DNA of 53,995 bases, counting the filler, from Jimgerdemannia flammicorona (taxonomy: Eukaryota), in the NCBI GenBank assembly GCA_003990765.1. It is 3 parts of 3 records of this genome, joined end to end, with 100 filler letters (N's around TTAATTAATTAA, not from the genome) between each part and the next. Parts side by side here need not be neighbours in the genome. Positions count along the whole stretch, not along the records: positions 1 to 17,937 come from RBNJ01002359.1; 2 more parts are not named here. One strand, given 5' to 3'. The position numbers and the translations under genes were made by a program. The notes under the pieces are model-generated. The model saw only the letters and a list, made by a program, of their open reading frames with translations, was not told the DNA's origin and searched no databases. Shown here one piece after another: positions 1 to 53,995 of this stretch (positions are counted from its first letter, which is position 1; every line of letters starts with the position of its first letter).

Positions 1-1109
1 GGAGACTCTGTGTGGATTACAGAAAACTCAACTCAGTCACTGAAAAGGATGCTTATCCTTTGCCCAGAATCGATGACCTTTTGGACCAGCTACAAGATGC
101 CAGATACTTCAGCAGTATGGACCTCTTTGCAGGATTCCATGAGATCCCCATGGACCCCAAGGACATTCAAAAGACAGCTTTCCTTGCTCTAGGAAAACTG
201 TTTGAATACCTCTGAATACCCTTTGGACTTTGCAATGCACCCCCCACCTTCCAGAGGATGATGAATTCAGTCTATGCCCCCTTGATCCACCACTGTTTGA
301 TTGTATACATGGATGATTCCAACATCTATTCAGCAAATTTCGAAGAACACCTGCACCACCTAGAGGAATTCTTCAAGCTCACCTGCAAGAATCACTTGAG
401 ACTGAATGCAAAGAAATGCTACTTTGGAAAACAGAAACTCGAATTCCTAAGATTTGTGGTTTCAAAAGAAAGAACTCATGCAGACCCAAAGAAAACCAAG
501 AAGATCAACAATTGGCCAGTACCCAAGACTCCAAAAGAAACACTATCATTCCTGATGCTAGTATCCTACTACAGAAGGTTCATCAAGGATTTTGCCCAAA
601 TCGCTGCCCCAATCCGAATCCTTCTCAAGAAAGGAATGACATTCAAGTGGACAGAATCACAGGAAAAAGCCTTCAGAGAACTCAAGAACTGGATGACTAC
701 AGCACCAATCCTTGTGCGCCCCAATCTGCAGAAGCCATTCATCTTGTATACAGATGCTTCCAAAGATGGCCTCGGAGCAGTTCTAGCCCAAGAAGGATCT
801 GACCAACAGCACCATATGATAGCTTATGCAAGCAGGGCTACCAATCAGCAGCAGATGAACTATGGTAGTACCAAACTGGAATGCCTTGCAGTAATATGGG
901 CAGTCACCCTGTTCAAGCATTACCTCATCGGAAAAAGGTTCACTCTGATTACAGACCATGCAGCCCTCAAATGGCTATTCAACTGCAAGGAACCTGCCGG
1001 AATTCTAGCCCGCTGGATCCTTATCCTTCAGGATTACAAAATCACCATCATTCACAAAGTAGGGAAAGCCCACAACAATGTTGATATACTTTCCTGCCAG
1101 CCCCAATGA
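1..1109 (+). pseudogene. pol: Reverse transcriptase-RNase H (family A)
   Basis: DYRKLN, YPLPRIDD, PFGLCNAP, YMDD (306-317), LYTDAS, TDHAAL; one in-frame TGA at 213-215 (likely from CGA). Confidence 0.95.
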
Positions 1110-2173
1110 ATCAGAGAAAGGGTGTCCCAAGGAACCACACCCTAAAGGAAGCTCCTCAGACCATCGAAGCACAGGAAGATCTTATCCAAAAAGAACATCA
1201 GAAAGCCCACCAAGGACAGACAAGTATAGAAGACAGAATTCGAAAACAATATCAACATTGGCCCCACCTCAGAACTCAAGTTCGGGACATCATTCAGAAA
1301 TGTGATACCTGCCAGAAGTACCAAGGAAAGAAGAACTATCAAGTCCCTCTGAAACCGATTCCCCCACCCACTCACATCTTTCAAAGATGGGAAGTAGATG
1401 TAATTGGACCTCTACCAGTTACACCAAGAAAAAACAAATACATCTTTATATTTGTAGAACATCTGACCAAGTGGCCCGAGGCTTTCCCAATGGAAATCGC
1501 AGATGCCTTAACCATTGTAGGCCTCCTCCATGGACTCACACTCAGATATGGACCTCCAGAAGAACTCATCTCTGACTGAGGCACAGAATTCATCAACAAT
1601 ATAATCACAAGTTATGCCTGAATTCACAAGATCCACCTCAAAAGGACCACATCATACCACCCTCAGACCAATGGCATGACAGAAAGAATGAACCAGACCA
1701 TCAAGAAAGGACTTGCCCAAGTCAACCCTACTAATTGGGACCTCTGCTTACCTGAGATCCTGTGGGAAATTCAAAATACCCCTGCTACTTCCACCAAACA
1801 AAAGCCATTCGAAATGATGTTTGCCAAGGAAACCAGAACTGCTGACCATGAGAATCTCGGAGACCTCCTCAAGAAGGCAGAACAGTTATGAAATCAAGCC
1901 CAAGGACAGATTATCAAAGCCCAGGAAAGACAAAAGAAGTACTATAACCAAAAACAGAAAGATCAGGAGATCAAGATTGGAGATTAAGTCTTAGTCTGGA
2001 GAAGCATGATTGAGACAAACTTTGCCGCCAAACTGGAACTAAAATGGGAAGGATCTTACCTTGTACACAATATCAGAGGAACCAGCATCTATTTAAGAAG
2101 CATGGATGGACGAACCCTGAGAACACCAGTACACATCAATTACCTCAAACTATATTTCCCCTCCACACCATGA
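1106..2173 (+). pseudogene. Stand-alone integrase ORF (family A)
   Basis: ATG overlaps the RH stop (ATGA); HQKAH...CDTC zinc finger, VDVIGP, ISD*GTEF, YHPQTNGMTER, KWEGSY; several CGA/CAA-type stops. Confidence 0.92.
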
Positions 2174-2685
2174 GCCAAAGGATTGATCAGTGCCTCCAGA
2201 CATTGGTCCTCAGCTCCTTCCAAGCCCTACCTGTTCCTCTACCCCAATTCGGCCAAGCCAATGGAAGCCCCCTTCAAAGGATCCAAGCTCATCAAGAAAA
2301 TCTCACCTTGGTCAGATGCCTACTACAAGTCCACCAACTGCAGGCCTATTATGCAATCGGTGAACAATTGCAGAACCTCCCAGCCTCAGAACAAACCTAT
2401 ATCAGAAATACTACAGGTCTGACCAGAAGAGACACTACTGCCGCAGACAGACTATACACCATTTATAAACGAAATATCACAGCCCTGATACAGGCACAAT
2501 TCTCCCTGAATGATATTCAAGGAATGAACCCTGTTACTTATCTGAGCATCATCAACTCTGTCGAAATCCTATTCCCTGAAGAAGAAGAAGAGCCCCTAGA
2601 ATGGAGTAATCCCAGTACAGACAATGAAGATGATGGAACAGGTATAGATACAGAAGCAGCCTATGCTTATTGGGATGATGACTGA
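2170..2685 (+). CDS. ORF3, 171-aa unknown protein with acidic tail, between IN and PPT
   Basis: Open frame; ATG overlaps the IN stop (ATGA 2170-2173); homologs at 13488-14007, 46480-46960 and 10438-11349. Confidence 0.8.
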   Translation: MSQRIDQCLQTLVLSSFQALPVPLPQFGQANGSPLQRIQAHQENLTLVRCLLQVHQLQAYYAIGEQLQNLPASEQTYIRNTTGLTRRDTTAADRLYTIYKRNITALIQAQFSLNDIQGMNPVTYLSIINSVEILFPEEEEEPLEWSNPSTDNEDDGTGIDTEAAYAYWDDD

Positions 2686-2712
2686 AGAATAGTCTGAGAC
2701 AGACTACTCTTC

Positions 2713-2724
2713 AGTGGGGGCTGA
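2713..2724 (+). promoter_or_regulatory. Polypurine tract
   Basis: agtgggggctga directly before the LTR TG; equivalent sequence in A2 at 13448-13459. Confidence 0.7.
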
Positions 2725-4043
2725 TGTGATAAGCCAAGATGTACCACCCAAATCATATCTTAACCAGATGACGCGAACAAGATGATGTGAATACTCAGCT
2801 TAGTAATCAGCAACTCTTGCTGCGGGAAACTGTATAAATAGCCAGACATACCAGAAAGGGTCTGTTTACCTGTACAGACTCTGTACACCGTACAGACTCT
2901 ATACACTGTACAGGTCCTGTACACCATACAGACTCTGTACACCTGCCATAAGTAGCAGATCTATAGTTAGCCACATAGTAACCAGGTAGCAACCAACTTG
3001 TATAAATTACCCCAGAGGCGAGAGTGAATAAAAACCTCAGTCCGAAATACAAACACCAAAGAAGTCTCTAAAGATTGGGCATTGGTCCCCTTTCCACTCT
3101 GGTCCACTTTCCGATATAAAGAAGAGCCTGATACATTTTTGGTTCGCTTGCCAGATAAGCCTGAAGAATTCGAGTTTGCTGTCTAAGTTCAAGGAAGAAC
3201 TTCGCTGCCTTTGGAATTATTGTTATTGGTTTGCTTGCCAGATAAGCCTGAAGATTTCTGCTACCTTTCTTGCCACAAGCCAGTCTTTCTGATGCAACTT
3301 TGCAGTGGAGCCAGTCTACGATGTAACCCCATGCAAACGAAGCCAGTCTTTGACATAACTTGCCAAGAATCCGAGTAGTATTCCCAGTTGAAGCCGATTC
3401 AGGAAGAATCCATGCCACTCGAGTTATCCGAGTTATCCGAGTTATCCAAGTTATCCGCCGTTTCTAAGTTATCCGCTATATTCCCAGTTAAAGCCGCCGT
3501 TTTCAAGAAGTCCGCCGATTCGGGAAGGATCCGCATCATCCACCATTTCCAAGTTATCTGCATTCCCAGAAGAGCCTGATTTGTGCCTTCCGAGTTATCT
3601 GTTATTCCCAGTGAGCCTAGGAAGAATCCACGCCATATGATTCCCAGTGAGCCAAATCGAGTTATCTGCCAAATTATTAGAACGTCCCGCATAAGGAAAC
3701 TGCCATGCTACACAGAGATCATCACGCAGAAATTGCATAAGGAGAACCGCTAGATTGCCAGACCATCACACCCAGAGATTGCATACTTTTGGAGATTGTC
3801 ATGCTACACAAATTGTACCATTCCCAGTTGACCCAAGAAGGAAGCCCATTCACACACAAATCGCCACTACACCCAGAGAACCATCCCAAAAAGGAAACCA
3901 CTTGCACAGTATCCAGATCTTGACTATTATACTGCTAAACACTAAGAACATTTTGTTGCTTTTAACAAAGTAACTGGGGGCTCAAGCCAAACTACATCAA
4001 CCCCCAACCTTGTAATTTGCCTCCATTGAGCTGGCACGTTATA
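2725..4043 (+). repeat. Family A 3' LTR (about 1.3 kb) with internal 18-bp and 9-bp tandem repeats
   Basis: tgtgat...gttata (CA decayed to TA); both ends match A2 LTR 12140-13447 and the right end matches 48713; AATAAA near 3027. Confidence 0.85.
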
Positions 4044-7000
4044 ATAGGTTTATGGTACTTCTTGAGTCTGTTTCTATATACTATAGTAGGCAGTACATAT
4101 GGTCTCTGAGAGTTTTCTAAGCCAAAAGATAGTTCTCTTGATATATTATACATAGAAGAGTTCTTTCTATTTGGACTCCAGTTTTCATAACTGTAAGACT
4201 TCTACCATATTTTGATAAAGTAAGACCTTTTCTCTGATTTGAATGAGTTTTAAGGTCTTGTAATTCTTTTCTGTATTCTTTCTTATTAAAACTTATAACT
4301 TGGTAATATAATCTTCTGTCTTCTTCCTGATTTAGTATAGTCTTCAGATTTCTGAGTCAATCTATCACTAAGTTAGGTCTAGATTTATAGCTAAGGTTTT
4401 ATCAGAATCTTCTTCTCTGAAGAGCAGTTCTCTTAGGGTAAAGTATATACTCTGTGACTATATATCTTATAGGACAGAGAGGGCAGTTGAGAGGTAGTTA
4501 TCCCAAATTCTCATATATGTCTAAGATCTTGGCCAGAATTTTCTTGAGGGTCTTGTTTGTTCTTTCTATCTGTCTATTTTCTTGAGAATGATATATAGTA
4601 GTCTTGATATACTGAATCATGTATTTCTGATACATTATCTTATAGAATCTGTTGACAAATTCTATACAGTGGTCTGTAGTGATTTACCTTAGTATCTTAT
4701 AGTGGCAGATAATTTCTTGATATAGGAAGTCAGCAATAGAGAGAGTATTGACTTCTTGTAATGCTCCTGCTTCAATCCATTTAGTAAAGAGATCTACAAT
4801 AACTATAATATAGTAGTTTCCTAATAGAGTTACTGGTAGTGGTCAAATGATATCTATTACAATGTGGTGAAAGGAGATATATTCAATTCTTAATAAATTA
4901 GATATCTGGTCTCACTGATCTTATTTCTATTTTTGACACTTATCATACCCTTTAACAAATTGACATAGGTCTTCTTCTATCTTAGGCCACTATATAGTTC
5001 TTCTTACCTTATCATATATTGGTTCCTCTTAAGTATCCTTGTTCATATACTTCCTTTATTACTTGATACTTCTTATATTCAGATATAATGAGCTTTTCTC
5101 CTTTTATAAGTATGGTATTATCTAGTTCAAATTGTTTTTAAGTCTGGTTGATGATGGTGATAGTCAAGAGTTTGAGATGGTTGGATATCTTCTACTGCCC
5201 AAGATAACTAATTAATCTATAGTATAACTTCTTATTCATATTGAATAGTCTTGATGAGAGTATTTTGGAGTATTCTTGAGAGTGCATCAGTATTGGTATT
5301 AGTTCTTTCTGGATAGTATTTGATTGTACAGTTATACTCTTGCAGTCTGTAGATCTATCTAATATATATTTCTTTGGAGTTCAGAGTGTGGAATAGCTAG
5401 ATGAGAGCAGAATGGTCTGTTTGAATAGTGAAGTATTTTCCAGCTAGATAGTAGTAGAACTTATCTACTGCCCAGACTACTGCTAAGTATTTAAGCTTAG
5501 TAACTCATAGTTCTGTTCTACTCCATGGATACCTCAGCTTATATAAGATATAAGATATTTATATCTATCTTTCTTCTAAGCTAGAACTGCTCCAAGTCCT
5601 ATAGCACTTACATCTATCTGCAGAATGAACTCTAGGTTCCAATCTGGTCTTCTGAGGATAGGTGCTTGGGTCAACTTAGTCTTGAGTTTATTGAAGATTT
5701 CTTAATATTCCTTGGTCTATTCAAACTTAATCTTCTTCTTCAGTAGCTCATAGATAAATACTATAATGTTAGATTATCTTTTGATGAATCTCCTATAGTG
5801 AGAGGTCAGTCCAAAGAAGACATGGACTTCTATAGTTGTTCTGGGTCTTGGGTAGACTGCAATAGTCTCAATCTTCATAGAGTCTGAATAAATTCCTATC
5901 TAATTGATGATATATCCTAGGTAGGCAATTTCTTGAGCTACAAATGTATATTTCTTGGACTTGATGTAGAGACCATACTCCTTGAACTTCTTAAGAGCTA
6001 GCTGTATATGGTTGATATATTTCTATATAGTATTGCTAAAGAAGATTACATCATCAATATAGACAAAGAGCTATTTTCCAATTTCATTACTGAAGACTTT
6101 ATTCATCATTTGCTAAAAACTTGCTGAAGCATTGCACATTCCAAATGGTATTCATAGGTAGACATAGGTGATATCAGATATGATGAAGGCTGATTTCTCA
6201 CTGGTATCTTGAGTAAGACTGATCTGATAGAAGCCTGAGAACAGATCCAAGGTAGTGTAGTATTTGGCTTCACTTCTAAGTAGTGCTCTAAATAAGTTAA
6301 TCTGGATAGGATTCAAATCTCATCTGGATCAACTCAGATGAGATTTGAATCCCATCTAGATCAATTTGAATCAACCATTATTTTGATTTCCAAATTAGAC
6401 AATTAAATGTTTATATCAATAACTTGATGAATAATCATCCAAATTTGATGATCTTGGAGTCATTTGAAAGCCTTTAATAAGGCCATTCTAATGATATCAA
6501 GATCATTGAAATTGGATTATATATTGTCGAGATATTAAGGAAAACATTCTTTTGATGTAATTTCCAAAATTGATAAGTCAAATAATTTTCAAAATCAGTA
6601 AGTCCAATGTTTTCCTTAATAACTCAGCAATATATAGTCTGATTTTAATAATCTTGATATCATTAGAAAGGCCTTATTATGGGCCTTCAAATGATACTAA
6701 GATTATTAAATTTGGATGATTATTCATCAAGTTATTAATGTAAACATTTAATTATCTAATTTGGAAATTAAAACAATGGTCAATCTGGATGGGATTCAAT
6801 CTGAATCAATCCAAATTCAATCCAGATTAAATTGACTCATTAGGAGTACTACTTCCAAAAGTGGTAGAGATTTCTTGAATATTTAGCAAGAGCTGTCTAT
6901 CCTTCTTAGTAATTGTATTGAGCTTCTTGTAATCAACAGAGTCTTGGAGCAAACTCTCCAGGCTTGCTTTCTTTCTTTGAGGTAAGAATAATAAATGAAG

Positions 7001-10000
7001 CCCAGGGGCTGATAGCTTGCTTGATGATACCAGCTTCTTCTATTTTCTTGAGTTCTGCTTGTAGCTATTCTCTATAGACAGATAGTATAGATCTGACTTT
7101 CTGATAGATGGGCTTGGTATTACTGGTATCAACTTCATAGTAGTACTTGGGTTCTTAATTGTAGATATCCCTAAAGTCTGTAGTAAGTACTTCTTTATTC
7201 TGGTATAGGATCTTGAAAAGTTGTTCTTCTAGAGGAAAGTTTTCTCCAATAGTATATATATGCTTGTTCTGATTCTTGTCTTTCTTGTACTCAAGTTCAG
7301 TAATCTTAGTAATAGTATAGGCTCCTCTTCTAGTAGATCCAAAGTCTTGTTTTTCTCTCTTAGTCTTGATAAGTTCAATGGCTTCAGTGATCTTAGGCTT
7401 CTTAACTTCATAGATCAGCATCTGACCAATCCTGTCATGCTTCATAACTTCGAATGAGGTGGTGGGGTTGTGATTTCTGACTATAAGAAAGATCTCACTA
7501 TATAATCAGAGTCAATGACTCCTTTTTTAACTAAGATTTCACTCTTGGCCAGACTGCTTCTGGTCTTAATAATTCTGATATAGTTCTCTGGTAACTTGAC
7601 TCTAATTCTAGTATCAAGTAGAGTGGTGGCCTGTAGTTCAAGGATAGTATCTCAAATACTGATAAGGTTCATTTCTACAGCTCCTTCAGTCTTATATTCT
7701 AGGATCTTAGCTTTGGGGTAAAACTTCTTAACCTTAAGAGTGATATCTAGTTCTTGTTTCTCCTCATCATCACTATTAGCTTGAAGCTCTGGGGGCTGGT
7801 CATATTATTCAGTTTTATTTTTTGCTTCAGCTGCTTCTTACTCATATCTTTATTGACAGATTTTTCTAACTTCACTGATATTAGACCAGTAGTCATTTAG
7901 GTGTTCAGAGCAGTATATTCAAATATCATAGAGGTATCTTTCTTAAAGGACATAGCTATCAATGATCTTGTTATACTACTGCTCATCTGTGAGCTTAGTT
8001 GTCTTACTCTTATTCTTATATACTAAGTATATGAAGACTTCTGTGTTCTATTTATCTCCTTCCTCTATATCTGATAGTACTTCTTTGTGGACATTAATAA
8101 AGACTCATACTTTTCTTTCTCTATAGTTGATCTATATCTTCTAGACATTGAGGTCAATAATAGCCTTGATCTTATGAAGCCATTAGTTATCAATAAGAAT
8201 GTCATAGTTAGTAGAACTCATAATAATTACATCTACTAGGATAATAGCTCCTCTAATCTTGATAGAGACTCTTTGATCTTACCTAGGAGAGTAGCTCATA
8301 TATCATCTGCTATAATATAGACTATTCTGGTGGATTCTTCAATATTCCAGCCTAAGCAGTCAATTGCTTTCTTACTTATGAGACATCCTTCAGCACTGGT
8401 ATCAATAATAGCATTAAAGATACAATCTTCAATCTGATATTAAGTATAGGCTGAGGTCTTGTACTGATCTTCAGATTCTTCATCTGAGTCTTCTTATTCA
8501 TCTTCTTATATATTATGAGCTTCTATTATCTTGTACTCTTAGTTTTTAATAGTAGTTGCAAGTTCTGCTCTCAACTACTGTCTGAAGGCAGAGACTTCTG
8601 CTAGTTGTTCAAAAGTAGCATTGACCTTCTGTTCCTTAAGGTCCTTATAGATATCATATTAATAAATCTTAGTCTTACACAGCTTCTGTTCTTTCTTATT
8701 TTCACTTTCTTCTGAGACTAGAGTAGTGTCTTCAATAATTTGATAGATAGCTTTATCTAACTCAATGTCTTGATCAATCTTCTCAGGTTGGGTCTTACTT
8801 TGAATAATGATAATTGGGGTCTTTTTTGGTCTTTCAACTGGCTTGCTATTGCTCTTCTTATCATAGGGCTTGGATTTGGTTCTGGTAACTTTAGTAATAG
8901 GATAGAATTCAGACTCCTTATAGTATTTTTCATCATCAGTATCACCAACCTCCTCAATGACTACTGTATTGATTTGTTCTCTAGTTCTGAAAGTATTACT
9001 TAGTTGGGCTCTATGCCTTATTTTGGTCATGCAATTCTTTACATAGTGGCCTTCTTCTTCACATTTAAAGTATATAATAGTGTGTTTCTCTATAGTAGCT
9101 ACAAACTTCTGTACTGATCTCCTGTTGGTACTTTATACTTCTCTAACAACATCATTAAGGTGTGTAGTCATCTTAGCAAACTACTGGGCAAGTTCCTCCA
9201 CTGGGTCAGCTTTGGCCATCTTGGAGGTAGGCGGGAATAGTTGTCTGTTGAGGTATGATACTAGTTGGCTTTAGTGACTCTATCTTGATACTAGTTATCC
9301 TTTTTATTGAGTATTCAGTAGAGTGTCTGACAGTCCAATATCTCTGTATAAAAACCACTTTCTGGTCAAGGGTCAGAGCAGCTAGAGTAGACTGAATTGC
9401 TAGGGCAATTTTATAGTAGACTCTTTGAATCAGCTATCTATTCTTTGAGGATATCATTATAGCTAGCTAAGATAATCTAGTAGCAGATTCAAGTATAGAA
9501 TGAGTTGGGGTCTTCATTAAGTCCTTAGCAGATAGTATTAAGTTGATCTTTGAGAGCTTACTTAATCTGTTCAGTATAGTATATAGTTCTGAGGAAGTTC
9601 TTTATATTGGTGAGTTTGGCTGTACTATTGTTGACAATGGTGGCTATATCGAACTTATCTTTGATAGGTCCTCTGAGGCTGACAGGTAGAAGGACCAATT
9701 GTACTTCAATACTGAGAGCTTATATAGTGGCAAATTATTCAAAGTCTTCAATGAAGGTCAATATTGACTCTTCAGTAGTAAATTCATAGAATGTGTTAAG
9801 ATATATTTCTATCTTATCTTGAATTCTTGCAGAAGGTAACTCTTGAAGTCAGGGTAGTTATTGTAGTTATTATTCATTATTCAGCTTAAAAGTAAGGGAT
9901 CCTAATAGTATTACTAGCTAATGGGCACCAAATTGTTACATAGTGAGTACTAAGTTCTCTAAGTATATCAGATTCTCTTCAAGATGTATCTCTTAGACCA

Positions 10001-10429
10001 ACCATAAGTTTCTTATAAGTAAGTTCTATTGGAGTACTTTTCCAAAGTCTTATAGTTCTCAACTTCTTATCTTTAAACTATTTTATTATCTCTTAGATTT
10101 ACTTGTGTAAAATTGAGTAGAGGATAGAAACTTTTATACTCTTCAGTAGTTGAGTACTTGAATACTTGAGTGTTTTAATACTGACTTTATTTCAAAGAAA
10201 ATGAGAGAGGTATTTATATAGAATATAATTCAATAATTGCTAATATATAAAGCTAAATATAAAATCCAATAACCAAATAAGATATTTGAATTCAGAAAAC
10301 TTCTGATTGTAAGTATAAATTTGAGTACTCATATAATTGATTGCACAAGATCAGAATGCTGGAATAATTTCTAATAGCTACATAAGGTCAAAATTTCAGA
10401 ATATTCAAGTATTCAAACAAATAGTTATA
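4044..10429 (-). mobile_element. Ty3/gypsy family B, copy B2 (heavily decayed; 5' LTR about 9934-10429, PBS 9914-9930, gag-PR-dUTPase-RT-RH, IN)
   Basis: Colinear with 41170-46400; zinc knuckle about 9030-9072; protease IDTSA about 8400; dUTPase about 7335-7740; YIDD about 6050. The far LTR end is uncertain. Confidence 0.9.
6281..6851. mobile_element. Foldback MITE, probably hAT-derived, inserted in the B2 RT
   Basis: Termini tagtgctc/gagtacta; arms about 6372-6548 and 6606-6781 are reverse complements; 8-bp TSD cttctaag (6273-6280) / cttccaaa (6852-6859); RT homology resumes on both sides. Confidence 0.85.
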
Positions 10430-10437
10430 CAAACAAA

Positions 10438-11349
10438 TTAGAGTAGAATGTTCAGAATTCTGGGGGCTTTGTCTTCATCACTATCATCAAGGCTAGAGGT
10501 TAGAGATAGGATGTCTTCAAAGGAAATAAGGTCAGCAAACATTTTTGTTTCATTCATTTCATGTGTGTTGATTAGTGAAATGATATCATTACCAGTGATA
10601 TCATCATGTTTAATAGTAGTGGGAAGAAGATCAGAGGCTCTCTAATTTATGATATTTTCCTCTACAAAGTAGGAGATAAAGATGGGATCTTGAGAGGGTC
10701 TGACCTAGATACTGAGGCCTTAGAATACTGAGATTAATTCTTACATAAATTGATCTAGATTGTTCTCAAGAATAGAATTCCAGAACTCTTCTATCTCATC
10801 ACTTTTGAGAGTAATAGTGGATTGAGCTTCTGTGGCCACTATGGCTTCTAGTGTATCTGTGTGGTAAACTGATAATTTATTGAAGTCTGAGACTCTAGTA
10901 TACTCTAAGTTGGGAAATGGCTAAGGTATATATCTGAAGATTTAATGGATCTTTTTAGCTACTCTCAATTTATATATATCTATAGGAGTGATATCTTATA
11001 TCTCTTGGGAACTGGTCTGAATAAATTCCTAGCAGAGGCAGTTTCCTATTTTATATTCCTACTACATCTAGAGATATTCAGTAGTAGTAGTGATCCTTGT
11101 CTCTATTTCACAGTGGTAGAGAGTAAAGTGGTAAGAGATACCAGTGTCCAAGTTGAGGCTTGAGATCTTTCTGGTATAGATTCTCATAGCTCTCCTATAT
11201 AATATCTTGAAACATTCTTTCTTAAACTGAGAAGTCTTGGTGATTTCTGAATATTGTGATTTGGCAAGTGGTAGGTATTTTATTTATAGTAAGTCTTTTG
11301 AACTATTTCAGATTTTTGTAAGTCTTATTGAAGTTGCTGCTACTGTCAT
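10438..11349 (-). pseudogene. Decayed ORF3 homolog (about 303 codons) from a third gypsy family, preceded by an IN C-terminal remnant
   Basis: Manual translation: *EYKIGNCL...RVAKKIH*IFR...RVSDFNKL with an acidic tail; upstream HLKEYKRRTRK* overlaps its ATG as ATGA. Confidence 0.7.
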
Positions 11350-12139
11350 TTCCTAGTCCTTCTTTTATATTCCTTGAGATGTCTATCTTATAGTTATCAT
11401 GACTTATAATTAGTTATCATTACTTATCTTACAGTCTGAGTAAGTTATGCTATATAATCTTCAAGTACTCCAATTTGGTAGCTTATATACATATAAGAAA
11501 AAACTGTCTTCTGTAATAATATCACCATTTTGAGATCATTATTATAATATATACCTATTTTTAAAATATATTTGAGTTTATAATATACTATTATAAACAT
11601 ATACTAAAATTTATGGATCTCTGGTAAATATACTTAGAACTGAATTATTTTTTTATAATGCTACTTAAATAAAGCTTGACTTATTTTCTTCAGAAATTCT
11701 TTAAGACTACTTAAACCTATAAATATCTCTTTAAGTCACTTTAGACCTATTAGAACTTTTCTAATTTAGCTACTTTCTCTTAAAAAAAACTAGAATAATT
11801 ATACTTAGTAGTAGTGATAAAGTTATATCTTATCTTATTAAGAAATCTTATACAAATTTAAAAACTAGCCACAAATTAGTCATATAAATACAAAATAAAT
11901 ACTAAAGAATCAGTCAATTATTCAGACTTCTCTATAATAGAAAAGATAGATCCAGAACTTCAGATTAATCTAGAGAAGATGATTACTATAATAGTACACT
12001 AGATCTAAAATTTATAAGTATAACTAGAATAATAAAAAGTAAGTAATATAGCTATAGCAGCCCACTTTACAATTATATCTATTAGTTTCAAATTACTCAA
12101 ATTAGATATTTTTGAGGATTATTAAGGAGAACTGTCTAC

Positions 12140-13447
12140 TGTAATATATTTGGCTCAATGGAGGCAAATTATAAGATTGGGGGTCGGTATAGTTTAGCTT
12201 GAGCTCCTAGTTAATTTATTAAAAGCAATAAAATATTCTTGGTATTTAGTAGTATAATAGTCAAAACTAGATATTTGCAAGTAATTTGTGTGTTGATTTT
12301 CTAATTGGGATAGTTATTTGTGTGTAGCAGCAATTTGTATATATGTAAGTGATAGTCTAGAAATCTAGCAGTTTTTCTTATGTGATTTCTATATGATGAT
12401 CTTATATAGTATAGTAGATTTCTTATATATAATGATCTAACAATTTGGCAGTTTTTTTATATATAATTATCTGGCAATTTGGTGGGTTTTCTTCTTAAAT
12501 AACAGGTGATCTCTATGCAGTATAATGATTTTCAAAAATATGTAATTTCTGACAGATGACTCAATTTGGTACAGATTCTCCTAAATCAACTCACTGGGAA
12601 TTATATTGGTACAGATTCTTCTTCACTAGGAATAGATGGATAACTTGGATATTATGAATTCTTGGTAAGTTATATTAAAGACTAGCTTCATTTGCATGGA
12701 GTTATATTGTTAGACTGGCTCTACTGCAAAGTTGTATCAAATAGACTGACTTGTGACAAGATTCCTTAAAGCAGGCTCTCTGAGAATGTGGATAACTTAG
12801 AAATAGTAGTAAAGTTCTTCTTAAACTTTGGTAGCAAATCTTCAGACTTATCTGATAAGTAAACTAAAAATATAGTGGCTTATTCCTTAAGCAGCAGATT
12901 TCTCTTCAAAAGGTAGTGAAGTTCTTTCTTGAACTTGGTAGCAAATCTTCAGACTTATCTGGCAAATAAACCAAAATATAGCAGCTTATTCCTTAAGTAG
13001 AAGATTTCTCTTCAAAAGGCAGCAAAGTTCTTCCTTGAACTTGATAGCAAATCTTTAGACTTATCTGGCAAGCAAACTAAGGCTTTGTATTAGAAAGTAG
13101 ACTGGAGTAGAAAGGGGACCAATGCTCAATCTTTAGAGACTTCTTTGGTGTTTGTATTTCAGACTGAGGTTTATTTACTCTTATCTTTGGGATATTTTAT
13201 ACATTGTGGTTGCTATCTAGTTACTATGTTACTAATTATAGACTACTATTTATGGCAGATGTACAAGTTCAGCACAGATATACTGGTTCAGCACAGGTAT
13301 GTAGTTTTGGTACAGGTATATCTTGTCTGGTAGTCTGACTATTTATACAGTTTTCTGTAGCAATGGTTGCTATATCTGGTTACTATGCTAAGTGTTTATA
13401 TCATCTGACTAAGTTATAATTCAGGTGATATATTTTGGTTTGTCACA
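12140..13447 (-). repeat. Family A 3' LTR with an internal tandem repeat of about 107 bp (about 12810-13080)
   Basis: TG...CA ends; homology to 2725-4043; aagttctt recurs at about 12812, 12919 and 13026. Confidence 0.85.
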
Positions 13448-13487
13448 TCAGTCCTCACTAAAGGATGGTCTGTCCTCGGACTATCCT

Positions 13488-14007
13488 TTAGTCATCATCT
13501 CCATGTGGATAAGTATCTTCTGTAACAATATCTATTCTATCATCTTCATTATCTATACTATGGTTACTCTATTTCAGAGGTTCTTCTTCTTCTTCTGGGA
13601 ATAGGATTTCAACAGTATTGATGATGCTCAGATAGGTGACTAGATTTATTCCTTATATATACATCATACCAGGAGAATTGTACTTATATCAAAACTACAG
13701 GGTTTCATTTATAAAGGGTGTAGAATCTATCTACAGCAGTGATATCTCTTCTTGATAGTTCTATGATATTTCTGATGTATATTTGTTCTGGGGCTAGAAG
13801 GTTCTGCAATTGTTCTCCAATTGTATAATGGGTCTGAAGTTGATGAATCTGCAATAATTGTCTGGTCAGGACAAGATTCTCTTAATAAATCTGAATTTTC
13901 TAAAGAGTATTTCTATTGACTTCTCAGAATTAGAGTAGGGGAACTGGTAGTAATTGAAATGAGCTAAGGACAAGAGTCTGAAGGCAGTTATTAACTCTCT
14001 GATTCAT
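13488..14007 (-). pseudogene. ORF3 of copy A2
   Basis: MNQRVNNCLQTLVLSSFQ...FPEEEEEPLK; homologous to 2170-2685. Confidence 0.85.
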
Positions 14008-16884
14008 GATATGGGGGAAGGTATATCTTGAGACAATTGATATATACTGGTGTCCTCAGGATTCATCTATCTATACTTCTTAAATAGATGCTGATTCCTC
14101 TGATGTTATATATAAGATAAGTTTGGGCTCCAATTTGGCAGCAAAGTTTGTTTCAATTATGCTTCTCCAGACTAGTACTTGATCTTCAATCTTGATTACC
14201 GGATCCTTCAGCTTCTGGTCATAGTACTTCTTTTGTCTTTCTTGAGCTTTGGTAATCTGAACTTGGACCTGATTATATAACTGTTCTGCTTTCTTGAGGA
14301 GATCTCCAAGATTCTCATGGTCAGTAGTTCTGATTTTCTTAGCAAATATCATTTTGAATAGCTTATATTTGGTAGAGGCAGCAGGGATATTCCAAATTTC
14401 CTAAAGAATCTTGGATAAGCAGAGGTCCCAGTTGGTAGAATTGACTTAGGCAAGTTCTTTTTTAATGGTCTGGTTCATTCTTTCTATCATATCATTGATC
14501 TGAGGATAGTATGATGTGGTCTATTTAAGGTAGATCTTATGGATTTGGGTATAACTTGTAATTATGTTATTGATGAATTCTGTGCCTCAGTCAGAGATAA
14601 GTTCATCTGGAGGTCTATATCTGAGTGTAAGTCTATGGAGAAGACTTACAATAGTTAAGGCATCTGCAATTTCCATTAGAAAAGCCTTGGGCCACTTAGT
14701 CAGATATTCTACAAATACAAGAATATACTTGTTTCTTCTTAATATAACTGGTAGGAGTCTAATTACATCTACTCTCTATCTCTGAAAGATGTTGTCTAGT
14801 GGTATGATTGATTGCAGTAGTGCTTGGTAGTTCTTTCTTCTTTAGTACTTCTGGTAGATATCATATTTCTTGAGTATATCCCAGACTTGTGTTCTGAGAT
14901 TGGGTCAATGTTGGTGTATTATTCATATGTAACTTCTCCTCTATACATATTTTTCTGTCCTTGGTGGGCTTTCCAATGTTCTTTTCAGATGAGATCTTCT
15001 TATGCCTTGATGGTCTGAGGAACTTCCTTTAGAGTATGGTTTCTTAGGACATCCTTTTTCTGGTTTATTGGGGCTGGTGAAAAAGTTCATCAACATTATT
15101 GTGAGCTTTTCCTACTTTATAGATGATGGTGATTTTGTAATTCTGAAGGATAAGGATCCAGCAGGCTAGGATCCTGATAAGTTTCTTATAGTTGAATAAC
15201 TATTTGAGGGCTATATGCTCTGTGATCAGAGTGAACCTTTTTCTGATAAGATAATGCTTAAATAGAGTGATCACCCATATGACTGCAAGGTATTCTAGTT
15301 TGGTGCTACTATAGTTCATCTACTGCTGATTGATAGCTCAGCTTGTATAAGCTATTATATAGTATTGTCAGTCAGGTTCTTCTTGGGCTAGAACTGCTCC
15401 CAGGTCATCTTTGGAAGCATCTATATATAAGATGAATGGCTTCTATAGATTGGGGTACATAAGGATTGGTACTGTGGTTATGTAGTTCTTGAGTTCTTTG
15501 AAGACTTTCTCTTGTAATTCTATTCATTTATAAGGTACTTGTTTTTTTAGAAGGACTCAGATTGGGACAGTAATTTGGACAAAGTTCTTGATAAACCTTC
15601 TATAAAGGATACTAATATCAGAAATAATAGTATTTCCTTTAGGGTCTTAAGTACTGGCCAATTGTTGATCTTTTCAGTTTTCTTTAGATCTATATAAGTT
15701 TATTCTTTTGAAACTATAAATCTAAGGAATTCAAGTTTCTGTTTCCCAAAATAGCATTTCTTAGCATTAAGTCTCAGGTAGTTCTTGTGGGTAAGCTTGA
15801 AGAATTCTTCTAAGTAGTATAGGTATTCCTCAAAATTTACAAAATAGATGTTAGAATCATCCATGTATACAATCAGATAGTAGTAGATCAAGGGGGGATA
15901 GACTGAATTCATCATCCTCTAGAAGGTGGGGGGTGTATTACAAAGTCTAAAGGGTATTCAGAGATATTCAAACAGTTTTTCTAAAGCAAGAAAGGCTGTC
16001 TTTTGAATGTCTTTTGGGTCTATGAGAATCTTATGAAATCCTGTGAAAAGGTCCATACTGCTGAAGTATCTGGCATCTTGTAACTGATCTAAGAGGTCAT
16101 CAATTCTGGACAAAGAATAGACATCTTTTTCAGTGACTGAATTGAGTTTTCTGTAATTTTTGCAGAGTCTCCATCTTCTTTTCTTTGGTACAATAAGTAT
16201 AGGGCTGACCCAAGGGCTAGTTGAGGGTTGGATGACTCTATTGTCCAAGAGTTCTTGAATGTGCTCTTTTTCAAATGTCTTTAGGTAATGAGGTATTCTA
16301 TAGGAGTTCTGTCAGATAGGTGTTGCATTTTCTGTATTTATGCTGTAGTGATATGATGGGTTATATGGCAGATTGCCATAATCAGTAGTGAAGATATCTT
16401 GATATTTATTGAGAAGTTCTACTAGTTGTTGCTATTGTTGGGGTATTAATTCTTCTCCAATATTGGTGAAAGGCTCTACTATCTCCTGGGTCACAGAGGG
16501 ACCTGTCCTTTCTTCTGGGACCTTTTGCCATTTCCAATAAGTTTAGTTTATAAACTTCTCTATAAGTTCAGTTGAGAAAGAGTACCAGATGTCCTATAAT
16601 GGTTCCTTTTGACAGGATGATGATTTTCCAACTTTGGTTGATTGCTCAGGAGTGCACTGAGTTCATCTCATTAGAGAATATGTATCCTTCTATATTTAAG
16701 TATGAAATATCTTTATTTAGTTTGAAGAAGAGATTTCTGGGATTAGATGTTGTGAAGATTTTGAAGGTGGTTTGTTCTCCAGGCTTCAGGATGAGATTTT
16801 GTATAGCTTGACTGGTTGGTGATATACTTGCTAGAGAACATTTCTCTTGAGATAATTGACTTGAAGGAGATGTACTTCCTTTTT

Positions 16885-17280
16885 GTCTGAACTCCCAAAT
16901 CCTTTAGCTTGTCTTGTTTCTTTAGTCAGTTCAGAAACTTCTTGTAATTGTGGGGTCTTGACCTTCATGAAGACTGCTTGGGCAATCTTCTGTCCTCTAA
17001 TAATTCAGTACCATTCTATACTACTGTTGAGTAGGATGACCTTGATTTCACCTATATATCCTCGGTTAATAATTCCTCCTTCTATGGTTATTTTTTGCCT
17101 GGTAAGTCCAGACCTTGAGGTCAGTTAGATATAAGTTTCTTGGGGTGGCTATATGGCTAGTCTGGTTCTGATTATAAATGTTTTTTCAGGCTTGATAGAT
17201 TCATCCTCCAGACTATAAAGATTATATCCTATATCTTCTGGGTGAGCTTTGGCTAAGGGGTTGGCCTTGGGATGTAGTAG
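16885..17280 (-). pseudogene. dut: dUTPase domain (family A)
   Basis: Translation gives GYNL, SRSGL, GGIINRGYIGEI, KIAQ, RQAKGFGSS (trimeric dUTPase motifs 1-5, partly decayed). Confidence 0.9.
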
Positions 17281-17906
17281 GGTATACTGGGTAACATTAT
17301 TACTAAGTTTGGGCTGTTCTTGGGCTGAGGCTCTACTAGCAGAGAGCCTCTAGACTCTGAGGTTGAGGTGTGACCATCTGGCTCCAGTAGAGGGATCTTG
17401 GAGATAGTTGATTTCTCTTCTTCCTGTAGGGTCTAGGGCTTCCATGAAGTTGGTGGCATCTTCTGTCCATCCTTAATGAGTTGCATGTCTGATGAGAGCT
17501 AGGATGTCTTCTCCTAAATTGTAGATCTTGAGGGTCCTTCTTTCTGACTTCCTGATCTGGCTTTTTCAGATCTGACCTCTGCTATCTCCTCTCTTCAAGG
17601 TATGGATTGCAACATCATGACTGAGGTGAATCTTCTGATGTCTGCAGTCTTAGCAGTCTGGGTATCTTCTATGGTTGTAATATTCCATTGCTTGAAAATG
17701 CCATTCCTGGTTGTTGATTTCTTATATCTCAGGAATTGGTACCCATCTTGGTCATAAGTTGGGAGAAGAGTGGACCAGGGGTATAGTTCTGTTCAGGTAA
17801 AGAGATCTTATCCTCTGAATCAACTTTGCAACTTGGTGGTAACTTCTTGGAAGGTAGTTGACTGTGTAACTATATTTGGAGGTTCTGTTCTTTGGGGTCT
17901 CTGTCT

Positions 17907-17937
<31 letters not shown>

Positions 17938-18037
17938 NNNNNNNNNNNNNNNNNNNNNNNNNNNNNNNNNNNNNNNNNNNNTTAATTAATTAANNNNNNN
18001 NNNNNNNNNNNNNNNNNNNNNNNNNNNNNNNNNNNNN
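17938..18037. other. Artificial contig spacer
   Basis: 44 N + TTAATTAATTAA (stops in all six frames) + 44 N. Confidence 0.97.
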
Positions 18038-18249
18038 CAATTTGTTTAAAAACAATTTTTTTTTTTTTATAAAATTTTTACCAAAGGTAGAATTATTATA
18101 TAAAAAATTATTGGTAAATTTTTTTTTAAAAGCTATTATGATTTTAAAAGTTATAAACTTTTAAAATCTTACCTCTAAATATAGATACAAAATAGTCAAA
18201 GAGATATAGTACAGAACTAATAGATATTAAAGTATTCAGGTTTAGTTAT

Positions 18250-21200
18250 TCAAGAAATCATATTCCTGAACTAAGTCAGTAGTATTCTGGAGATTGGTTT
18301 TGAGTTCTCATATTGCATCATAGATCAGATAACCTTTTTATTTAATAAGATATTCTGGATAGCTCTTGTGGCTGTATTTGTTGAGGATTTGTTCTTAATA
18401 ATAACAGGTGTAGGTGGTTTTGTAGTTCAGTTTGGGAATAGTCCATCATCATTTTTATTATATTACTTGAGACATTGAATATTGAAGACTGGGTGGATCT
18501 TAATGGTATCTGGTAGCACTAATTTGTAGAAAGTTAGAGAGACTTGTACAATAACTTTGAATAGTCCAATAAATTTGCTATTTAGCTTTATAGGGAGTCT
18601 GTGCTTGAGATTGTCAACTCAGTATCCTTAGATATCTAGTAGAACTTTTTCTCTGATGTCAAAAGTTCTTCTTAGTAGTGCTTGTTAATATACTACAATT
18701 GTTATTTCTGAGCTCAAGATAAATTCTCAATTGTAATCTGGCTTAAGTTGTATATTCAGAGTAGGAATTCTTTAATAACTTCAAAGTAGAGAGTTCATCA
18801 GTAATTCTGAAGAGTATTTGGGTTTTATTCTATATTGGTAAAGAATAGGGTTATTCTAAGAGATACTTGTTTGCTATTATTATAGGCAAACTTGACTATA
18901 GTAAGGTATTCATATCAATTATCTTGCCTATAGAAAACATAGTTCCTTAGTATTTGTTCTAGAGTTTGATTCATTCTTTCAGTTTGACCAACAGTTTCAG
19001 AGTGAAAGGCTGTAGATAGTATAAGTTTTATTCTAAGATATATATGTTGAGCTTTTCAAAAATAGCTAGTGAATTTCAGATTTCAGTCACTAATAATGAT
19101 CTTGGAAAGACCATAATAGCAGAAGATATTATCAAATAAGAGTATAGTAATTTCAGATATTGTTGTAGTTATGTATAGCTATAGGTACAAAGTGGGCTTA
19201 TTTGCTAAGATAGTCTATAAAGACAACAATTATATCTTTTCCATTCTTGGTTTGGGATAGTTGTATAATGAAGTCCATAGAGATTTATTTCCAATTAGTA
19301 GATGATACTGAAATAGAGTAGAGTAGGCCAGGTTTTGCTAGTATTGAGGACTTATTATATTGGCAGGTATTACAGAAAGTAATATAGGTTTTTAGCTGAT
19401 CTGCCATACAGGGCCAGTAGAAGTTTTAGATAATAACTTTATAGTATTTATCAAATCCTAAATGTCTAGCTGTAAGAGCATCATAATATTTAAATAGAAT
19501 AGTCCTTCAGAGGTCTTGATTGTTTGAAATATATCATCTGTCCTTATAGTAGATAGTATTGTCCTTTAGTTGATATTGATGATATCAGAAGTACTTATCA
19601 ATATCATCACTATTCAGGATTTCTCAGAGTACTTGAGCTTCTTTATCATCAGTATACTATAATAATTTGTTCTATAATAGAGTTAGTAACCAAGATGAGA
19701 GTTTGTATAACTTCTTTAATTAGTGATCTAGAAATTATATCAGCAATAATATTCTCCTTATAAGAGTAATACTAGATTTCATAGTTAAAATTGATGAGAA
19801 CTTTTATCTATCTGACTTATTTTTGGAAAAGAATAGCCTGGGTCTTGATATTGACTAATGATTTGTAGTCTATCAATATAGTGAAGTATACTTCTTTAAG
19901 ATATGGTTACTACTTGATCAGAGTGTCTATGATGGCTAACATTTTCTTCTCATATATTATATAGTTGATTTTAACATCATTGAACTTATGAGAGTAGTAA
20001 GCCACAGGGTATCCTTCTTACATGAGTACTGCTCCAAGAGCTAGATCAGAGATATTAGTAATAACTTCTATTATAGAGTAGGGTTTGCTACTTGAAGTAC
20101 TGAAGTAATTATCAAGTTATCTTTCAGTACTTGAAGGGCTATATCTTGTTCAGATCCCCAATTTACAAGATTGTTGAAGTCTTTTTCTTACTTTGTAGTC
20201 TAGGGCTGTTCTTCTTTTTTACTATACTTGGTTATTTAAGTAAAGACAGTAGCAATTTTGACCAAGTTTGCAACAAATTGCTAGTAATAGTTTACTAGTC
20301 TCAGGAATGACTGGAGGTCTTTCAATTTCTTGGATCTGGGCCATTCCTTAATTGTGGAGATTTTGCTGGGGTCTACTTTGATTCTATTGAGAGTGATAAT
20401 ATATCTGAGAAATTAAATTTCCTTCATATTTGCTAAGTTTCACAAAGAGTCAATTTTCTCAGAGCTTCAGTAGTATGAGTTCAAGATATTCAAGATATTC
20501 CTCCAGGGTTTTGCTGAAGACCAAGATATCATTAATGTAGACAATAACAAATTTGTCTAAGTATGGGTGTAAGATGATATTCATCAGTATCTGGAAGGTT
20601 GTAGGAGTATTAGTTAAGCCAAAAGGCATAACTAAGAACTTGAAATATCTATAGTGAGTTCAGAAGGTGGTTTTGTAGATATCTTCTTTTATGGCAATTT
20701 GTTAGTAACTATTTCATAGGTCAAAAGAACTTATGAATTGTGGGTTAGTAAGCCTATCAAATATCTCATTGATTCAGAGTAGTGGATAACAGTTCTTGAT
20801 GGTCTGTTTGTTGAGATCTCAGTAATCAATATATATTTGCAGGTCTCCCCCTTTCTTGACAACAAAGAGAACTGGTATACTATATGATAATATACTAGGA
20901 CTAATGAATTCTTATTCTAGAAGTTCATCAATTTCTTTCTTGAGTATATCAATTTCTCTTGGAGATATGTAATAGATTGACTTGAAGGCAGACTTGACAT
21001 CTGAGATAGTCTTGATGATATGGTCAACTGCTTGTTTAGGTGATAGGCTCTTCAGAAGTTTCTTTAAGAATATGTTTTGAAATTTCTGAAGTAAGGATCT
21101 AACATGGTCATTAACTTTGAAAAAATCTTCTTCAAGGTTCTCAGGTTTGTCTTTGAATAGTCAAATAGAGATAGTAAAGAGAGAGCATTTCTTAGCTAGT

Positions 21201-24200
21201 TTTTTAAATTGTGGTTTGTTAATATGGGTGATCTTTAGGCCTAGGTTGCTAGAACTGAGTGGGTCTTTTTCATCTTATAGTTTGAAATTATGGTATCCTT
21301 TCTTGATGGTCAGAGAATAGTTTATTGAATTGATCATAAGGTTCTCTTGTTTTAACCATAAGGTCTCAAGGATGATCTCATTATCAGAAAGTGATACAAT
21401 TTAGAGTATAATATATACTTAGTAGTCACTAATTCTGAAGAATAGGTTGCAGACTTCCTTGCTAATGATATGAGAGATTCCATCAGCTAAAGCAACTGCT
21501 TGAGTTTGTTATATCAGAGAGATCAGGACCTTGAGTCTGTTGGCTGTTTCTTTATTAATAAAGTTGTCTGAGGCACCACTGTCTATCATTATCTTGACAG
21601 GTACTTTATTTACAAAAGCTTAGAGAGTAAGCAGTTTATCTGATCCAATAATGGTAATTTCAGTTATAGGAGATTTCCTCCTATTGGTTCTTCTTTGGGC
21701 CAGTTCATTGATACAAGAGAAGTAATTATCAATCATTCAGGAAGAGTATATTCTAATGCTATGGAGGCATCAGCTACTTGGTACAAATCTCTTTTGATTT
21801 TCTTGTAGAATTATTTCTTCTTATTTATGGTAGATTATACTGAGGCTTTGTTTGATAAGCCAAATCCTTTGGATCCTTAAATAGTAGGTAGTAGTTTAGA
21901 TACTTCTTTAATGATCAGAGTTGACTTAATTTTTTTGAATAGGATCTGAGTGATGCAAAAACTGATAGTGATCTTGAAAGATGTCCAACTATGGTTTTGG
22001 ATGAGAACAATGATTTTGCTTGTATAATCTTCATCAATGACTCCTCCTTCTACTGAGAGTCCTTTTAGTACTAGGTGGCTATAACAGCATATCCTTTTAA
22101 TATATTCTTCAGAGATTTGAATGCTGATTCCCATATAGACTTACTTGACTTCTCAGTTAGAAACTGTAGCTTCTTCTGCTACATATAGGTCATATCTAGT
22201 TGCTTTTTGACTTCTCTTAGTTGGGGCCATAGCTATTGTCCTTAACTTGACAAAGTTCAGTATTTTTATAGTCAGGTTATTGAGGTGATACAGAGTGATA
22301 ACAGTTGCTTATATTGCTGTTTAGGGTTTTCAGTTAGAACAGATACTGGCCATGTGTCCTAACTTTTAGCAATAGAAGCATAGTCTGCTTTTTTGAAGTT
22401 CATTCCTTTCTCCTTTAGTGAGTTTCTTGAAGGTACTCAGTTAAGTGGATTCAGAATTTCAGAGTATCCAAGAGGTGGATGTGGAGAGAGCTTGGGATGC
22501 TTTATATTTGGATTCTTCTTTCTTGGTCCAAGTTTTTTTCTTATTATTGAATTTTCTTCAAGGCAGAATTAGTCTAGCTGTTAGGATTCACTTAACTATA
22601 GTCTTAATTCTTATCAGATATCATTGTTAGTGATCACAATTAACTGAGTGTCCTTGTTCTTGGATCTTTCTTGTAAGCCAGTCTAGTAGTATATCAAACA
22701 AATGATCTACTCTTATACTATTTCATACTTCATCATTAGTAATATATCCTAGGCCAATAGTATTCAAAAGTGACTCAAGTTTTATATAGAAGGTTTCAAA
22801 TTTCTTCTTACTATATATATTAAATTTGAGGTTACAGAGTTTTACTTGGGATTCAGTGATCAGAGTTTTGCTGTAATATTGAGCAATTATAAGTTATTTG
22901 AGCCTGAGGGCTGCAGGATAGTCTCTATACTCAGGGGTATTATTTGCTGCATTTTTGGGCAATGATTGCAGATCAGATATCCTATGTGAGGGGTTTTTTA
23001 GAAAAAGTTCACCACTATTCTTTGGCAGATCCTTGGAAGAATATAATAACTTAATAGACATAAGTCATGGTATTAGCAAAGGTTGTTCAATAGTGTAGTC
23101 TTGGTTATTTGTCAGAAGGCAGTCAGTAACTTTCTCATTAGTCCATTGGTTGGCTTTAAAATTAGTATCAACTATACTAATAAAGCTTTGGACTTTCTGT
23201 ACAGTACCATTAAAGATAAGTAGGCTCAGACTTTTTGTTGGTCAGGTCTGTTTGGCTAAGGCAGTAATGGTTGCTGCTATTATGGCTATCTGAGCTATAA
23301 GGTCTAGAATATATTGGTTTACCATATTATTTACTAGAAGCAGTTGAACTACTAGTAGTGAAGTTACTGATATAACTTGAGATACTAGTGCAGAGTGTGA
23401 TGATGTTCTTTGAGTCTGTATAAGTTGCTAGAGTAACTATTATAGGTCTGATGTAAGGGCTTGATAGATAACTATCTATTGTGCTATAGGTATATTTTAT
23501 CCTGAGAGAGATATATCACCTTCAGTAATATATCTGGGATCAAATTCAGTGAGATACTCCTTCTTCTCTTTACTTTGGTTCCTGTGTAGTTGAGTTTGTT
23601 TGGTATTAAAGTAGATAGTATCTTTATATATTGGATTTCAGACAAGCTTAATTCAAAAGCTGGTTATGATTCAGTATTGACTTCAGTTTCAAATAGAGTT
23701 ATAGCTAGGCCTACTTCTAGCTCCAGGTCTGATTATTGATGAAGAGTTTCTCTAGCTTCTTTCTTAAGAATATAGTGGGCTTTGTAATTCTGAAAATAGT
23801 AGTATAAGGCAGTCTTGGTCCTGGTATAGTGAAAGTCAGTAGAGTTGAGCCACTTGGCTATAGAGGCTCAAGCTTTATGAGGAACTAAGGCTAGAAAGAT
23901 GGCTGCTAATTATCCTAGGTTGCTCAGGTTTATAGAGCTGATAAAACTCTTATTGAGTAGAGTAAAGAAGACTTCTATAAGATCTTTTTTATCTTGACTT
24001 GCAGGGTATAGAGCAAGGAGTTCAGTATATAGAGTTTCATCTATCTGCTGATTTAATTGAAGTACTTCTTTTTGTGAATAAAATCTATCTTACTTGTTGT
24101 AGATGTAGAGATCAAATTGTCCTTATACATCAGGTTCAATTCTCTCTAGATTGTCAGATGGTTCAGAATGAATTCCAGTTCAGAGGTTGGGCTTTATACT

Positions 24201-24585
24201 AACTTGTAAGAACTTCTTATAAAGGTTTATAGTGAAGTGAGGAAGTATTTTAAAGCAGAATTAGATTGTAAACTACTGCTACCAAGTTGTAAGAGAGTTA
24301 CTTTGTTAGAGTACTGTTATGTAGTTCTGGAAGAGTTTTGGATATTTTGAAAGACTATTTTTTTAAGGTCAAGATTAATTTTATATATGTCCTCTATACT
24401 TTTTGATTTTAAGATCAGATTGACATCTCAACCAAAGTCCTTTTTTAGACTAGTTCTGGATGTTCAGAATTTTTCATATTTCAGAAAGTTCAAGAAACTA
24501 AGATCAGCTTAGTTGAATTGGCATATCACTGCAGATAATACCTAATTAGAAAATTTCATAACTTGGTTAGGAGTAGGATCTAACA
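18250..24585 (-). mobile_element. Decayed chromovirus (Ty3/gypsy): gag-dUTPase-PR-RT-RH-IN-chromodomain
   Basis: Chromodomain EYLIK*KGY..YDAI*E..NL about 18270-18390; IHPVFN; RT MPFGLTNTP and YIND about 20535-20630; protease IDSGASDNFI about 21570; knuckle CFYC*KLGHMASIC about 22340-22380; PBS TGGTAGCAG 24276-24284; LTR begins at 24288, far end uncertain. Confidence 0.9.
21860..22250 (-). pseudogene. dut: dUTPase domain between zinc knuckle and protease (chromovirus)
   Basis: ATRYDL, GGVIDEDYTSKI, ITQI, *GSKGFG. Confidence 0.85.
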
Positions 24586-24588
24586 GAG

Positions 24589-25107
24589 TGTAAATTTATT
24601 TAAGAGTAGTTTGTGAGTTATTAAATAAGTTTATTCACTATTTATGATATTGCTATACTAGGAGTAGTTGTGTGAAGGAATATTGTAGAGAAGTATTCTT
24701 GAGTTCTTATCTGTATTTCTGTCTATTTGTGTCTGAGTTTCTGAGGTCTAGGAGAGTAGATATTTATACTAATGGGGGGGCTATCTGGACTATGCTAAAT
24801 ATGGATATAGTATTTAGTGCCTTGTTGAATCAGAATACAGTCATATTGTATAAGTGTAAACTAATATATCAAGAGATTATCTAACTACTGAGTCAGTATA
24901 CAGTAATATAATATAAGGTTAATCTAACTATACTAATGACTGCTAAGCTATTTATAGATTTAGACACTATCTGGATATTCTTTTGATAAGATCACTATTG
25001 ATGACATCATCTCTGATAGAGTCTGAGCAGTCTTCTGACTTCTGATATCATCAGTTTCAAAGGTATCATCATATCTACCTCTTGCAAAATTAGAGCTATC
25101 CTTGACA
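24589..25107 (-). repeat. Possible solo LTR
   Basis: tgtaaa...tgaca ends with TATA- and AATAAA-like motifs on the minus strand; no clean TSD and no second copy. Confidence 0.3.
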
Positions 25108-25439
25108 GAGATAGTTGTACAGAAATAGTAGGTCTTAGTTCTCTTTTTTTTTTTAGACTATTGATACATTTGTGAGAACTGACTATCTTTGTCTAAAGCA
25201 AGAGCTCTCATTGTTATAGCTGGGGGTTCAAATCTCTTGAAAATGATATTTTCTATAATCTAAGACAATTTCTAGTAGCAATATCTGTCATATAAATAGA
25301 CTTGAGATTAGTTTAGATAATGTTGGCTTTCTTGAGTTTCAGATGAAGTATCTATCATTCTCTAATAGAGGTGATACAGATAGAGTAAATAGAGTTATTC
25401 AAATACATTTTGCTTCTGCTGAGTAATAAGATCTTATAT

Positions 25440-25780
25440 AGTTGTAGTATATCTTGGTCTTGAGTATAAGTGTGGTTTATGAACCTTTGATGGATAAGAT
25501 AGAGTCCTTTTTATTTTGGTTTGAGTTTGGCACTTTAGTTTTCTTTTATGATAGTATAGTATACTAAGACTAATTGTCTAATAAGTAGAGGTTTAAGGTT
25601 AGCCTTATAGTCATAGTACTTCTTCTAGCATTCTTATATCTTGGCAATAAATTCTCATACTTGCTGATGTACTTTATATAACCAGATGATCTCTTCAGTG
25701 ACTCATTTCATGATCTTATATATGGTTTCCAAATTTGTCCTGAGGGTGACATGTGATTTTAGTGGCTTGGAGGTTGTATG
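25440..25780 (-). pseudogene. Gypsy integrase C-terminal fragment
   Basis: SAKLKPK*KGLYLIH resembles the KLEPKWEGPY motif. Confidence 0.6.
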
Positions 25781-25879
25781 CTTACACTAATATAATCAAC
25801 TATAATATCTTCATTGACAACTAGTAGCTTTATAAAGTCAGAGCAATAATTGATCTGAATATCCAAAAGATATAAATTA

Positions 25880-28800
25880 TCTACTGAGGATAGAAGATAT
25901 GGATCTCCATTAATATCAATAAAGGAGTATTCCCTGAAATAGAGGAAGAAAAAAGTGAGTAAGAAGAGGCCTATATAGTAACTATTCAGAAAAAGAAGAA
26001 AGTTGGATAGATCAGTAAAGAGAACTGGTACAAGAAGATTATTAAAGAATATATACTACAAGAAGTCTGCCCTTATAGGATCAGAATATACTGCATAGAG
26101 CATATTAATAACTGCTATCAGTGTTCCAACACAATCAAGAAGATCTACTATAAAAGAAGATAGAAGATCCTTGAGAAACAGATAAGAGAAGAGAAAGAGG
26201 AGAAAGAGGATAATGAACCACCAGTTCTTTTGGAAGATAGTGATGATGAAGAGATCAAGGTCAAGATTTGAAAAATCCATCTTGATGTAGTTCTATCAGA
26301 ATATAAGTCAGAGAATATAGCTGAAATAGTTATTGCTATAGTAGAAGAAACTATACTCAAGTCCTAGACAACTACCCTACTTATAACTGATCTAGAGATA
26401 ACTATTCCAAAAGACCATATTGGAATCCTTAAGACAAGAAGTAGTCTGACCAAGAGTGAGATTACTATCAAAAGAGAAGTCATTGATTCAGATTACATTA
26501 GAGAAATACTACTCATTACTAGAAACTACAACTCTATGATTCCATTTTCAATCAAGAAGAACTGACTAGCACAGATATTAATCTTCCTAGTTTTTCAGCC
26601 AAAGATTATAGAAGTCAAGAAGTTTGAGAAAACAGAGAGAGAAAGGAAGAGATTTAGATCTACAGAAGAGGAGTATTTGCTAGTACTAAGATTACCAAAC
26701 TGGACCACAAGAAGGAGGAAACTACAAATAAGCATAGCTATACTATTGGAGATAAATTCTTACTCAAGAAGGAACTCAAGAAGACCCTCTATGAATTCAA
26801 GGGTATCCTAGCCACAGACTTCAAGGATATTAAGGGAAAGACTCTATACTACTATCATAATATAGATATAGGAGATACTGAACCAATCTATCAAAAAGCA
26901 AGACCAATACTGCCTGCCTACTATGAATAGTTCAGAGAAGAAATCAAGTAGATAGAAGAAGCTAGTATCATTAAAGAAGTCAGTAGTTCTTAGGTTTCAC
27001 CAGTTATACATACTAGTTCTGAAAAAAGAAAGCAAGCCAGAAGAATTTGCCCCAAGGCTCTGCACTGATTACAGAAAGCTCAACTTGGTTATCAAGAAGG
27101 ATTGTAAGTTACTACCTCTCATTAGCAACATTCTTGTAACCTTGGGAGATAAAGTACAATACTTTAGCACTTTAGACTTATATTCAGAATTCTATCAAAT
27201 TAACCTCACAGAAGCAGCAAGCAAGAAGTCAGTCTTCATTACTCCAGACAGAACTTATATCTATCTATGAATATCATTTGAAATGTACAATATATCAGCA
27301 AGCTTTCAGTGAATAATGAACAAAATCTTCTACTATAATATAGGAAGATAGATGATAGCTTATGTGGATAATGTTATCATCTATAACAAGACACCAGAAG
27401 AACAACTGCAGTATATCCAGCAGATGATAGAGAAGCTAAGGAAGTATGGTCTTTATATTAAGCCCAAGAAGCATAAGTTTGCAAAAATTGAGTTCTCTTA
27501 TTTTGCCCATATTATTAACTGAGATGGAATACATACAGACTCTCTCAAGATTCAAGCAGTAGTAGTATACTCAAGGCCCAATACTGTCACTGAAGCCTAA
27601 GCCTTCATGGGACTTATCTCTTACTACTGCAGATTTATCAAAGGATTCTCCAACATTGCAGGCCCAATCTATAAACTCAATAAGAAGAATGTTAAGTTCC
27701 AATGTACTGGCAGACAATAAAAATTATTTGATGAACTCAAGATTAGACTGACCCAAGCATCTATCCTCAGAAGACCTGATTGAACTCAGGAATTTATCCT
27801 ATAAACAGATATAAGTACATAAGGACTAAGAGCAGTCCTGGTCTAAAAGAAAGACAAAGTAGAATATATAATTATATATCTCAGCTGAGAAACCCAAGAA
27901 GCTGAAAAAGAGTATGAATCCTATAAGTTAAAATATCTTATAGTTATCTGGGCTATAGAGAAGTTCTACTACTATCTTATGGGAAGATACTTTATTATTT
28001 AGATAGATCACTCAGCTCTCACTTAGCTACTAACTACTGGGCAATCTAAAGGAATCTATGCTAGATAGATTATAAAGTTGCAAGCCTATGATGTAACTAT
28101 CATACATCACTATGGAAGAACTAATACTAATATAGATACCCTCTTACAGATACTCCAAAGAACCCTCAATCAGCAAATCAACTATGAATAAGAAACTCTA
28201 CTATAGAATTATCACCTATTGGGAACAGTAAAAGATACCCCAATATCTAGAAGAATAGATACAAATGATCATCAATAGAACATGGAAACAATTTGAGACT
28301 GATGGAGAAATAATAAAGAAAGAAAAGCTACTAGTTATATCTAAACATAAAAAGAAGCAAGTAATGAAATCAGTATACAAACTTGGCTATCTAGGAGGAA
28401 CAAATATATATAATAAAGCAAAAACAACAATGTGATAGCCAGAAATAGAGAAAGATATCAGATAATTTGTCAAGACCTGTAATAAATATCAGAAACAGAA
28501 ATAAGACTAACAAAATCAAACCCTCAGATCAGCATACATAGAACTAGTACTCTTTATACATATTGCAATTAACATAATTGATCCTCTACTCTTGACTTTG
28601 ACTAGCAACTGATACATTATTATCATCATAGATCTTTTTATAAAATGGATAGAGGCAGGACCTCTTAAAGAAGCCAATACACAGTCAATTGCTGATTTCT
28701 TTTACAAAGAAATCATCTGTCAATTCAAGACTCTATTGTAAGTAATTATAGAGAGAAACAAAATTCATGAACTATTCTTTGAGATTCTCTACAAGAATTA

Positions 28801-29090
28801 TAAGATCTAGTATATTTGAACTATAATCTATTACCCTCAGAGAAATAGATAAGCAGAAAGGACCAACAAGAATCTCAAGAATATTATCACTAAGATCTGT
28901 GATAATTATGAAAACTGAGATCACTATCTGCCAATAGCATTATCTGCTCTTTGAAATATCTGATCACAAAGTACCCATTTAACCCTCAAGAGATGCTTAT
29001 TTGGAGAAGAAAGTTCTCAAGGAATCTTATTGTCCAATAGAGATACTATATGGAAATATATAGATATAAAGATATAGAGACTATATCAAA
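25880..29090 (+). mobile_element. Family B fragment B3 (end of PR, dUTPase, RT, RH, most of IN)
   Basis: Colinear with about 42970-46180, with many transition-derived stops. Confidence 0.92.
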
Positions 29091-29091
29091 C

Positions 29092-30194
29092 TACTTCTCT
29101 CTGATACATATGATTCATTTTATACAAACTTCTGACAATACTTTTTATGACAATTCAGAGAAAAGGTACTATTAACATATCTTCAAGCAAGAGTTCTGAT
29201 GGGTGTGCTGGATTAGATAGACCTGGGACATTTAGCTAGCAATATGTGGAAAGGGATTATAGCCGACTCTTTTGGAGATATAAATGATGGGGAGAGCACT
29301 AGAGAGTGACCAATATCTAGTAGAAATGGGAGAGAATCTGGGCCTCTAAGATTTGCTGACAAGGTGAAAGAGGGTGGATGGCTGGTGAGTGCTCAGACTA
29401 GTATAGCTGAAGGGAAGAATAAGGCTTACCTGGGGAGAGCAAGAGGTTCTTTGTCTAGGAGAGCAAGTATAGGGGCAGAAGGGGTAGTGGCTGGAGACAG
29501 TGGGGTGACTACTGATAGAGATATAATGGCAAATCTGAAAAAAAAAAATATATATATATATAATGGCTGATGGTAATACCATACAGGAGAACTGATAGGG
29601 GTAGAGGAATCTGATAGATAGTGTAATAGGCCTGCAGTGGCCCTATTACTCAAGAAATCAATCTTAGAGCTTACTATCATATTATGCTTCTAAGGCTTAG
29701 CAGTGATAGCAAAGATGATTCTGGAGCTGATCTCAAAGCAAATGACTGGGGCTGCCTCAGTGAAGTTCTTGAAGGAACTTGAGGGGATAGAGGTGAGCTT
29801 TGAGGAGACTACTCCCTTAGAGGTAGTATTGAAGGTAAGGTTGACTATGGGTGAGATAGTAATTCTAATAACTCACTGTCTGAGATGAGACCCCAGAGTG
29901 GTCTAGCAAGTGCCCACAGTAATGATAGTTGAGATGAGGAGAAGGGTGGAAGAGACTATAGCTGAGTATGGCAAGATGATCAATATTGATTTTTAGATCT
30001 GGGAGGGGACTTTCTTCAGGATGAGAGATGTAGATATCAGACTCTGGCTAGCTAGAAAGAAGGCTATAGAGAAGTTAAGGAACTGGCCCTCAGTACTGAT
30101 ATAGGAGATATTATCTGTAAGATAACAAGAGTGAAGGAGAGTATAGAGAAGGAGGAGAATTTGGTAGAGGCACTGGAGGAGCTTAGTAGATGGG
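29092..30194 (+). mobile_element. Older LINE 5' UTR/ORF1 fragment
   Basis: LLKKSILEL, MIAKMILEL...GAASVKFLK, homologous to LINE ORF1 at 30750-30900. Confidence 0.8.
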
Positions 30195-30279
30195 ACACAC
30201 CTTTCACTAGTAACATTCAGGTGACACAAGACTCAGACAACACTTTCAACAGCATTTTTAGTGAAAGGTGACTAACAAT

Positions 30280-32198
30280 ATGGACAGCAACAAATATACT
30301 AGTGAGTGTGTCAGCCAGGGGGGCAGTAGTGCCTTTGACTGACAGCATGTAGAGAGGAAGAGGGGGGATGGTTTGGGAATACCAGGGCCTTCTGTGGCTG
30401 GCCATAGCACTGGTGGAGGAGGAAGAGGCAGATTGAGGCAATGTAGAGGGGAGAGGATGATCTTTGTAGACAAAATCAAGATGGGGAGAATGGCTTCTGG
30501 TCTGGATAGTTGGCTGGGTCTGGGGAAGGTGACAGTAGCTACTGTTGAGGAACAGAGAGGGGCCCCCATGGGAGAGTCAGATAGTAGGGAAGAGGGGGGA
30601 GTAGAGGCTGGAGATATGATTGCTGATGGAGCTGTGACTGGGGATCTTGCAAAAAATTCAGATGTGACAGTGGTTGGTGGTTCAGGACAGGAGGTAGGCA
30701 TGAGGCCCAGGGATCTGGCAGATGGTGTGATGAGTATGGTGTTGGCACTATTACTCAAGAAATCAAGGTCAGAATTCACCATCACATTGTATTTCCAGGG
30801 CTTGGCAGTGACTGCAAGGATGATCTTGGGGCTAGTGGCACAGGAGGTGAAGGGAGCAGCTTCAGTGAAGTTCTTGAAGGGGAAAGAAGGGGTTAAGGTT
30901 GGGTTTGAGGAAGAGGAGGCATTATTGGCAGCCATGGAGAAGGGGGTAATGGTAGGTGGGATAGTAGTCCCTATGGCCAGATGCATGTGCTGGGACCCCC
31001 GAGTAGTATAGTTGATAGTGTTGGATCTTCCTACAGTATTGAGAGAGAGGGCCAAAGAGTTGATTGTAGAGGCAGTCAAGGAATATAGGGAGATTATAGA
31101 TGTCAGGTTCAAAGTATGGGAGGGCACAGAGCTCAGAACTAGTGACATCAACATCCAGGTGAGGCTGGCTGGAAAGGAGAATATGGGGAAGACAAGGGAC
31201 TGGCCAGTGACTCTGAAGTGGGGACCGGTGAAGTGCAAGGTCTCGAGGGTGAAAGGGACTCTGGAAGAGGAGGAGGATTTGCTAGAGACTCTTGAGGATC
31301 TGGCAGGAGCAGTCGAGAGGAGGAGATTGACCTAGAAGGAGTATGAAGCCAAGACAGTGGTGGAAATAGTAGATGGGAAGAGGGTCAGGATGGACTGAGC
31401 AGCCTGAGAGAAGTTGCAGGGGAGGTGAATCCAGAAAGAGCTGCTGGAGAAGTTGGGTGGCAGTAGGAGTAGCAGTAGTATAGGGGAAGGGGGAGCTGGA
31501 TTGCATGAGAGTGCCTAGGTGGGGAAACATAGGATAACCCAAGGTGGGGCCCAGGGTGGATCAAGAGAGGAGAGACAGGGTGGCATGGAGATAGATGCAG
31601 AAATGAGCAAGAAAGTACACCCTCAGCATGGTGTCCCAGGTGAGGCAGGAGGGGAGGAGAAACTACTGGATATACCAGAAGAGGAGTAGGATGAGTCAGT
31701 GAGGAGGAGCACTTTGGTGGACCCTGAGGTGGGGGTTGAACAGATTGCCCAGAGTGTGGCAGAGGTAGTGGATGAGGAGAAGTAGCTGTGGAAGACTCTG
31801 GAGGGGGTGGCAGCAGAGGAGCTGGGGGGAGAGGACTTTCAGGTTATAGAAGAGAGGCATTGGGAGGAAATTCTTTGTGGTGCAGAGGTATCAAGGAAAG
31901 TTAGGAACAAGATTCTGGCAGTACTCTTAGAATCAGTTGAATATCAAGTGGATGATCAGAGAGAGGAGGAACTTCAGGTAATTGCGAATGAATAGGCAGT
32001 ATTCTTATGGAGATCAAGGAAGGGATTGGAGAAGTGGAGAGTGGTCTGTGCCCATTATTGAGTGGAGATGGAAGTGGTGGATGGGGTGGAATATCAAGAA
32101 ATTTTGAGGTATTGGATGCTCAGGCTATAGTAGAAGGTGACCTAGAAGCAGAGAGGCACTTGGATCTGACTGGGGATGAGATGAGCATAGAATACTAG
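30280..32198 (+). pseudogene. LINE ORF1
   Basis: Colinear with 49863-51782; multiple stops. Confidence 0.85.
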
Positions 32199-32229
32199 GC
32201 TGGGTTCTCAAATTCAAACATTATTCAAT

Positions 32230-35200
32230 ATGAATAGTACAACTAGAATATTCTCTTTGAATGTAAATGGATTGAGGGGAGCAGCTTGGCAAAGATACAT
32301 ATTTGGTTGGCTCAGAGGATTGGATGTAGATCTCTTCTTACTACAGAATATATGTTATGAGGTAGATGTAAACTTACAGGATTGGACTAGAGAATGGGGG
32401 GGGGCAGCAGTGTGGACTGAGTGGGTGTGTATCCTAGTTTGAAAGGGGATGGGGGACATTAGTAATATTGGACATTAGGGGAGTTGATTGGTGTGAGGAG
32501 TGTGGAAGAGGCCTAGATGGAGCCCTTTGACTATTGGATCATATTATTGCCCAGCAGAGAGGGGGGAGTAGATAGATTGGATTAGAAATTTAAGAGAGGT
32601 AGGTATCATGGGTAAGGCAGAGATTGACTGCCTGGGGGGTAATTTCAACATAGTATGAGATAATATAGTGGACAGGACTGATGACAGTAGAGGAATAAGA
32701 GGCCAAAGTAGTGGGTTGGATGATTGGATGGAGATGGAGAGGTTGAGTTCTTTGGTTGATTCAGGGAGATAGTTTTGGGAGGATCATCAAATCTACACTC
32801 ACTGGGTGGCAGGGCTGGGCTCCAGGATCAACTGGATATTGACAGAGAAGTACTGGGGAGCAGATGTCTGGGCTGTGCTGGAGGTGGTTTGGTGCCTATG
32901 GTCAGATCACTGGGGGCTGTTAGGGGGGGGGAGGTTTGGGGAAAGTGGGGATGGACCTGGACATTGGTGACTGAAATCCTCTTTATTGGAAGATGGTACT
33001 TTATGGGCTAGCTGAGAGGAGAAGGTCATTGGGAAAATTGGTAGGGGAGGGAGAAGGGCCTGGTGATTGGGGATTGCTGGCAGAGGCTGAAATCAAGTGC
33101 TCAGGGGTACTGGAGGGAGGCAGGGAAAGGGAGGAGTGTCTAGCAGTAGCAGAGAGTGCTCTGGGCTTCACAGTGATTGGCAGCACTCTTGGGGAGATGG
33201 GTGGGGGCATTTAAGGATTGGGAGGCCACCAACTGGCATATTGTGCAGATTCAAAAGGAAGTCAAGAAGCTTAAGGAAGTGATACAAATGGAGGAAGAGA
33301 TGAAGCTGAAGGAGATAGTGACAAGGCTGAGGTAGCAAGGGTTGGAGGAGGGTGAGAGACTCAATAGGTTTTTATCATGGTTACTACAAGTGCAATATAC
33401 TAAACAGCAGTGGAATGGTCTTTTAGATGAGGATGGAGAGATAGTAGTGGGGACTCCAGTGATTCTGAGATTGCTAAGGACCCACTGAGAGGATCTATAG
33501 AGTGAGGAAGAAGGAGGTGAGGATGTCTTGAACATTGAAAGGTAGTTGGAGGATTGGTATCCTGATCCAGCAATGGGCCTGGGGACTCTGGGGGACCCAG
33601 TGAGGGGGGAGGAAATTTGCAAGGTTTTGGCCTTGACAAGTAAGGGGACAGTACTAGGAGAGGATGGACTTCTCTGGGATTTTTGGAAAAAGATGGCAGG
33701 GGTGGAGGTGGTATTGAAGAAAATGACAGTGATGTGTAGTGAGGTTCTTTGGTCTGAAACTTGGATTGGGGGCCAGCACCTAGGGCTAGTCTTCTTACTT
33801 TATAAGGATAAGAGGAGAAGAGAAAATTGGAAGAACTGGAGACCAATCATGCTCCTCAACATGGACTGCAAGCTGGTGACAAAGGTCTTGGTGACTAGAC
33901 TGCAGGGGATTGCTCAACAAGTACTAGGAGTAGAGCAAAGAGGGTTCATTGGTGGTCAGTTGATCCAAGATGAGATAGTCTGGGTCCATGGAGTAATTGA
34001 GGGAGTTTGGACTACTGGGGTTGATAGCAGATTAGTGTTTCTGGATCAGAAGGAGGTGTATGATAGAGTGAGGAGGATCTGGCTAGAGGGAGTACTGAGA
34101 TGGGTGGGTGTTCCCCCAGGGTTCAGGAGGTCATTAATCAGTTTTTTGGAGAATAGTCAGACAGCATTAGTAGTCAATAGACATAGGGGTATAACTTTTC
34201 CTCTTAGTCATGGGGTGCTACAAGGAGACCCTTTGTCACTCATCTTATATACCCTTTCCTTAGAGCCCCTATTGGACAGGATTAGGCATCGAATTGGGGG
34301 TTTGGACATTCTGGGAATTAATTGGAAAGTGGGGGCCTTTGCAGATAATATGGTGGTTGGACTGGATTTATTGGAGGATATGGAGGAACTACAGAGGTCC
34401 ATAGAATGGTATGAGAGGGGCTCAGGTACTAAACTCAACTGGCACAAATATGAGACTCTGGTACTAGGTGGTGGAATAGTTGGCAGCAATGTAATTGGAA
34501 TGGTAGTACCAGCAGGTAACCCAGTTTATTACTTGGGGATCTACTTCTTGATATATGGGTCTCTTCTGCCCTATGTTTGGTAGGAACAGTAACTCCTAGT
34601 ATGGGGAAATGTGCTCCTATGGTGGGGGGGTCAGCATATATCCTTGGCAGAAAGGGTGATAGTGCTGAATGTATATTGGCTACCAAAGCTGTGGTATGTG
34701 GGGTATCATCTGGACTTCCTAGCATGAGTGGTTAGATGACTTCTGAAGATGGCAATATCATGGATCTGGGCTGAGAGGTGAAGTCAGATAGGATGGGAGA
34801 TTTTGACCCTACCTGTGGACAAAGGTGGGCTAGACTTGGTGGACTTTACTAAATATCTTCATTGCTTGCAAGTGTGGTGGCTGAAGAGGGTGAGCGAGTT
34901 GAGGGGCTGGGAATGAGTACCACTCATATAGAGGGTGTGGGAGGCCTGGTATTCTCCCTATGGAGCATCTGGCAATCTGCTTGCAATGGTGGCCCTGGAT
35001 AGGAGTAGGAGGATGCAGTATAAGGGCTTTTGGTGGGGGGTGGTAGATAGCATAAGGAGAATTGGACTTTGGTGGCAGGGTGGTGAGGGAGAGGAAGATT
35101 GGGGACCACAGATGTGGAGATGGGACAGGCTACTATTGGGTAGTACTTTGGTGGAGGATTTCCAGCTTGGCAATGGAATGGATTGTATGCAAAGCTTAGG

Positions 35201-35863
35201 GGGGGACCTTTGGCCTGAAACATAGCAGAGGGTGGAGATTGGTGAGGAGTGGGACTGGAATGGTCTTTGGCCTTGGAGCAAGCAGGTGATATAGTGGCTT
35301 CCCTCCAAGTTTTGGGTGGTATGGTGGTGGTTTCTAAGACAGAATGTGATGTTGAACTATTGATCTGGGCACTTGGTGGCAGATGGCAAGTTTGAGTATG
35401 AGGAATGTATAGATGTTAGGCAGGAGAGGGCAGTGATATAAATGCCTGAACATTGGCTTGACGAGTGTGATATCCTAGGGGAGTTTTGGTGCTACATTGC
35501 AGACTGGTTAGGGCTGTGAGCCCTGGTGGGGAGAGAAGGGGGGAGATAGGGAGACCTCTGCCAAAGGCTAGTGGGAGGGGTTGGAGACAAATGGCTGACC
35601 CTGGGTTGGGCTCTGACTATTTGGATTAGGCTGGCCAGACATTGGTTACATGTATTTGAAGAGGGTCAGCAGGTTGGAGTTAGGGCTAGGGTGGCACAAT
35701 GGAAATGACTATTACTGGACATTTTGAATGGCTGGTGGAGAGGGTGGGGACCAGGTGGGAGAAGCCAATGGAGTTTGGTAAATTGTATTTGCTGGAAAAG
35801 TGGAGGGAGGATTCAGGTAGTGGGTGGCTGGGTTGTCCTCTGACAGAGAGAGATAGAGGGTAG
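32230..35863 (+). pseudogene. LINE ORF2 (APE endonuclease-RT-C-terminal zinc finger remnant)
   Basis: SLNVNGLRG, SDH, NWRPIMLLN, QGDPLS, FADN, YLGI, KGGL, EHWLDEC; 3' end approximate. Confidence 0.9.
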
Positions 35864-35968
35864 AGAGGGAGATCCAAGGGGTATTGGTTGAGAGGATACA
35901 GGTGAAATTGTATAATTATTTATAGATTGAGGTAGTAATAAAGTTGAAGTCCAAGTAACTATAAAAAA

Positions 35969-36068
35969 NNNNNNNNNNNNNNNNNNNNNNNNNNNNNNNN
36001 NNNNNNNNNNNNTTAATTAATTAANNNNNNNNNNNNNNNNNNNNNNNNNNNNNNNNNNNNNNNNNNNN
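35969..36068. other. Artificial contig spacer
   Basis: 44 N + TTAATTAATTAA + 44 N. Confidence 0.97.
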
Positions 36069-36614
36069 AAAAAAATGTCTCTAGGAGACATACTCAGCCC
36101 CAAGAAGTTTGCTGAGATTACTCATATTGATACCAATTTATGAAAGAAAGAGTGCACTATCAGTTCACCAGAGCTTGCTGCCATTGTTATCTTTTCCTTA
36201 CTTTCTTAAACTCTGGCAGTCACTCCTCCAGCCCCTACAATCCCACCAGAAGTTCCAATACTAGCCACTGGCTCAGCTTTAGGAATCCCAGTCTCAGCTA
36301 TCACACTACCAGATCCTTGCCCCCTGCTGAGTATCTGACCAGTTATCTGACTCATCACCTGACTCCTTTCCCTATCAATACTATGTCTCTCTGCCCTACC
36401 CCTATGGGCCTAGCAGTAGTCCTTCTGTCCCTCATTACAGTATACTATCTTTTGATACCAACAGACCTCTCTTGACCACCTGCCTCACCAGTAGTAGTAC
36501 CAGCTCCTGCCACTACTACAAAACTCTCAGAGAGGCCCAGGCCAGGCCATCTCCTTTCTAAGCACTTAGAGCTTGATGAACCTTGAGTCACTATGGACAA
36601 AAACATGACAGATT

Positions 36615-38165
36615 TTGATGAAACTTATTGTATATATACTATAGCCAGACTTCTGCCACACCTAGTACACTAGTATAGATGAAGTGAAAACTTGAAAATG
36701 TATTGCTTTTTGTGAAAAGTTGCTTGTGTGGCTTAGCTCAGTTGGTTTGGTTTAAGCAAAAGAAGTTCTAAAAGGAGAGACCCTATCCAGATGGGGGACT
36801 TCTTTTGCTCAAACCACTCAGAGTAAGCTAAGCCACATAGATATCTTTTTGCAAAAAGCAATATGTTTTCAAGTTTTCACTTCACCTTTTTTTTTTTTAT
36901 TTTTATTTTTTTTCTACACTCATTTATTTCGAACATAGTTATATAGTGAACAGCAGGAAAACATCTCCTGGATTTCCTGACAAGAAAGTAAGTGGGGTTA
37001 GATCTTAAAAAGAGTAGCCTTGGGCTACTCAACATCTAATGTTGGTAAGGCCAAGGTGGCCAGGGCCTGGTTCTCTCTATCTTGAGCTGCTCTTACCCCT
37101 CCCTCCTTACTGATAACAATGCCCCACCAAGGCCACAACTGGCCCCCTCATACAAATAATATATACAATAGTAAAGCAAGAAATAAAATGGCATACAGGT
37201 CTGATAAATTCCCAACAATGAGTTACTCCACCCCACCTTGGCTGCCCAGTGCCAATCTATATATTTAACAAATGGATCTGCCATCTAACTGCTGCTCTCT
37301 CTGCCCATCTCTGAGTCAGAAGTCACTATCTGGCTTGTGACACCAGTATCTCAAGTAGCACTGCCATCATATCTGTTCTTATCCCAAAGGGTCACTGGAT
37401 ATGACCTCAGTATCTTAAGTACTCCTGCAGTGCACACCTGGTCTACAAGCTCCCCTCTCCCCAAAGTAGTGAAGTAGCCACCCTGCTGATCTCCTTGCTG
37501 ATCATCACACCATCACTAGCCAATTACTTGACCTAATCATTACTATCATCTTGAATCACACCATCTGATATCCACCAATCACTAGTCACTATTGTATCAT
37601 ATATCAAAATCACCTCATCCTCCTTAACCAATCATCAGCTATATCTTCTGAAGTTCTCTGAGCACCTTCTAAAATCTCCCAGTATACCTCTATACCTTGA
37701 GAATACAGTAAGAGTCTCTCCCTGAGTGAAAGAAAGCCTAAGGGTCTGACCCATATCCCCCAGCCTGTCAGAGTATACCAGTAAGTTGAATGCTTACCAT
37801 AAAGCTGGTCATATCACCAGAAGAAAGATAATACATCTCCTTGAGTTATTGCTAGTAGCTCCCAGAGCCTACATCATACTATCTGGCCTACAAAATGACA
37901 GAAACCTTGAATTTTTGAAAACTGTAGCCTTGAGGTTAAGGCAACTCAATACTAATGGACTTCTCTTCTCTTGCTCCTTCTGGTATACCCAACCTCAGGA
38001 CACTGATGGCCTCTCCTTCCTCTGTACCATAGAGATCCAATTTCTACCCAGACCTTTTGACTGGTATGATTTGAGAGAAAGAAGTCCATCTAGTTTTCAC
38101 TTCACCTATACTGGTGTACTAGGTACAGTAGGAGTCTGGCAACAGTTCATAACAAGTTTCATCAA
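36615..38165. mobile_element. Palindromic foldback element (about 330 bp) split by a retroposon
   Basis: 36678-36770 is inverted to 36797-36886; 36615-36692 is inverted to 38092-38165. Confidence 0.75.
36887..38091 (-). mobile_element. 1.2-kb non-autonomous poly(A) retroposon
   Basis: Poly(T) 36887-36913; exact 15-bp TSD agttttcacttcacc at 36872-36886 and 38092-38106; no RT motifs seen. Confidence 0.85.
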
Positions 38166-38333
38166 TAGGCAGTCTCTTTCTCTGCTATCTTACTGATCAC
38201 AATGGTTTGGTAGGAAACCTTCTAAGTCTACTTTCTACAATTATTACTCCCTCTACCTTGGGTTGGTTTGCTGTATCTGTTGCAAGATAGTGGGAGAGAG
38301 ACAATGGTGATGAGTTGTCCCTTTATTAGTATC

Positions 38334-39782
38334 TTTTTTTTTTTTTTTTTTATAGTCACTTGGACTCCTTCCTTTATTAACATATTGTCTATCCTCTATA
38401 TAATATACTGTACTCACTCCTACCCAATCCCCCTAGGGGAACCCCCCCTCTCTATCTCCTCTTGATGAAAGACCACTTTGTCATTCACCATTACCACTCA
38501 ACCACTACTCTATTTACAGATCTCTTCCACCAAACAGACCTACCCTGGGGGCCCCAACCAACCCACCACCCAGTCAACAGATCTTCCATCAACCCCTCCT
38601 ATCTCAACAACTTCTCCTGTATATCCAACTGCTGCCTCTCCTCAAAAACAAAGAGCCAATATCTAGCTAGCCCTACCCATACAGCTAAAATCCATCCTAC
38701 AGTAAGCCATCTATTGCCCACACCTTCCACTAACCTAGATTTCTGATCCTCCCACCATCCTCTCTCTCTATCTGGCCTCCTCTCTACACCCAACTGAGCC
38801 CCAACTGCTATCCAAAAGTCCCCCAAAACCTCACACTCTCCCAGCCAATGTTCTGGTATCTACACAAATCCCCCAACTTGCCTGATATTATAATACTCCT
38901 TAAAATTGAATTGACTACCATCCACCAGATGTCCAGTATGAAAATTCAACATAATATTTCTCCACAGTATCCTCCACCATACTACCCAGAACTTGGGAGG
39001 AAGCCACTTCTGTATCTCAGCACTCTATGACCAGACTCCTGCCCTGTCCCACTCCTCACCAATCTCCACTGCCTGCTAGCTACTTGGCCACAGATCCTGT
39101 CCAAGTTCCCACTGATATTCTACTCCATCACTAATGTCAAACTCAGCAAGTAGAATACCCCCCAGAAGCAGTTGGTCTCATTGCTACATAGCTGGGCCCC
39201 ACAGCATCTCTCCCTCATTGCTTCACTAGTGCAGGCCTATCTGGTGTACTCCATCCACCACTCCCCACCAGAAGCCCTTATACTCTAGCTATTGGCTTCC
39301 ATCCAGACCCATTAGAGATAGCAAATTCCCTGAGGATCCTTACAGAGAGAATCTCATCTCTTACACCTTCTGCATTAGAGGTACCAAGCCCCCTCCCTGT
39401 AATTCAACAGTCCTTTTCAACCACCAAGCTCATAGACAATACAGCTGCTTAGAAAGATCTACTAGGCCTAGCCCTCTCTGAACCACCAGTATTATCAGAG
39501 TGTCCCAACTAATCTGGGACCACCTCTCTGCCCAAATCCAGTCCCTAGCTAGTTTTATCAGTCTCTTCACCACTCAAGCTAGAAAGTCTAAATAATAAGC
39601 AATATACTACAGCTTGGGGAAACAGTAGATATTCAGGATTGATACCTGGTCTGCTAGAGAGATATAGCAACCTCCCCAACCTCTCAGAGCCTCTCCCCAA
39701 ATGGCCACCCTCCTCTCCCATCATACCTGTAGCAAGACAGAACTATATACTAAGAGAAAGATACCCAGATACCTCACTGCCC
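38334..39782 (-). mobile_element. 5'-truncated LINE (3' end of ORF2), diverged subfamily
   Basis: Poly(T) from 38334; TSD ccctttattagtatc at 38319-38333 and 39783-39797; AVRYLGIF...ISLADQVSILNIYCFPKL, homologous to 34520-35900. Confidence 0.9.
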
Positions 39783-39797
39783 CCCTTTATTAGTATC

Positions 39798-40682
39798 TGA
39801 TTGGTGTCTTCTCCACTTTTTCACAGTTTCTAGTATCTTTGGCTGCATCTAGAGTGTATCTGTTTTGGTACAGTACCTTCTTCCTTTTACTATTGCCAAT
39901 AAGGTGCTGTCTTAGTGTATTATAGGTTATATAGGGAGTCAGCTGACCTTAGGTATCAAGTGTCCAGTATTGGTTACCTGCAGGTCCTCAGTGTCTATGG
40001 TGGAGCTCTCTAGCTTTGGTGAGCTTCTCAGCAAGAGCAGTTCTGACATAGGTGACTGTTTTTTGGATATTGTTGAGATGGGAGGGGAGATGATCATCAC
40101 AGATAGGAGGAAGGGCAATTATGGTAAACTAGTAGAGTACTAGGCTGGGGGCAATTATCAGAGCTGGGATAGGTGCTGCTTTGGTGGGACCTTTTGATTG
40201 GTATAGAGTAGTTAGGTGGTAGGTATCACTCTCAGCTTCTTTTGGTAATTTGGCATTTTAGGCTCCAGTCATTGGGGGGGGGGGGTCAGGGGGCCTGAGG
40301 TTACCCATTTCAGATGTCTTGGCTGTACTCAATTAGAACCAAGAGCTGATATAGCAATGTGATCGAGGTCTGCAGGCTTGAGTAGTAGGGTATTGGGGGT
40401 CTCCTTCTGTCTTATATATAAGTCCTCTACTCATCTCATCTGGGAGAACTAGGCCCTATCTATGTCCATGTTACCCATCTTGCCCATTTTGCCCTTCTTG
40501 CTCTGAAATTCTTAAAATCCTTGTAACTTGCTGAAACTAGAAGCTATGGCTAGGACTTCTCTTCTCTTATCACTTCTGGTATACTCAACCTTGGGGTACT
40601 GATGACCCACCTTCTCCTACACCATAGGGATTCAATTTCCACCTGGATCTTTTGACCAGTATAGTTTGAGAGAAAGAAGTTC
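39798..40682 (-). mobile_element. 5' part of an unidentified non-LTR-like element; probably continues at 38166-38333 and 36069-36614
   Basis: Shares its 5' head with the 1.2-kb retroposon; MGNLRPPDPPP start; possible decayed zinc knuckle about 39890-39935. Confidence 0.45.
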
Positions 40683-40706
40683 TAGTCTCTATATCTCTAT
40701 ATCTAT

Positions 40707-41173
40707 TGTGATGGTGTAGCCATATTTGGAAGAAGGAAATAGGGAACAGACACTTGATCACACTCAGTCCCAAAGTAGTATAGCCACATAGTTAGTAGTC
40801 CTCAATTCTGCCATTTGCTAAATATTTCGCAAAGTGCAAGATCGAGCTTCTCAATTTAGTATAGCATTTCACAACTGGCGAAATATTTTGCAAAGTGTTA
40901 AATGACTCATAACTTAGCCACGTAACCCAGTAACCATCTCATAGCTAGCAAACTTGTATAAATAACCCAGTATCTTCGAGTGAATAAACTTCAGATCAAA
41001 ATAGTTCAAAGCAAAGAGATAGTAAAGGAACTAGTAAGCCTGCAGGCAAATATACTTCGAACTCACCCACCCTCCCCTGTAACTTCAAGAGACTCTGCGA
41101 GAGTCAGAACAGTCAAGTTTTCAAGATACAGAAATCCGACATACTTTTAAGAGTAAGTGTTCGCTATGTTATA
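40707..41173 (+). repeat. B1 5' LTR
   Basis: Direct repeat of 46955-47421; TATAAA and AATAAA inside. Confidence 0.95.
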
Positions 41174-41176
41174 ACT

Positions 41177-41193
41177 TGGTGCCCATTGGCTGG
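41177..41193 (+). promoter_or_regulatory. Primer binding site TGGTGCCCATTGGCTGG
   Basis: TGG 3 nt after the LTR; conserved in B2 (9914-9930); tRNA identity unresolved. Confidence 0.75.
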
Positions 41194-41287
41194 TAATTCA
41201 AGACGAATCCTTCACTTTCAAGCTGAACAACGAACAACCGCCACTACCTGAATAACCATACAAACCGAGCCCCAATACCTAGACAAA

Positions 41288-44200
41288 ATGGATATAAGAC
41301 CACCAGTATTCCATGGATATACCTCAGATGAATCGATCATCACCTTCATTGATGATTTTGAGCAGTATGCTGCTGTAAGGACCCTGACAGCAGCATAGCA
41401 AGTAGCCCTCATGCCCTTCAGCCTACAAGGCCCTGCCAGAGCAGTATTCACAGCTGCAACCCATGCAGGAAATAATGCTGATGCTATACTGACAGTACAG
41501 AAGACCTGGCTCTAAAATACATATTATACAGATGAAATCAAGCAAGCTCTGAAGGATCAGCTCAATACAACATACCAAGGAATAAGCGAGGATCCAAACA
41601 CATTCTATACCAGAATTCGATATCAGATAATCCTTGCAGATTATGCTGCTACTATTCGAGATCAAGTAGTCAAAGCAACCTTTATGAAAGGAGTCCATCC
41701 AGAAATAGCCATGGCTATCCGCTTATCACCAGTGATCCTGGATTTGCCACAAAAGGTCACCTATGCTCAGTGATACTGGATAGCCAGACACCCACAAGAC
41801 CATACAATGGAGAGAGTTACAGGAGTCAGAATCAAAGCACCCAAGGCAACCAGTGTGATCCCTATCACAATGATCAATCGAAACACACCTCAGCCAAAAG
41901 CTACAGAGCAGAAAAAGAACAGTGACCCTATGGAGGAACTCACCAAAAGGTTTGCTGAAATGACTACCCACCTGGGAGATGTGGTAAAGGAAATTCAAGG
42001 AAGAGACCACTGCCCTATTCAGAAGTTTGCCGCCACCTCAGACAAGAAGAAAGGTACCTGCTATAGCTGCAGAGAAGAAGGCCACTACTCCTATGAATGC
42101 ATGAGCAAAACCAAGCGCAAGGCTCAACCAAGCAATACTATATGAAATAAGGAGCAGGCCAATACAATTACCTTTGAAAAAATTGGAGATTCTGACAAAG
42201 AAGAATGGGAGGCCTATCCTGCTCAGACTACCAAAAAGGATGCTCGCAAGGAACTCTACAAGAGACTGCCAGGAAGACCCAAGAAGAACCCAGTGGAAAA
42301 GCGGATGGAAACTGCCACAGTAAGCCAAGCCAAAGAGATGGACCAAGATATGGAGCTGGAGCAAGCAGTTCAAGATATCATCTGAGGAACCACTCTAGCC
42401 AGTGAAGGAGAAAAAGAAAAGAAGCTTCACAAGACCAAGACCTTCAAGTATGACATTTTCAAGGACCTCAGTCAACAAAAGGTCAATGCAACCTTTGGTC
42501 AGCTTACAGAAATCCCAACATTCAGACAGTAAATGAGGTTTGGACTTGCTGAAACAACCAAGGAATAAGGATTGAAGATAACTGAGGCCAATAATGTTCA
42601 AGAGGACTCAGGAGAAGAAAGTGAGGACAATCGCAAAACCTCTGCTTATGCAATATGCCAAATCGAAGATAGAATCTTTGAAGCCATCATTGATATGGGA
42701 GCAGGAGGATGTCTCCTCAGCAAGAAGGCAGCGGACTGCCTAGGTTGGGATGTAGAAGAAGCAACTAAGCTGGTGTTTGTCACAGCCAATGACACAAGAG
42801 CCACACCTCTGGGAAAGATCAGAGATGTTCTCATCAAGATTGGAGGAGCAACAATCCCAGTAGATGTAATTGTAACCAATACCACCAACTATGACATCCT
42901 CATCGGCAATCAATGGCTTCACAAAGCCAAGGCAGTAATCGATCTCAATACTCAGAAGATGCAGATCACCTACCAGGGACAGAAGATACAAATTCCCATC
43001 AATGTCAACAAAGGAGTCCTGCCTGATATGGAGGAAGAAGAGAGCGAGTAAGAGGAAGCTTATATGGTGACTACTCTAAAGAAGAAGAAAGTTGGATGGA
43101 TGAGTGAAGAAGAATGGTGCAAGAAGATCGTAGAAGGCTGTGCACCACAAGGAGTCTGTCCTCACAGGATCAAGATGTACTGTATGGAGCATGTCAACGA
43201 TTGCTACCAGTGTACCATCGGAATCAAGAAGACCCACCAGGAAAGAAAACAGAAAGCTCTCGAAAAACAGATCAGGGAAGAAGAGAAGAAGGAAGATGAC
43301 GAACTACCGGCCCTCCTGGAGGACAGCGATGATGAAGAAAAAATCAAGGTCAAGATTCAAAAGATCCACCCTGATACAGTCTTACCTGAATACAAGTCAG
43401 AAAATACAGCCAGAATGGACATCGCTATAGTAGAAGAGACTGTACTAGAACCCCAGACAACCATCCTACTCACAACCGGACTGGAAATAACCATTTCAAA
43501 AGACCACGTTGGGATCCTCAAGACAAGAAGCAGCCTGGCCAGAAGCAAAATTACTATCAAAGGAGGAGTCATCGATTCAGACTATACTGGAGAAATTCTG
43601 CTCATTGTCAGGAATCACAATCCTACAATTCCATTCCCAGTCAAGAAGAAGGACCAATTGGCACAGATGTTGATCTTCCCAATCATACAACCAAGGATCA
43701 TAGAAGTCAAGAATCTGGAGGAAATGAAAAGAGAAAAGAAAGGATTCAGATCCACAGGAAGAGGAGTATTTGCCAGCACCAAGATCACCGAACTCGAGTA
43801 TAAGAAAGAGGAAAACACAAGCAAGCACAGCTATACCATCAGAAATGAATTTCCACTCAAGAAAGAACTCAAGAAAATACTCCATGAATTTGAAGATGTC
43901 CTTGCCACAGACTTTAAGGATATCAAAGGAAAGACCCCACACTACTATCATAAAGTAGATACTGGAAACACCGAACCTATTTATCAGAAGGCAAGACCTG
44001 TCCTGCCAGCCTACCAAGAATGGCTCAGAGAAGAAATCAAGCAGATGGAAGAAGCTGGCATCATTAAAGAAGCCAGCAGCCCCTGGTCCTCACCTGTTGT
44101 ACTAGCCCTGAAAAAGGGCAGCAAGCTTGGAGAATTTGCCCCAAGACTCTGTGTTGACTATAGAAAGCTCAACATGGTTACCAAGAAGGATTGCCAACCA

Positions 44201-45280
44201 CTGCCCCTCATCAATAACATCCTCATAATACTGGGAGATGAAGCACAGTACTATAGCACTTTGGACTTATACTCAGAATTCCACCAAATCAGACTCACAG
44301 ACATGACAAGTGAAAAGTCAGCTTTCATCACCCCAGACAGAACCTATGTCTACCTATGAATGCCATTTGGAATGTGCAATGCACTAGCAAGTTTCTAGCG
44401 AATAATGAACAAAATCTTCTACTATAACATGGGAAGATAGATGATGATCTATATTGATGATGTAATCATCTATAGCCAGACACCAGAAGAACACCTGTAG
44501 CACATCTGGCAGATAATGGAAAGACTGAGAAAGCATGGCCTATACATCAAGCCCAAAAAGTGCAAGTTTGCAGAAATCGAGATCTTCTATCTTGGCCATA
44601 TTATCAATCGAGATGGAACACACATGGACCCCCTCAAGATACAAGTGGTAGCAGCATACCTAAGGCCCACTACTATCACAGAAGCTCAAGCCTTTATGGG
44701 ACTTGCCTCCTACTATCACAGATTCATTAGAGGATTCTCCAATATTGCAGATCCAATCTACGAACTCAACAAGAAGGATACTAAGTTCCAGTGGACTGGT
44801 AGACAACAAAAAGCATTCGATGAACTCAAGGTCAGACTGACCCAGGCACCCATCCTCAGAAGACCTGACTGGACTCAAGAATTCATCCTACAGACTGATA
44901 CAAGTATATAAGGACTAGGAGTAGTCCTAGCTCAAAAGAAAGATAAAGTGGAGTATGTCATCACATATCTCAGCCATGGAACCTGAGGAGCTGAAAAAGA
45001 ATACGAATCCTACAAGTTGGAATGCCTCGCAGTCATCTGGGCCATAGAAAAGTTCCACTACTACTTGGCTGGAAGACACTTCACTATCCAAACAGACCAC
45101 TCAGCTCTTACCTGGCTACTGACAACTGGACAACTCAAAGAAATCTATACTAGATGGATAATGAAGTTGTAAGCTTATGATGTAACCATCATACACCACT
45201 CTGAAAGAACCAATGCCAATGCAGATGCCCTCTCATGGACAACCTGAACTACCTCCAAGCAACAAATCAATCATGAATAA
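41288..45280 (+). pseudogene. gag-PR-dUTPase-RT-RNase H in a single frame (1331 codons, with in-frame stops)
   Basis: PPVFHG, CYSCREEGHYSYEC, IIDMGAG, dUTPase GGVIDSDYTGEI/KKGFRSTG, DYRKLN, YIDD, LQTDTS, NADALS; the frame is unbroken. Confidence 0.93.
43345..43760 (+). pseudogene. dut: dUTPase domain between PR and RT (family B)
   Basis: ARMDI, TRSSLA, GVIDSDYTGEI, LAQML, KREKKGFRSTG. Confidence 0.92.
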
Positions 45281-46463
45281 GGAGCTCTACTATGGAATTA
45301 TCACATATCTGGGACAACGAAAGATACTCCAACATCTGGAAGAATGGATACAAATGATTATCAACAGAACATGGAAATAATTTGAAACTGATAGAGAAAT
45401 ACTGAAAAAAGGAAAACTACTAGTCATATCAGAATACAAGAAGGAGCAAGTGATGAAATCAGTACATGAACTTGGCTATCTAGGAGAAACAAATACATAT
45501 GACAAGGCAAGGAGAACAATATGGTGGCCAGGGATGGAGGAAGATATCAGACAATTTGTCAAGACCTGTGACAAATGCCAGAAACAGAAATAAGACCAAT
45601 GAAATGAAGCTCCAGAATCAGTACATATAGAACCAGTACCATTCGCTCACATTGCAATGAATGTAATCAGCCCTCTACCCTTGACTTTGACTGGCAACCG
45701 ATACATCATTGTCATCATAGACCTTTTTACAAAATGGATAGAAGCAGGACCCCTTATGGAAGCCAATGTACAGTCAATCACCAATTTCTTCTACAAAGAA
45801 ATCATCTGCTGGTTCAAGACTCCAACACAAGTAACTATAGATAGAGGAACAGAATTCGTAAACCAGCTCTTTGAGGTTCTCTACAAGAAGTACAAGATCC
45901 AGTACATCTGGACCACAGCCTATCACCCCCAAGGAAATGGATAAGTAGAAAGGACTAACAAAACCCTCAAGAACATTATTGCTAAGATCTGCAATAATTA
46001 CAAGAACTAGGATCACTATCTGCCAATAGCATTATCCACTCTCCAGGATATCTAATCACAAAGTATCTACTTTACTCCTTGAGAAATGCTATTTGGAGAA
46101 GAATGTTCTCAGGGAACCCTATCATCTAATGGAGATGCTATATGGAAACATGTAGATATGGAAATATGGAGACTATACCAAATCAGGAAGAAGGCTGAGG
46201 ATTACATAACCAAGGTGCAGACACTACAATGGAGGAATGCTGAAAAGACCCATAAACCTTTGGAGATTATCAAGATAGGAGACAAAGTCCTGGTGTATCG
46301 GAATATGGTAGAAGCTTCATGGTCATGAAAACTGGAGCCCAAGTGGGAAGGACCTTACCTGGTGCAAGACATAAAAGGGACCACCTTTTGGCTATAAAAA
46401 CTCTCAGATATAATAATCCCCACCACTATTCACCGAAACCAACTCAAGAAATATCATAGCTAG
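45273..46463 (+). pseudogene. Stand-alone integrase ORF (family B)
   Basis: ATG in the +1 frame overlapping the RH stop (ATGAATAA); HELGY...CDKC, DRGTEF, YHPQGNG, KLEPKWEGPY. Confidence 0.92.
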
Positions 46464-46479
46464 TAACAAAAGTACTGTG

Positions 46480-46960
46480 ATGGCACTCAAGATCACTAGT
46501 GCTGCCCAAAGAGCCATCGAGAGACAATGGTGTACCACTGAGCCTCCGACTATAGAGGAGTCTTATGACAGTATCCAAAGTATTGTGCAGACTCATCTCT
46601 CTCAAATCTCACACTTCAAGGCCTACCAGCATCGAAACGAATTTCAAGAGTACTTCAAACTTGGCCAAGTACTCAACCAAGACCCAGAAATGACCAAAGA
46701 AAATTGGATCACAGAATACCAGCTCTCCTATTCCCAGATCACCATTGCTAAGAAAATTCACAAGCTATTCTGAGAGGATGAATTAGCACTAGCCCACCTA
46801 CGAGGAGTGACTCCCTCAGACTTCGAGCAAGTCAGACGATACCATTAGGAAACAGTAATGCAACAAATCACACAATATAAGACTATACAGACCATTGAAG
46901 CTTGAGAGTTTGAATAGATGCTTCAGAGACAAGATTATCTATTCAGGAGGAAGTTGTGAC
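46480..46960 (+). pseudogene. ORF3 of family B
   Basis: Aligns almost without gaps to family A ORF3; the frame continues past TGA 46771 (likely CGA); true end uncertain. Confidence 0.75.
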
Positions 46961-47421
46961 AGTATAGTCATATTTGGAAGAAGGAAATAGGGAACAGACA
47001 CTTGATTGCACTCAGTCCCAAAGTAGTATAGCCACATAGTTAGCAGTTCTCGATTCCACCATTTGCTAAATATTTCACAAAGTGCGAGATCAAGCTTCTC
47101 GATTTAGTATAGCATTTCACAACTAGCAAAATATTTCGCAAAGTGTTAAATGACTCATAACTTAGCTATGTAACCCAGTAACCATCTCATAGCTAGCAAA
47201 CTTGTATAAATAACCCAGTATCTTCGAGTGAATAAACCTCAGATCGAAATAGTTCAAAGTAAAGAGATAGCAAAGGAACTAGTAAGCCTGTAGGCAAATA
47301 TACTTTGAACTCATCCACCCTCTCCTGCAACTTCAAGAGACTCTGCAAGAGTCAGAACAGTCAAGTTTTCAAGATACAGAAATCCGACATACTTTCAAGA
47401 GTAAGTATCTGCTACATTATA
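46955..47421 (+). repeat. B1 3' LTR, preceded by PPT aggaggaag
   Basis: Direct repeat of 40707-41173. Confidence 0.95.
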
Positions 47422-48090
47422 CTATGTGTTTCTATATAGTATCTCTATTAAATAATAAGATTTCTTGAGAACTTTCTTCTTCAAATAGCATCTCTTGAGG
47501 GATGAAATAGATACTTTGTAATCAGATATCCCAAAGAGCAGATAATATTATTGGCAGATAGTGATCCTAGTTTTTATAGTTATTGCAGATCTTGGTGATA
47601 ATATTCTTGAGAGTCTTATTGATCCTTTCTGCTTGTCCATTTTCCTGAGAGTGATAGACTATAGTCCAAATATACTAGATCTTATACTTCTTATAGAAAA
47701 CCTCAAAGAACTGGTTCACAAATTCTATTCCTCTATCTGTAGTTACTTGTGATGAGGTCTTGAATTGGCAGATGATTTCTTTGTGAAAGAAATTAGTAAT
47801 TAACTATATATTGGCTTCTTTGAGAAGTTCTGCCTCTATCCATTTTGTGAAAAGATCTACAATGATAATAATATATCAGTTGCCAGTCAAAGTCAAAGGT
47901 AGAGGACTAATTACATATATCTATTATAATATATGCAAAGAGTACTGGTTCTATGTAGAGTTTTGATTTCTTAGTCTTATTTCTGTTTCTGATATTTGTT
48001 ACAAATCTTGACAAATTGTCTGATATCTTTCTTCATTCCTGGTTACTATATTATTCTTCTTGCTTTATTGTATATGTTTATTCCTTCTGA
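47422..48090 (-). mobile_element. Family B integrase fragment B4 (target of B1; continues at 40683-40706)
   Basis: Reverse-complement homology to about 45480-46180, continuous across the CTAT TSD. Confidence 0.88.
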
Positions 48091-49778
48091 TCATCTTTAG
48101 AATATCTTATAAAGGTTGGCAATAGGATAGCTATTTTATTGTCACTGTTTTCTGATTCTAATTCTGGTTCTGATTCTAGTTCTGATGCTAGTTCTAATTC
48201 TGATTCATCTTCTGAATTGTTGCTGGAGTTTGGGAGATTTGGATATTTTGAAGATAGTATTATAGATCTTGGGTGAAGTGGAATAGATCTGGGTATCCTT
48301 AAAGGAGCTACTCTTTGGTCTTTTTGTTCTGTAATAGCTGGTAGTAGAGGTTTAATAGGTGAAATTGGTAGAACTTCTATAGAGAATCAGGTTTGTATAA
48401 TGAGGTCTTTTAGTTCTTAAGCAATTCAGTCAAAGTTGGTAGTAGGACTGTCTGTATAATCTGGTTGATCTGGTTGGAGATTCTATATTGTACTGGCTTT
48501 TTATTGAGATTCTTCTGATAATGGGTAATTAGTAAGTCTTGAAGTAATTACTTCTCTTCCTGTCTAAATACTGGTGATGACTGGTTCTTCTATAGTGATA
48601 GAGATTGATATTATATTAAATGTATTCAGTTTAACTGTGGATTCTTGTGAGCTGAGAAGTTATATTAATTTTGAGTGTAAATTTTGAAAATCTTCTCAGT
48701 TGAGCCCTCAAATATAATATGTCTGACTCAATGGAGGCAAATTACAAAGTTGGAAGTTAATATAGTTTAGCTTGAGCCCCCAGTTATTTTGTCAAAAGTA
48801 ATAAAATATTCTAAGATTCCTGAGGTCCTTGGTGTTTAGTATATATATAGTATAATAGTCAAATCTGGATACAACAGTCAATTCTGTCATATTTTCTTAT
48901 TAGAACTATTCTTTGAGTATAGCAGTGATTTATATATATATAGTAAATAGTTTCCTTCTTGAGAGATGGATAATTCCTATATAGTATGATAATCTCTAAA
49001 AGTATATGATTTCTGATATAATAGTCTAATATAGCATAACAATATCTATAAAGTACAATAATATCTGTATAATAATCTTATTTTCAAAAGTATATAATTT
49101 CTGATTTGGATATAAATTCTCCTGAATAAGCAGTCTTCTCAAATAACTTTAGTAACTCAAATGATACAGATTCTTTTTAAATTAGCAGGTTCTTCTAGAC
49201 AATAACTCAGATGGTAGATTCTTGGCAAGTTATATCAAAGACTGACTTTGTTTATATAGAGTTATATCATAGATTGGCTCTACTATAAAGTTATATCAGA
49301 TAGATTAACTTGTGATAAGATTCAGCTATCTGAGAATAGCAGATTATTCTCTTAAATAATAACTTAGATTCTCCTTTTTAGGAAAGTTATATCAAGACTA
49401 ACTTCATTTATATGAATAAGTTCACTATAAAGTTATATTGAAAGACTGGTTTTATGTAAGATGATGGACTTCTTGAAAATAGTGGCTCTTTCTCAAGCAG
49501 TAGATTTACTCAAATTCTTCAGGGTTTTCTAGTAAGTATACTAATTAATCTTTATATCAGAAAGTAGACCAAAGTAGAAAAAGAAGCTATTGCTTTAGAT
49601 TCAATTTTGAACTGAGGTTTATTCACTCTTATCTCTGGGGTATTTTATATAAGTTAGTTGCTATCTCATTGCTATATAGCTAAGTATAGAATACTCTTTA
49701 TGATAGATATATAAAGTCTATATAGTATATAGAGTCTGTATAGTATATAGAGTCTGTATGGTAAATATACTCTTTCTG
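48090..49778 (-). mobile_element. Family A 5' portion, A3: LTR 48713-49778 (cut by a LINE), decayed tRNA-Pro-like PBS 48694-48710, leader/gag start
   Basis: LTR homologous to about 2852-4043; tgagggctcaactgaga resembles TGGGGGCTCG.CCGGGA after transitions; LLPTF gag-like start about 48120. Confidence 0.8.
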
Positions 49779-49862
49779 CACGCCTTTCACCGGTAACATT
49801 CAGGTGACACAAGTTTTGGACAACACTTTCTGCGAAGTTTTTGGTGAAAAGCTACTATCAAC

Positions 49863-51782
49863 ATGGCGAGCAATGAACAAACTGGTGGGCGGGTCGGCCA
49901 GGGGGGCAGCCGTGCCTTCGACTGGCAGCAGGTTGGGAGGAAACGAGGTGATGGCTTGGGGATGCCAGGGCCATCTGTGGTGGGTGGTGGCACTGGCGGT
50001 GGAGGGAGAGGTGGGCTGAGGCAGAGAGGTGGGGGGAGGGCAACCTTTGCCGACAAGGTCAGAATGGGGAAGATGGCCTCGGGGCTGGATGGTTGGTTGG
50101 GACTGGGGAAGGCGATGCCGGGTTCAGGAGGAGGGCAGGAAGGATCCCCCATGGGAGCCTCAGTCGGTATGGGGGGAGGGGGAGTAGGGGTCGGAGATGT
50201 GACTGCTGATGGGGCTGTGACGGGGAATCTGGAAAAAAATCCAGATGTGACGGTGGTTGGCGGATCCGGACAGAAGGTGGGCACGAGGCCCGGGGACCTG
50301 GCTGATGGAGTGACAGGCATGGTGTCGGCACCGTTACTCAAAAAGTCGAGGTCAGAATTCGCCGTCACGTTGTGTTTCCGAGGCTTGGCAGTGACTGCGA
50401 GGATGATTCTGGGGATGGTGGCGCAGGAGGTGAAGGGGGCAGCTACAGTCAAGTTCATGAAGGGGAAGGAAGGGATAGAGGTTGGGTTTGAAGAAGAGAT
50501 GGTGATGCTGGAGGCTATGGAGAAAGGAGTAGTGGTGGGTGGAGTGGTAGTACCTATGGCGAGGTGCATGCGCTGGGACCCGAGAGTGGTGCAGTTGACG
50601 GTGCTGGATCTTCCTACAGTGTCGAGGGAGAAGGCGAGGGAGTTGATTGTAGAGGTGGTCAAGGAGTATGGAGATGTGATCGATATCGGGTTCAAGGTCT
50701 GGGAGGGTACGGAACTTAGGACTGGAGACGTTGATGTACGAGTACGCTTGTTTGGTCAGGAGAACACGGGGAAGGTGAGGGATTGGCCGGCGACGCTGAA
50801 GTGGGGACCAGTTGAGTGCAGGGTCTCTCGGGTGAAAGGGACGTTGGAGGAAGAGGAGGATTTGCTGGAGGCTCTTGAGGATCTGACAGGTGCTGTCGAG
50901 AGGAGACGATTGGCTTGGAAGGAGTATGAGGCCAAGACGGTGGTGGAAATTGTGGAAGGGAAGAAGATCAGGATGGATCGAGGAGCATGGGAGAAGATGC
51001 AGGGGAGGCGTATTCAGAAGGAGCTGCTGGAGAAATTGAGAGGTGGTGCGGTGGAAGGTGGAGAGGGAGGAAGTGGAGTAGGATCAAGGGAAAGTGACTG
51101 GGCTGGGGAGCCCAGAGTGGTTCAAAGGGAGGCCCAAGAGGCCCGTGGGGAAGGAGGGCAGGGCAGCGTAGTGGAGGATGCTGAGATGAGCATAGAAGTA
51201 CAGCCACAGTATGGGGTCCCGGGAGGGGTCGGAGGTGAGAAGGAGCTTCTTGATGTCCTGGAGGAGGAGTGGGATGAGTCGGGAAGGAGGATCGCATTGG
51301 TAGACCCGGTGGTTGAGGGGGAAGGGAGTGCCCAGGGTGCCGAGGCAGTGGTGGAGGAGGAGAAGTGGCTGTGGAAGACTCTGGAAGGGGTGGCAGCTGA
51401 GGAGCTAGGAGGTGAGGACTTCCGGGTTATGAGTGATAGGCACTGGGAGGAAATTCTACGTGGGGAGGAGGTGCCAACGAAGGTCCGGAATGAAATTCTG
51501 GCGGTGCTCCTGGAGTCAGTGGAGTATCAAGTCGATGATCAGCGAGAAGGGGAACTTTGAGTGATTGCGAATGATCGAGCAGCTTATCTGTGGAACTCGA
51601 AGAAAGGGTTGGAGAAGTGGGGAGTAGTGTGCAGGGAGTATCGGACTGAGTTCGAAATTGTTGATGGCGCAGAGTGCCAGGAGATCTTGGAGGCACTGGA
51701 CACACAGGAGGTGATGGGGGCCGAGTTGGAGGCTGAGCAGCGCCTGGATCTGGAGGGGGACAGGAGGAGCATGGAGTTCTAG
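49863..51782 (+). pseudogene. LINE ORF1 (639 codons, one premature TGA at 51558-51560)
   Basis: The 565-aa and 73-aa ORFs are in the same frame; the other copy has a sense codon (CAG) at this position. Confidence 0.85.
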
Positions 51783-51812
51783 ATTGTGATATCCCTACCA
51801 ACATTATTCAAT

Positions 51813-53995
51813 ATGAACAGTACAACTAGAATCTTTTCTTTGAACGTCAATGGGCTAAGGGGGGCAAAATGGCGTAGAAACATTTTTAGCTGGTTGAAGG
51901 GTCTGGAGGCAGATCTCTTCCTATTGCAGGATGTGCGGTATGAGCCGGATGTGGACCTACTGGACTGGACTCGGGAATGGGGAGGGGCAGCTATATGGAC
52001 AGGGCAGGTGGGCATCCTGGTTAGAAAAGGGATGGGGGACATTGGGGACGATGGACATTGGGGGAGCAGGCTGGTATGGGGAGTGTGGAGGAGGCCTGGT
52101 TGGAGTGCTTTGACTGTTGGGTCGTGCTATTGCCCAGCTGAGAGAGGGGAGCGCATAGGCTGGATCAAGGACTTGTGCGAGGCAGGGGTCTTGGGAGAAG
52201 CTGGGATTGACTATCTGGGGGGTGACTTCAATATGGTGCGTGATAATGTGGTGGATAGGACTGATGGGGGGAGAGGACTGCGAGGTAGAAGCGGAGGGCT
52301 GGAGAATTGGATGGAGGTGGAGAGGCTGAGTTCATTGGTGGACTCAGGGCGACAGTTCTGGGGGGATCGCCGAATTTATACTCATTGGGTGGCAGGGCTT
52401 GGATCCAGGATCGACTGGGTGTTAACGGCGGAGTGCTGGGGAGTGGATGTTTGGGCTACACTGGAGGTGGTTTGGTGTCCGTGGTCCGATCACTGGGGGC
52501 TGTTAGGGTGTGGGAGATTTGGGGGAAGTAGGGATGGGCCAGGGCATTGGCGGCTCAACTCGTCTCTATTGGAGGTTAGTGCGCTATGGACTGATTGGGA
52601 GGTGGAGGCTACCGAGAAGATTGTTAGATGGCGGGAGCAAGGATTGGTCATTGGAGATCGATGGAGGAGACTGAAGTCGAGTGCTCAGCGGTTCTGGGGG
52701 GAAGCAGGGAAAGGGAAGAGTGCACAAAGATGGAAGCGAGTACAATGGGCTTCACATAGATTGGGGACACTTTTGGAGAAATGGGCAGGGTGGGTAGAAG
52801 GTGAAGGAGTAGTGGAGTGGCGAATTCAGCGGATAAGAAAGGAAGTAGAGGAGCTGAAGGAGGTGCTACGGAGGGAGGAAGACAATAGAATAGAGGGAAT
52901 GATGGCGAGACTGAGGTGGCAGGGACTGGAGGATGGGGAGCGTCCTACAAAGTTTCTCTCAAGGCTGCTCCAAGCACGGAGGACTAGGCAGCGGTGGGAT
53001 AGTGTCTTGGATGAGGATGGGGAAATGGTGGGGGGTACACCAGAAATATTGGGTTTGTTGCGTAATCGCTGGGGGAGTTTGTGGAGCGAGGAGGATGGAG
53101 GGGAGGATGCACTGAACATTGAAAGGCAGTTGGAGGACTGGCATCCGGACCCGGCCCTAGGACTGGGGATACTGGGAGAACCGATAAGAGGAGAGGAGGT
53201 GTGTAAAGTTCTGGCCGCAACAAGTAGAAGGACTGCTCCGGGAGAGGATGGACTTCCCTGGGACTTTTGGAAGAGGATGGTCAAGGTGGAAGGGGTATTG
53301 GAGGAGATGACTGCGATGTGTGATGAAGTTATTCGATCTGGTGTCTGGATTGGGGGTCAGCGCCTAGGACTGGTCTCCCTGCTCTTTAAGGATAAGGGGA
53401 GGAGGGAGGATTGGAAGAATTGGCGACCGATCATGCTCCTGGACATGGACCGCAAGTTGGTGACGAAGATCTTGGTGGATAGACTACAGGGTATCGCTCA
53501 GCAGGTTCCGGGGGTGGAGCAGCGAGGATTTGTTGGGGGTCGGTTGATCCGAGATGGAACTGCATGGGTCCATGGGGTGATCGAAGGTGCTCGGGCGGCT
53601 GGGGTTGATGGCTGGTTGGTGTTTTTGGACCAGGAGAAGGCATATGACAGAGTAAGGAGGGTCTGGCTAGAAGGTGTATTGAGGCGTATAGGCATCCCGA
53701 GGGAGTTTCGGAGGTCATTAATCAGCCTATTGGAGAACAGTCAAGCAGCTTTGGTGGTGAATGGACACAGGGGACTGGAGTTCCCACTAGGGCGTGGAGT
53801 GCCACAAGGTGATCCTTTGTCACCTATTCTATATGCCCTATCCTTGGAGCCCCTTCTGGACAGGATCCGGCGCCGTATAGGGGGTTTGGACATTTTGGAG
53901 ATTAACTGGAAGGTTGGAGCCTTCGCGGATGACATGGTGGTTGGTCTGGGTTCATTTGCTGATGTGGAGGAACTGCGTAGAACTGTGGAGTGGTA
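51813..53995 (+). CDS. LINE ORF2 (APE endonuclease + RT), apparently open to the window end; missing from the ORF track
   Basis: MNSTTRIFSLNVNGLRG, GGDFN, SRIDW, SDH, PGEDGLP, NWRPI, DQEKAYD, GVPQGDPLS, FADD (about 53922). Confidence 0.93.
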   Translation, partial: MNSTTRIFSLNVNGLRGAKWRRNIFSWLKGLEADLFLLQDVRYEPDVDLLDWTREWGGAAIWTGQVGILVRKGMGDIGDDGHWGSRLVWGVWRRPGWSALTVGSCYCPAERGERIGWIKDLCEAGVLGEAGIDYLGGDFNMVRDNVVDRTDGGRGLRGRSGGLENWMEVERLSSLVDSGRQFWGDRRIYTHWVAGLGSRIDWVLTAECWGVDVWATLEVVWCPWSDHWGLLGCGRFGGSRDGPGHWRLNSSLLEVSALWTDWEVEATEKIVRWREQGLVIGDRWRRLKSSAQRFWGEAGKGKSAQRWKRVQWASHRLGTLLEKWAGWVEGEGVVEWRIQRIRKEVEELKEVLRREEDNRIEGMMARLRWQGLEDGERPTKFLSRLLQARRTRQRWDSVLDEDGEMVGGTPEILGLLRNRWGSLWSEEDGGEDALNIERQLEDWHPDPALGLGILGEPIRGEEVCKVLAATSRRTAPGEDGLPWDFWKRMVKVEGVLEEMTAMCDEVIRSGVWIGGQRLGLVSLLFKDKGRREDWKNWRPIMLLDMDRKLVTKILVDRLQGIAQQVPGVEQRGFVGGRLIRDGTAWVHGVIEGARAAGVDGWLVFLDQEKAYDRVRRVWLEGVLRRIGIPREFRRSLISLLENSQAALVVNGHRGLEFPLGRGVPQGDPLSPILYALSLEPLLDRIRRRIGGLDILEINWKVGAFADDMVVGLGSFADVEELRRTVEW

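Follow-up and report, generated by a model that had tools for sequence, protein, structure and literature searches.

The integrase reading frame and its junction with RNase H

The window analysed here, a stretch of 53,995 nucleotides (filler included) from Jimgerdemannia flammicorona (assembly GCA_003990765.1), contains two copies, A1 and A2, of a retrotransposon family, family A, in which the integrase (IN) occupies its own frame, with what appears to be its own start, where the RNase H (RH) gene ends, an arrangement that would require both an unusual mode of production and an unusual entry into the particle. The features on which the analysis rests are as follows.

3..1109, plus strand: RT-RNase H frame of A1 (Pfam RVT_1 1e-08 and RT_RNaseH 4.7e-38 on 258-1106), its 5' end cut by the window edge
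1059..1097, plus strand: predicted hairpin of A1, with an 8-bp outer and a 4-bp inner stem, at -47 to -9 from the IN AUG
1106..1109, plus strand: ATGA stop/start overlap of A1, formed by the IN ATG (1106-1108) and the RT-RNase H TGA (1107-1109)
1106..2173, plus strand: IN cistron of A1, 355 codons in a single frame, -1 relative to RT-RNase H, with terminal TGA at 2171-2173
2170..2685, plus strand: ORF3 of A1, 171 codons, once more shifted to the -1 frame, with an ATG (2170-2172) that overlaps the IN stop in a second ATGA
13011..17920, minus strand: copy A2, same family as A1, much eroded by transitions and truncated in its 5' part by an assembly gap

The RT-RNase H frame of A1 is uninterrupted over 258..1109 and carries, upstream of this, one copy-specific TGA (213-215) where the related metagenome copy L001 has CGA (Arg). 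Its product terminates in ...NVDILSCQPQ, the TGA at 1107-1109 lying 3 codons past the LSR-type motif, and reading of the ORFs (CAG CCC CAA TGA) confirmed the first-pass description of this end as CCC CAA TGA with an overlapping IN ATG in the -1 frame. The stop preceding the IN frame is a TGA at 1082-1084, the first ATG thereafter is that at 1106, and no change of frame occurs over 1106-2173 once four copy-specific point stops (1577, 1619, 1889 and 1985; Arg or Gln codons in L001) are read through, the first uninterrupted IN ORF being 1106..1579. HHCC, DDE core and GPY/F-type motifs are recognizable in the frame, and the downstream ORF (1106-1576) matched Integrase_H2C2, zf-H2C2 and, weakly, rve in Pfam.

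Copy A2, read on the minus strand from 16172 to 13011, is 78.3% identical to A1 over 3236 columns; the likeness between the two copies reaches about 500 bases past ORF3, to 3216 in A1 and 13011 in A2, and the 5' ends are absent in both. As annotated previously, A2 shares the geometry of A1, with CCCCAATAA (ATAA) at 15065-15068 and a gapless alignment to A1 over the junction, where a G-to-A change has removed the ATG and left a TAA stop. Both A1 and A2 are dead copies. The tetranucleotide ATGA is frequent by itself, occurring 25 times in bases 1-3000 against about 14 expected from base composition; what goes beyond chance at the junction is its placement and recurrence, not its occurrence. At the second ATGA, between IN and ORF3, A2 retains the overlap (14007-14004), whereas L001 has ATAA instead and a frame open from its own upstream ATG. 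An in-frame ATG is also found further upstream of ORF3 in A1, at 2044. No Pfam family was matched by ORF3.

The independent metagenome copy L001 is 80% identical to A1 in RT-RH and 85% identical over the first 157 IN residues, and it carries ATGA at 2791-2794 between open RT-RNase H and IN frames of 494 and 354 codons, respectively. The intact L001 IN of 354 aa matches rve (3.1e-11, full domain) and Integrase_H2C2 (6.7e-11) in Pfam, and a stand-alone IN protein of 354 aa, 99% identical to it, belongs to a cluster of 19 sequences. Since the same junction is present in A2 and L001, it is not a frameshift peculiar to one copy. A1 was further compared with Logan contigs of four soil-related runs (X1, X2, X3 and X5; DNA or kind unstated), in which 16 contigs of X1, 4 of X3, 1 of X5 and none of X2 lay over positions 1116-1117 of A1, and no indel was listed at 134-1216 of A1 in the contigs of these runs.

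Distribution and age of the split Pol

A protein search with the RT-RNase H sequence returned 134,897 proteins at E<=0.001, the best 150 of which were of Pol type and 23-50% identical. Based on the domain order RT, RNase H, IN and on these nearest Pol relatives, family A, from a soil fungus, is classified as a Ty3/gypsy-type LTR retrotransposon. Nine of the best 150 protein representatives stop 3-14 residues past LSR. Split proteins were found in Rhizopus, Mucor and Entrophospora, and the Gag-PR-RT-RH proteins of Rhizopus delemar and R. microsporus (1208-1389 aa), together with a Mucor plumbeus protein, share the C-terminus ...DFLSRLGY.

Metagenome loci were classified as split where a stop occurred <=25 residues past LSR and as fused where the frame continued for >=200 residues further; among the best 80 loci, 27 were split, 38 fused and 15 unclassified. 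The RT-RNase H of the 27 split loci, like that of the Rhizopus, Mucor and Entrophospora proteins, closes 2-23 residues past LSR. Long intact IN ORFs (337-542 aa) follow the RH stop in 10 loci, and the two ORFs are intact as a pair (RT-RH plus IN, in aa) in L006 (859+426), L013 (688+423), L059 (544+411) and L010 (at least 687+451). The first-pass judgement that a copy-specific frameshift is unlikely is borne out, with A2, L001, the run contigs and 27 of the 80 related loci agreeing on the split. Better-preserved copies with RH and IN in one open frame, which would have contradicted it, were sought among metagenome loci, proteins and run contigs, and none was found; the Logan contigs are short, and the absence of fused copies cannot be proven from them. 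No close fused form appeared among proteins of 621-2000 aa, the best being only 37% identical to L001 IN; stand-alone IN proteins were 99, 66, 53 and 45% identical to it. For Rhizophagus, stand-alone entries named 'putative integrase core domain protein' exist.

In a tree of the 'quick' type, 26 of the 28 split rows (the 27 loci and A1) fall into one 29-row group that includes no fused row (SH-aLRT 86, not starred), with split rows L062 and L071 placed outside it. The split label requires 3 changes on this tree versus 21.3 when shuffled, and as few as 3 were reached in 0 of 500 shuffles. Inside the group, L080 continues for 74 residues further in frame and has an IN-N-like motif, and the frames of L008 and L009 run off their contigs. 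The group runs deep, its end branches measuring 0.4-1.1 changes per site. How Pol is arranged, that the arrangement is conserved and that both ORFs are intact can be read directly from these loci, and on this evidence the split Pol is best regarded as ancient and as conserved across an entire clade spanning Mucoromycota and Glomeromycotina. The conserved trait, as far as the compared loci indicate, is the separate IN cistron and not ATGA as such; ATGA represents a single value among the many stop/start spacings, which extend from -11 to +113 nt, and the emphasis is therefore placed on the cistron.

The same data bear on the view that the split is a shared defect, a frameshifted master without IN having been propagated with the help of integrase from other elements, acting in trans. 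The loss of one base in the CCCC run at 1101-1104 would yield the observed geometry, A1 and A2 are dead, and L001 and A2 have in common an in-frame TGA within the dUTPase domain, so that family A copies can indeed share an apparently disabling feature. However, many diverged elements retain long and unbroken IN ORFs (337-542 aa in 10 loci), the trait characterizes a deeply branching clade, occurs in several named fungal genera and involves all three stop codons, and a Met would not have been retained at one fixed place of the motif if the linker were dead, which together make a common defect highly unlikely. Two further readings were discarded: a reassigned stop codon is ruled out by the use of TGA, TAA and TAG to close the RH frame in different split loci, and a short intron joining RH to IN was set aside, as the overlaps would leave no room for it without loss of LSR and a Met would be needless in a fusion.

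The integrase start and candidate routes of translation

The motif M-[DENQ]-x3-Y-x2-L-x2-YL heads the IN ORF in 18 of the 27 split loci, and 72 of 120 stand-alone IN proteins begin exactly with it (a comparison of protein sequences); a Met occupies that position in 0 of 3 fused relatives with an alignable motif. Relative to RH, the IN frame is 0, +1 and -1 in 5, 5 and 5 loci, respectively. Because the Met is kept at the head of the IN ORF and all three relative frames occur, initiation of IN at its own AUG is strongly implied. To this extent the earlier proposal that IN is translated independently is supported, with termination-reinitiation as a candidate route and a separate path of IN into the particle as a further possibility.

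These observations also weigh upon recoding, by which a -1 frameshift or readthrough would produce an RT-RH-IN fusion with the ATG merely incidental. Family A does possess a canonical -1 heptamer at the PR/RT boundary (G GGA AAC, L001 1322-1328), its IN frame is -1, and in L019 and L023 the IN is in frame with a single stop between. However, the RH/IN overlap spans just 22-25 nt (A1 1085-1109, L001 2770-2794), no X XXY YYZ heptamer is present in the zero frame of the A1 and L001 overlaps, frames 0, +1 and -1 are equally common, further in-frame stops intervene in 3 of the 5 frame-0 loci, and the Met is conserved. Recoding is consequently considered very improbable.

The distance between the RH stop and the IN AUG varies considerably. 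Overlapping to near offsets are -11, -11, -5, -5, -5, -1, +2 and +5 nt, and those of the spaced loci are +27, +31, +33, +42, +51, +77, +78, +79, +90 and +113 nt; thus, 8 of 19 distinct elements have the AUG upstream of the stop or no more than 11 nt away, and in the rest it is found 27-113 nt downstream. Ten spacers contain 0-20% G, and nine of them 34-56% A. Together (591 nt) they include 1 ATG against 4.69 expected, with 203 of 5000 shuffles as low, a modest depletion (about 0.04) that rests largely on G-poverty.

RNA structure near the junction was assessed both in family A and across the clade. The L001 hairpin (2744-2782) has a folding energy of -20.4 kcal/mol and a z of -4.68 on 51 nt by our own script, with values of -1.91 (100 nt) and -2.30 (120 nt) obtained by the folding tool, by which A1 alone scores poorly (-1.31 and -0.15 for 100 and 120 nt, respectively). 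Over three copies, 2 of 12 pairs changed on both sides yet remained paired and 1 of 36 cells was broken, a comparison with no statistical power. The hairpin arms encode conserved Gly-Lys and Leu-Ser codons. The predicted family A hairpin may be a cis element for stop/restart and is treated as a lead only. Downstream of the family A junction no structure was detected (z +0.35 and +0.47), and no clade-wide structure was found upstream of the RH stop, mean z being -0.37 in 23 split and -0.31 in 32 fused loci (p 0.79). Mean MFE upstream of the stop differs between split and fused loci (-6.1 versus -10.5 kcal/mol, p 0.0002), the lower values of fused loci going with their base composition.

Weaker folding upstream of the stop, combined with the A-rich and G-poor composition of the spacers, would suit internal ribosome entry at an unstructured spacer or junction on the full-length RNA, independent of both cap and termination. 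On the other hand, a spacer is missing altogether where stop and start overlap, as they do in family A, and the family A AUG is preceded by a stable predicted hairpin and not by an open tract; internal entry is hence regarded as improbable.

A further candidate is a subgenomic or spliced mRNA of IN's own, with its 5' end just upstream of the IN AUG. Subgenomic or spliced RNAs are used for env in retroviruses and errantiviruses and for Pol in foamy viruses. The spacers (24-110 nt), being A-rich, G-poor and almost without ATG, resemble short fungal 5' leaders, and both the variable stop-start distance (-11 to +113 nt) and the lack of clade-wide RNA structure upstream of the stop would be in line with such a transcript. 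Moreover, spacers of up to 113 nt exceed those of the cited viral cases, and a subgenomic-RNA 5' leader fits them equally well. Against this, the AUG lies <=11 nt from or upstream of the stop in 8 of 19 distinct elements, where a subgenomic transcript would need to begin within the RH coding sequence; the distance is <=113 nt in every locus seen; and inspection short of a systematic scan turned up no conserved signal for splicing or for a promoter. This route is deemed unlikely, though by no means negligible.

Termination-reinitiation is the route that we favour, as inferred from the arrangement of the two cistrons. In family A, the RT-RNase H frame ends 3 codons past LSR, and IN would be made as a separate cistron from its own AUG, in the -1 frame of the AUGA overlap; across the clade, the RH-IN linker of ordinary elements has given way to a stop codon, an overlap or a short G-poor spacer (-11 to +113 nt) and a conserved, putative initiator Met. 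Ribosomes finishing RT-RNase H on the full-length RNA would remain bound and restart at the close IN AUG, possibly aided in family A by the hairpin 9-47 nt upstream, and IN yield would amount to a fraction of the RT level. The free IN would then presumably have to bind to the particle or the cDNA complex in order to enter it, instead of arriving within Gag-Pol. Against this route, special signals are required for restarting after an upstream ORF that is hundreds of codons long, and the search for a shared upstream structure across the clade found none. Altogether, we assign a probability of about 0.5 to the explanation as a whole, namely an old split-Pol clade with IN initiated at its own AUG, most likely by termination-reinitiation. 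The fuller account, in which an old Mucoromycota/AMF Ty3/gypsy clade would make free IN by restart on full-length RNA, never within Gag-Pol, dose it by reinitiation and recruit it by binding, is more tentative and falls somewhat short of an even chance.

Significance and comparison with known systems

To our knowledge, IN in the studied retroviruses and LTR retrotransposons is taken to travel into the particle at the tail end of Gag-Pol, which sets its amount and its position alike. A large and long-lived clade with intact separate-IN elements would mean that this link between Gag-Pol and IN is dispensable, raising the questions of how free IN is dosed, how it finds the particle or cDNA, and whether the conserved N-terminal Y-x2-L-x2-YL region serves its recruitment. 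If stop/restart is true, these elements would provide dozens of natural, diverged eukaryotic long-ORF reinitiation signals in fungi, with spacings of -11 to +113 nt. Recruitment of free IN by binding, if true, would represent an assembly logic that, as far as we know, is undescribed for any studied retrovirus or LTR retrotransposon. On the practical level, gene callers and TE annotators will list such elements as an 'IN-less Pol' plus an 'orphan integrase', and copies with a split Pol may be mislabelled as frameshifted.

Foamy viruses offer one parallel, in that an enzyme is made apart from Gag and recruited by binding, the latter being the inferred route in the present clade. The parallel is partial, given that in foamy viruses the whole Pol, including IN, is separate and expressed from spliced RNA, while here IN alone is separate.

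Within the open full-text literature, no description of the separate-IN architecture was found. In the relevant articles, 'separate ORFs' denotes gag/pol, LINEs or DIRS and never Ty3/gypsy integrase (PMC5911963, PMC4427930, PMC2582038, PMC3248453, PMC5006619, PMC6839031, PMC11943222). The canonical Ty3/gypsy IN is described as freed from Pol by protease (PMC3248453). Ty3, Tf1 and the fused relatives L011-L079 match the present elements in domain order (RT, RNase H, IN), in Pfam families and in the Y-x2-L-x2-YL plus HHCC region; in all of these, however, IN forms the C-terminal part of Pol after a linker of about 35-100 residues past LSR.

Ginger DNA transposons likewise carry H2C2 and DDE integrase domains in an ORF that stands alone (PMC6839031). 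In the 18 Met-motif loci and family A, by contrast, the IN ORF is situated -11 to +113 nt from the RT-RNase H stop on the same strand, and an IN adjoining an RT-RNase H ORF is part of a retrotransposon and not of Ginger; a Ginger-type transposase is ruled out for these loci by the RT-RH ORF directly upstream on the same strand.

Regarding coupled translation, the precedents invoked in the first-pass annotation, HvV190S, CHV1 and SART1, are described in the literature just as stated there (PMC10275272, PMC6631646, PMC2699510). SART1 resembles the present elements in being a retrotransposon, and its second cistron is translated through UAAUG coupling on a bicistronic RNA (PMC10275272). It differs in being a LINE, in splitting ORF1 from a whole ORF2 and in needing a structure downstream of the stop, whereas here the split lies inside the Pol of an LTR element.

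HvV190S and CHV1 (UAAUG) belong to the RNA viruses, their upstream ORF encoding a capsid or p69, whereas the present case concerns a retrotransposon Pol split between RNase H and IN; in addition, the spacing in this clade varies from -11 to +113 nt, and no common upstream structure was found. The share of terminating ribosomes that restart is 4-20% in hypoviruses and caliciviruses (PMC6631646). The AUGA of HvV190S and the structure immediately upstream, 38 nt together, are necessary and sufficient (PMC6631646). HvV190S is like family A in its fungal host, its AUGA overlap and its downstream ORF in the -1 frame, which in HvV190S yields a separate protein (PMC6631646, PMC10275272), and its upstream structured element may have a counterpart in the predicted family A hairpin at -47 to -9.

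Integrase junction in family A

The window is eukaryotic and rich in repeats, among them two copies of family A, whose domain order and sequence identify it as a probable Ty3/gypsy-type retrotransposon. The relevant features are as follows.

1 to 3216, plus strand: copy A1, a Ty3/gypsy-type element truncated at the window edge to its 3' two-thirds
16172 to 13011, minus strand: copy A2, 78.3% identical to A1 over 3236 columns
2044 to 2685, plus strand: ORF3, 171 codons from the ATG at 2170, in the -1 frame after integrase (IN), with no Pfam family

The N runs with TTAATTAATTAA between them at about 17938-18037, a filler joint, truncate the 5' part of A2, and past them lies another strongly decayed gypsy-like RT-RH-IN stretch (18040-20400, minus strand). 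Two further repeat families occur at 30001-36000 and 50001-52000 (74% identity between copies, extreme GC skew of 0.45-0.50, G+C 0.47-0.57) and at 25786-29090 and 42875-46182 (77% identity).

In A1, Pfam matches RVT_1 and RT_RNaseH in the upstream frame and Integrase_H2C2, zf-H2C2 and, weakly, rve in the downstream frame. The RT-RNase H protein ends in ...NVDILSCQPQ before a TGA at 1107-1109, and IN starts one base back from this stop, at the ATG at 1106-1108. The IN frame is shut at 1082-1084, has its next ATG within the ATGA, and continues to 2173 interrupted by four point stops only. The alignment with A2, which reads ATAA at 15065-15068, is gap-free over the junction, and the overlap geometry described for both copies in the first-pass annotation is thereby confirmed as written.

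The main rival to a split architecture, in which the RT-RNase H frame stops shortly after the LSR motif and IN forms a separate ORF, is a conceivable copy-specific frameshift through loss of one base in the CCCC run at 1101-1104. Since the LSR motif (LSC in A1) has its last base at 1098, any such mutation would be confined to 1099-1109. An RT-RNase H alignment served to scan metagenome contigs; confirmation succeeded for 565 of 593 candidate stretches, the top 80 of which were kept as loci. The best of these, L001, shows 80% identity in RT-RNase H and 85% over the first 157 IN residues. Its junction is the same as that of A1 (...LSRMTQ, TGA 2792-2794, ATG 2791-2793), flanked by an RT-RNase H frame open for 494 codons and by an unbroken 354-codon IN ORF containing a full rve domain. 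Stand-alone IN proteins match the L001 IN at 99, 66, 53 and 45% identity, the first being a 354-aa protein that represents 19 sequences clustered at 90% identity; longer proteins reach 37% at best, a blank that is weak evidence.

Furthermore, when A1 is compared with this better copy, each of its five in-frame stops (213, 1577, 1619, 1889 and 1985) proves to be a C-to-T or G-to-A change. Contigs from four public sequencing runs (three soil metagenomes and one organism) were aligned to A1 at 80% likeness, giving 1159, 42, 154 and 61 pieces. Differences in run X1 comprise 77 C>T, 78 T>C, 58 G>A and 48 A>G, with any transversion at 6 or fewer. Family A therefore decays through substitution rather than indels. 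Between 134 and 1216, neither insertions nor deletions are listed for the contigs of the four runs, coverage beside the junction (1116-1117) being 16 contigs in X1, 4 in X3, 1 in X5 and 0 in X2. Nor do these contigs give any sign of a fused RNase H-IN form, although they are short and absence is not provable from them. The earlier judgement that a copy-specific frameshift is unlikely is thus borne out by the L001 junction, the substitutional decay and the lack of indels.

The altered codons in A1 were CGA or CAA, changed by transition, and A2 is full of C-to-T/G-to-A-type transitions (G+C 0.32-0.38 vs 0.44 in A1), a pattern that suggests methylated-CpG deamination or a RIP-like process.

Split and fused relatives

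The split is conserved among related elements, with intact ORFs. All of the best 150 of 134,897 related protein representatives are at most 50% identical, and nine have their C-terminus 3-14 residues past LSR. Clusters ending shortly past this motif include Gag-PR-RT-RNase H proteins of Rhizopus delemar RA 99-880 (1387 aa), R. delemar again (a second protein, 1208 aa) and R. microsporus (1389 aa), which like a Mucor plumbeus protein end in ...DFLSRLGY, as well as fragments from Entrophospora sp. Among the best 80 loci, 27 are split (stop 2-23 residues past LSR, cut-off 25), 38 are fused (frame continuing at least 200 residues into IN) and 15 are unclassed (tail of 26-199 residues, or contig end).

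The RT-RNase H segments were placed on an unrooted maximum-likelihood tree of 81 rows ('quick' search). One 29-row group (SH-aLRT 86, not starred) contains no fused row and takes in 26 of 28 split rows, A1 and L001 among them; split loci L062 and L071 are placed outside it. The group also holds L008 and L009, whose frames reach the contig end, and L080, with an in-frame continuation of 74 residues carrying an IN-N-like motif. The split/fused label requires three changes on the tree; shuffled labels require 21.3 on average, none of 500 shuffles being as low. Terminal branches in the group measure 0.4-1.1 changes per site and the trait is therefore old, gain and loss being indistinguishable on this tree because its root was not inferred.

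In many split loci, long open frames flank the junction on either side, so that a defect shared by all of them is hardly credible.

Open frames flanking the junction in split loci (upstream; IN)
L002: 1099 aa upstream
L006: 859 aa; 426 aa
L010: at least 687 aa; 451 aa
L013: 688 aa; 423 aa
L045: 521 aa; 405 aa
L059: 544 aa; 411 aa
L063: at least 397 aa; 542 aa

The IN frame stands at 0, +1 and -1 relative to RNase H in five loci each, and three of the five in-frame loci have extra in-frame stops ahead of the IN ORF. One recoding event alone could therefore not join RNase H to IN, and a recoded RT-RNase H-IN fusion is very unlikely. TGA, TAA and TAG all close the RNase H frame across the split loci, which excludes a reassigned stop codon.

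Moreover, the motif M-[DENQ]-x3-Y-x2-L-x2-YL heads the IN ORF in 18 of 27 split loci. Among the nine lacking it, five have at most 166 nt remaining past the stop, L001 belongs to a family with a shorter IN N-terminus, and L026, L070 and L071 lack it without explanation. In stand-alone IN proteins (194-620 aa; entries from Rhizophagus irregularis, R. clarus and Entrophospora candida included), the motif lies exactly at residue 1 in 72 of 120, and many of the others begin with near variants. In fused relatives, by contrast, the Y-x2-L-x2-YL region lies 36-100 residues past LSR, with Met at the head position in none of the three in which it is alignable. The conserved trait thus consists of a stop and, after a short gap or overlapping with it, a predicted initiator Met exactly where the N-terminal region of IN begins, a pattern strongly implying that IN would be initiated at its own AUG and exist as a free protein.

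Other frame boundaries of family A

At the PR/RT boundary, L001 carries the canonical -1 frameshift heptamer G GGA AAC (1322-1328, zero frame), 52 nt ahead of the point where the dUTPase-side ORF stops; RT is read in the -1 frame relative to this ORF, and their overlap (1307-1382) holds no ATG. The A2 counterpart (about 16540-16520, minus strand) is mutated. The ORF3 ATG and the IN stop form a second ATGA in A1 and A2 (A2 14007-14004, minus strand), while L001 ORF3 (3729-4100) has ATAA there and is open from an upstream ATG within the Trp codon of the IN GPY/F motif; ORF3 identity between A1 and L001 is ~60% by eye, conservation below that of IN. With PR/RT, RH/IN and IN/ORF3 all at -1, family A shifts -1 at three successive ORF boundaries.

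L001 (849-851) and A2 (17007-17005, minus strand) also share an in-frame TGA inside the dUTPase domain, with Pfam profile positions 5-85 ahead of it and 90-128 past it. This TGA reflects programmed readthrough or else a defect that the two copies have in common, and as such bears on the weight due to features shared among copies. Downstream of ORF3, short direct repeats with a CTGTACAC-type unit (2870-2945) presumably lie within the 3' LTR, and X3 contigs include forms lacking 96-97 bases there (2846/2847 to 2944).

Routes of integrase translation and known systems

Measured from the stop's first base, the IN ATG lies at -11, -11, -5, -5, -5, -1 (family A), +2 and +5 nt, or further downstream at +27, +31, +33, +42, +51, +77, +78, +79, +90 and +113 nt (the almost identical L015 and L016 both at +51); of the 19 distinct elements, 8 have it upstream of the stop or no more than 11 nt away. 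Together the ten spacers, each 24-110 nt long, span 591 nt; they contain 0-20% G and, in nine, 34-56% A, and hold one ATG against 4.69 in base-composition shuffles (203 of 5000 as low).

We favour termination-reinitiation, in which ribosomes terminating at the RT-RNase H stop on full-length RNA would restart at the IN AUG, because this AUG is always near the stop, the spacers hold hardly any competing AUGs, and the AUGA/UAAUG device functions in fungal viruses. According to PMC6631646 and PMC10275272, a 38-nt cassette of AUGA and directly upstream structure is sufficient in HvV190S, and 4-20% of terminating ribosomes restart in hypoviruses and caliciviruses. A subgenomic or spliced mRNA for IN is a less probable but serious alternative; internal ribosome entry on the spacer, with which its A-richness agrees, is less probable again.

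A hairpin is predicted in family A from -47 to -9 of the IN AUG (L001: -20.4 kcal/mol; z -4.68, -1.91 and -2.30 for 51, 100 and 120 nt), A1 alone giving z of just -1.31 and -0.15. It is kept in A1 and A2, with 2 of 12 pairs double-changed yet paired and 1 of 36 cells broken, counts that carry no statistical weight in three copies. Its candidacy as a restart signal is weakened by this small number and because its stem arms encode the conserved Gly-Lys and Leu-Ser residues; no clade-wide structure excess was seen upstream of the stop. If restart is correct, family A expression would drop in three steps, at the PR/RT frameshift, the RH/IN ATGA and the -1 step into ORF3. The proposal that free IN would need its own route into the particle follows logically from a separate IN as a putative consequence.

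Family A departs from canonical Ty3/gypsy elements, in which a single Pol polyprotein is usual, and searches of openly available full-text papers returned no description of IN as a separate cistron in this group. Its likeness to the victorivirus, CHV1 and SART1 stop/restart cassettes is purely geometric, and it is a candidate member of that class. Conceptually, the closest precedent for recruitment of an enzyme through binding is foamy virus Pol, which is made apart from Gag.

Follow-up and report, generated by a model that had tools for sequence, protein, structure and literature searches.

A putative third gene (ORF3) between pol and the 3' LTR of dUTPase-bearing Ty3/gypsy elements of Jimgerdemannia flammicorona

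A small open reading frame (ORF3) located between pol and the 3' LTR of Ty3/gypsy elements of Jimgerdemannia flammicorona was found to be coding and under purifying selection in one element family (family A), and sequence comparison identified a homologous ORF at the same position in a second (family B). The evidence leans towards ORF3 being a genuine third gene of a dUTPase-bearing Ty3/gypsy clade, inherited by vertical descent in families A and B and probably in a third lineage (D/F). As a compact, selected gene without a known relative in at least two, and probably three, lineages, it offers a good place to start the study of a new accessory function. The elements lie in a window of 53,995 nucleotides, this being the whole stretch of DNA analysed (three parts of assembly GCA_003990765.1 joined end to end), along which all positions are counted (Table 1).

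ORF3 in elements of families A and B

Family A is a Ty3/gypsy element in which approximately 30 nt separate the end of ORF3 from the polypurine tract, which is followed by the 3' LTR. The ORF given for copy A1 in the preliminary description was found on translation to consist of 171 residues without a stop, and its location after integrase, in the position of env, was upheld by the sequence, in which it lies between the pol stop codon (TGA at 2171-2173, inside the ATGA) and the polypurine tract with the 3' LTR. In both families, ORF3 is on the same strand as pol and occupies the interval from the pol end to the polypurine tract or 3' LTR. The ATGA was kept in all three family A DNA copies (A1, A2 and the metagenome copy L001).

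Pfam domains RVT_1, RT_RNaseH, Integrase_H2C2 and rve_3 were identified in the pol of A1, along with premature stops at 213, 1577, 1619, 1889 and 1985 and a frame change near 1085-1109. From this lesion density (five premature stops and one frame change per approximately 720 codons), the chance of 171 codons staying open in A1 was estimated to be approximately 1 in 4. ORF3 is indeed still open in this copy, as had been claimed, but this carries little weight alone.

ORF3 is parted from pol by a stop codon and is out of frame with it (offset -1 in A and +1 in B), unlike a C-terminal integrase extension, which would be in frame and fused. Among 622 longer candidate proteins, no longer or fused forms of ORF3 were found (0/622 at E ≤ 0.01). 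No chromodomain was detected by Pfam in the tested ORF pieces of the A1 and B1 pol, among them both integrase C-terminal pieces.

In the family B copy (B1), pol stops at 46460-46462 and ORF3 carries premature stops at 46771, 46846 and 46903 in addition to its natural stop at 46915. The peptides quoted for this copy at 46480 were recovered on translation; the start of the ORF, however, is at 46456, where the proteins of relatives have M and B1 has ATA. Because the relatives begin with M at this position, the ancestral start codon of family B ORF3 would have been an ATG located 4 nt before the pol stop. Four copies had been proposed in the window; these were identified as A1, A2 and B1, the latter two being broken, with the only other copy being a remote and decayed remnant of a third lineage.

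Table 1. Features of the elements carrying ORF3 in the window
Feature	Position	Strand	Remarks
A1 pol remnant (end of RT, RNase H, integrase)	3..2173	+	Truncated 5' by window edge; broken
ATGA, ORF3 start codon overlapping pol stop codon	2170..2173	+	Read in sequence
ORF3 family A, copy A1 (P0001)	2170..2685	+	171 aa, open
Polypurine-tract-like run AGTGGGGG directly before LTR	2713..2720	+	Sequence and alignment with A2
A1 3' LTR	2722..4040 (end approximate, 4031-4047)	+	Contains common TATA/AATAAA block at 2999-3032
Element D	9340-4098	-	Pol 51-60% identical to B
Probable LTR common to F remnant (3' LTR) and element D (5' LTR)	9932..10655	-	Limits approximate
Decayed ORF3-like remnant, third lineage (F/D)	10744..11142	-	Directly upstream of 5' LTR of element D
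A2 3' LTR	12153..13462	-	
ORF3 family A, copy A2	13491..14007	-	Broken: many in-frame stops and frame shift
B1 5' LTR	40707..41183 (end approximate)	+	Followed by PBS-like TTGGTGCCCATTGG
B1 gag-pol: CCHC gag, protease, dUTPase, RT, RNase H, integrase	41774..46462	+	Broken by stops
ORF3 family B, copy B1	46456..46917	+	Start ATA where relatives have ATG
B1 polypurine tract AGGAGGAAG	46946..46954	+	Read in sequence
B1 3' LTR	46956..47430 (end approximate)	+	Common block at 47203-47236

Purifying selection on ORF3

Selection was measured for family A, family B being represented by one DNA copy. Comparison of ORF3 of A1 and A2 gave pN 0.172 and pS 0.590 (omega 0.17, 163 codons), while that of A1 and L001 gave pN 0.162 and pS 0.768 (114 codons). 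The dN/dS of the ORF3 frame in family A was approximately 0.17 or lower, compared to values around 1 (0.64-2.7) in the two off-frames; integrase gave 0.25 and 0.13 for comparison. A transversion-only test, chosen as it is unaffected by C-to-T decay, was in agreement. Counts at 0-fold versus 4-fold sites were 14/300 versus 9/49 and 15/212 versus 10/42 (Fisher p 0.0018 and 0.0027; pooled 1.3e-5), and the resulting ratio was 0.25-0.30 in the ORF3 frame, compared to 0.7-1.8 in the two other frames. ORF3 is a coding gene under purifying selection in family A, and the selected accessory protein proposed in the preliminary description is in this respect supported for that family.

For the stretch preceding the ATG (2014-2169), omega in the ORF3 frame was approximately 1, and the gene start was therefore placed at 2170. 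No site-rate variation was detected in ORF3 with a crude test (variance/mean 1.05 and 1.15), with 31 and 36 invariant columns being observed compared to approximately 32 expected.

It is highly improbable that ORF3 lacks a functional protein product and that its frame has survived merely by chance, or because a cis-acting RNA or DNA signal close to the 3' end is under constraint. The open frame of A1 is non-significant by itself, and database matches are biased towards open copies, since gene callers list only these. However, the synonymous excess is specific to the ORF3 frame and missing in the two others, which is unexpected from a cis-acting signal, and both start and stop are retained in diverged copies.

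A role for ORF3 against host defence (a factor of silencing, restriction or DNA repair), as opposed to one in the replication machinery itself, is considered unlikely. Such a role would be consistent with the heavy mutational pressure seen here, with a CpG observed/expected value of 0.15 for the window and with C>T and G>A accounting for 89 and 44, respectively, of the 202 changes private to A2. ORF3 is also faster-evolving than integrase (nucleotide identity 70-73% versus 81-83%), as antagonists often are. Against this, omega is well below 1, with positive selection not seen at this resolution, and no homology to known suppressors was found.

Homology between ORF3 of families A and B

The significance of the alignment between A and B was found to depend on the level of comparison, being weak pairwise (BLASTP, 16% identity over 62 aa, E 0.011) and clear between family profiles, for which hhalign returned an E-value of 1.8e-5, a probability of 78% and a score of 38.5 over 53 columns from very shallow profiles (Neff 1.6). 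This score was reached by none of 281 column-shuffled controls (mean 12.8, sd 2.35, maximum 22.1), and reversed-alignment controls scored 8.3 and 8.7. Alignment with MAFFT was colinear end to end with core gaps one residue long, which fits the earlier account of a nearly gapless alignment apart from a gap of 5-6 residues in one subgroup of A and a long gap facing the acidic tail of A. The best-kept core segment reads A-x-R-(I/L)-(Y/H)-x-(L/I)-(Y/F)-(K/R), and both families end in Trp and acidic residues (YWDDD in A, AWEFE in B). Judged on these alignments, ORF3 of A and B is homologous over a core of at least 53 residues and colinear over its full length.

There is a slim chance that these ORFs are unrelated, with small helical ORFs having been gained independently in the same gap and their likeness being compositional. 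Pairwise identity between A and B is only 13-20%, cross-family HMM matches are weak (i-E 0.015 and 0.17), the profiles are shallow and the offset of the ORF3 frame to pol differs between the families. Such an origin is, however, difficult to reconcile with the absence of any composition-preserving shuffle near the real score (0/281) and the low scores of the reversed controls, with the HMM cross matches being reciprocal best across the six-frame translation of the window, and with colinearity that includes the C-terminal Trp-acidic end. In addition, the third-lineage remnant was better found by a merged A+B profile (E 7e-5, computed for the remnant sequence alone) than by either family (0.003 and 0.027), and the structural model from the merged alignment was far more confident than that from family A only (pLDDT 71.8 versus 51), these being different targets in an uncontrolled comparison.

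Homology of ORF3 between the families is accompanied by further common features. The LTRs of A and B had been described as unrelated, which was found to be wrong, as they have in common a block of approximately 75 nt that holds a TATA box and AATAAA. A search with a pattern derived from these same LTRs gave five matches, all of them inside A or B LTRs, with none expected. A dUTPase is present in both families. The sharing of ORF3 between families was supported by hhalign, MAFFT and the third remnant; descent within a single clade accounts for it more readily than exchange among unrelated elements would, since LTR core, PBS and dUTPase-bearing pol architecture are also in common. Lineages with ORF3 differ by approximately 57% in RT-RNase H.

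The remnant of the third lineage (F) was matched by family B proteins using BLASTP (E 1.9e-5 for P0016 and 4.7e-4 for P0014), with weaker matches or none to the other eight of ten subjects. The PBS and leader of element D match those of B1, and vertical inheritance of ORF3 probably reaches this D/F lineage. Element D is truncated by the A1 LTR within approximately 10 nt of the end of pol, its post-pol region being outside the window, and no integrase was recognisable upstream of the F remnant. A TATA/AATAAA-like block and a PPT-like run were read by eye only in the probable LTR common to F and D.

Relatives of ORF3 in databases

Relatives of ORF3 are few, and those recovered are unnamed metagenome sequences. 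Intact but diverged relatives of family A were identified, namely P0002 (171 aa, 78% identity), P0003 (172 aa, 73%) and P0005 (183 aa, 57%), all with a stop at the position of that of A1. The family B proteins P0014 (153 aa) and P0022 are alike at the C-terminal end. Two sequences were kept out of the alignments: P0013 (534 aa, repetitive, eight stretches, E 3.6e-6), which was judged to be a low-complexity match, and P0009, whose C-terminal half is out of frame. A metagenome scan with P0001 yielded one locus from 284 pattern matches, L001, an independent contig on which integrase is followed by ATGA and then ORF3, providing the linkage to gypsy integrase that the preliminary description had proposed searching for. 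No DNA relatives of family B were found in viral_contigs or genome_contigs. The ESM Atlas returned unnamed clusters only (P0001, 0.90; P0014, 0.95), with an identical pair of clusters being hit by both proteins, which is taken as a lead only. No description of the present ORF3 family was found in the literature by keyword search of open-access papers.

Properties of the predicted ORF3 protein

The maximum 19-residue Kyte-Doolittle mean was 0.91 for P0001, 1.11 for P0005 and 0.19 for P0014, the usual threshold for a membrane segment being approximately 1.6. No membrane-like segment is thus evident, and the models are all-helical; both are as previously described, as is the acidic tail of A (residues 136-171, pI 4.05, net charge approximately -15, with W, Y, F and L). 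This long tail is found in A only, with ORF3 proteins being acidic to neutral overall (pI 4.3-6.8). From the models and these properties, namely the lack of a membrane segment, the helical fold and the acidity, the predicted product is probably not an envelope protein. A small (approximately 150-170 aa), soluble, all-helical and acidic protein is the somewhat favoured prediction. A model built from family A only was unusable.

Searches of Pfam with single proteins and with all 24 members gave nothing at or near the threshold, a sub-threshold row for HTH_Tnp_Mu_2 being seen in two of the 24 (E 0.031). PDB sequence profiles gave no match at E ≤ 0.001, and the best rows, tissue factor (E 0.022) and asparaginase (E 0.046), were taken as chance. 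The fold search with Foldseek that had been suggested was performed with the better model and returned nothing at E ≤ 0.001 in PDB or BFVD (best E 0.5 and 0.56, respectively), while the best Z of the VIA wide fold search (5.3) does not rise above the noise seen with helical proteins. No match to a characterised env or accessory ORF, which would have contradicted the earlier proposal, was found in Pfam, PDB sequences or folds. ORF3 probably represents a new protein family, being an accessory gene within a known kind of feature.

One possible function, to which a small probability is assigned, is that of a transcriptional transactivator like foamy-virus Tas, in which a helix-turn-helix-like core would bind the LTR block and an acidic, aromatic-rich tail would activate. 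The best-conserved segment in the model of P0014 (helices 81-88 and 92-105) is helix-turn-helix-like (pLDDT approximately 89), and weak rows of this type recur (KorB with Z 4.4, CENP-B, TetR/KstR and HTH_Tnp_Mu_2). The acidic composition of the A tail with W, Y, F and L is of a kind associated with activation domains, and the LTR promoter block is common to A and B. However, these structural and family hints are all below noise levels, the protein as a whole is acidic to neutral, the long tail is missing in B and no match to a DNA-binding family was found.

Putative expression and role of ORF3

As a best guess from sequence, the product of ORF3 would be an adaptor or regulator, possibly expressed via stop-start coupled translation. 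The protein would be made from the RNA of the element itself, with ribosomes possibly terminating pol and restarting at the overlapping AUG. Its conserved helical core would attach to one constituent of the nucleoprotein particle of the element (Gag, integrase or RNA), and the C-terminal acidic tail with its Trp-acidic end would bring in a host factor on which some step of retrotransposition depends. As a whole, this mechanism is put forward tentatively. It is doubtful that the fullest version would hold, namely that of an undescribed accessory family, probably of a fungal clade, translated by AUG restart and with a conserved Trp-acidic end by which ORF3, as adaptor or transactivator, would link the particle or LTR to a host machine.

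Stop-start translation at AUGA or UAAUG is described for caliciviruses, influenza B, the fungal viruses CHV1 and HvV190S and the SART1 retrotransposon (PMC10275272). In these systems, the downstream AUG overlaps or adjoins the stop of a long upstream ORF, close to the RNA's 3' terminus (PMC10275272), and the junction is similar here, with ATGA in A and the putative ancestral ATG in B within a few nucleotides of the pol stop. The known systems also require an upstream holding element that is structured or pairs with rRNA (PMC10275272), whereas no stable nested structure within the RNA was detected here by MFE folding of the 100 nt upstream of the stop-start (z -0.62, -0.07 and 0.02). Restart would furthermore be expected to be inefficient after a pol of more than 1000 codons, and the usual route of ORF3 expression is by spliced subgenomic mRNA (PMC5408684). 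If restart at the ATGA is true, it would represent a translation mechanism so far undocumented for LTR elements and the first case at the pol-ORF3 junction of one.

Counting against the proposed mechanism is that no function-bearing homology was found in Pfam, PDB sequences, folds or the Atlas. The family and fold searches likewise yielded no evidence for the candidate roles put forward in the preliminary description (nucleic-acid binding, IN partner or anti-silencing factor). The adaptor or regulator reading is likewise weakened by the unlike frame offsets to pol in A and B, the limitation of the long acidic tail to A, the absence of site-rate variation in the crude test, and the weak pairwise match of A and B with an hhalign probability of only 78% at an Neff of 1.6.

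It is rather improbable that ORF3 is instead an RNA-handling factor like CERV of the Cer1 element or retroviral Rev, acting in the export or translation of unspliced genomic RNA. Family A proteins have an N-terminal Leu/Pro-rich stretch (LxxLxLxxFxxLPxPLP), which presumably bears a loose resemblance to export signals. This stretch is, however, not conserved in B, and these proteins, with a pI of 4.3-6.8, show neither an arginine-rich stretch nor any further RNA-binding signature. A precedent for an LTR retrotransposon encoding such a factor is CERV of Caenorhabditis elegans, an accessory protein other than env that is encoded by Cer1 and required in its life cycle (PMC10309623). ORF3 and CERV, compared by description only, are alike in being novel, element-encoded and non-env, with the difference that CERV is produced from a spliced mRNA and functions in nuclear export of genomic RNA (PMC10309623).

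Comparison of ORF3 to post-pol ORFs of other LTR elements

Extra genes of LTR retrotransposons are a source of new biology, having provided envelopes, export factors and enzymes. ORFs in the same place, between pol and the 3' LTR, are found in plant Athila/Tat/Retand elements (PMC2864245, PMC11963269) and are often taken as env-like without proof. These ORFs are much larger and lie in long internal regions, and no similarity between them and ORF3 was detected. Fungal Gypsy elements with an "add. ORF" are closer by description, as these are Ty3/gypsy elements, some with dUTPase, having an additional ORF that is without an assigned function (PMC2864245); they are chromodomain-bearing, in contrast to the tested pol pieces of A1 and B1.

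The dUTPase-bearing LTR elements of bdelloid rotifers also have an extra same-strand ORF between pol and the 3' LTR and a dUTPase between protease and RT, as in the elements here, and some of their ORF3s are small (210-230 aa) with no role assigned (PMC5408684). Rotifer ORF3s are described there as env-like, TM-bearing, coiled-coil, GDSL esterase or DEDDy exonuclease proteins, whereas the ORF3 of the present study has no TM segment, enzyme family or detectable relative of known function. ORFs of this kind are masked with repeats and are therefore invisible in protein databases, as illustrated by the sequence search with ORF3, which gave only six matches at E ≤ 0.001 among 1.84 billion cluster representatives.

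Reading frames and coding constraint of ORF3

ORF3 was found to be a real gene, under selection in family A and situated between pol and the 3' LTR in Ty3/gypsy elements of families A and B (see table). In the family A copy A1, it was translated from 2170-2685 as 171 residues without a stop, in agreement with the preliminary description. Its ATG has three bases in common with the pol stop (ATGA, 2170-2173), and its end is followed by 27 nt, a purine run (2713-2720) and the LTR from 2722. The frame is indeed open, though this alone carries slight weight: pol of A1 is broken by five premature stops and a change of frame, from which we calculated that ORF3 would stay open by chance about 1 time in 4. 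ORF3 of copy A2 (14007-13491, minus strand) contains many stops and a frame shift.

Selection was assessed with Nei-Gojobori counts, comparing A1 with A2 and with L001, the sole metagenome contig yielding DNA, where integrase is present together with the same ATGA and ORF3 codons 1-117, with three stops of its own. Between A1 and A2, pN was 0.172 and pS 0.590 (omega 0.17; integrase, 0.25), and between A1 and L001, 0.162 and 0.768, with omega saturated (integrase, 0.13); the two off-frames of the region gave omega values of 0.64-2.7 across both comparisons. As the compared ORF3 copies are strongly biased towards C>T and G>A, the test was repeated with transversions only. Counts at 0-fold versus 4-fold sites were 14/300 vs 9/49 and 15/212 vs 10/42 (ratios 0.25 and 0.30; Fisher p = 0.0018 and 0.0027, pooled 1.3e-5), against off-frame ratios of 0.71-1.76, bearing out for family A the earlier proposal of a selected protein. 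A crude test of among-site rate variation in ORF3 added no sign of constraint. Fifty-two codons 5' of the ATG are also open in the ORF3 frame, yet omega is about 1 there, which places the gene start at 2170; the N-terminal extensions of the database proteins P0005 (a family A relative), P0006 and P0008 result from reading the end of integrase out of frame.

The family B counterpart occupies the same gap between pol and LTR. Its start had been set at 46480 and was revised, as its relatives (MANNRST...) begin 24 nt further upstream; the ancestral ATG would thus be at 46456, with the pol stop (46460-46462) four bases further on. Element B1 has ATA at this position, premature stops at 46771, 46846 and 46903, and the natural stop at 46915. 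Start and stop overlap as ATGA in three of three A copies and with a 4-nt offset in B.

Of 61 database candidates for the A protein, eight proved to be relatives (57-82% identity), as did all 11 candidates for the B protein (67-84%); all these relatives lie on short environmental contigs. HMMER, run exhaustively against 1.84 billion cluster representatives, returned only six matches at E<=0.001, one of which, a repetitive protein, was discounted. Start and stop were constant among full-length members despite 22-43% divergence. A second DNA copy was sought for family B and none was found; there, the conserved and open relatives are what points to selection.

Homology and properties of the A and B proteins

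The claim that A and B can be aligned held between profiles, though pairwise BLASTP was weak (16% identity over 62 aa, E 0.011). Using hhalign, profiles of 11 sequences each matched over 53 columns (probability 78%, E 1.8e-5, score 38.5), with none of 281 column-shuffled B alignments scoring near this value (maximum 22.1, mean 12.8, sd 2.35) and reversed alignments scoring 8.3 and 8.7. In a six-frame scan of the window with each family HMM, the best foreign match was the other family's ORF3, colinear (i-E 0.015 and 0.17). Joint MAFFT alignment of 24 sequences was colinear from the N-terminal helix through the last residues, with common landmarks (a near-invariant His, (Y/F)xx(I/L)GxxL, (Y/W)I, AxR(I/L)(Y/H)x(L/I)(Y/F)(K/R), AL and D(I/F)) and C-termini alike in having Trp followed by acidic residues (YWDDD, AWEFE). 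Remnant F, of a third lineage (D/F), matched family B proteins (E 1.9e-5 and 4.7e-4), and the merged A+B profile detected it better (E 7e-5) than single-family profiles (0.003 and 0.027). The A and B proteins are very probably homologous.

No hydrophobic segment was found in the ORF3 proteins, and the family A tail is acidic (36 residues, pI 4.05), both as previously noted; whole-protein pI is 4.3-4.7 in A and 5.6-6.8 in B. AlphaFold2 performed poorly for family A alone (pLDDT 51). For the B protein, modelled from the merged alignment (pLDDT 71.8, pTM 0.63), a helical core was predicted with confidence, block means being 73-89 for residues 41-120 and about 89 within 61-100; N-terminal to this core are an amphipathic helix and a loose linker. 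The model is consistent with the suggested helical character. Searches of folds, families (Pfam) and solved structures found no relative, the few HTH-type entries lying within noise. An env identity was rejected for want of a hydrophobic segment or any such relative, part of pol because no longer or fused forms were found and because of the frame evidence, and a recognisable enzyme for lack of any match.

Table. Retroelements and shared LTR block in the window
Feature	Position	Strand	Remark
Element A1	1 to about 4040	+	5' end cut by window edge
Element D	gag about 9340, pol end about 4050	-	A1 LTR abuts D pol end
Remnant F	11142-10744	-	decayed, ORF3-like; just upstream of D 5' LTR
Element A2	about 17200 to 12153	-	79% identity with A1
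Gypsy element	22248-18948	-	very decayed
B-like fragment	25786-29089
Element B1	40707 to about 47430	+	full; its LTRs 93% identical
Non-LTR element	49848-53993, 30196-34390	+	two copies
TATA/AATAAA block, A/B LTRs	2999-3032, 13170-13203(-), 40955-40988, 47203-47236, 49618-49651(-)

LTRs and relationship of the families

The LTRs of A and B had been described as unrelated; instead, all copies have in common a block of about 75 nt, TGTATAAAT-ACCC-(9 nt)-GAGTGAATAAA-CCTCAG-CGAAATA, which is a TATA box followed at fixed spacing by a poly(A) signal. A 24-base pattern, derived from these same sequences, gave five matches against none expected. Outside the block, A and B LTRs could not be aligned. 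TATA box and poly(A) signal are only about 20 nt apart, implying a very short R region. A similar block appears, by eye, in the D LTR, and D and B share PBS and leader. Identity between A and B was 43% over 293 aa for RT-RNase H and 28-46% for integrase, and D and B were 51-60% identical. Given the common LTR block, PBS and leader, A, B and D/F belong to a single clade, so the sharing of ORF3 by A and B is unsurprising; most simply, ORF3 is an ancestral gene of this clade.

B1 has the order gag(CCHC)-protease-dUTPase-RT-RNase H-integrase (Pfam), with dUTPase also in A2; according to the available text of PMC5408684 and PMC2864245, dUTPase between protease and RT is known in basidiomycete elements and bdelloid rotifers. 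From this, the host may be fungal. In the A LTR, short units resembling CTGTACAC.TACAGACT are repeated in tandem (2867-2942) just 3' of a TATA-like motif that lies further upstream (2831-2844) and 5' of the shared TATA block, a possible regulatory array. GTAAGT, the fungal 5' splice-site consensus, occurs near the B LTR end just before the PBS (41153-41158 and 47401-47406) and is a possible donor for subgenomic RNA.

Expression and possible function

Coding constraint, position and start-stop overlap are established for ORF3. Tryptophan-acidic protein ends may serve to bind certain host machinery or be a mark of activation domains. Tentatively, ORF3 may be an adaptor: its core would attach to the particle of the element, and a host factor would be brought in by the Trp-acidic C-terminus. 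A role as LTR transactivator is unlikely and one as host-defence antagonist slightly more so, while an RNA export or translation factor, by analogy with Cer1 CERV as outlined in PMC10309623, is the most improbable.

ORF3 would be translated by stop-restart at the AUG overlapping or near the pol stop, a possible but doubtful route. The A and B junctions resemble the stop-restart junctions reported in the accessible part of PMC10275272 for caliciviruses, influenza B, the fungal viruses CHV1 and HvV190S and the SART1 retrotransposon. However, no stable RNA structure was found upstream of the ORF3 stop-start, and, in the portion of PMC5408684 available, ORF3s are usually expressed from spliced messages; both points weigh against restart.

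Extra ORFs after pol are known in plants and rotifers (PMC2864245, PMC5408684, in the text available), and an 'add. ORF' is drawn for some fungal elements in PMC2864245. The position of ORF3 is of this kind; its protein family, absent from Pfam, matches no described type. Keyword search of the open-access literature, its scope ending short of the PMC2864245 supplement, returned no published description. Judged from sequence, ORF3 would represent a protein family without a described counterpart within a known kind of feature.

Other features of the window

The 54-kb window is a nest of retroelements, whose layout (see table) was obtained by self-comparison and protein mapping. Its G+C content is 39%, and CpG is extremely depleted (observed/expected 0.15). 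Among the changes private to A2 (13011-16157), C>T (89, chiefly at CpA and CpC) and G>A (44) predominate; together with the depletion, they suggest that repeats are subject to cytosine deamination or a RIP-like process. The A2 gag and 5' LTR are unreadable because runs of N and a poly-A stretch break up its 5' part at about 17800-18000.

At 9932-11142 (-), an ORF3-like remnant, PPT-like run, LTR, PBS and gag follow one another, suggesting that F and D are a tandem pair with one common LTR. A third family A LTR (48727-49778, minus strand), without adjoining A-type coding sequence, is probably a solo LTR; a B-like integrase fragment (47417-48091, minus strand) adjoins it. In one copy of the LINE-like retrotransposon, ORF1 (570 aa) is open, as is ORF2 (endonuclease and RT by Pfam) as far as the window end; the older copy is about 75% identical to it.

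Follow-up and report, generated by a model that had tools for sequence, protein, structure and literature searches.

A conserved stop/start junction between RNase H and integrase suggests a separate integrase cistron in a Ty3/gypsy-type retrotransposon lineage

Introduction

Textbook LTR retroelements make Gag and a Gag-Pol or Pol polyprotein that brings protease (PR), reverse transcriptase (RT), RNase H (RH) and integrase (IN) into the particle together. A stretch of the Jimgerdemannia flammicorona genome raises the question of whether IN can also be a cistron of its own and, if so, how ribosomes might reach it. This stretch, which we call the window, comprises 53,995 nt from assembly GCA_003990765.1, in three record parts joined by 100-letter filler (positions 36,069-53,995 are RBNJ01002361.1). 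It holds three copies (B1, B2 and B3) of one retroelement family, B, and a representative of a second, A, and in both families the frame of RH stops where that of IN starts.

Results

The junction in three copies of family B

The sequence ATGAATAAG is found at 45273-45281 (+) in B1, 28184-28192 (+) in B2 and 5239-5231 (-) in B3. In all three copies the RH frame, carrying the end motif ..N.NxDALS.., runs to the TAA of this sequence, and the IN frame, one base rightward, opens at its ATG and continues into Integrase_H2C2 and rve. The RH/IN split with a +1 overlap, which the initial annotation had described for three of three copies, is therefore confirmed. The junctions are as follows:

45273..45280, + strand: B1 junction ATGAATAA; IN start ATG at 45273-45275, RH-frame stop TAA at 45278-45280; IN is in RH frame +1
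28184..28191, + strand: B2 junction ATGAATAA; geometry as in B1
5232..5239, - strand: B3 junction ATGAATAA (diverged subfamily); geometry as in B1

From the end of RH to the zinc finger (B1 45150-45460) the three copies align with no gap. B3 is 63% identical in nucleotides to B1 and 63% to B2, against 77% between B1 and B2, and the nine columns of ATGAATAAG are nonetheless invariant; B3 is indeed a diverged subfamily that keeps the overlap, as first proposed. Among the 777 invariant runs of the 3.2-kb three-way alignment, these nine columns tie for third place in length, and the linker around them is otherwise poorly conserved.

All three copies are dead. The RH frame of B1 already meets a TGA at 45245-45247, 33 nt ahead of the TAA; its last 100 codons hold three stops in B1, and three likewise in B2 and in B3. 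Over the first ~221-223 codons the IN frame has 3 stops in B1, 11 in B2 and 15 in B3, and a TAA at IN codon 107 is common to all three. Taken alone, three related copies could share ATGAATAAG through descent; the further evidence comes from outside the window.

Elements in the window

The remaining features of families A and B are these:

40706..41098, + strand: B1 5' LTR, 393 nt, 92.6% identical to the 3' LTR
46954..47346, + strand: B1 3' LTR, pair of 40706..41098
41516..42142, + strand: B1 gag with CCHC zinc knuckle, one internal stop
42569..43048, + strand: B1 aspartic protease (Pfam)
43052..44356, + strand: B1 dUTPase and the beginning of RT, in frame with gag and PR
44501..45169, + strand: end of RT and RNase H of B1; stops at 44909 and 45170 interrupt the frame
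45245..45247, + strand: B1 premature TGA in RH frame, private to B1 (CAA in B2 and B3)
45273..46325, + strand: B1 IN cistron, decayed; MNKELYY.. linker module, H2C2 zinc finger, rve core, C-terminal part; stops at codons 36, 107 and 110 plus a later frameshift
25786..29089, + strand: copy B2 (PR to IN), 77% identical to B1, heavily C>T/G>A mutated
4197..9581, - strand: copy B3 (gag to IN), 63% identical to B1
47423..48078, - strand: family B fragment, IN only; a fourth family B piece, without the junction
1106..1109, + strand: family A junction ATGA; RH ORF 258..1109 ends CCC CAA TGA, IN ORF from ATG AAT CAG at 1106; IN is in RH frame -1

Pfam matches in the pieces of B1 are zf-CCHC, gag-asp_proteas/RVP_2, RVT_1 and RT_RNaseH, which are also found in ORF1 of an intact relative, L001. 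With its LTRs, CCHC gag, PR, RT, RNase H and an IN downstream of RT-RH (the gypsy order, unlike copia), family B has the features of a Ty3/gypsy element except one: IN does not lie within a single pol or gag-pol polyprotein, and in the window copies and intact relatives alike it has its own Met in another frame. Families A (-1) and B (+1) differ in offset, yet both place an ATG at the stop, as the initial annotation had noticed.

Intact relatives

Relatives with intact reading frames occur in public protein sets and on metagenome contigs, and they retain the split. Among 45 longer matches to the B1 IN, the 16 best are reading frames that encode IN alone (409-452 aa) and match the query at 38-69% identity over its full length (100%); their Pfam domains are those of IN only, and none has PF00385. 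Fused RT-RH-IN proteins occur among the matches listed solely at ≤34% identity to the B1 IN. A continuous pol in intact relatives, which would have spoken against a split, is thus not what the nearest of them have. Eighteen stand-alone INs were compared at their starts: 15 begin at the homologous Met, two begin upstream yet keep it, and one is N-terminally different. The residues C107, C110, D138, D198 and E234 (zinc-finger Cys and D,D35E) are invariant in an alignment of 20 stand-alone INs. Pfam on one intact IN of family B, P0092, gives H2C2 and rve only, with no chromodomain of the kind that would mark a chromovirus. The source databases name relatives 'transposase InsO family protein', 'IS30 family transposase' and 'ribonuclease HI', and one named relative is from the glomeromycete Dentiscutata erythropus.

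For family B itself, intact IN is represented by P0092 (415 aa, beginning MNKELYYG), P0076 (426 aa) and P0093 (447 aa), and RT-RH by the reading frames P0106 and P0107 (74% and 68% identical to B1), which end ...NHHE and ...IQHE. A single DNA can encode both the C-terminal end of P0106 and the residues that P0076 has upstream of its Met only if the RH stop TAA lies over IN codons 2-3: this register has two solutions, differing in the last base, and six other registers have none. For P0107 and P0093 the same register holds over the last 6-7 codons, with no solution at 8-9 codons. Since the protein ends of both pairs fit one register, we infer that intact copies of family B carry CATGAATAA at this junction.

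Contigs aligned on B1 from two DNA or undetermined runs (word shares 0.08 and 0.06; 1609 and 277 contigs, at ≥80% likeness to B1) show no indel at ≥10% share and no joint in 45086-45304. Searching viral contigs and genome contigs with P0092 found no relative, and a metagenome search gave at least 602 stretches, the best locus among the matches listed being 48% identical to the first query. In a census of family A RT-RH in a representative protein set, long multi-copy chimeric proteins top the list; single-stretch matches include both RH-terminated proteins (P0284, P0294, P0298 and P0303 among others, 46-50% identical to family A) and fused ones (P0337 and P0342 among others, 46-48%), so that the census yields no clean count of split and fused forms.

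The complete layout is present intact in L001, which has an ORF1 of 1564 aa (CCHC, PR, dUTPase, RT, RH), an IN of 418 aa and an ORF3 of 230 aa; the suggested order [gag-PR-dUT-RT-RH][IN][ORF3] is thereby borne out. The ORF3 candidates of L001, L005, B1 and family A match no Pfam family, and BLASTP finds no similarity among them (best E 0.02). No LTR pair was found in L001 or L005, both of whose contigs end short.

A conserved methionine across varying geometries

All 57 IN sequences aligned from profile position 1, many of them near-copies of one another, have Met at that position, and in 24 of them the open frame extends further upstream of it. Of 19 fused relatives, none has Met at the homologous position, as extrapolated; they carry E, R, K and similar residues, followed by xDPxL..YL. 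The ATG is therefore conserved across families, as the earlier reading of the window had supposed. Its position stays constant across an ATGA overlap, the 8-nt overlap, a 2-nt gap and spacers of 30-74 nt in any frame. In L001 the junction is an ATGA overlap in the -1 frame, and in L002 it is TGA, 2 nt, ATG. Spacers of 30-74 nt separate stop from ATG in L015, L005, L007, L013 and L014, three of the five being in the same frame, and in L014 and L015 there are IN-frame stops between the RH stop and the ATG. In L031 and L040 the stop is followed by 5 or 3 codons and then MDP. This variation in frame relation (-1, +1, same frame with a stop) and in spacing among clade members argues against one conserved frameshift, in agreement with the initial annotation.

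In an IN tree made by a quick search and midpoint-rooted only, a clade with SH-aLRT 97 unites 53 rows, of which 39 are split, two probably split, eight unknown and four fused, the last being plant proteins on a long branch. Within it, an inner clade with support 100 holds family B and comprises 32 rows (28 split, four unknown). Outside these clades are 40 fused rows and one split row. The split layout is conserved, and so is the Met that opens IN.

Discussion

The junction ATGAATAA is probably a true two-cistron boundary in a Ty3/gypsy-type lineage, in which IN has been split off pol and starts at an AUG of its own. ORF1 would comprise gag, PR, dUTPase, RT and RH and would stop 13-14 codons past the RH end motif ADALSR; IN would be a stand-alone protein of ~415 aa whose own Met opens the linker module MNKELYY..YL; and the window copies would be dead relics of family B, with intact copies elsewhere. 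Going by the intact relatives, the conserved split layout is probably functional.

How ribosomes would arrive at the second cistron is a separate matter. From the sequences at hand we infer that IN is made via initiation at its own AUG rather than by frameshifting, read-through or splicing. The most likely route to that AUG, to which we give slightly less than an even chance, is coupled termination-reinitiation acting on full-length RNA: a ribosome ending ORF1 at UAA would restart at the AUG 5 nt upstream, much as happens in RNA viruses, those of fungi included, at AUGnnUGA, AUGA and UAAUG sites. The excerpted text of PMC5972666 gives the formula for coupled reinitiation as AUGnxUGA, with x = 2, 5, 8 or 14, or UAAUG or AUGA, and lists fungal victoriviruses and a hypovirus as well as the retrotransposons SART1 and LINE-1. 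The stops and starts found here lie as close together as such sites do, being AUGAAUAA in B1-B3, AUGA in family A and L001, and UGAucAUG in L002; AUGnnUAA matches the formula at x = 2 and in this respect counts for reinitiation. The splitting of a fused pol at the domain border would, however, bring stop and start this close in any case.

Reinitiation sites after long ORFs usually need an upstream structural element. At the overlapping junctions, where such a conserved structure had been suggested as a thing to look for, none that is conserved or stable was seen: over 90-100 nt of three decayed copies, the B1-B3 consensus folds at -2.5 kcal/mol with nothing conserved, and the fold z-scores (B1 +1.0, L001 +0.6, L002 -0.1, family A -0.9) include none that is unusually stable.

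This lack of a stimulatory structure upstream of the overlapping sites is one of several observations that fit a second account, in which IN is likewise a separate cistron but is translated from its own mRNA (spliced or from an internal promoter) or through internal ribosome entry, and not by ribosomes that have finished ORF1. In the spliced form, a 5' donor would be joined to an acceptor just upstream of the IN ATG. There are analogues: in foamy viruses a spliced mRNA serves for Pol, and in gypsy a spliced RNA serves for env. The conserved Met is as compatible with this account as with reinitiation, and so are the spacers of 30-74 nt, some of which have stops in every frame. In one subclade, moreover, six loci have a 6-bp hairpin (loop CANNGUGA) in the interval from the ORF1 stop to the IN AUG, with compensatory changes in 5 of 6 pairs, 97.2% of cells paired and 0 of 500 shuffles scoring equally high. 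Rfam gave 0 matches for 13 loci at E up to 1, and the hairpin motif was not seen again in L005, whether ahead of gag, ahead of ORF3 or at another place. For the members with long spacers and the six hairpin loci, internal entry or a separate mRNA is no worse an explanation than coupling. Against it, an AG does lie 11-15 nt upstream of the ATG in B1-B3, but its position varies and it is absent from the DNA implied by P0106/P0076, and families A and B, L001 and L002 all have a stop and start that overlap or lie ≤2 nt apart, like the coupled systems already known. We regard IN from its own mRNA or by internal entry as less likely than not, but as the main rival; a spliced or internally started IN mRNA is the second most likely route, behind coupled reinitiation.

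It is improbable that a programmed +1 frameshift at or before GAA-UAA-G yields an RT-RH-IN fusion, with the ATG incidental. The IN frame is open for at least 32 codons upstream of the ATG in the intact P0093 and P0082, a +1 offset also occurs in Ty1 and Ty3, and an A-site stop codon is a +1 stimulator in antizyme, RF2 and Euplotes. However, the 98 nt up to and through the junction contain no Ty1, Ty3, antizyme/RF2-like or AAA-UAR motif in any of the three copies, and Met at this position is found in 0 of 19 fused relatives. Furthermore, the same Met is kept in relatives with other offsets, where +1 shifting cannot work because IN lies in the -1 frame, in the same frame behind a stop, or beyond a spacer with IN-frame stops.

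Still less probable is that a defective master copy passed on the frame break as a lesion, the family having moved in trans with a functionless split. The window copies are all dead, are related by descent and share the TAA at IN codon 107, as this would predict; yet intact IN and RT-RH frames of family B appear, from their protein ends, to have the same junction, the split is common to a clade only 38-50% identical in which the zinc-finger Cys and DDE residues are kept, and no junction indel variant reaches ≥10% share among about 1900 contigs. Least likely of all is a short intron over the stop that would restore a continuous pol, a thought raised by the eukaryotic host, by protein-set reading frames called without intron models and by the intron reported to interrupt pol in plant Ogre elements: none of the three copies has a GT within the 98 nt leading into and across the junction, nothing fits between stop and ATG where the two overlap as ATGA or as ATGAATAA, the RH motif before the junction and the IN linker module after it are both complete, the aligned contigs (DNA contigs only) have no joint there, and an intron would make the conserved Met pointless.

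It is useful to set the proposed separate IN cistron beside known systems. The closest are dUTPase-bearing fungal Ty3/gypsy elements such as PosPlaTy3-5 of Postia placenta (PMC2864245) and Tmt1 of Tuber (PMC6431247), which, so far as the excerpts of these sources go, share LTRs, CCHC gag, PR, dUTPase between PR and RT, RT, RH and IN (HHCC, DDE) in the same order. The elements described here differ in that IN lies outside the pol polyprotein, in its own frame (+1 in B, -1 in A) and with its own Met. A literature search found no LTR element with a separately encoded IN, Repbase, GyDB and most subscription journals being outside its scope. What the literature gave instead were gag/pol variants, env or other third ORFs, and dUTPase.

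With respect to the junction, AUGnnUAA and AUGA resemble the sites of victoriviruses (AUGA/UAAUG), the hypovirus CHV1, caliciviruses and influenza B, and fungal hosts are known to support coupled termination-reinitiation (PMC5972666, in excerpt). Unlike those RNA-virus sites, the junction here belongs to a chromosomal retrotransposon and no upstream pseudoknot or TURBS-like element was found; coupling is here a candidate mechanism. Cauliflower mosaic virus, which is reverse-transcribing and Ty3/gypsy-related, likewise has several long, tightly spaced or slightly overlapping ORFs per RNA; it and its relatives have a polycistronic pregenomic RNA read by TAV-dependent reinitiation, according to the same excerpt (PMC5972666). 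In contrast, no TAV-like protein was recognised here, ORF3 being without a Pfam family and dissimilar between elements. To our knowledge, caulimoviruses have no IN.

Among retrotransposons, SART1 (UAAUG) and LINE-1 (63-nt spacer) are described in the excerpted PMC5972666 as expressing a second long ORF via stop-start coupling or unconventional reinitiation, and the 30-74-nt spacers of the present clade recall that of LINE-1; in those elements the split is between ORF1 and ORF2, whereas here an LTR element is split at RH/IN, within the region that is ordinarily pol. The gag-pol ORFs of Ty1 and Ty3 also overlap at a +1 offset (the Ty3 +1 is mentioned in the part of PMC5911963 consulted). Unlike them, the site here is RH/IN rather than gag/pol, the known heptamers are absent and the Met is kept across geometries that exclude frameshifting. 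Finally, CsRn1-like gypsy elements have gag and pol fused, overlapping in -1, or in the same frame with a 60-165-bp spacer (PMC2582038, in excerpt), a variation within one clade that resembles that of the split clade, with the boundary at gag/pol there and at RH/IN here.

More broadly, and tentatively, there may be a large and old Ty3/gypsy clade of soil eukaryotes whose polycistronic RNA encodes [gag-PR-dUTPase-RT-RH], [IN] and [ORF3], with IN made via termination-coupled reinitiation at the conserved AUG, a proposal that we consider more doubtful than the cistron boundary itself. If this were true, IN would not be delivered within Gag-Pol and would have to join the reverse-transcription complex in trans, and the strategy would be one otherwise used by caulimoviruses and some fungal RNA viruses; within the literature covered by the search above, no description of it for LTR retrotransposons was found. 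An IN cistron of its own raises the questions of what sets the dosage of IN, by what route IN gets to the cDNA, and how ribosomes or a transcript gain access to an AUG ~3.5 kb into the RNA. There is also a practical side, in that annotation tools expecting a continuous pol would score split elements as broken or non-autonomous, and gene callers would report them as 'orphan integrases' and 'ribonuclease HI' genes. For the biology of these hosts, such elements would offer a natural, testable case of polycistronic expression in fungi.

Results

Mapping by tblastn with pieces of the best-kept element, together with a Pfam scan, shows a window littered with the remains of eukaryotic transposons.

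Transposons in the window, with the basis of each assignment
1-2700, gypsy-type family A (tblastn and Pfam)
9581-4197, minus strand, copy B3 of gypsy family B (tblastn and Pfam)
25786-29089, family B copy B2 (tblastn and Pfam)
40706-47346, family B copy B1 (tblastn and Pfam)
48078-47423, minus strand, family B fragment, integrase only (tblastn and Pfam)
14491-17211 and 20251-22248, minus strand, two more-distant gypsy remnants (26-46% amino-acid identity to B1 pieces)
30196-34583 and 49863-53993, two copies of a LINE with APE (Exo_endo_phos endonuclease) and reverse transcriptase domains

The LINE copies are 67-81% identical. Both are extremely GC-skewed (+0.45 to +0.50), and their GC content of 0.47-0.57 contrasts with the remainder of the window. 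B1 has LTRs of 393 nt that are 92.6% identical, and it carries gag with a CCHC knuckle, aspartic protease (PR), dUTPase, reverse transcriptase (RT) and RNase H (RH) in a single frame; the zinc finger and core of its integrase (IN) sit in the frame one base rightward.

The initial annotation had placed an overlap of the RH stop and the IN start, with a +1 offset, in all three family B copies, and it is present in each: ATGAATAAG lies at 45273 (B1), 28184 (B2) and, on the minus strand, 5239 (B3). In every copy the RH frame runs ..N.NxDALS.., 13-14 codons, [HY]-E-stop, and the +1 frame reads M-N-K-[EK]-L-Y-Y and onward into Integrase_H2C2. The junction stretch aligns three ways without a gap. B3 is, as that annotation held, a diverged copy that keeps the overlap, being 63% identical to B1 and B2 with ATGAATAAG intact, and the nine invariant columns of this motif tie for third among the 777 invariant runs of a 3.2-kb three-way alignment.

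All three copies are dead. The last 100 codons of the RH frame hold three stops in each, B1 has an additional TGA in that frame at 45245, and the IN frames contain 3 (B1), 11 (B2) and 15 (B3) stops. Changes of C>T and G>A account for 459 of the 720 differences between B1 and B2; decay peaks at CpG, where 61% of B1 sites differ in B2, and at CpA (49%), and the aligned part of B2 has no CpG remaining. GC content falls to 0.28-0.35 in the B2/B3 region (4000-30000). The decay of B2 and B3 looks like deamination linked to methylation, to which a RIP-like process may have contributed, and the Y in the Y-E-stop end of their RH frames is a C>T decay product of H. IN codon 107 is TAA in all three dead copies and Q in intact relatives. 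The 10 invariant nucleotides that include it (45586-45595 in B1, with the corresponding sites of B2 and B3) make up the second-longest of the 777 runs; the shared TAA was either inherited or produced by repeated CAA>TAA mutation at a CpA hot spot.

Contigs, intact reading frames and the distribution of the split across a clade indicate that the ATGAATAAG junction is more than the shared descent of three relics. Contigs from two public runs, a soil metagenome and organism A, were aligned to B1 at a likeness of at least 80% (1609 and 277 contigs, with summed depths of 145 and 17 over 45086-45304). The only indels listed at a share of at least 10% lie at 41072 and 41089, and no joint is listed at the junction among these 1609 + 277 DNA contigs, a missing row not being proof of identity.

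Public protein collections (P-numbered proteins) hold intact family B INs, namely P0092 (415 aa, starting MNKELYYG), P0076 (426 aa) and P0093 (447 aa), and the RT-RH proteins P0106 and P0107, which are 74% and 68% identical to the B1 read-through and end in ...ADALSRMPRRTQPPYNHHE and ...ADALSRTPRNTPIKTIQHE, respectively. Read in the +1 frame, the conserved RH end motif N-A-x-A-D-A-L-S becomes M-P-M-x-M-P-S-H (window 45215-45235; P0004, P0076, P0082, P0093), so family B has two or three ATGs in the IN frame ~30 codons upstream of the conserved Met. Gene callers frequently place the IN start there, and the surplus residues of such calls (e.g. MPMLMPSHG..) come from translating the motif in +1. 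A script sought, register by register, one DNA encoding both the C-end of an RH protein and the N-extension of an IN protein. P0106 with P0076 (10 codons) gives two solutions, the last base being the sole difference, both in the register that puts the RH stop TAA over IN codons 2-3; the six other registers give none, nor do mismatched pairs. P0107 with P0093 is solved in the same register over the last 6-7 codons and has no solution at 8-9 codons, probably because these proteins derive from different copies. The shared-DNA solutions lead us to predict that intact copies of both subfamilies carry CATGAATAA.

A metagenome scan found at least 80 loci with relatives (L-numbered). Among the matches listed, 47 have both RH and IN, 18 split and 29 fused, and the closest loci among them are split in 11 of 11 cases. 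The layout first proposed for the lineage, [gag-PR-dUT-RT-RH][IN][ORF3], where ORF3 is a third frame 3′ of IN, exists intact in L001.

Reading frames of L001 and L005, and ORF3 candidates in the window
L001, 41..4735: ORF1, 1564 aa, with CCHC, PR, dUTPase, RT and RH
L001, 4732..5988: IN, 418 aa
L001, 5960..6652: ORF3, 230 aa, no Pfam match, overlapping the IN end by 29 nt
L005, 137..4441: ORF1, no dUTPase; ~335 residues past RH (3435-4441), no Pfam match
L005, 4504..5760: IN
L005, 5890-6333: ORF3, 147 aa
Window, 46417-46770: ORF3 candidate of B1
Window, 2044-2685: ORF3 candidate of family A

The residues past RH in L005 may constitute an additional domain ahead of IN. No mutual similarity was detected among the ORF3 candidates of L001, L005, B1 and family A, and none matches a Pfam family. 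Downstream of ORF3 in L001, a 28-nt unit stands in four tandem copies (6810-6949).

Stop and start are arranged in several ways. In L001, ..GAA GAA TGA lies over ATG AAT AAT; the two share an ATGA, which puts IN in the -1 frame. Family A has CCC CAA TGA over ATG AAT CAG, and L002 has TGA, two bases and ATG. Because ATGAATAA has stops in both other frames (TGA, TAA), a one-base change upstream turns the -1 type into the +1 type. Spacers from stop to ATG measure 30 nt in L015, 62 in L005, 63 in L007 and L013, and 74 in L014, with IN in the same frame as RH in three of these loci and in the -1 frame in two; L014 and L015 have IN-frame stops within the spacer. In L031 and L040, 5 or 3 codons separate the stop from M-D-P.

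When the decayed B1 IN is the query, the best 16 of 45 longer matches are IN-only proteins of 409-452 aa, 38-69% identical across the entire query, and a match bearing RT or RH first appears at 34% identity. The checks named in the initial annotation, on whether the IN ATG is conserved across families and whether intact relatives have a continuous pol, both come out in its favor: the ATG is conserved, and the nearest intact relatives lack a continuous pol. Of 18 IN relatives fetched, 15 start at the homologous Met (M-[NDE]-x-[ED]-[LI]-Y...), two start a few residues earlier with the Met kept, and one is different. In 20 stand-alone INs, the cysteines of the zinc finger and the D,D35E residues do not vary. 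In a profile of stand-alone INs, all 57 sequences whose alignment begins at position 1 have Met there (many are near-copies, and independent lineages number nearer twenty); 24 of the 57 have upstream residues in the same open frame. By contrast, the extrapolated homologous residue is M in none of 19 fused sequences (E in 7, R in 5, L in 2, P in 2, otherwise H, C or K), and the well-known ..DP..L..YL..G module follows it.

An IN tree of 106 rows, excluding sequences that cover <300 profile positions, was obtained by a quick IQ-TREE search with SH-aLRT support and midpoint-rooted for drawing only. One clade (support 97) has 53 rows: 39 split, 2 probably split, 8 N-terminally cut and 4 fused. An inner clade (support 100) of 32 rows, 28 split and 4 cut, includes family B; outside the 53-row clade lie 40 fused rows and 1 split row. 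The four fused RT-RH-IN rows inside it (P0061, P0062, P0065 and P0066) are near-identical proteins of the plant Smallanthus sonchifolius, by record name, on a branch of length 1.45, and their placement reflects either long-branch attraction or re-fusion. Judged from the sequences compared, the RH/IN split characterizes a clade. Among the close relatives, a species name is attached to just one, an RT-RH protein from Dentiscutata erythropus (Glomeromycota) with 49% identity. The host is probably a soil fungus of an early-diverging lineage.

In six loci of a sister subclade, a hairpin occupies part of the interval from the ORF1 stop to the IN AUG. Its stem has 6 bp and its loop, CANNGUGA, 8 nt; a purine-rich stretch precedes the hairpin (GGUGAAAGCGAAAGUG in L005). 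Five of the six pairs show compensatory double changes and 97.2% of cells are paired, compared with 25-61% in slid controls; the covariation score is reached by 0 of 500 shuffles. Rfam gave no match for it.

Positions of the hairpin
L005:4465-4503
L010:177-218
L011:~24-69
L016:10-48
L018:494-544
L021:21-70

Discussion

The sequences show that IN has a reading frame of its own and a conserved Met, in a clade whose members retain the catalytic residues; we infer that its translation starts at the conserved AUG. Our leading, if tentative, explanation is coupled termination-reinitiation, in which a ribosome ending ORF1 at its stop would restart at the adjacent IN AUG. The geometries seen here (AUGnnUAA, AUGA, UGAnnAUG) are among those that passages of a review list for termination-reinitiation sites (PMC5972666). 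The same passages give coupled sites as ‘AUGnxUGA with x = 2, 5, 8 or 14’, UAAUG or AUGA, and name as users the fungal victoriviruses, hypovirus CHV1, the retrotransposon SART1 and possibly LINE-1; in caulimoviruses, which are gypsy relatives, the whole polycistronic RNA is read by reinitiation with the help of TAV (PMC5972666). Two observations count against coupling: the sequence ahead of the overlapping junctions yielded no conserved or stable fold, and many clade members have longer spacers between stop and AUG.

Somewhat less likely, but next in line, is that IN is instead made from a spliced or internally started mRNA, or by internal entry. The hairpin may represent a different route to the same IN AUG, with an entry site, a processing site or a reinitiation aid as its candidate roles. 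It is an element of the type that the initial annotation had suggested seeking, though family B does not have it.

An intron across the junction is unlikely because none of the three copies has a GT in the 98 nt that lead up to and include the junction, the stop/start overlaps leave no space for one, and conservation of the Met would be needless; restoration of the RH-IN fusion by splicing, raised initially, is thus disfavored. Also unlikely, as first argued, is one conserved frameshift for the entire clade, since it could not serve -1, +1 and same-frame members, nor those with spacer stops, all of which keep the same Met. A frameshift confined to family B is highly improbable, with no known +1 frameshift motif present at its junctions. 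A private lesion as the source of the split is excluded by the intact relatives. A lesion, an intron or something unforeseen jointly take the remainder of our confidence.

Parts of the literature already describe fungal gypsy elements with a dUTPase between PR and RT (PMC2864245, PMC6431247) and variation among fused, overlapping and separated frames for gag/pol (PMC2582038). An LTR retrotransposon with a separately encoded, Met-initiated IN was not found in the literature searched, that is, outside Repbase, GyDB, supplements and most subscription journals. By every domain test this element is Ty3/gypsy, and the single pol polyprotein is the sole feature of that group from which it departs.
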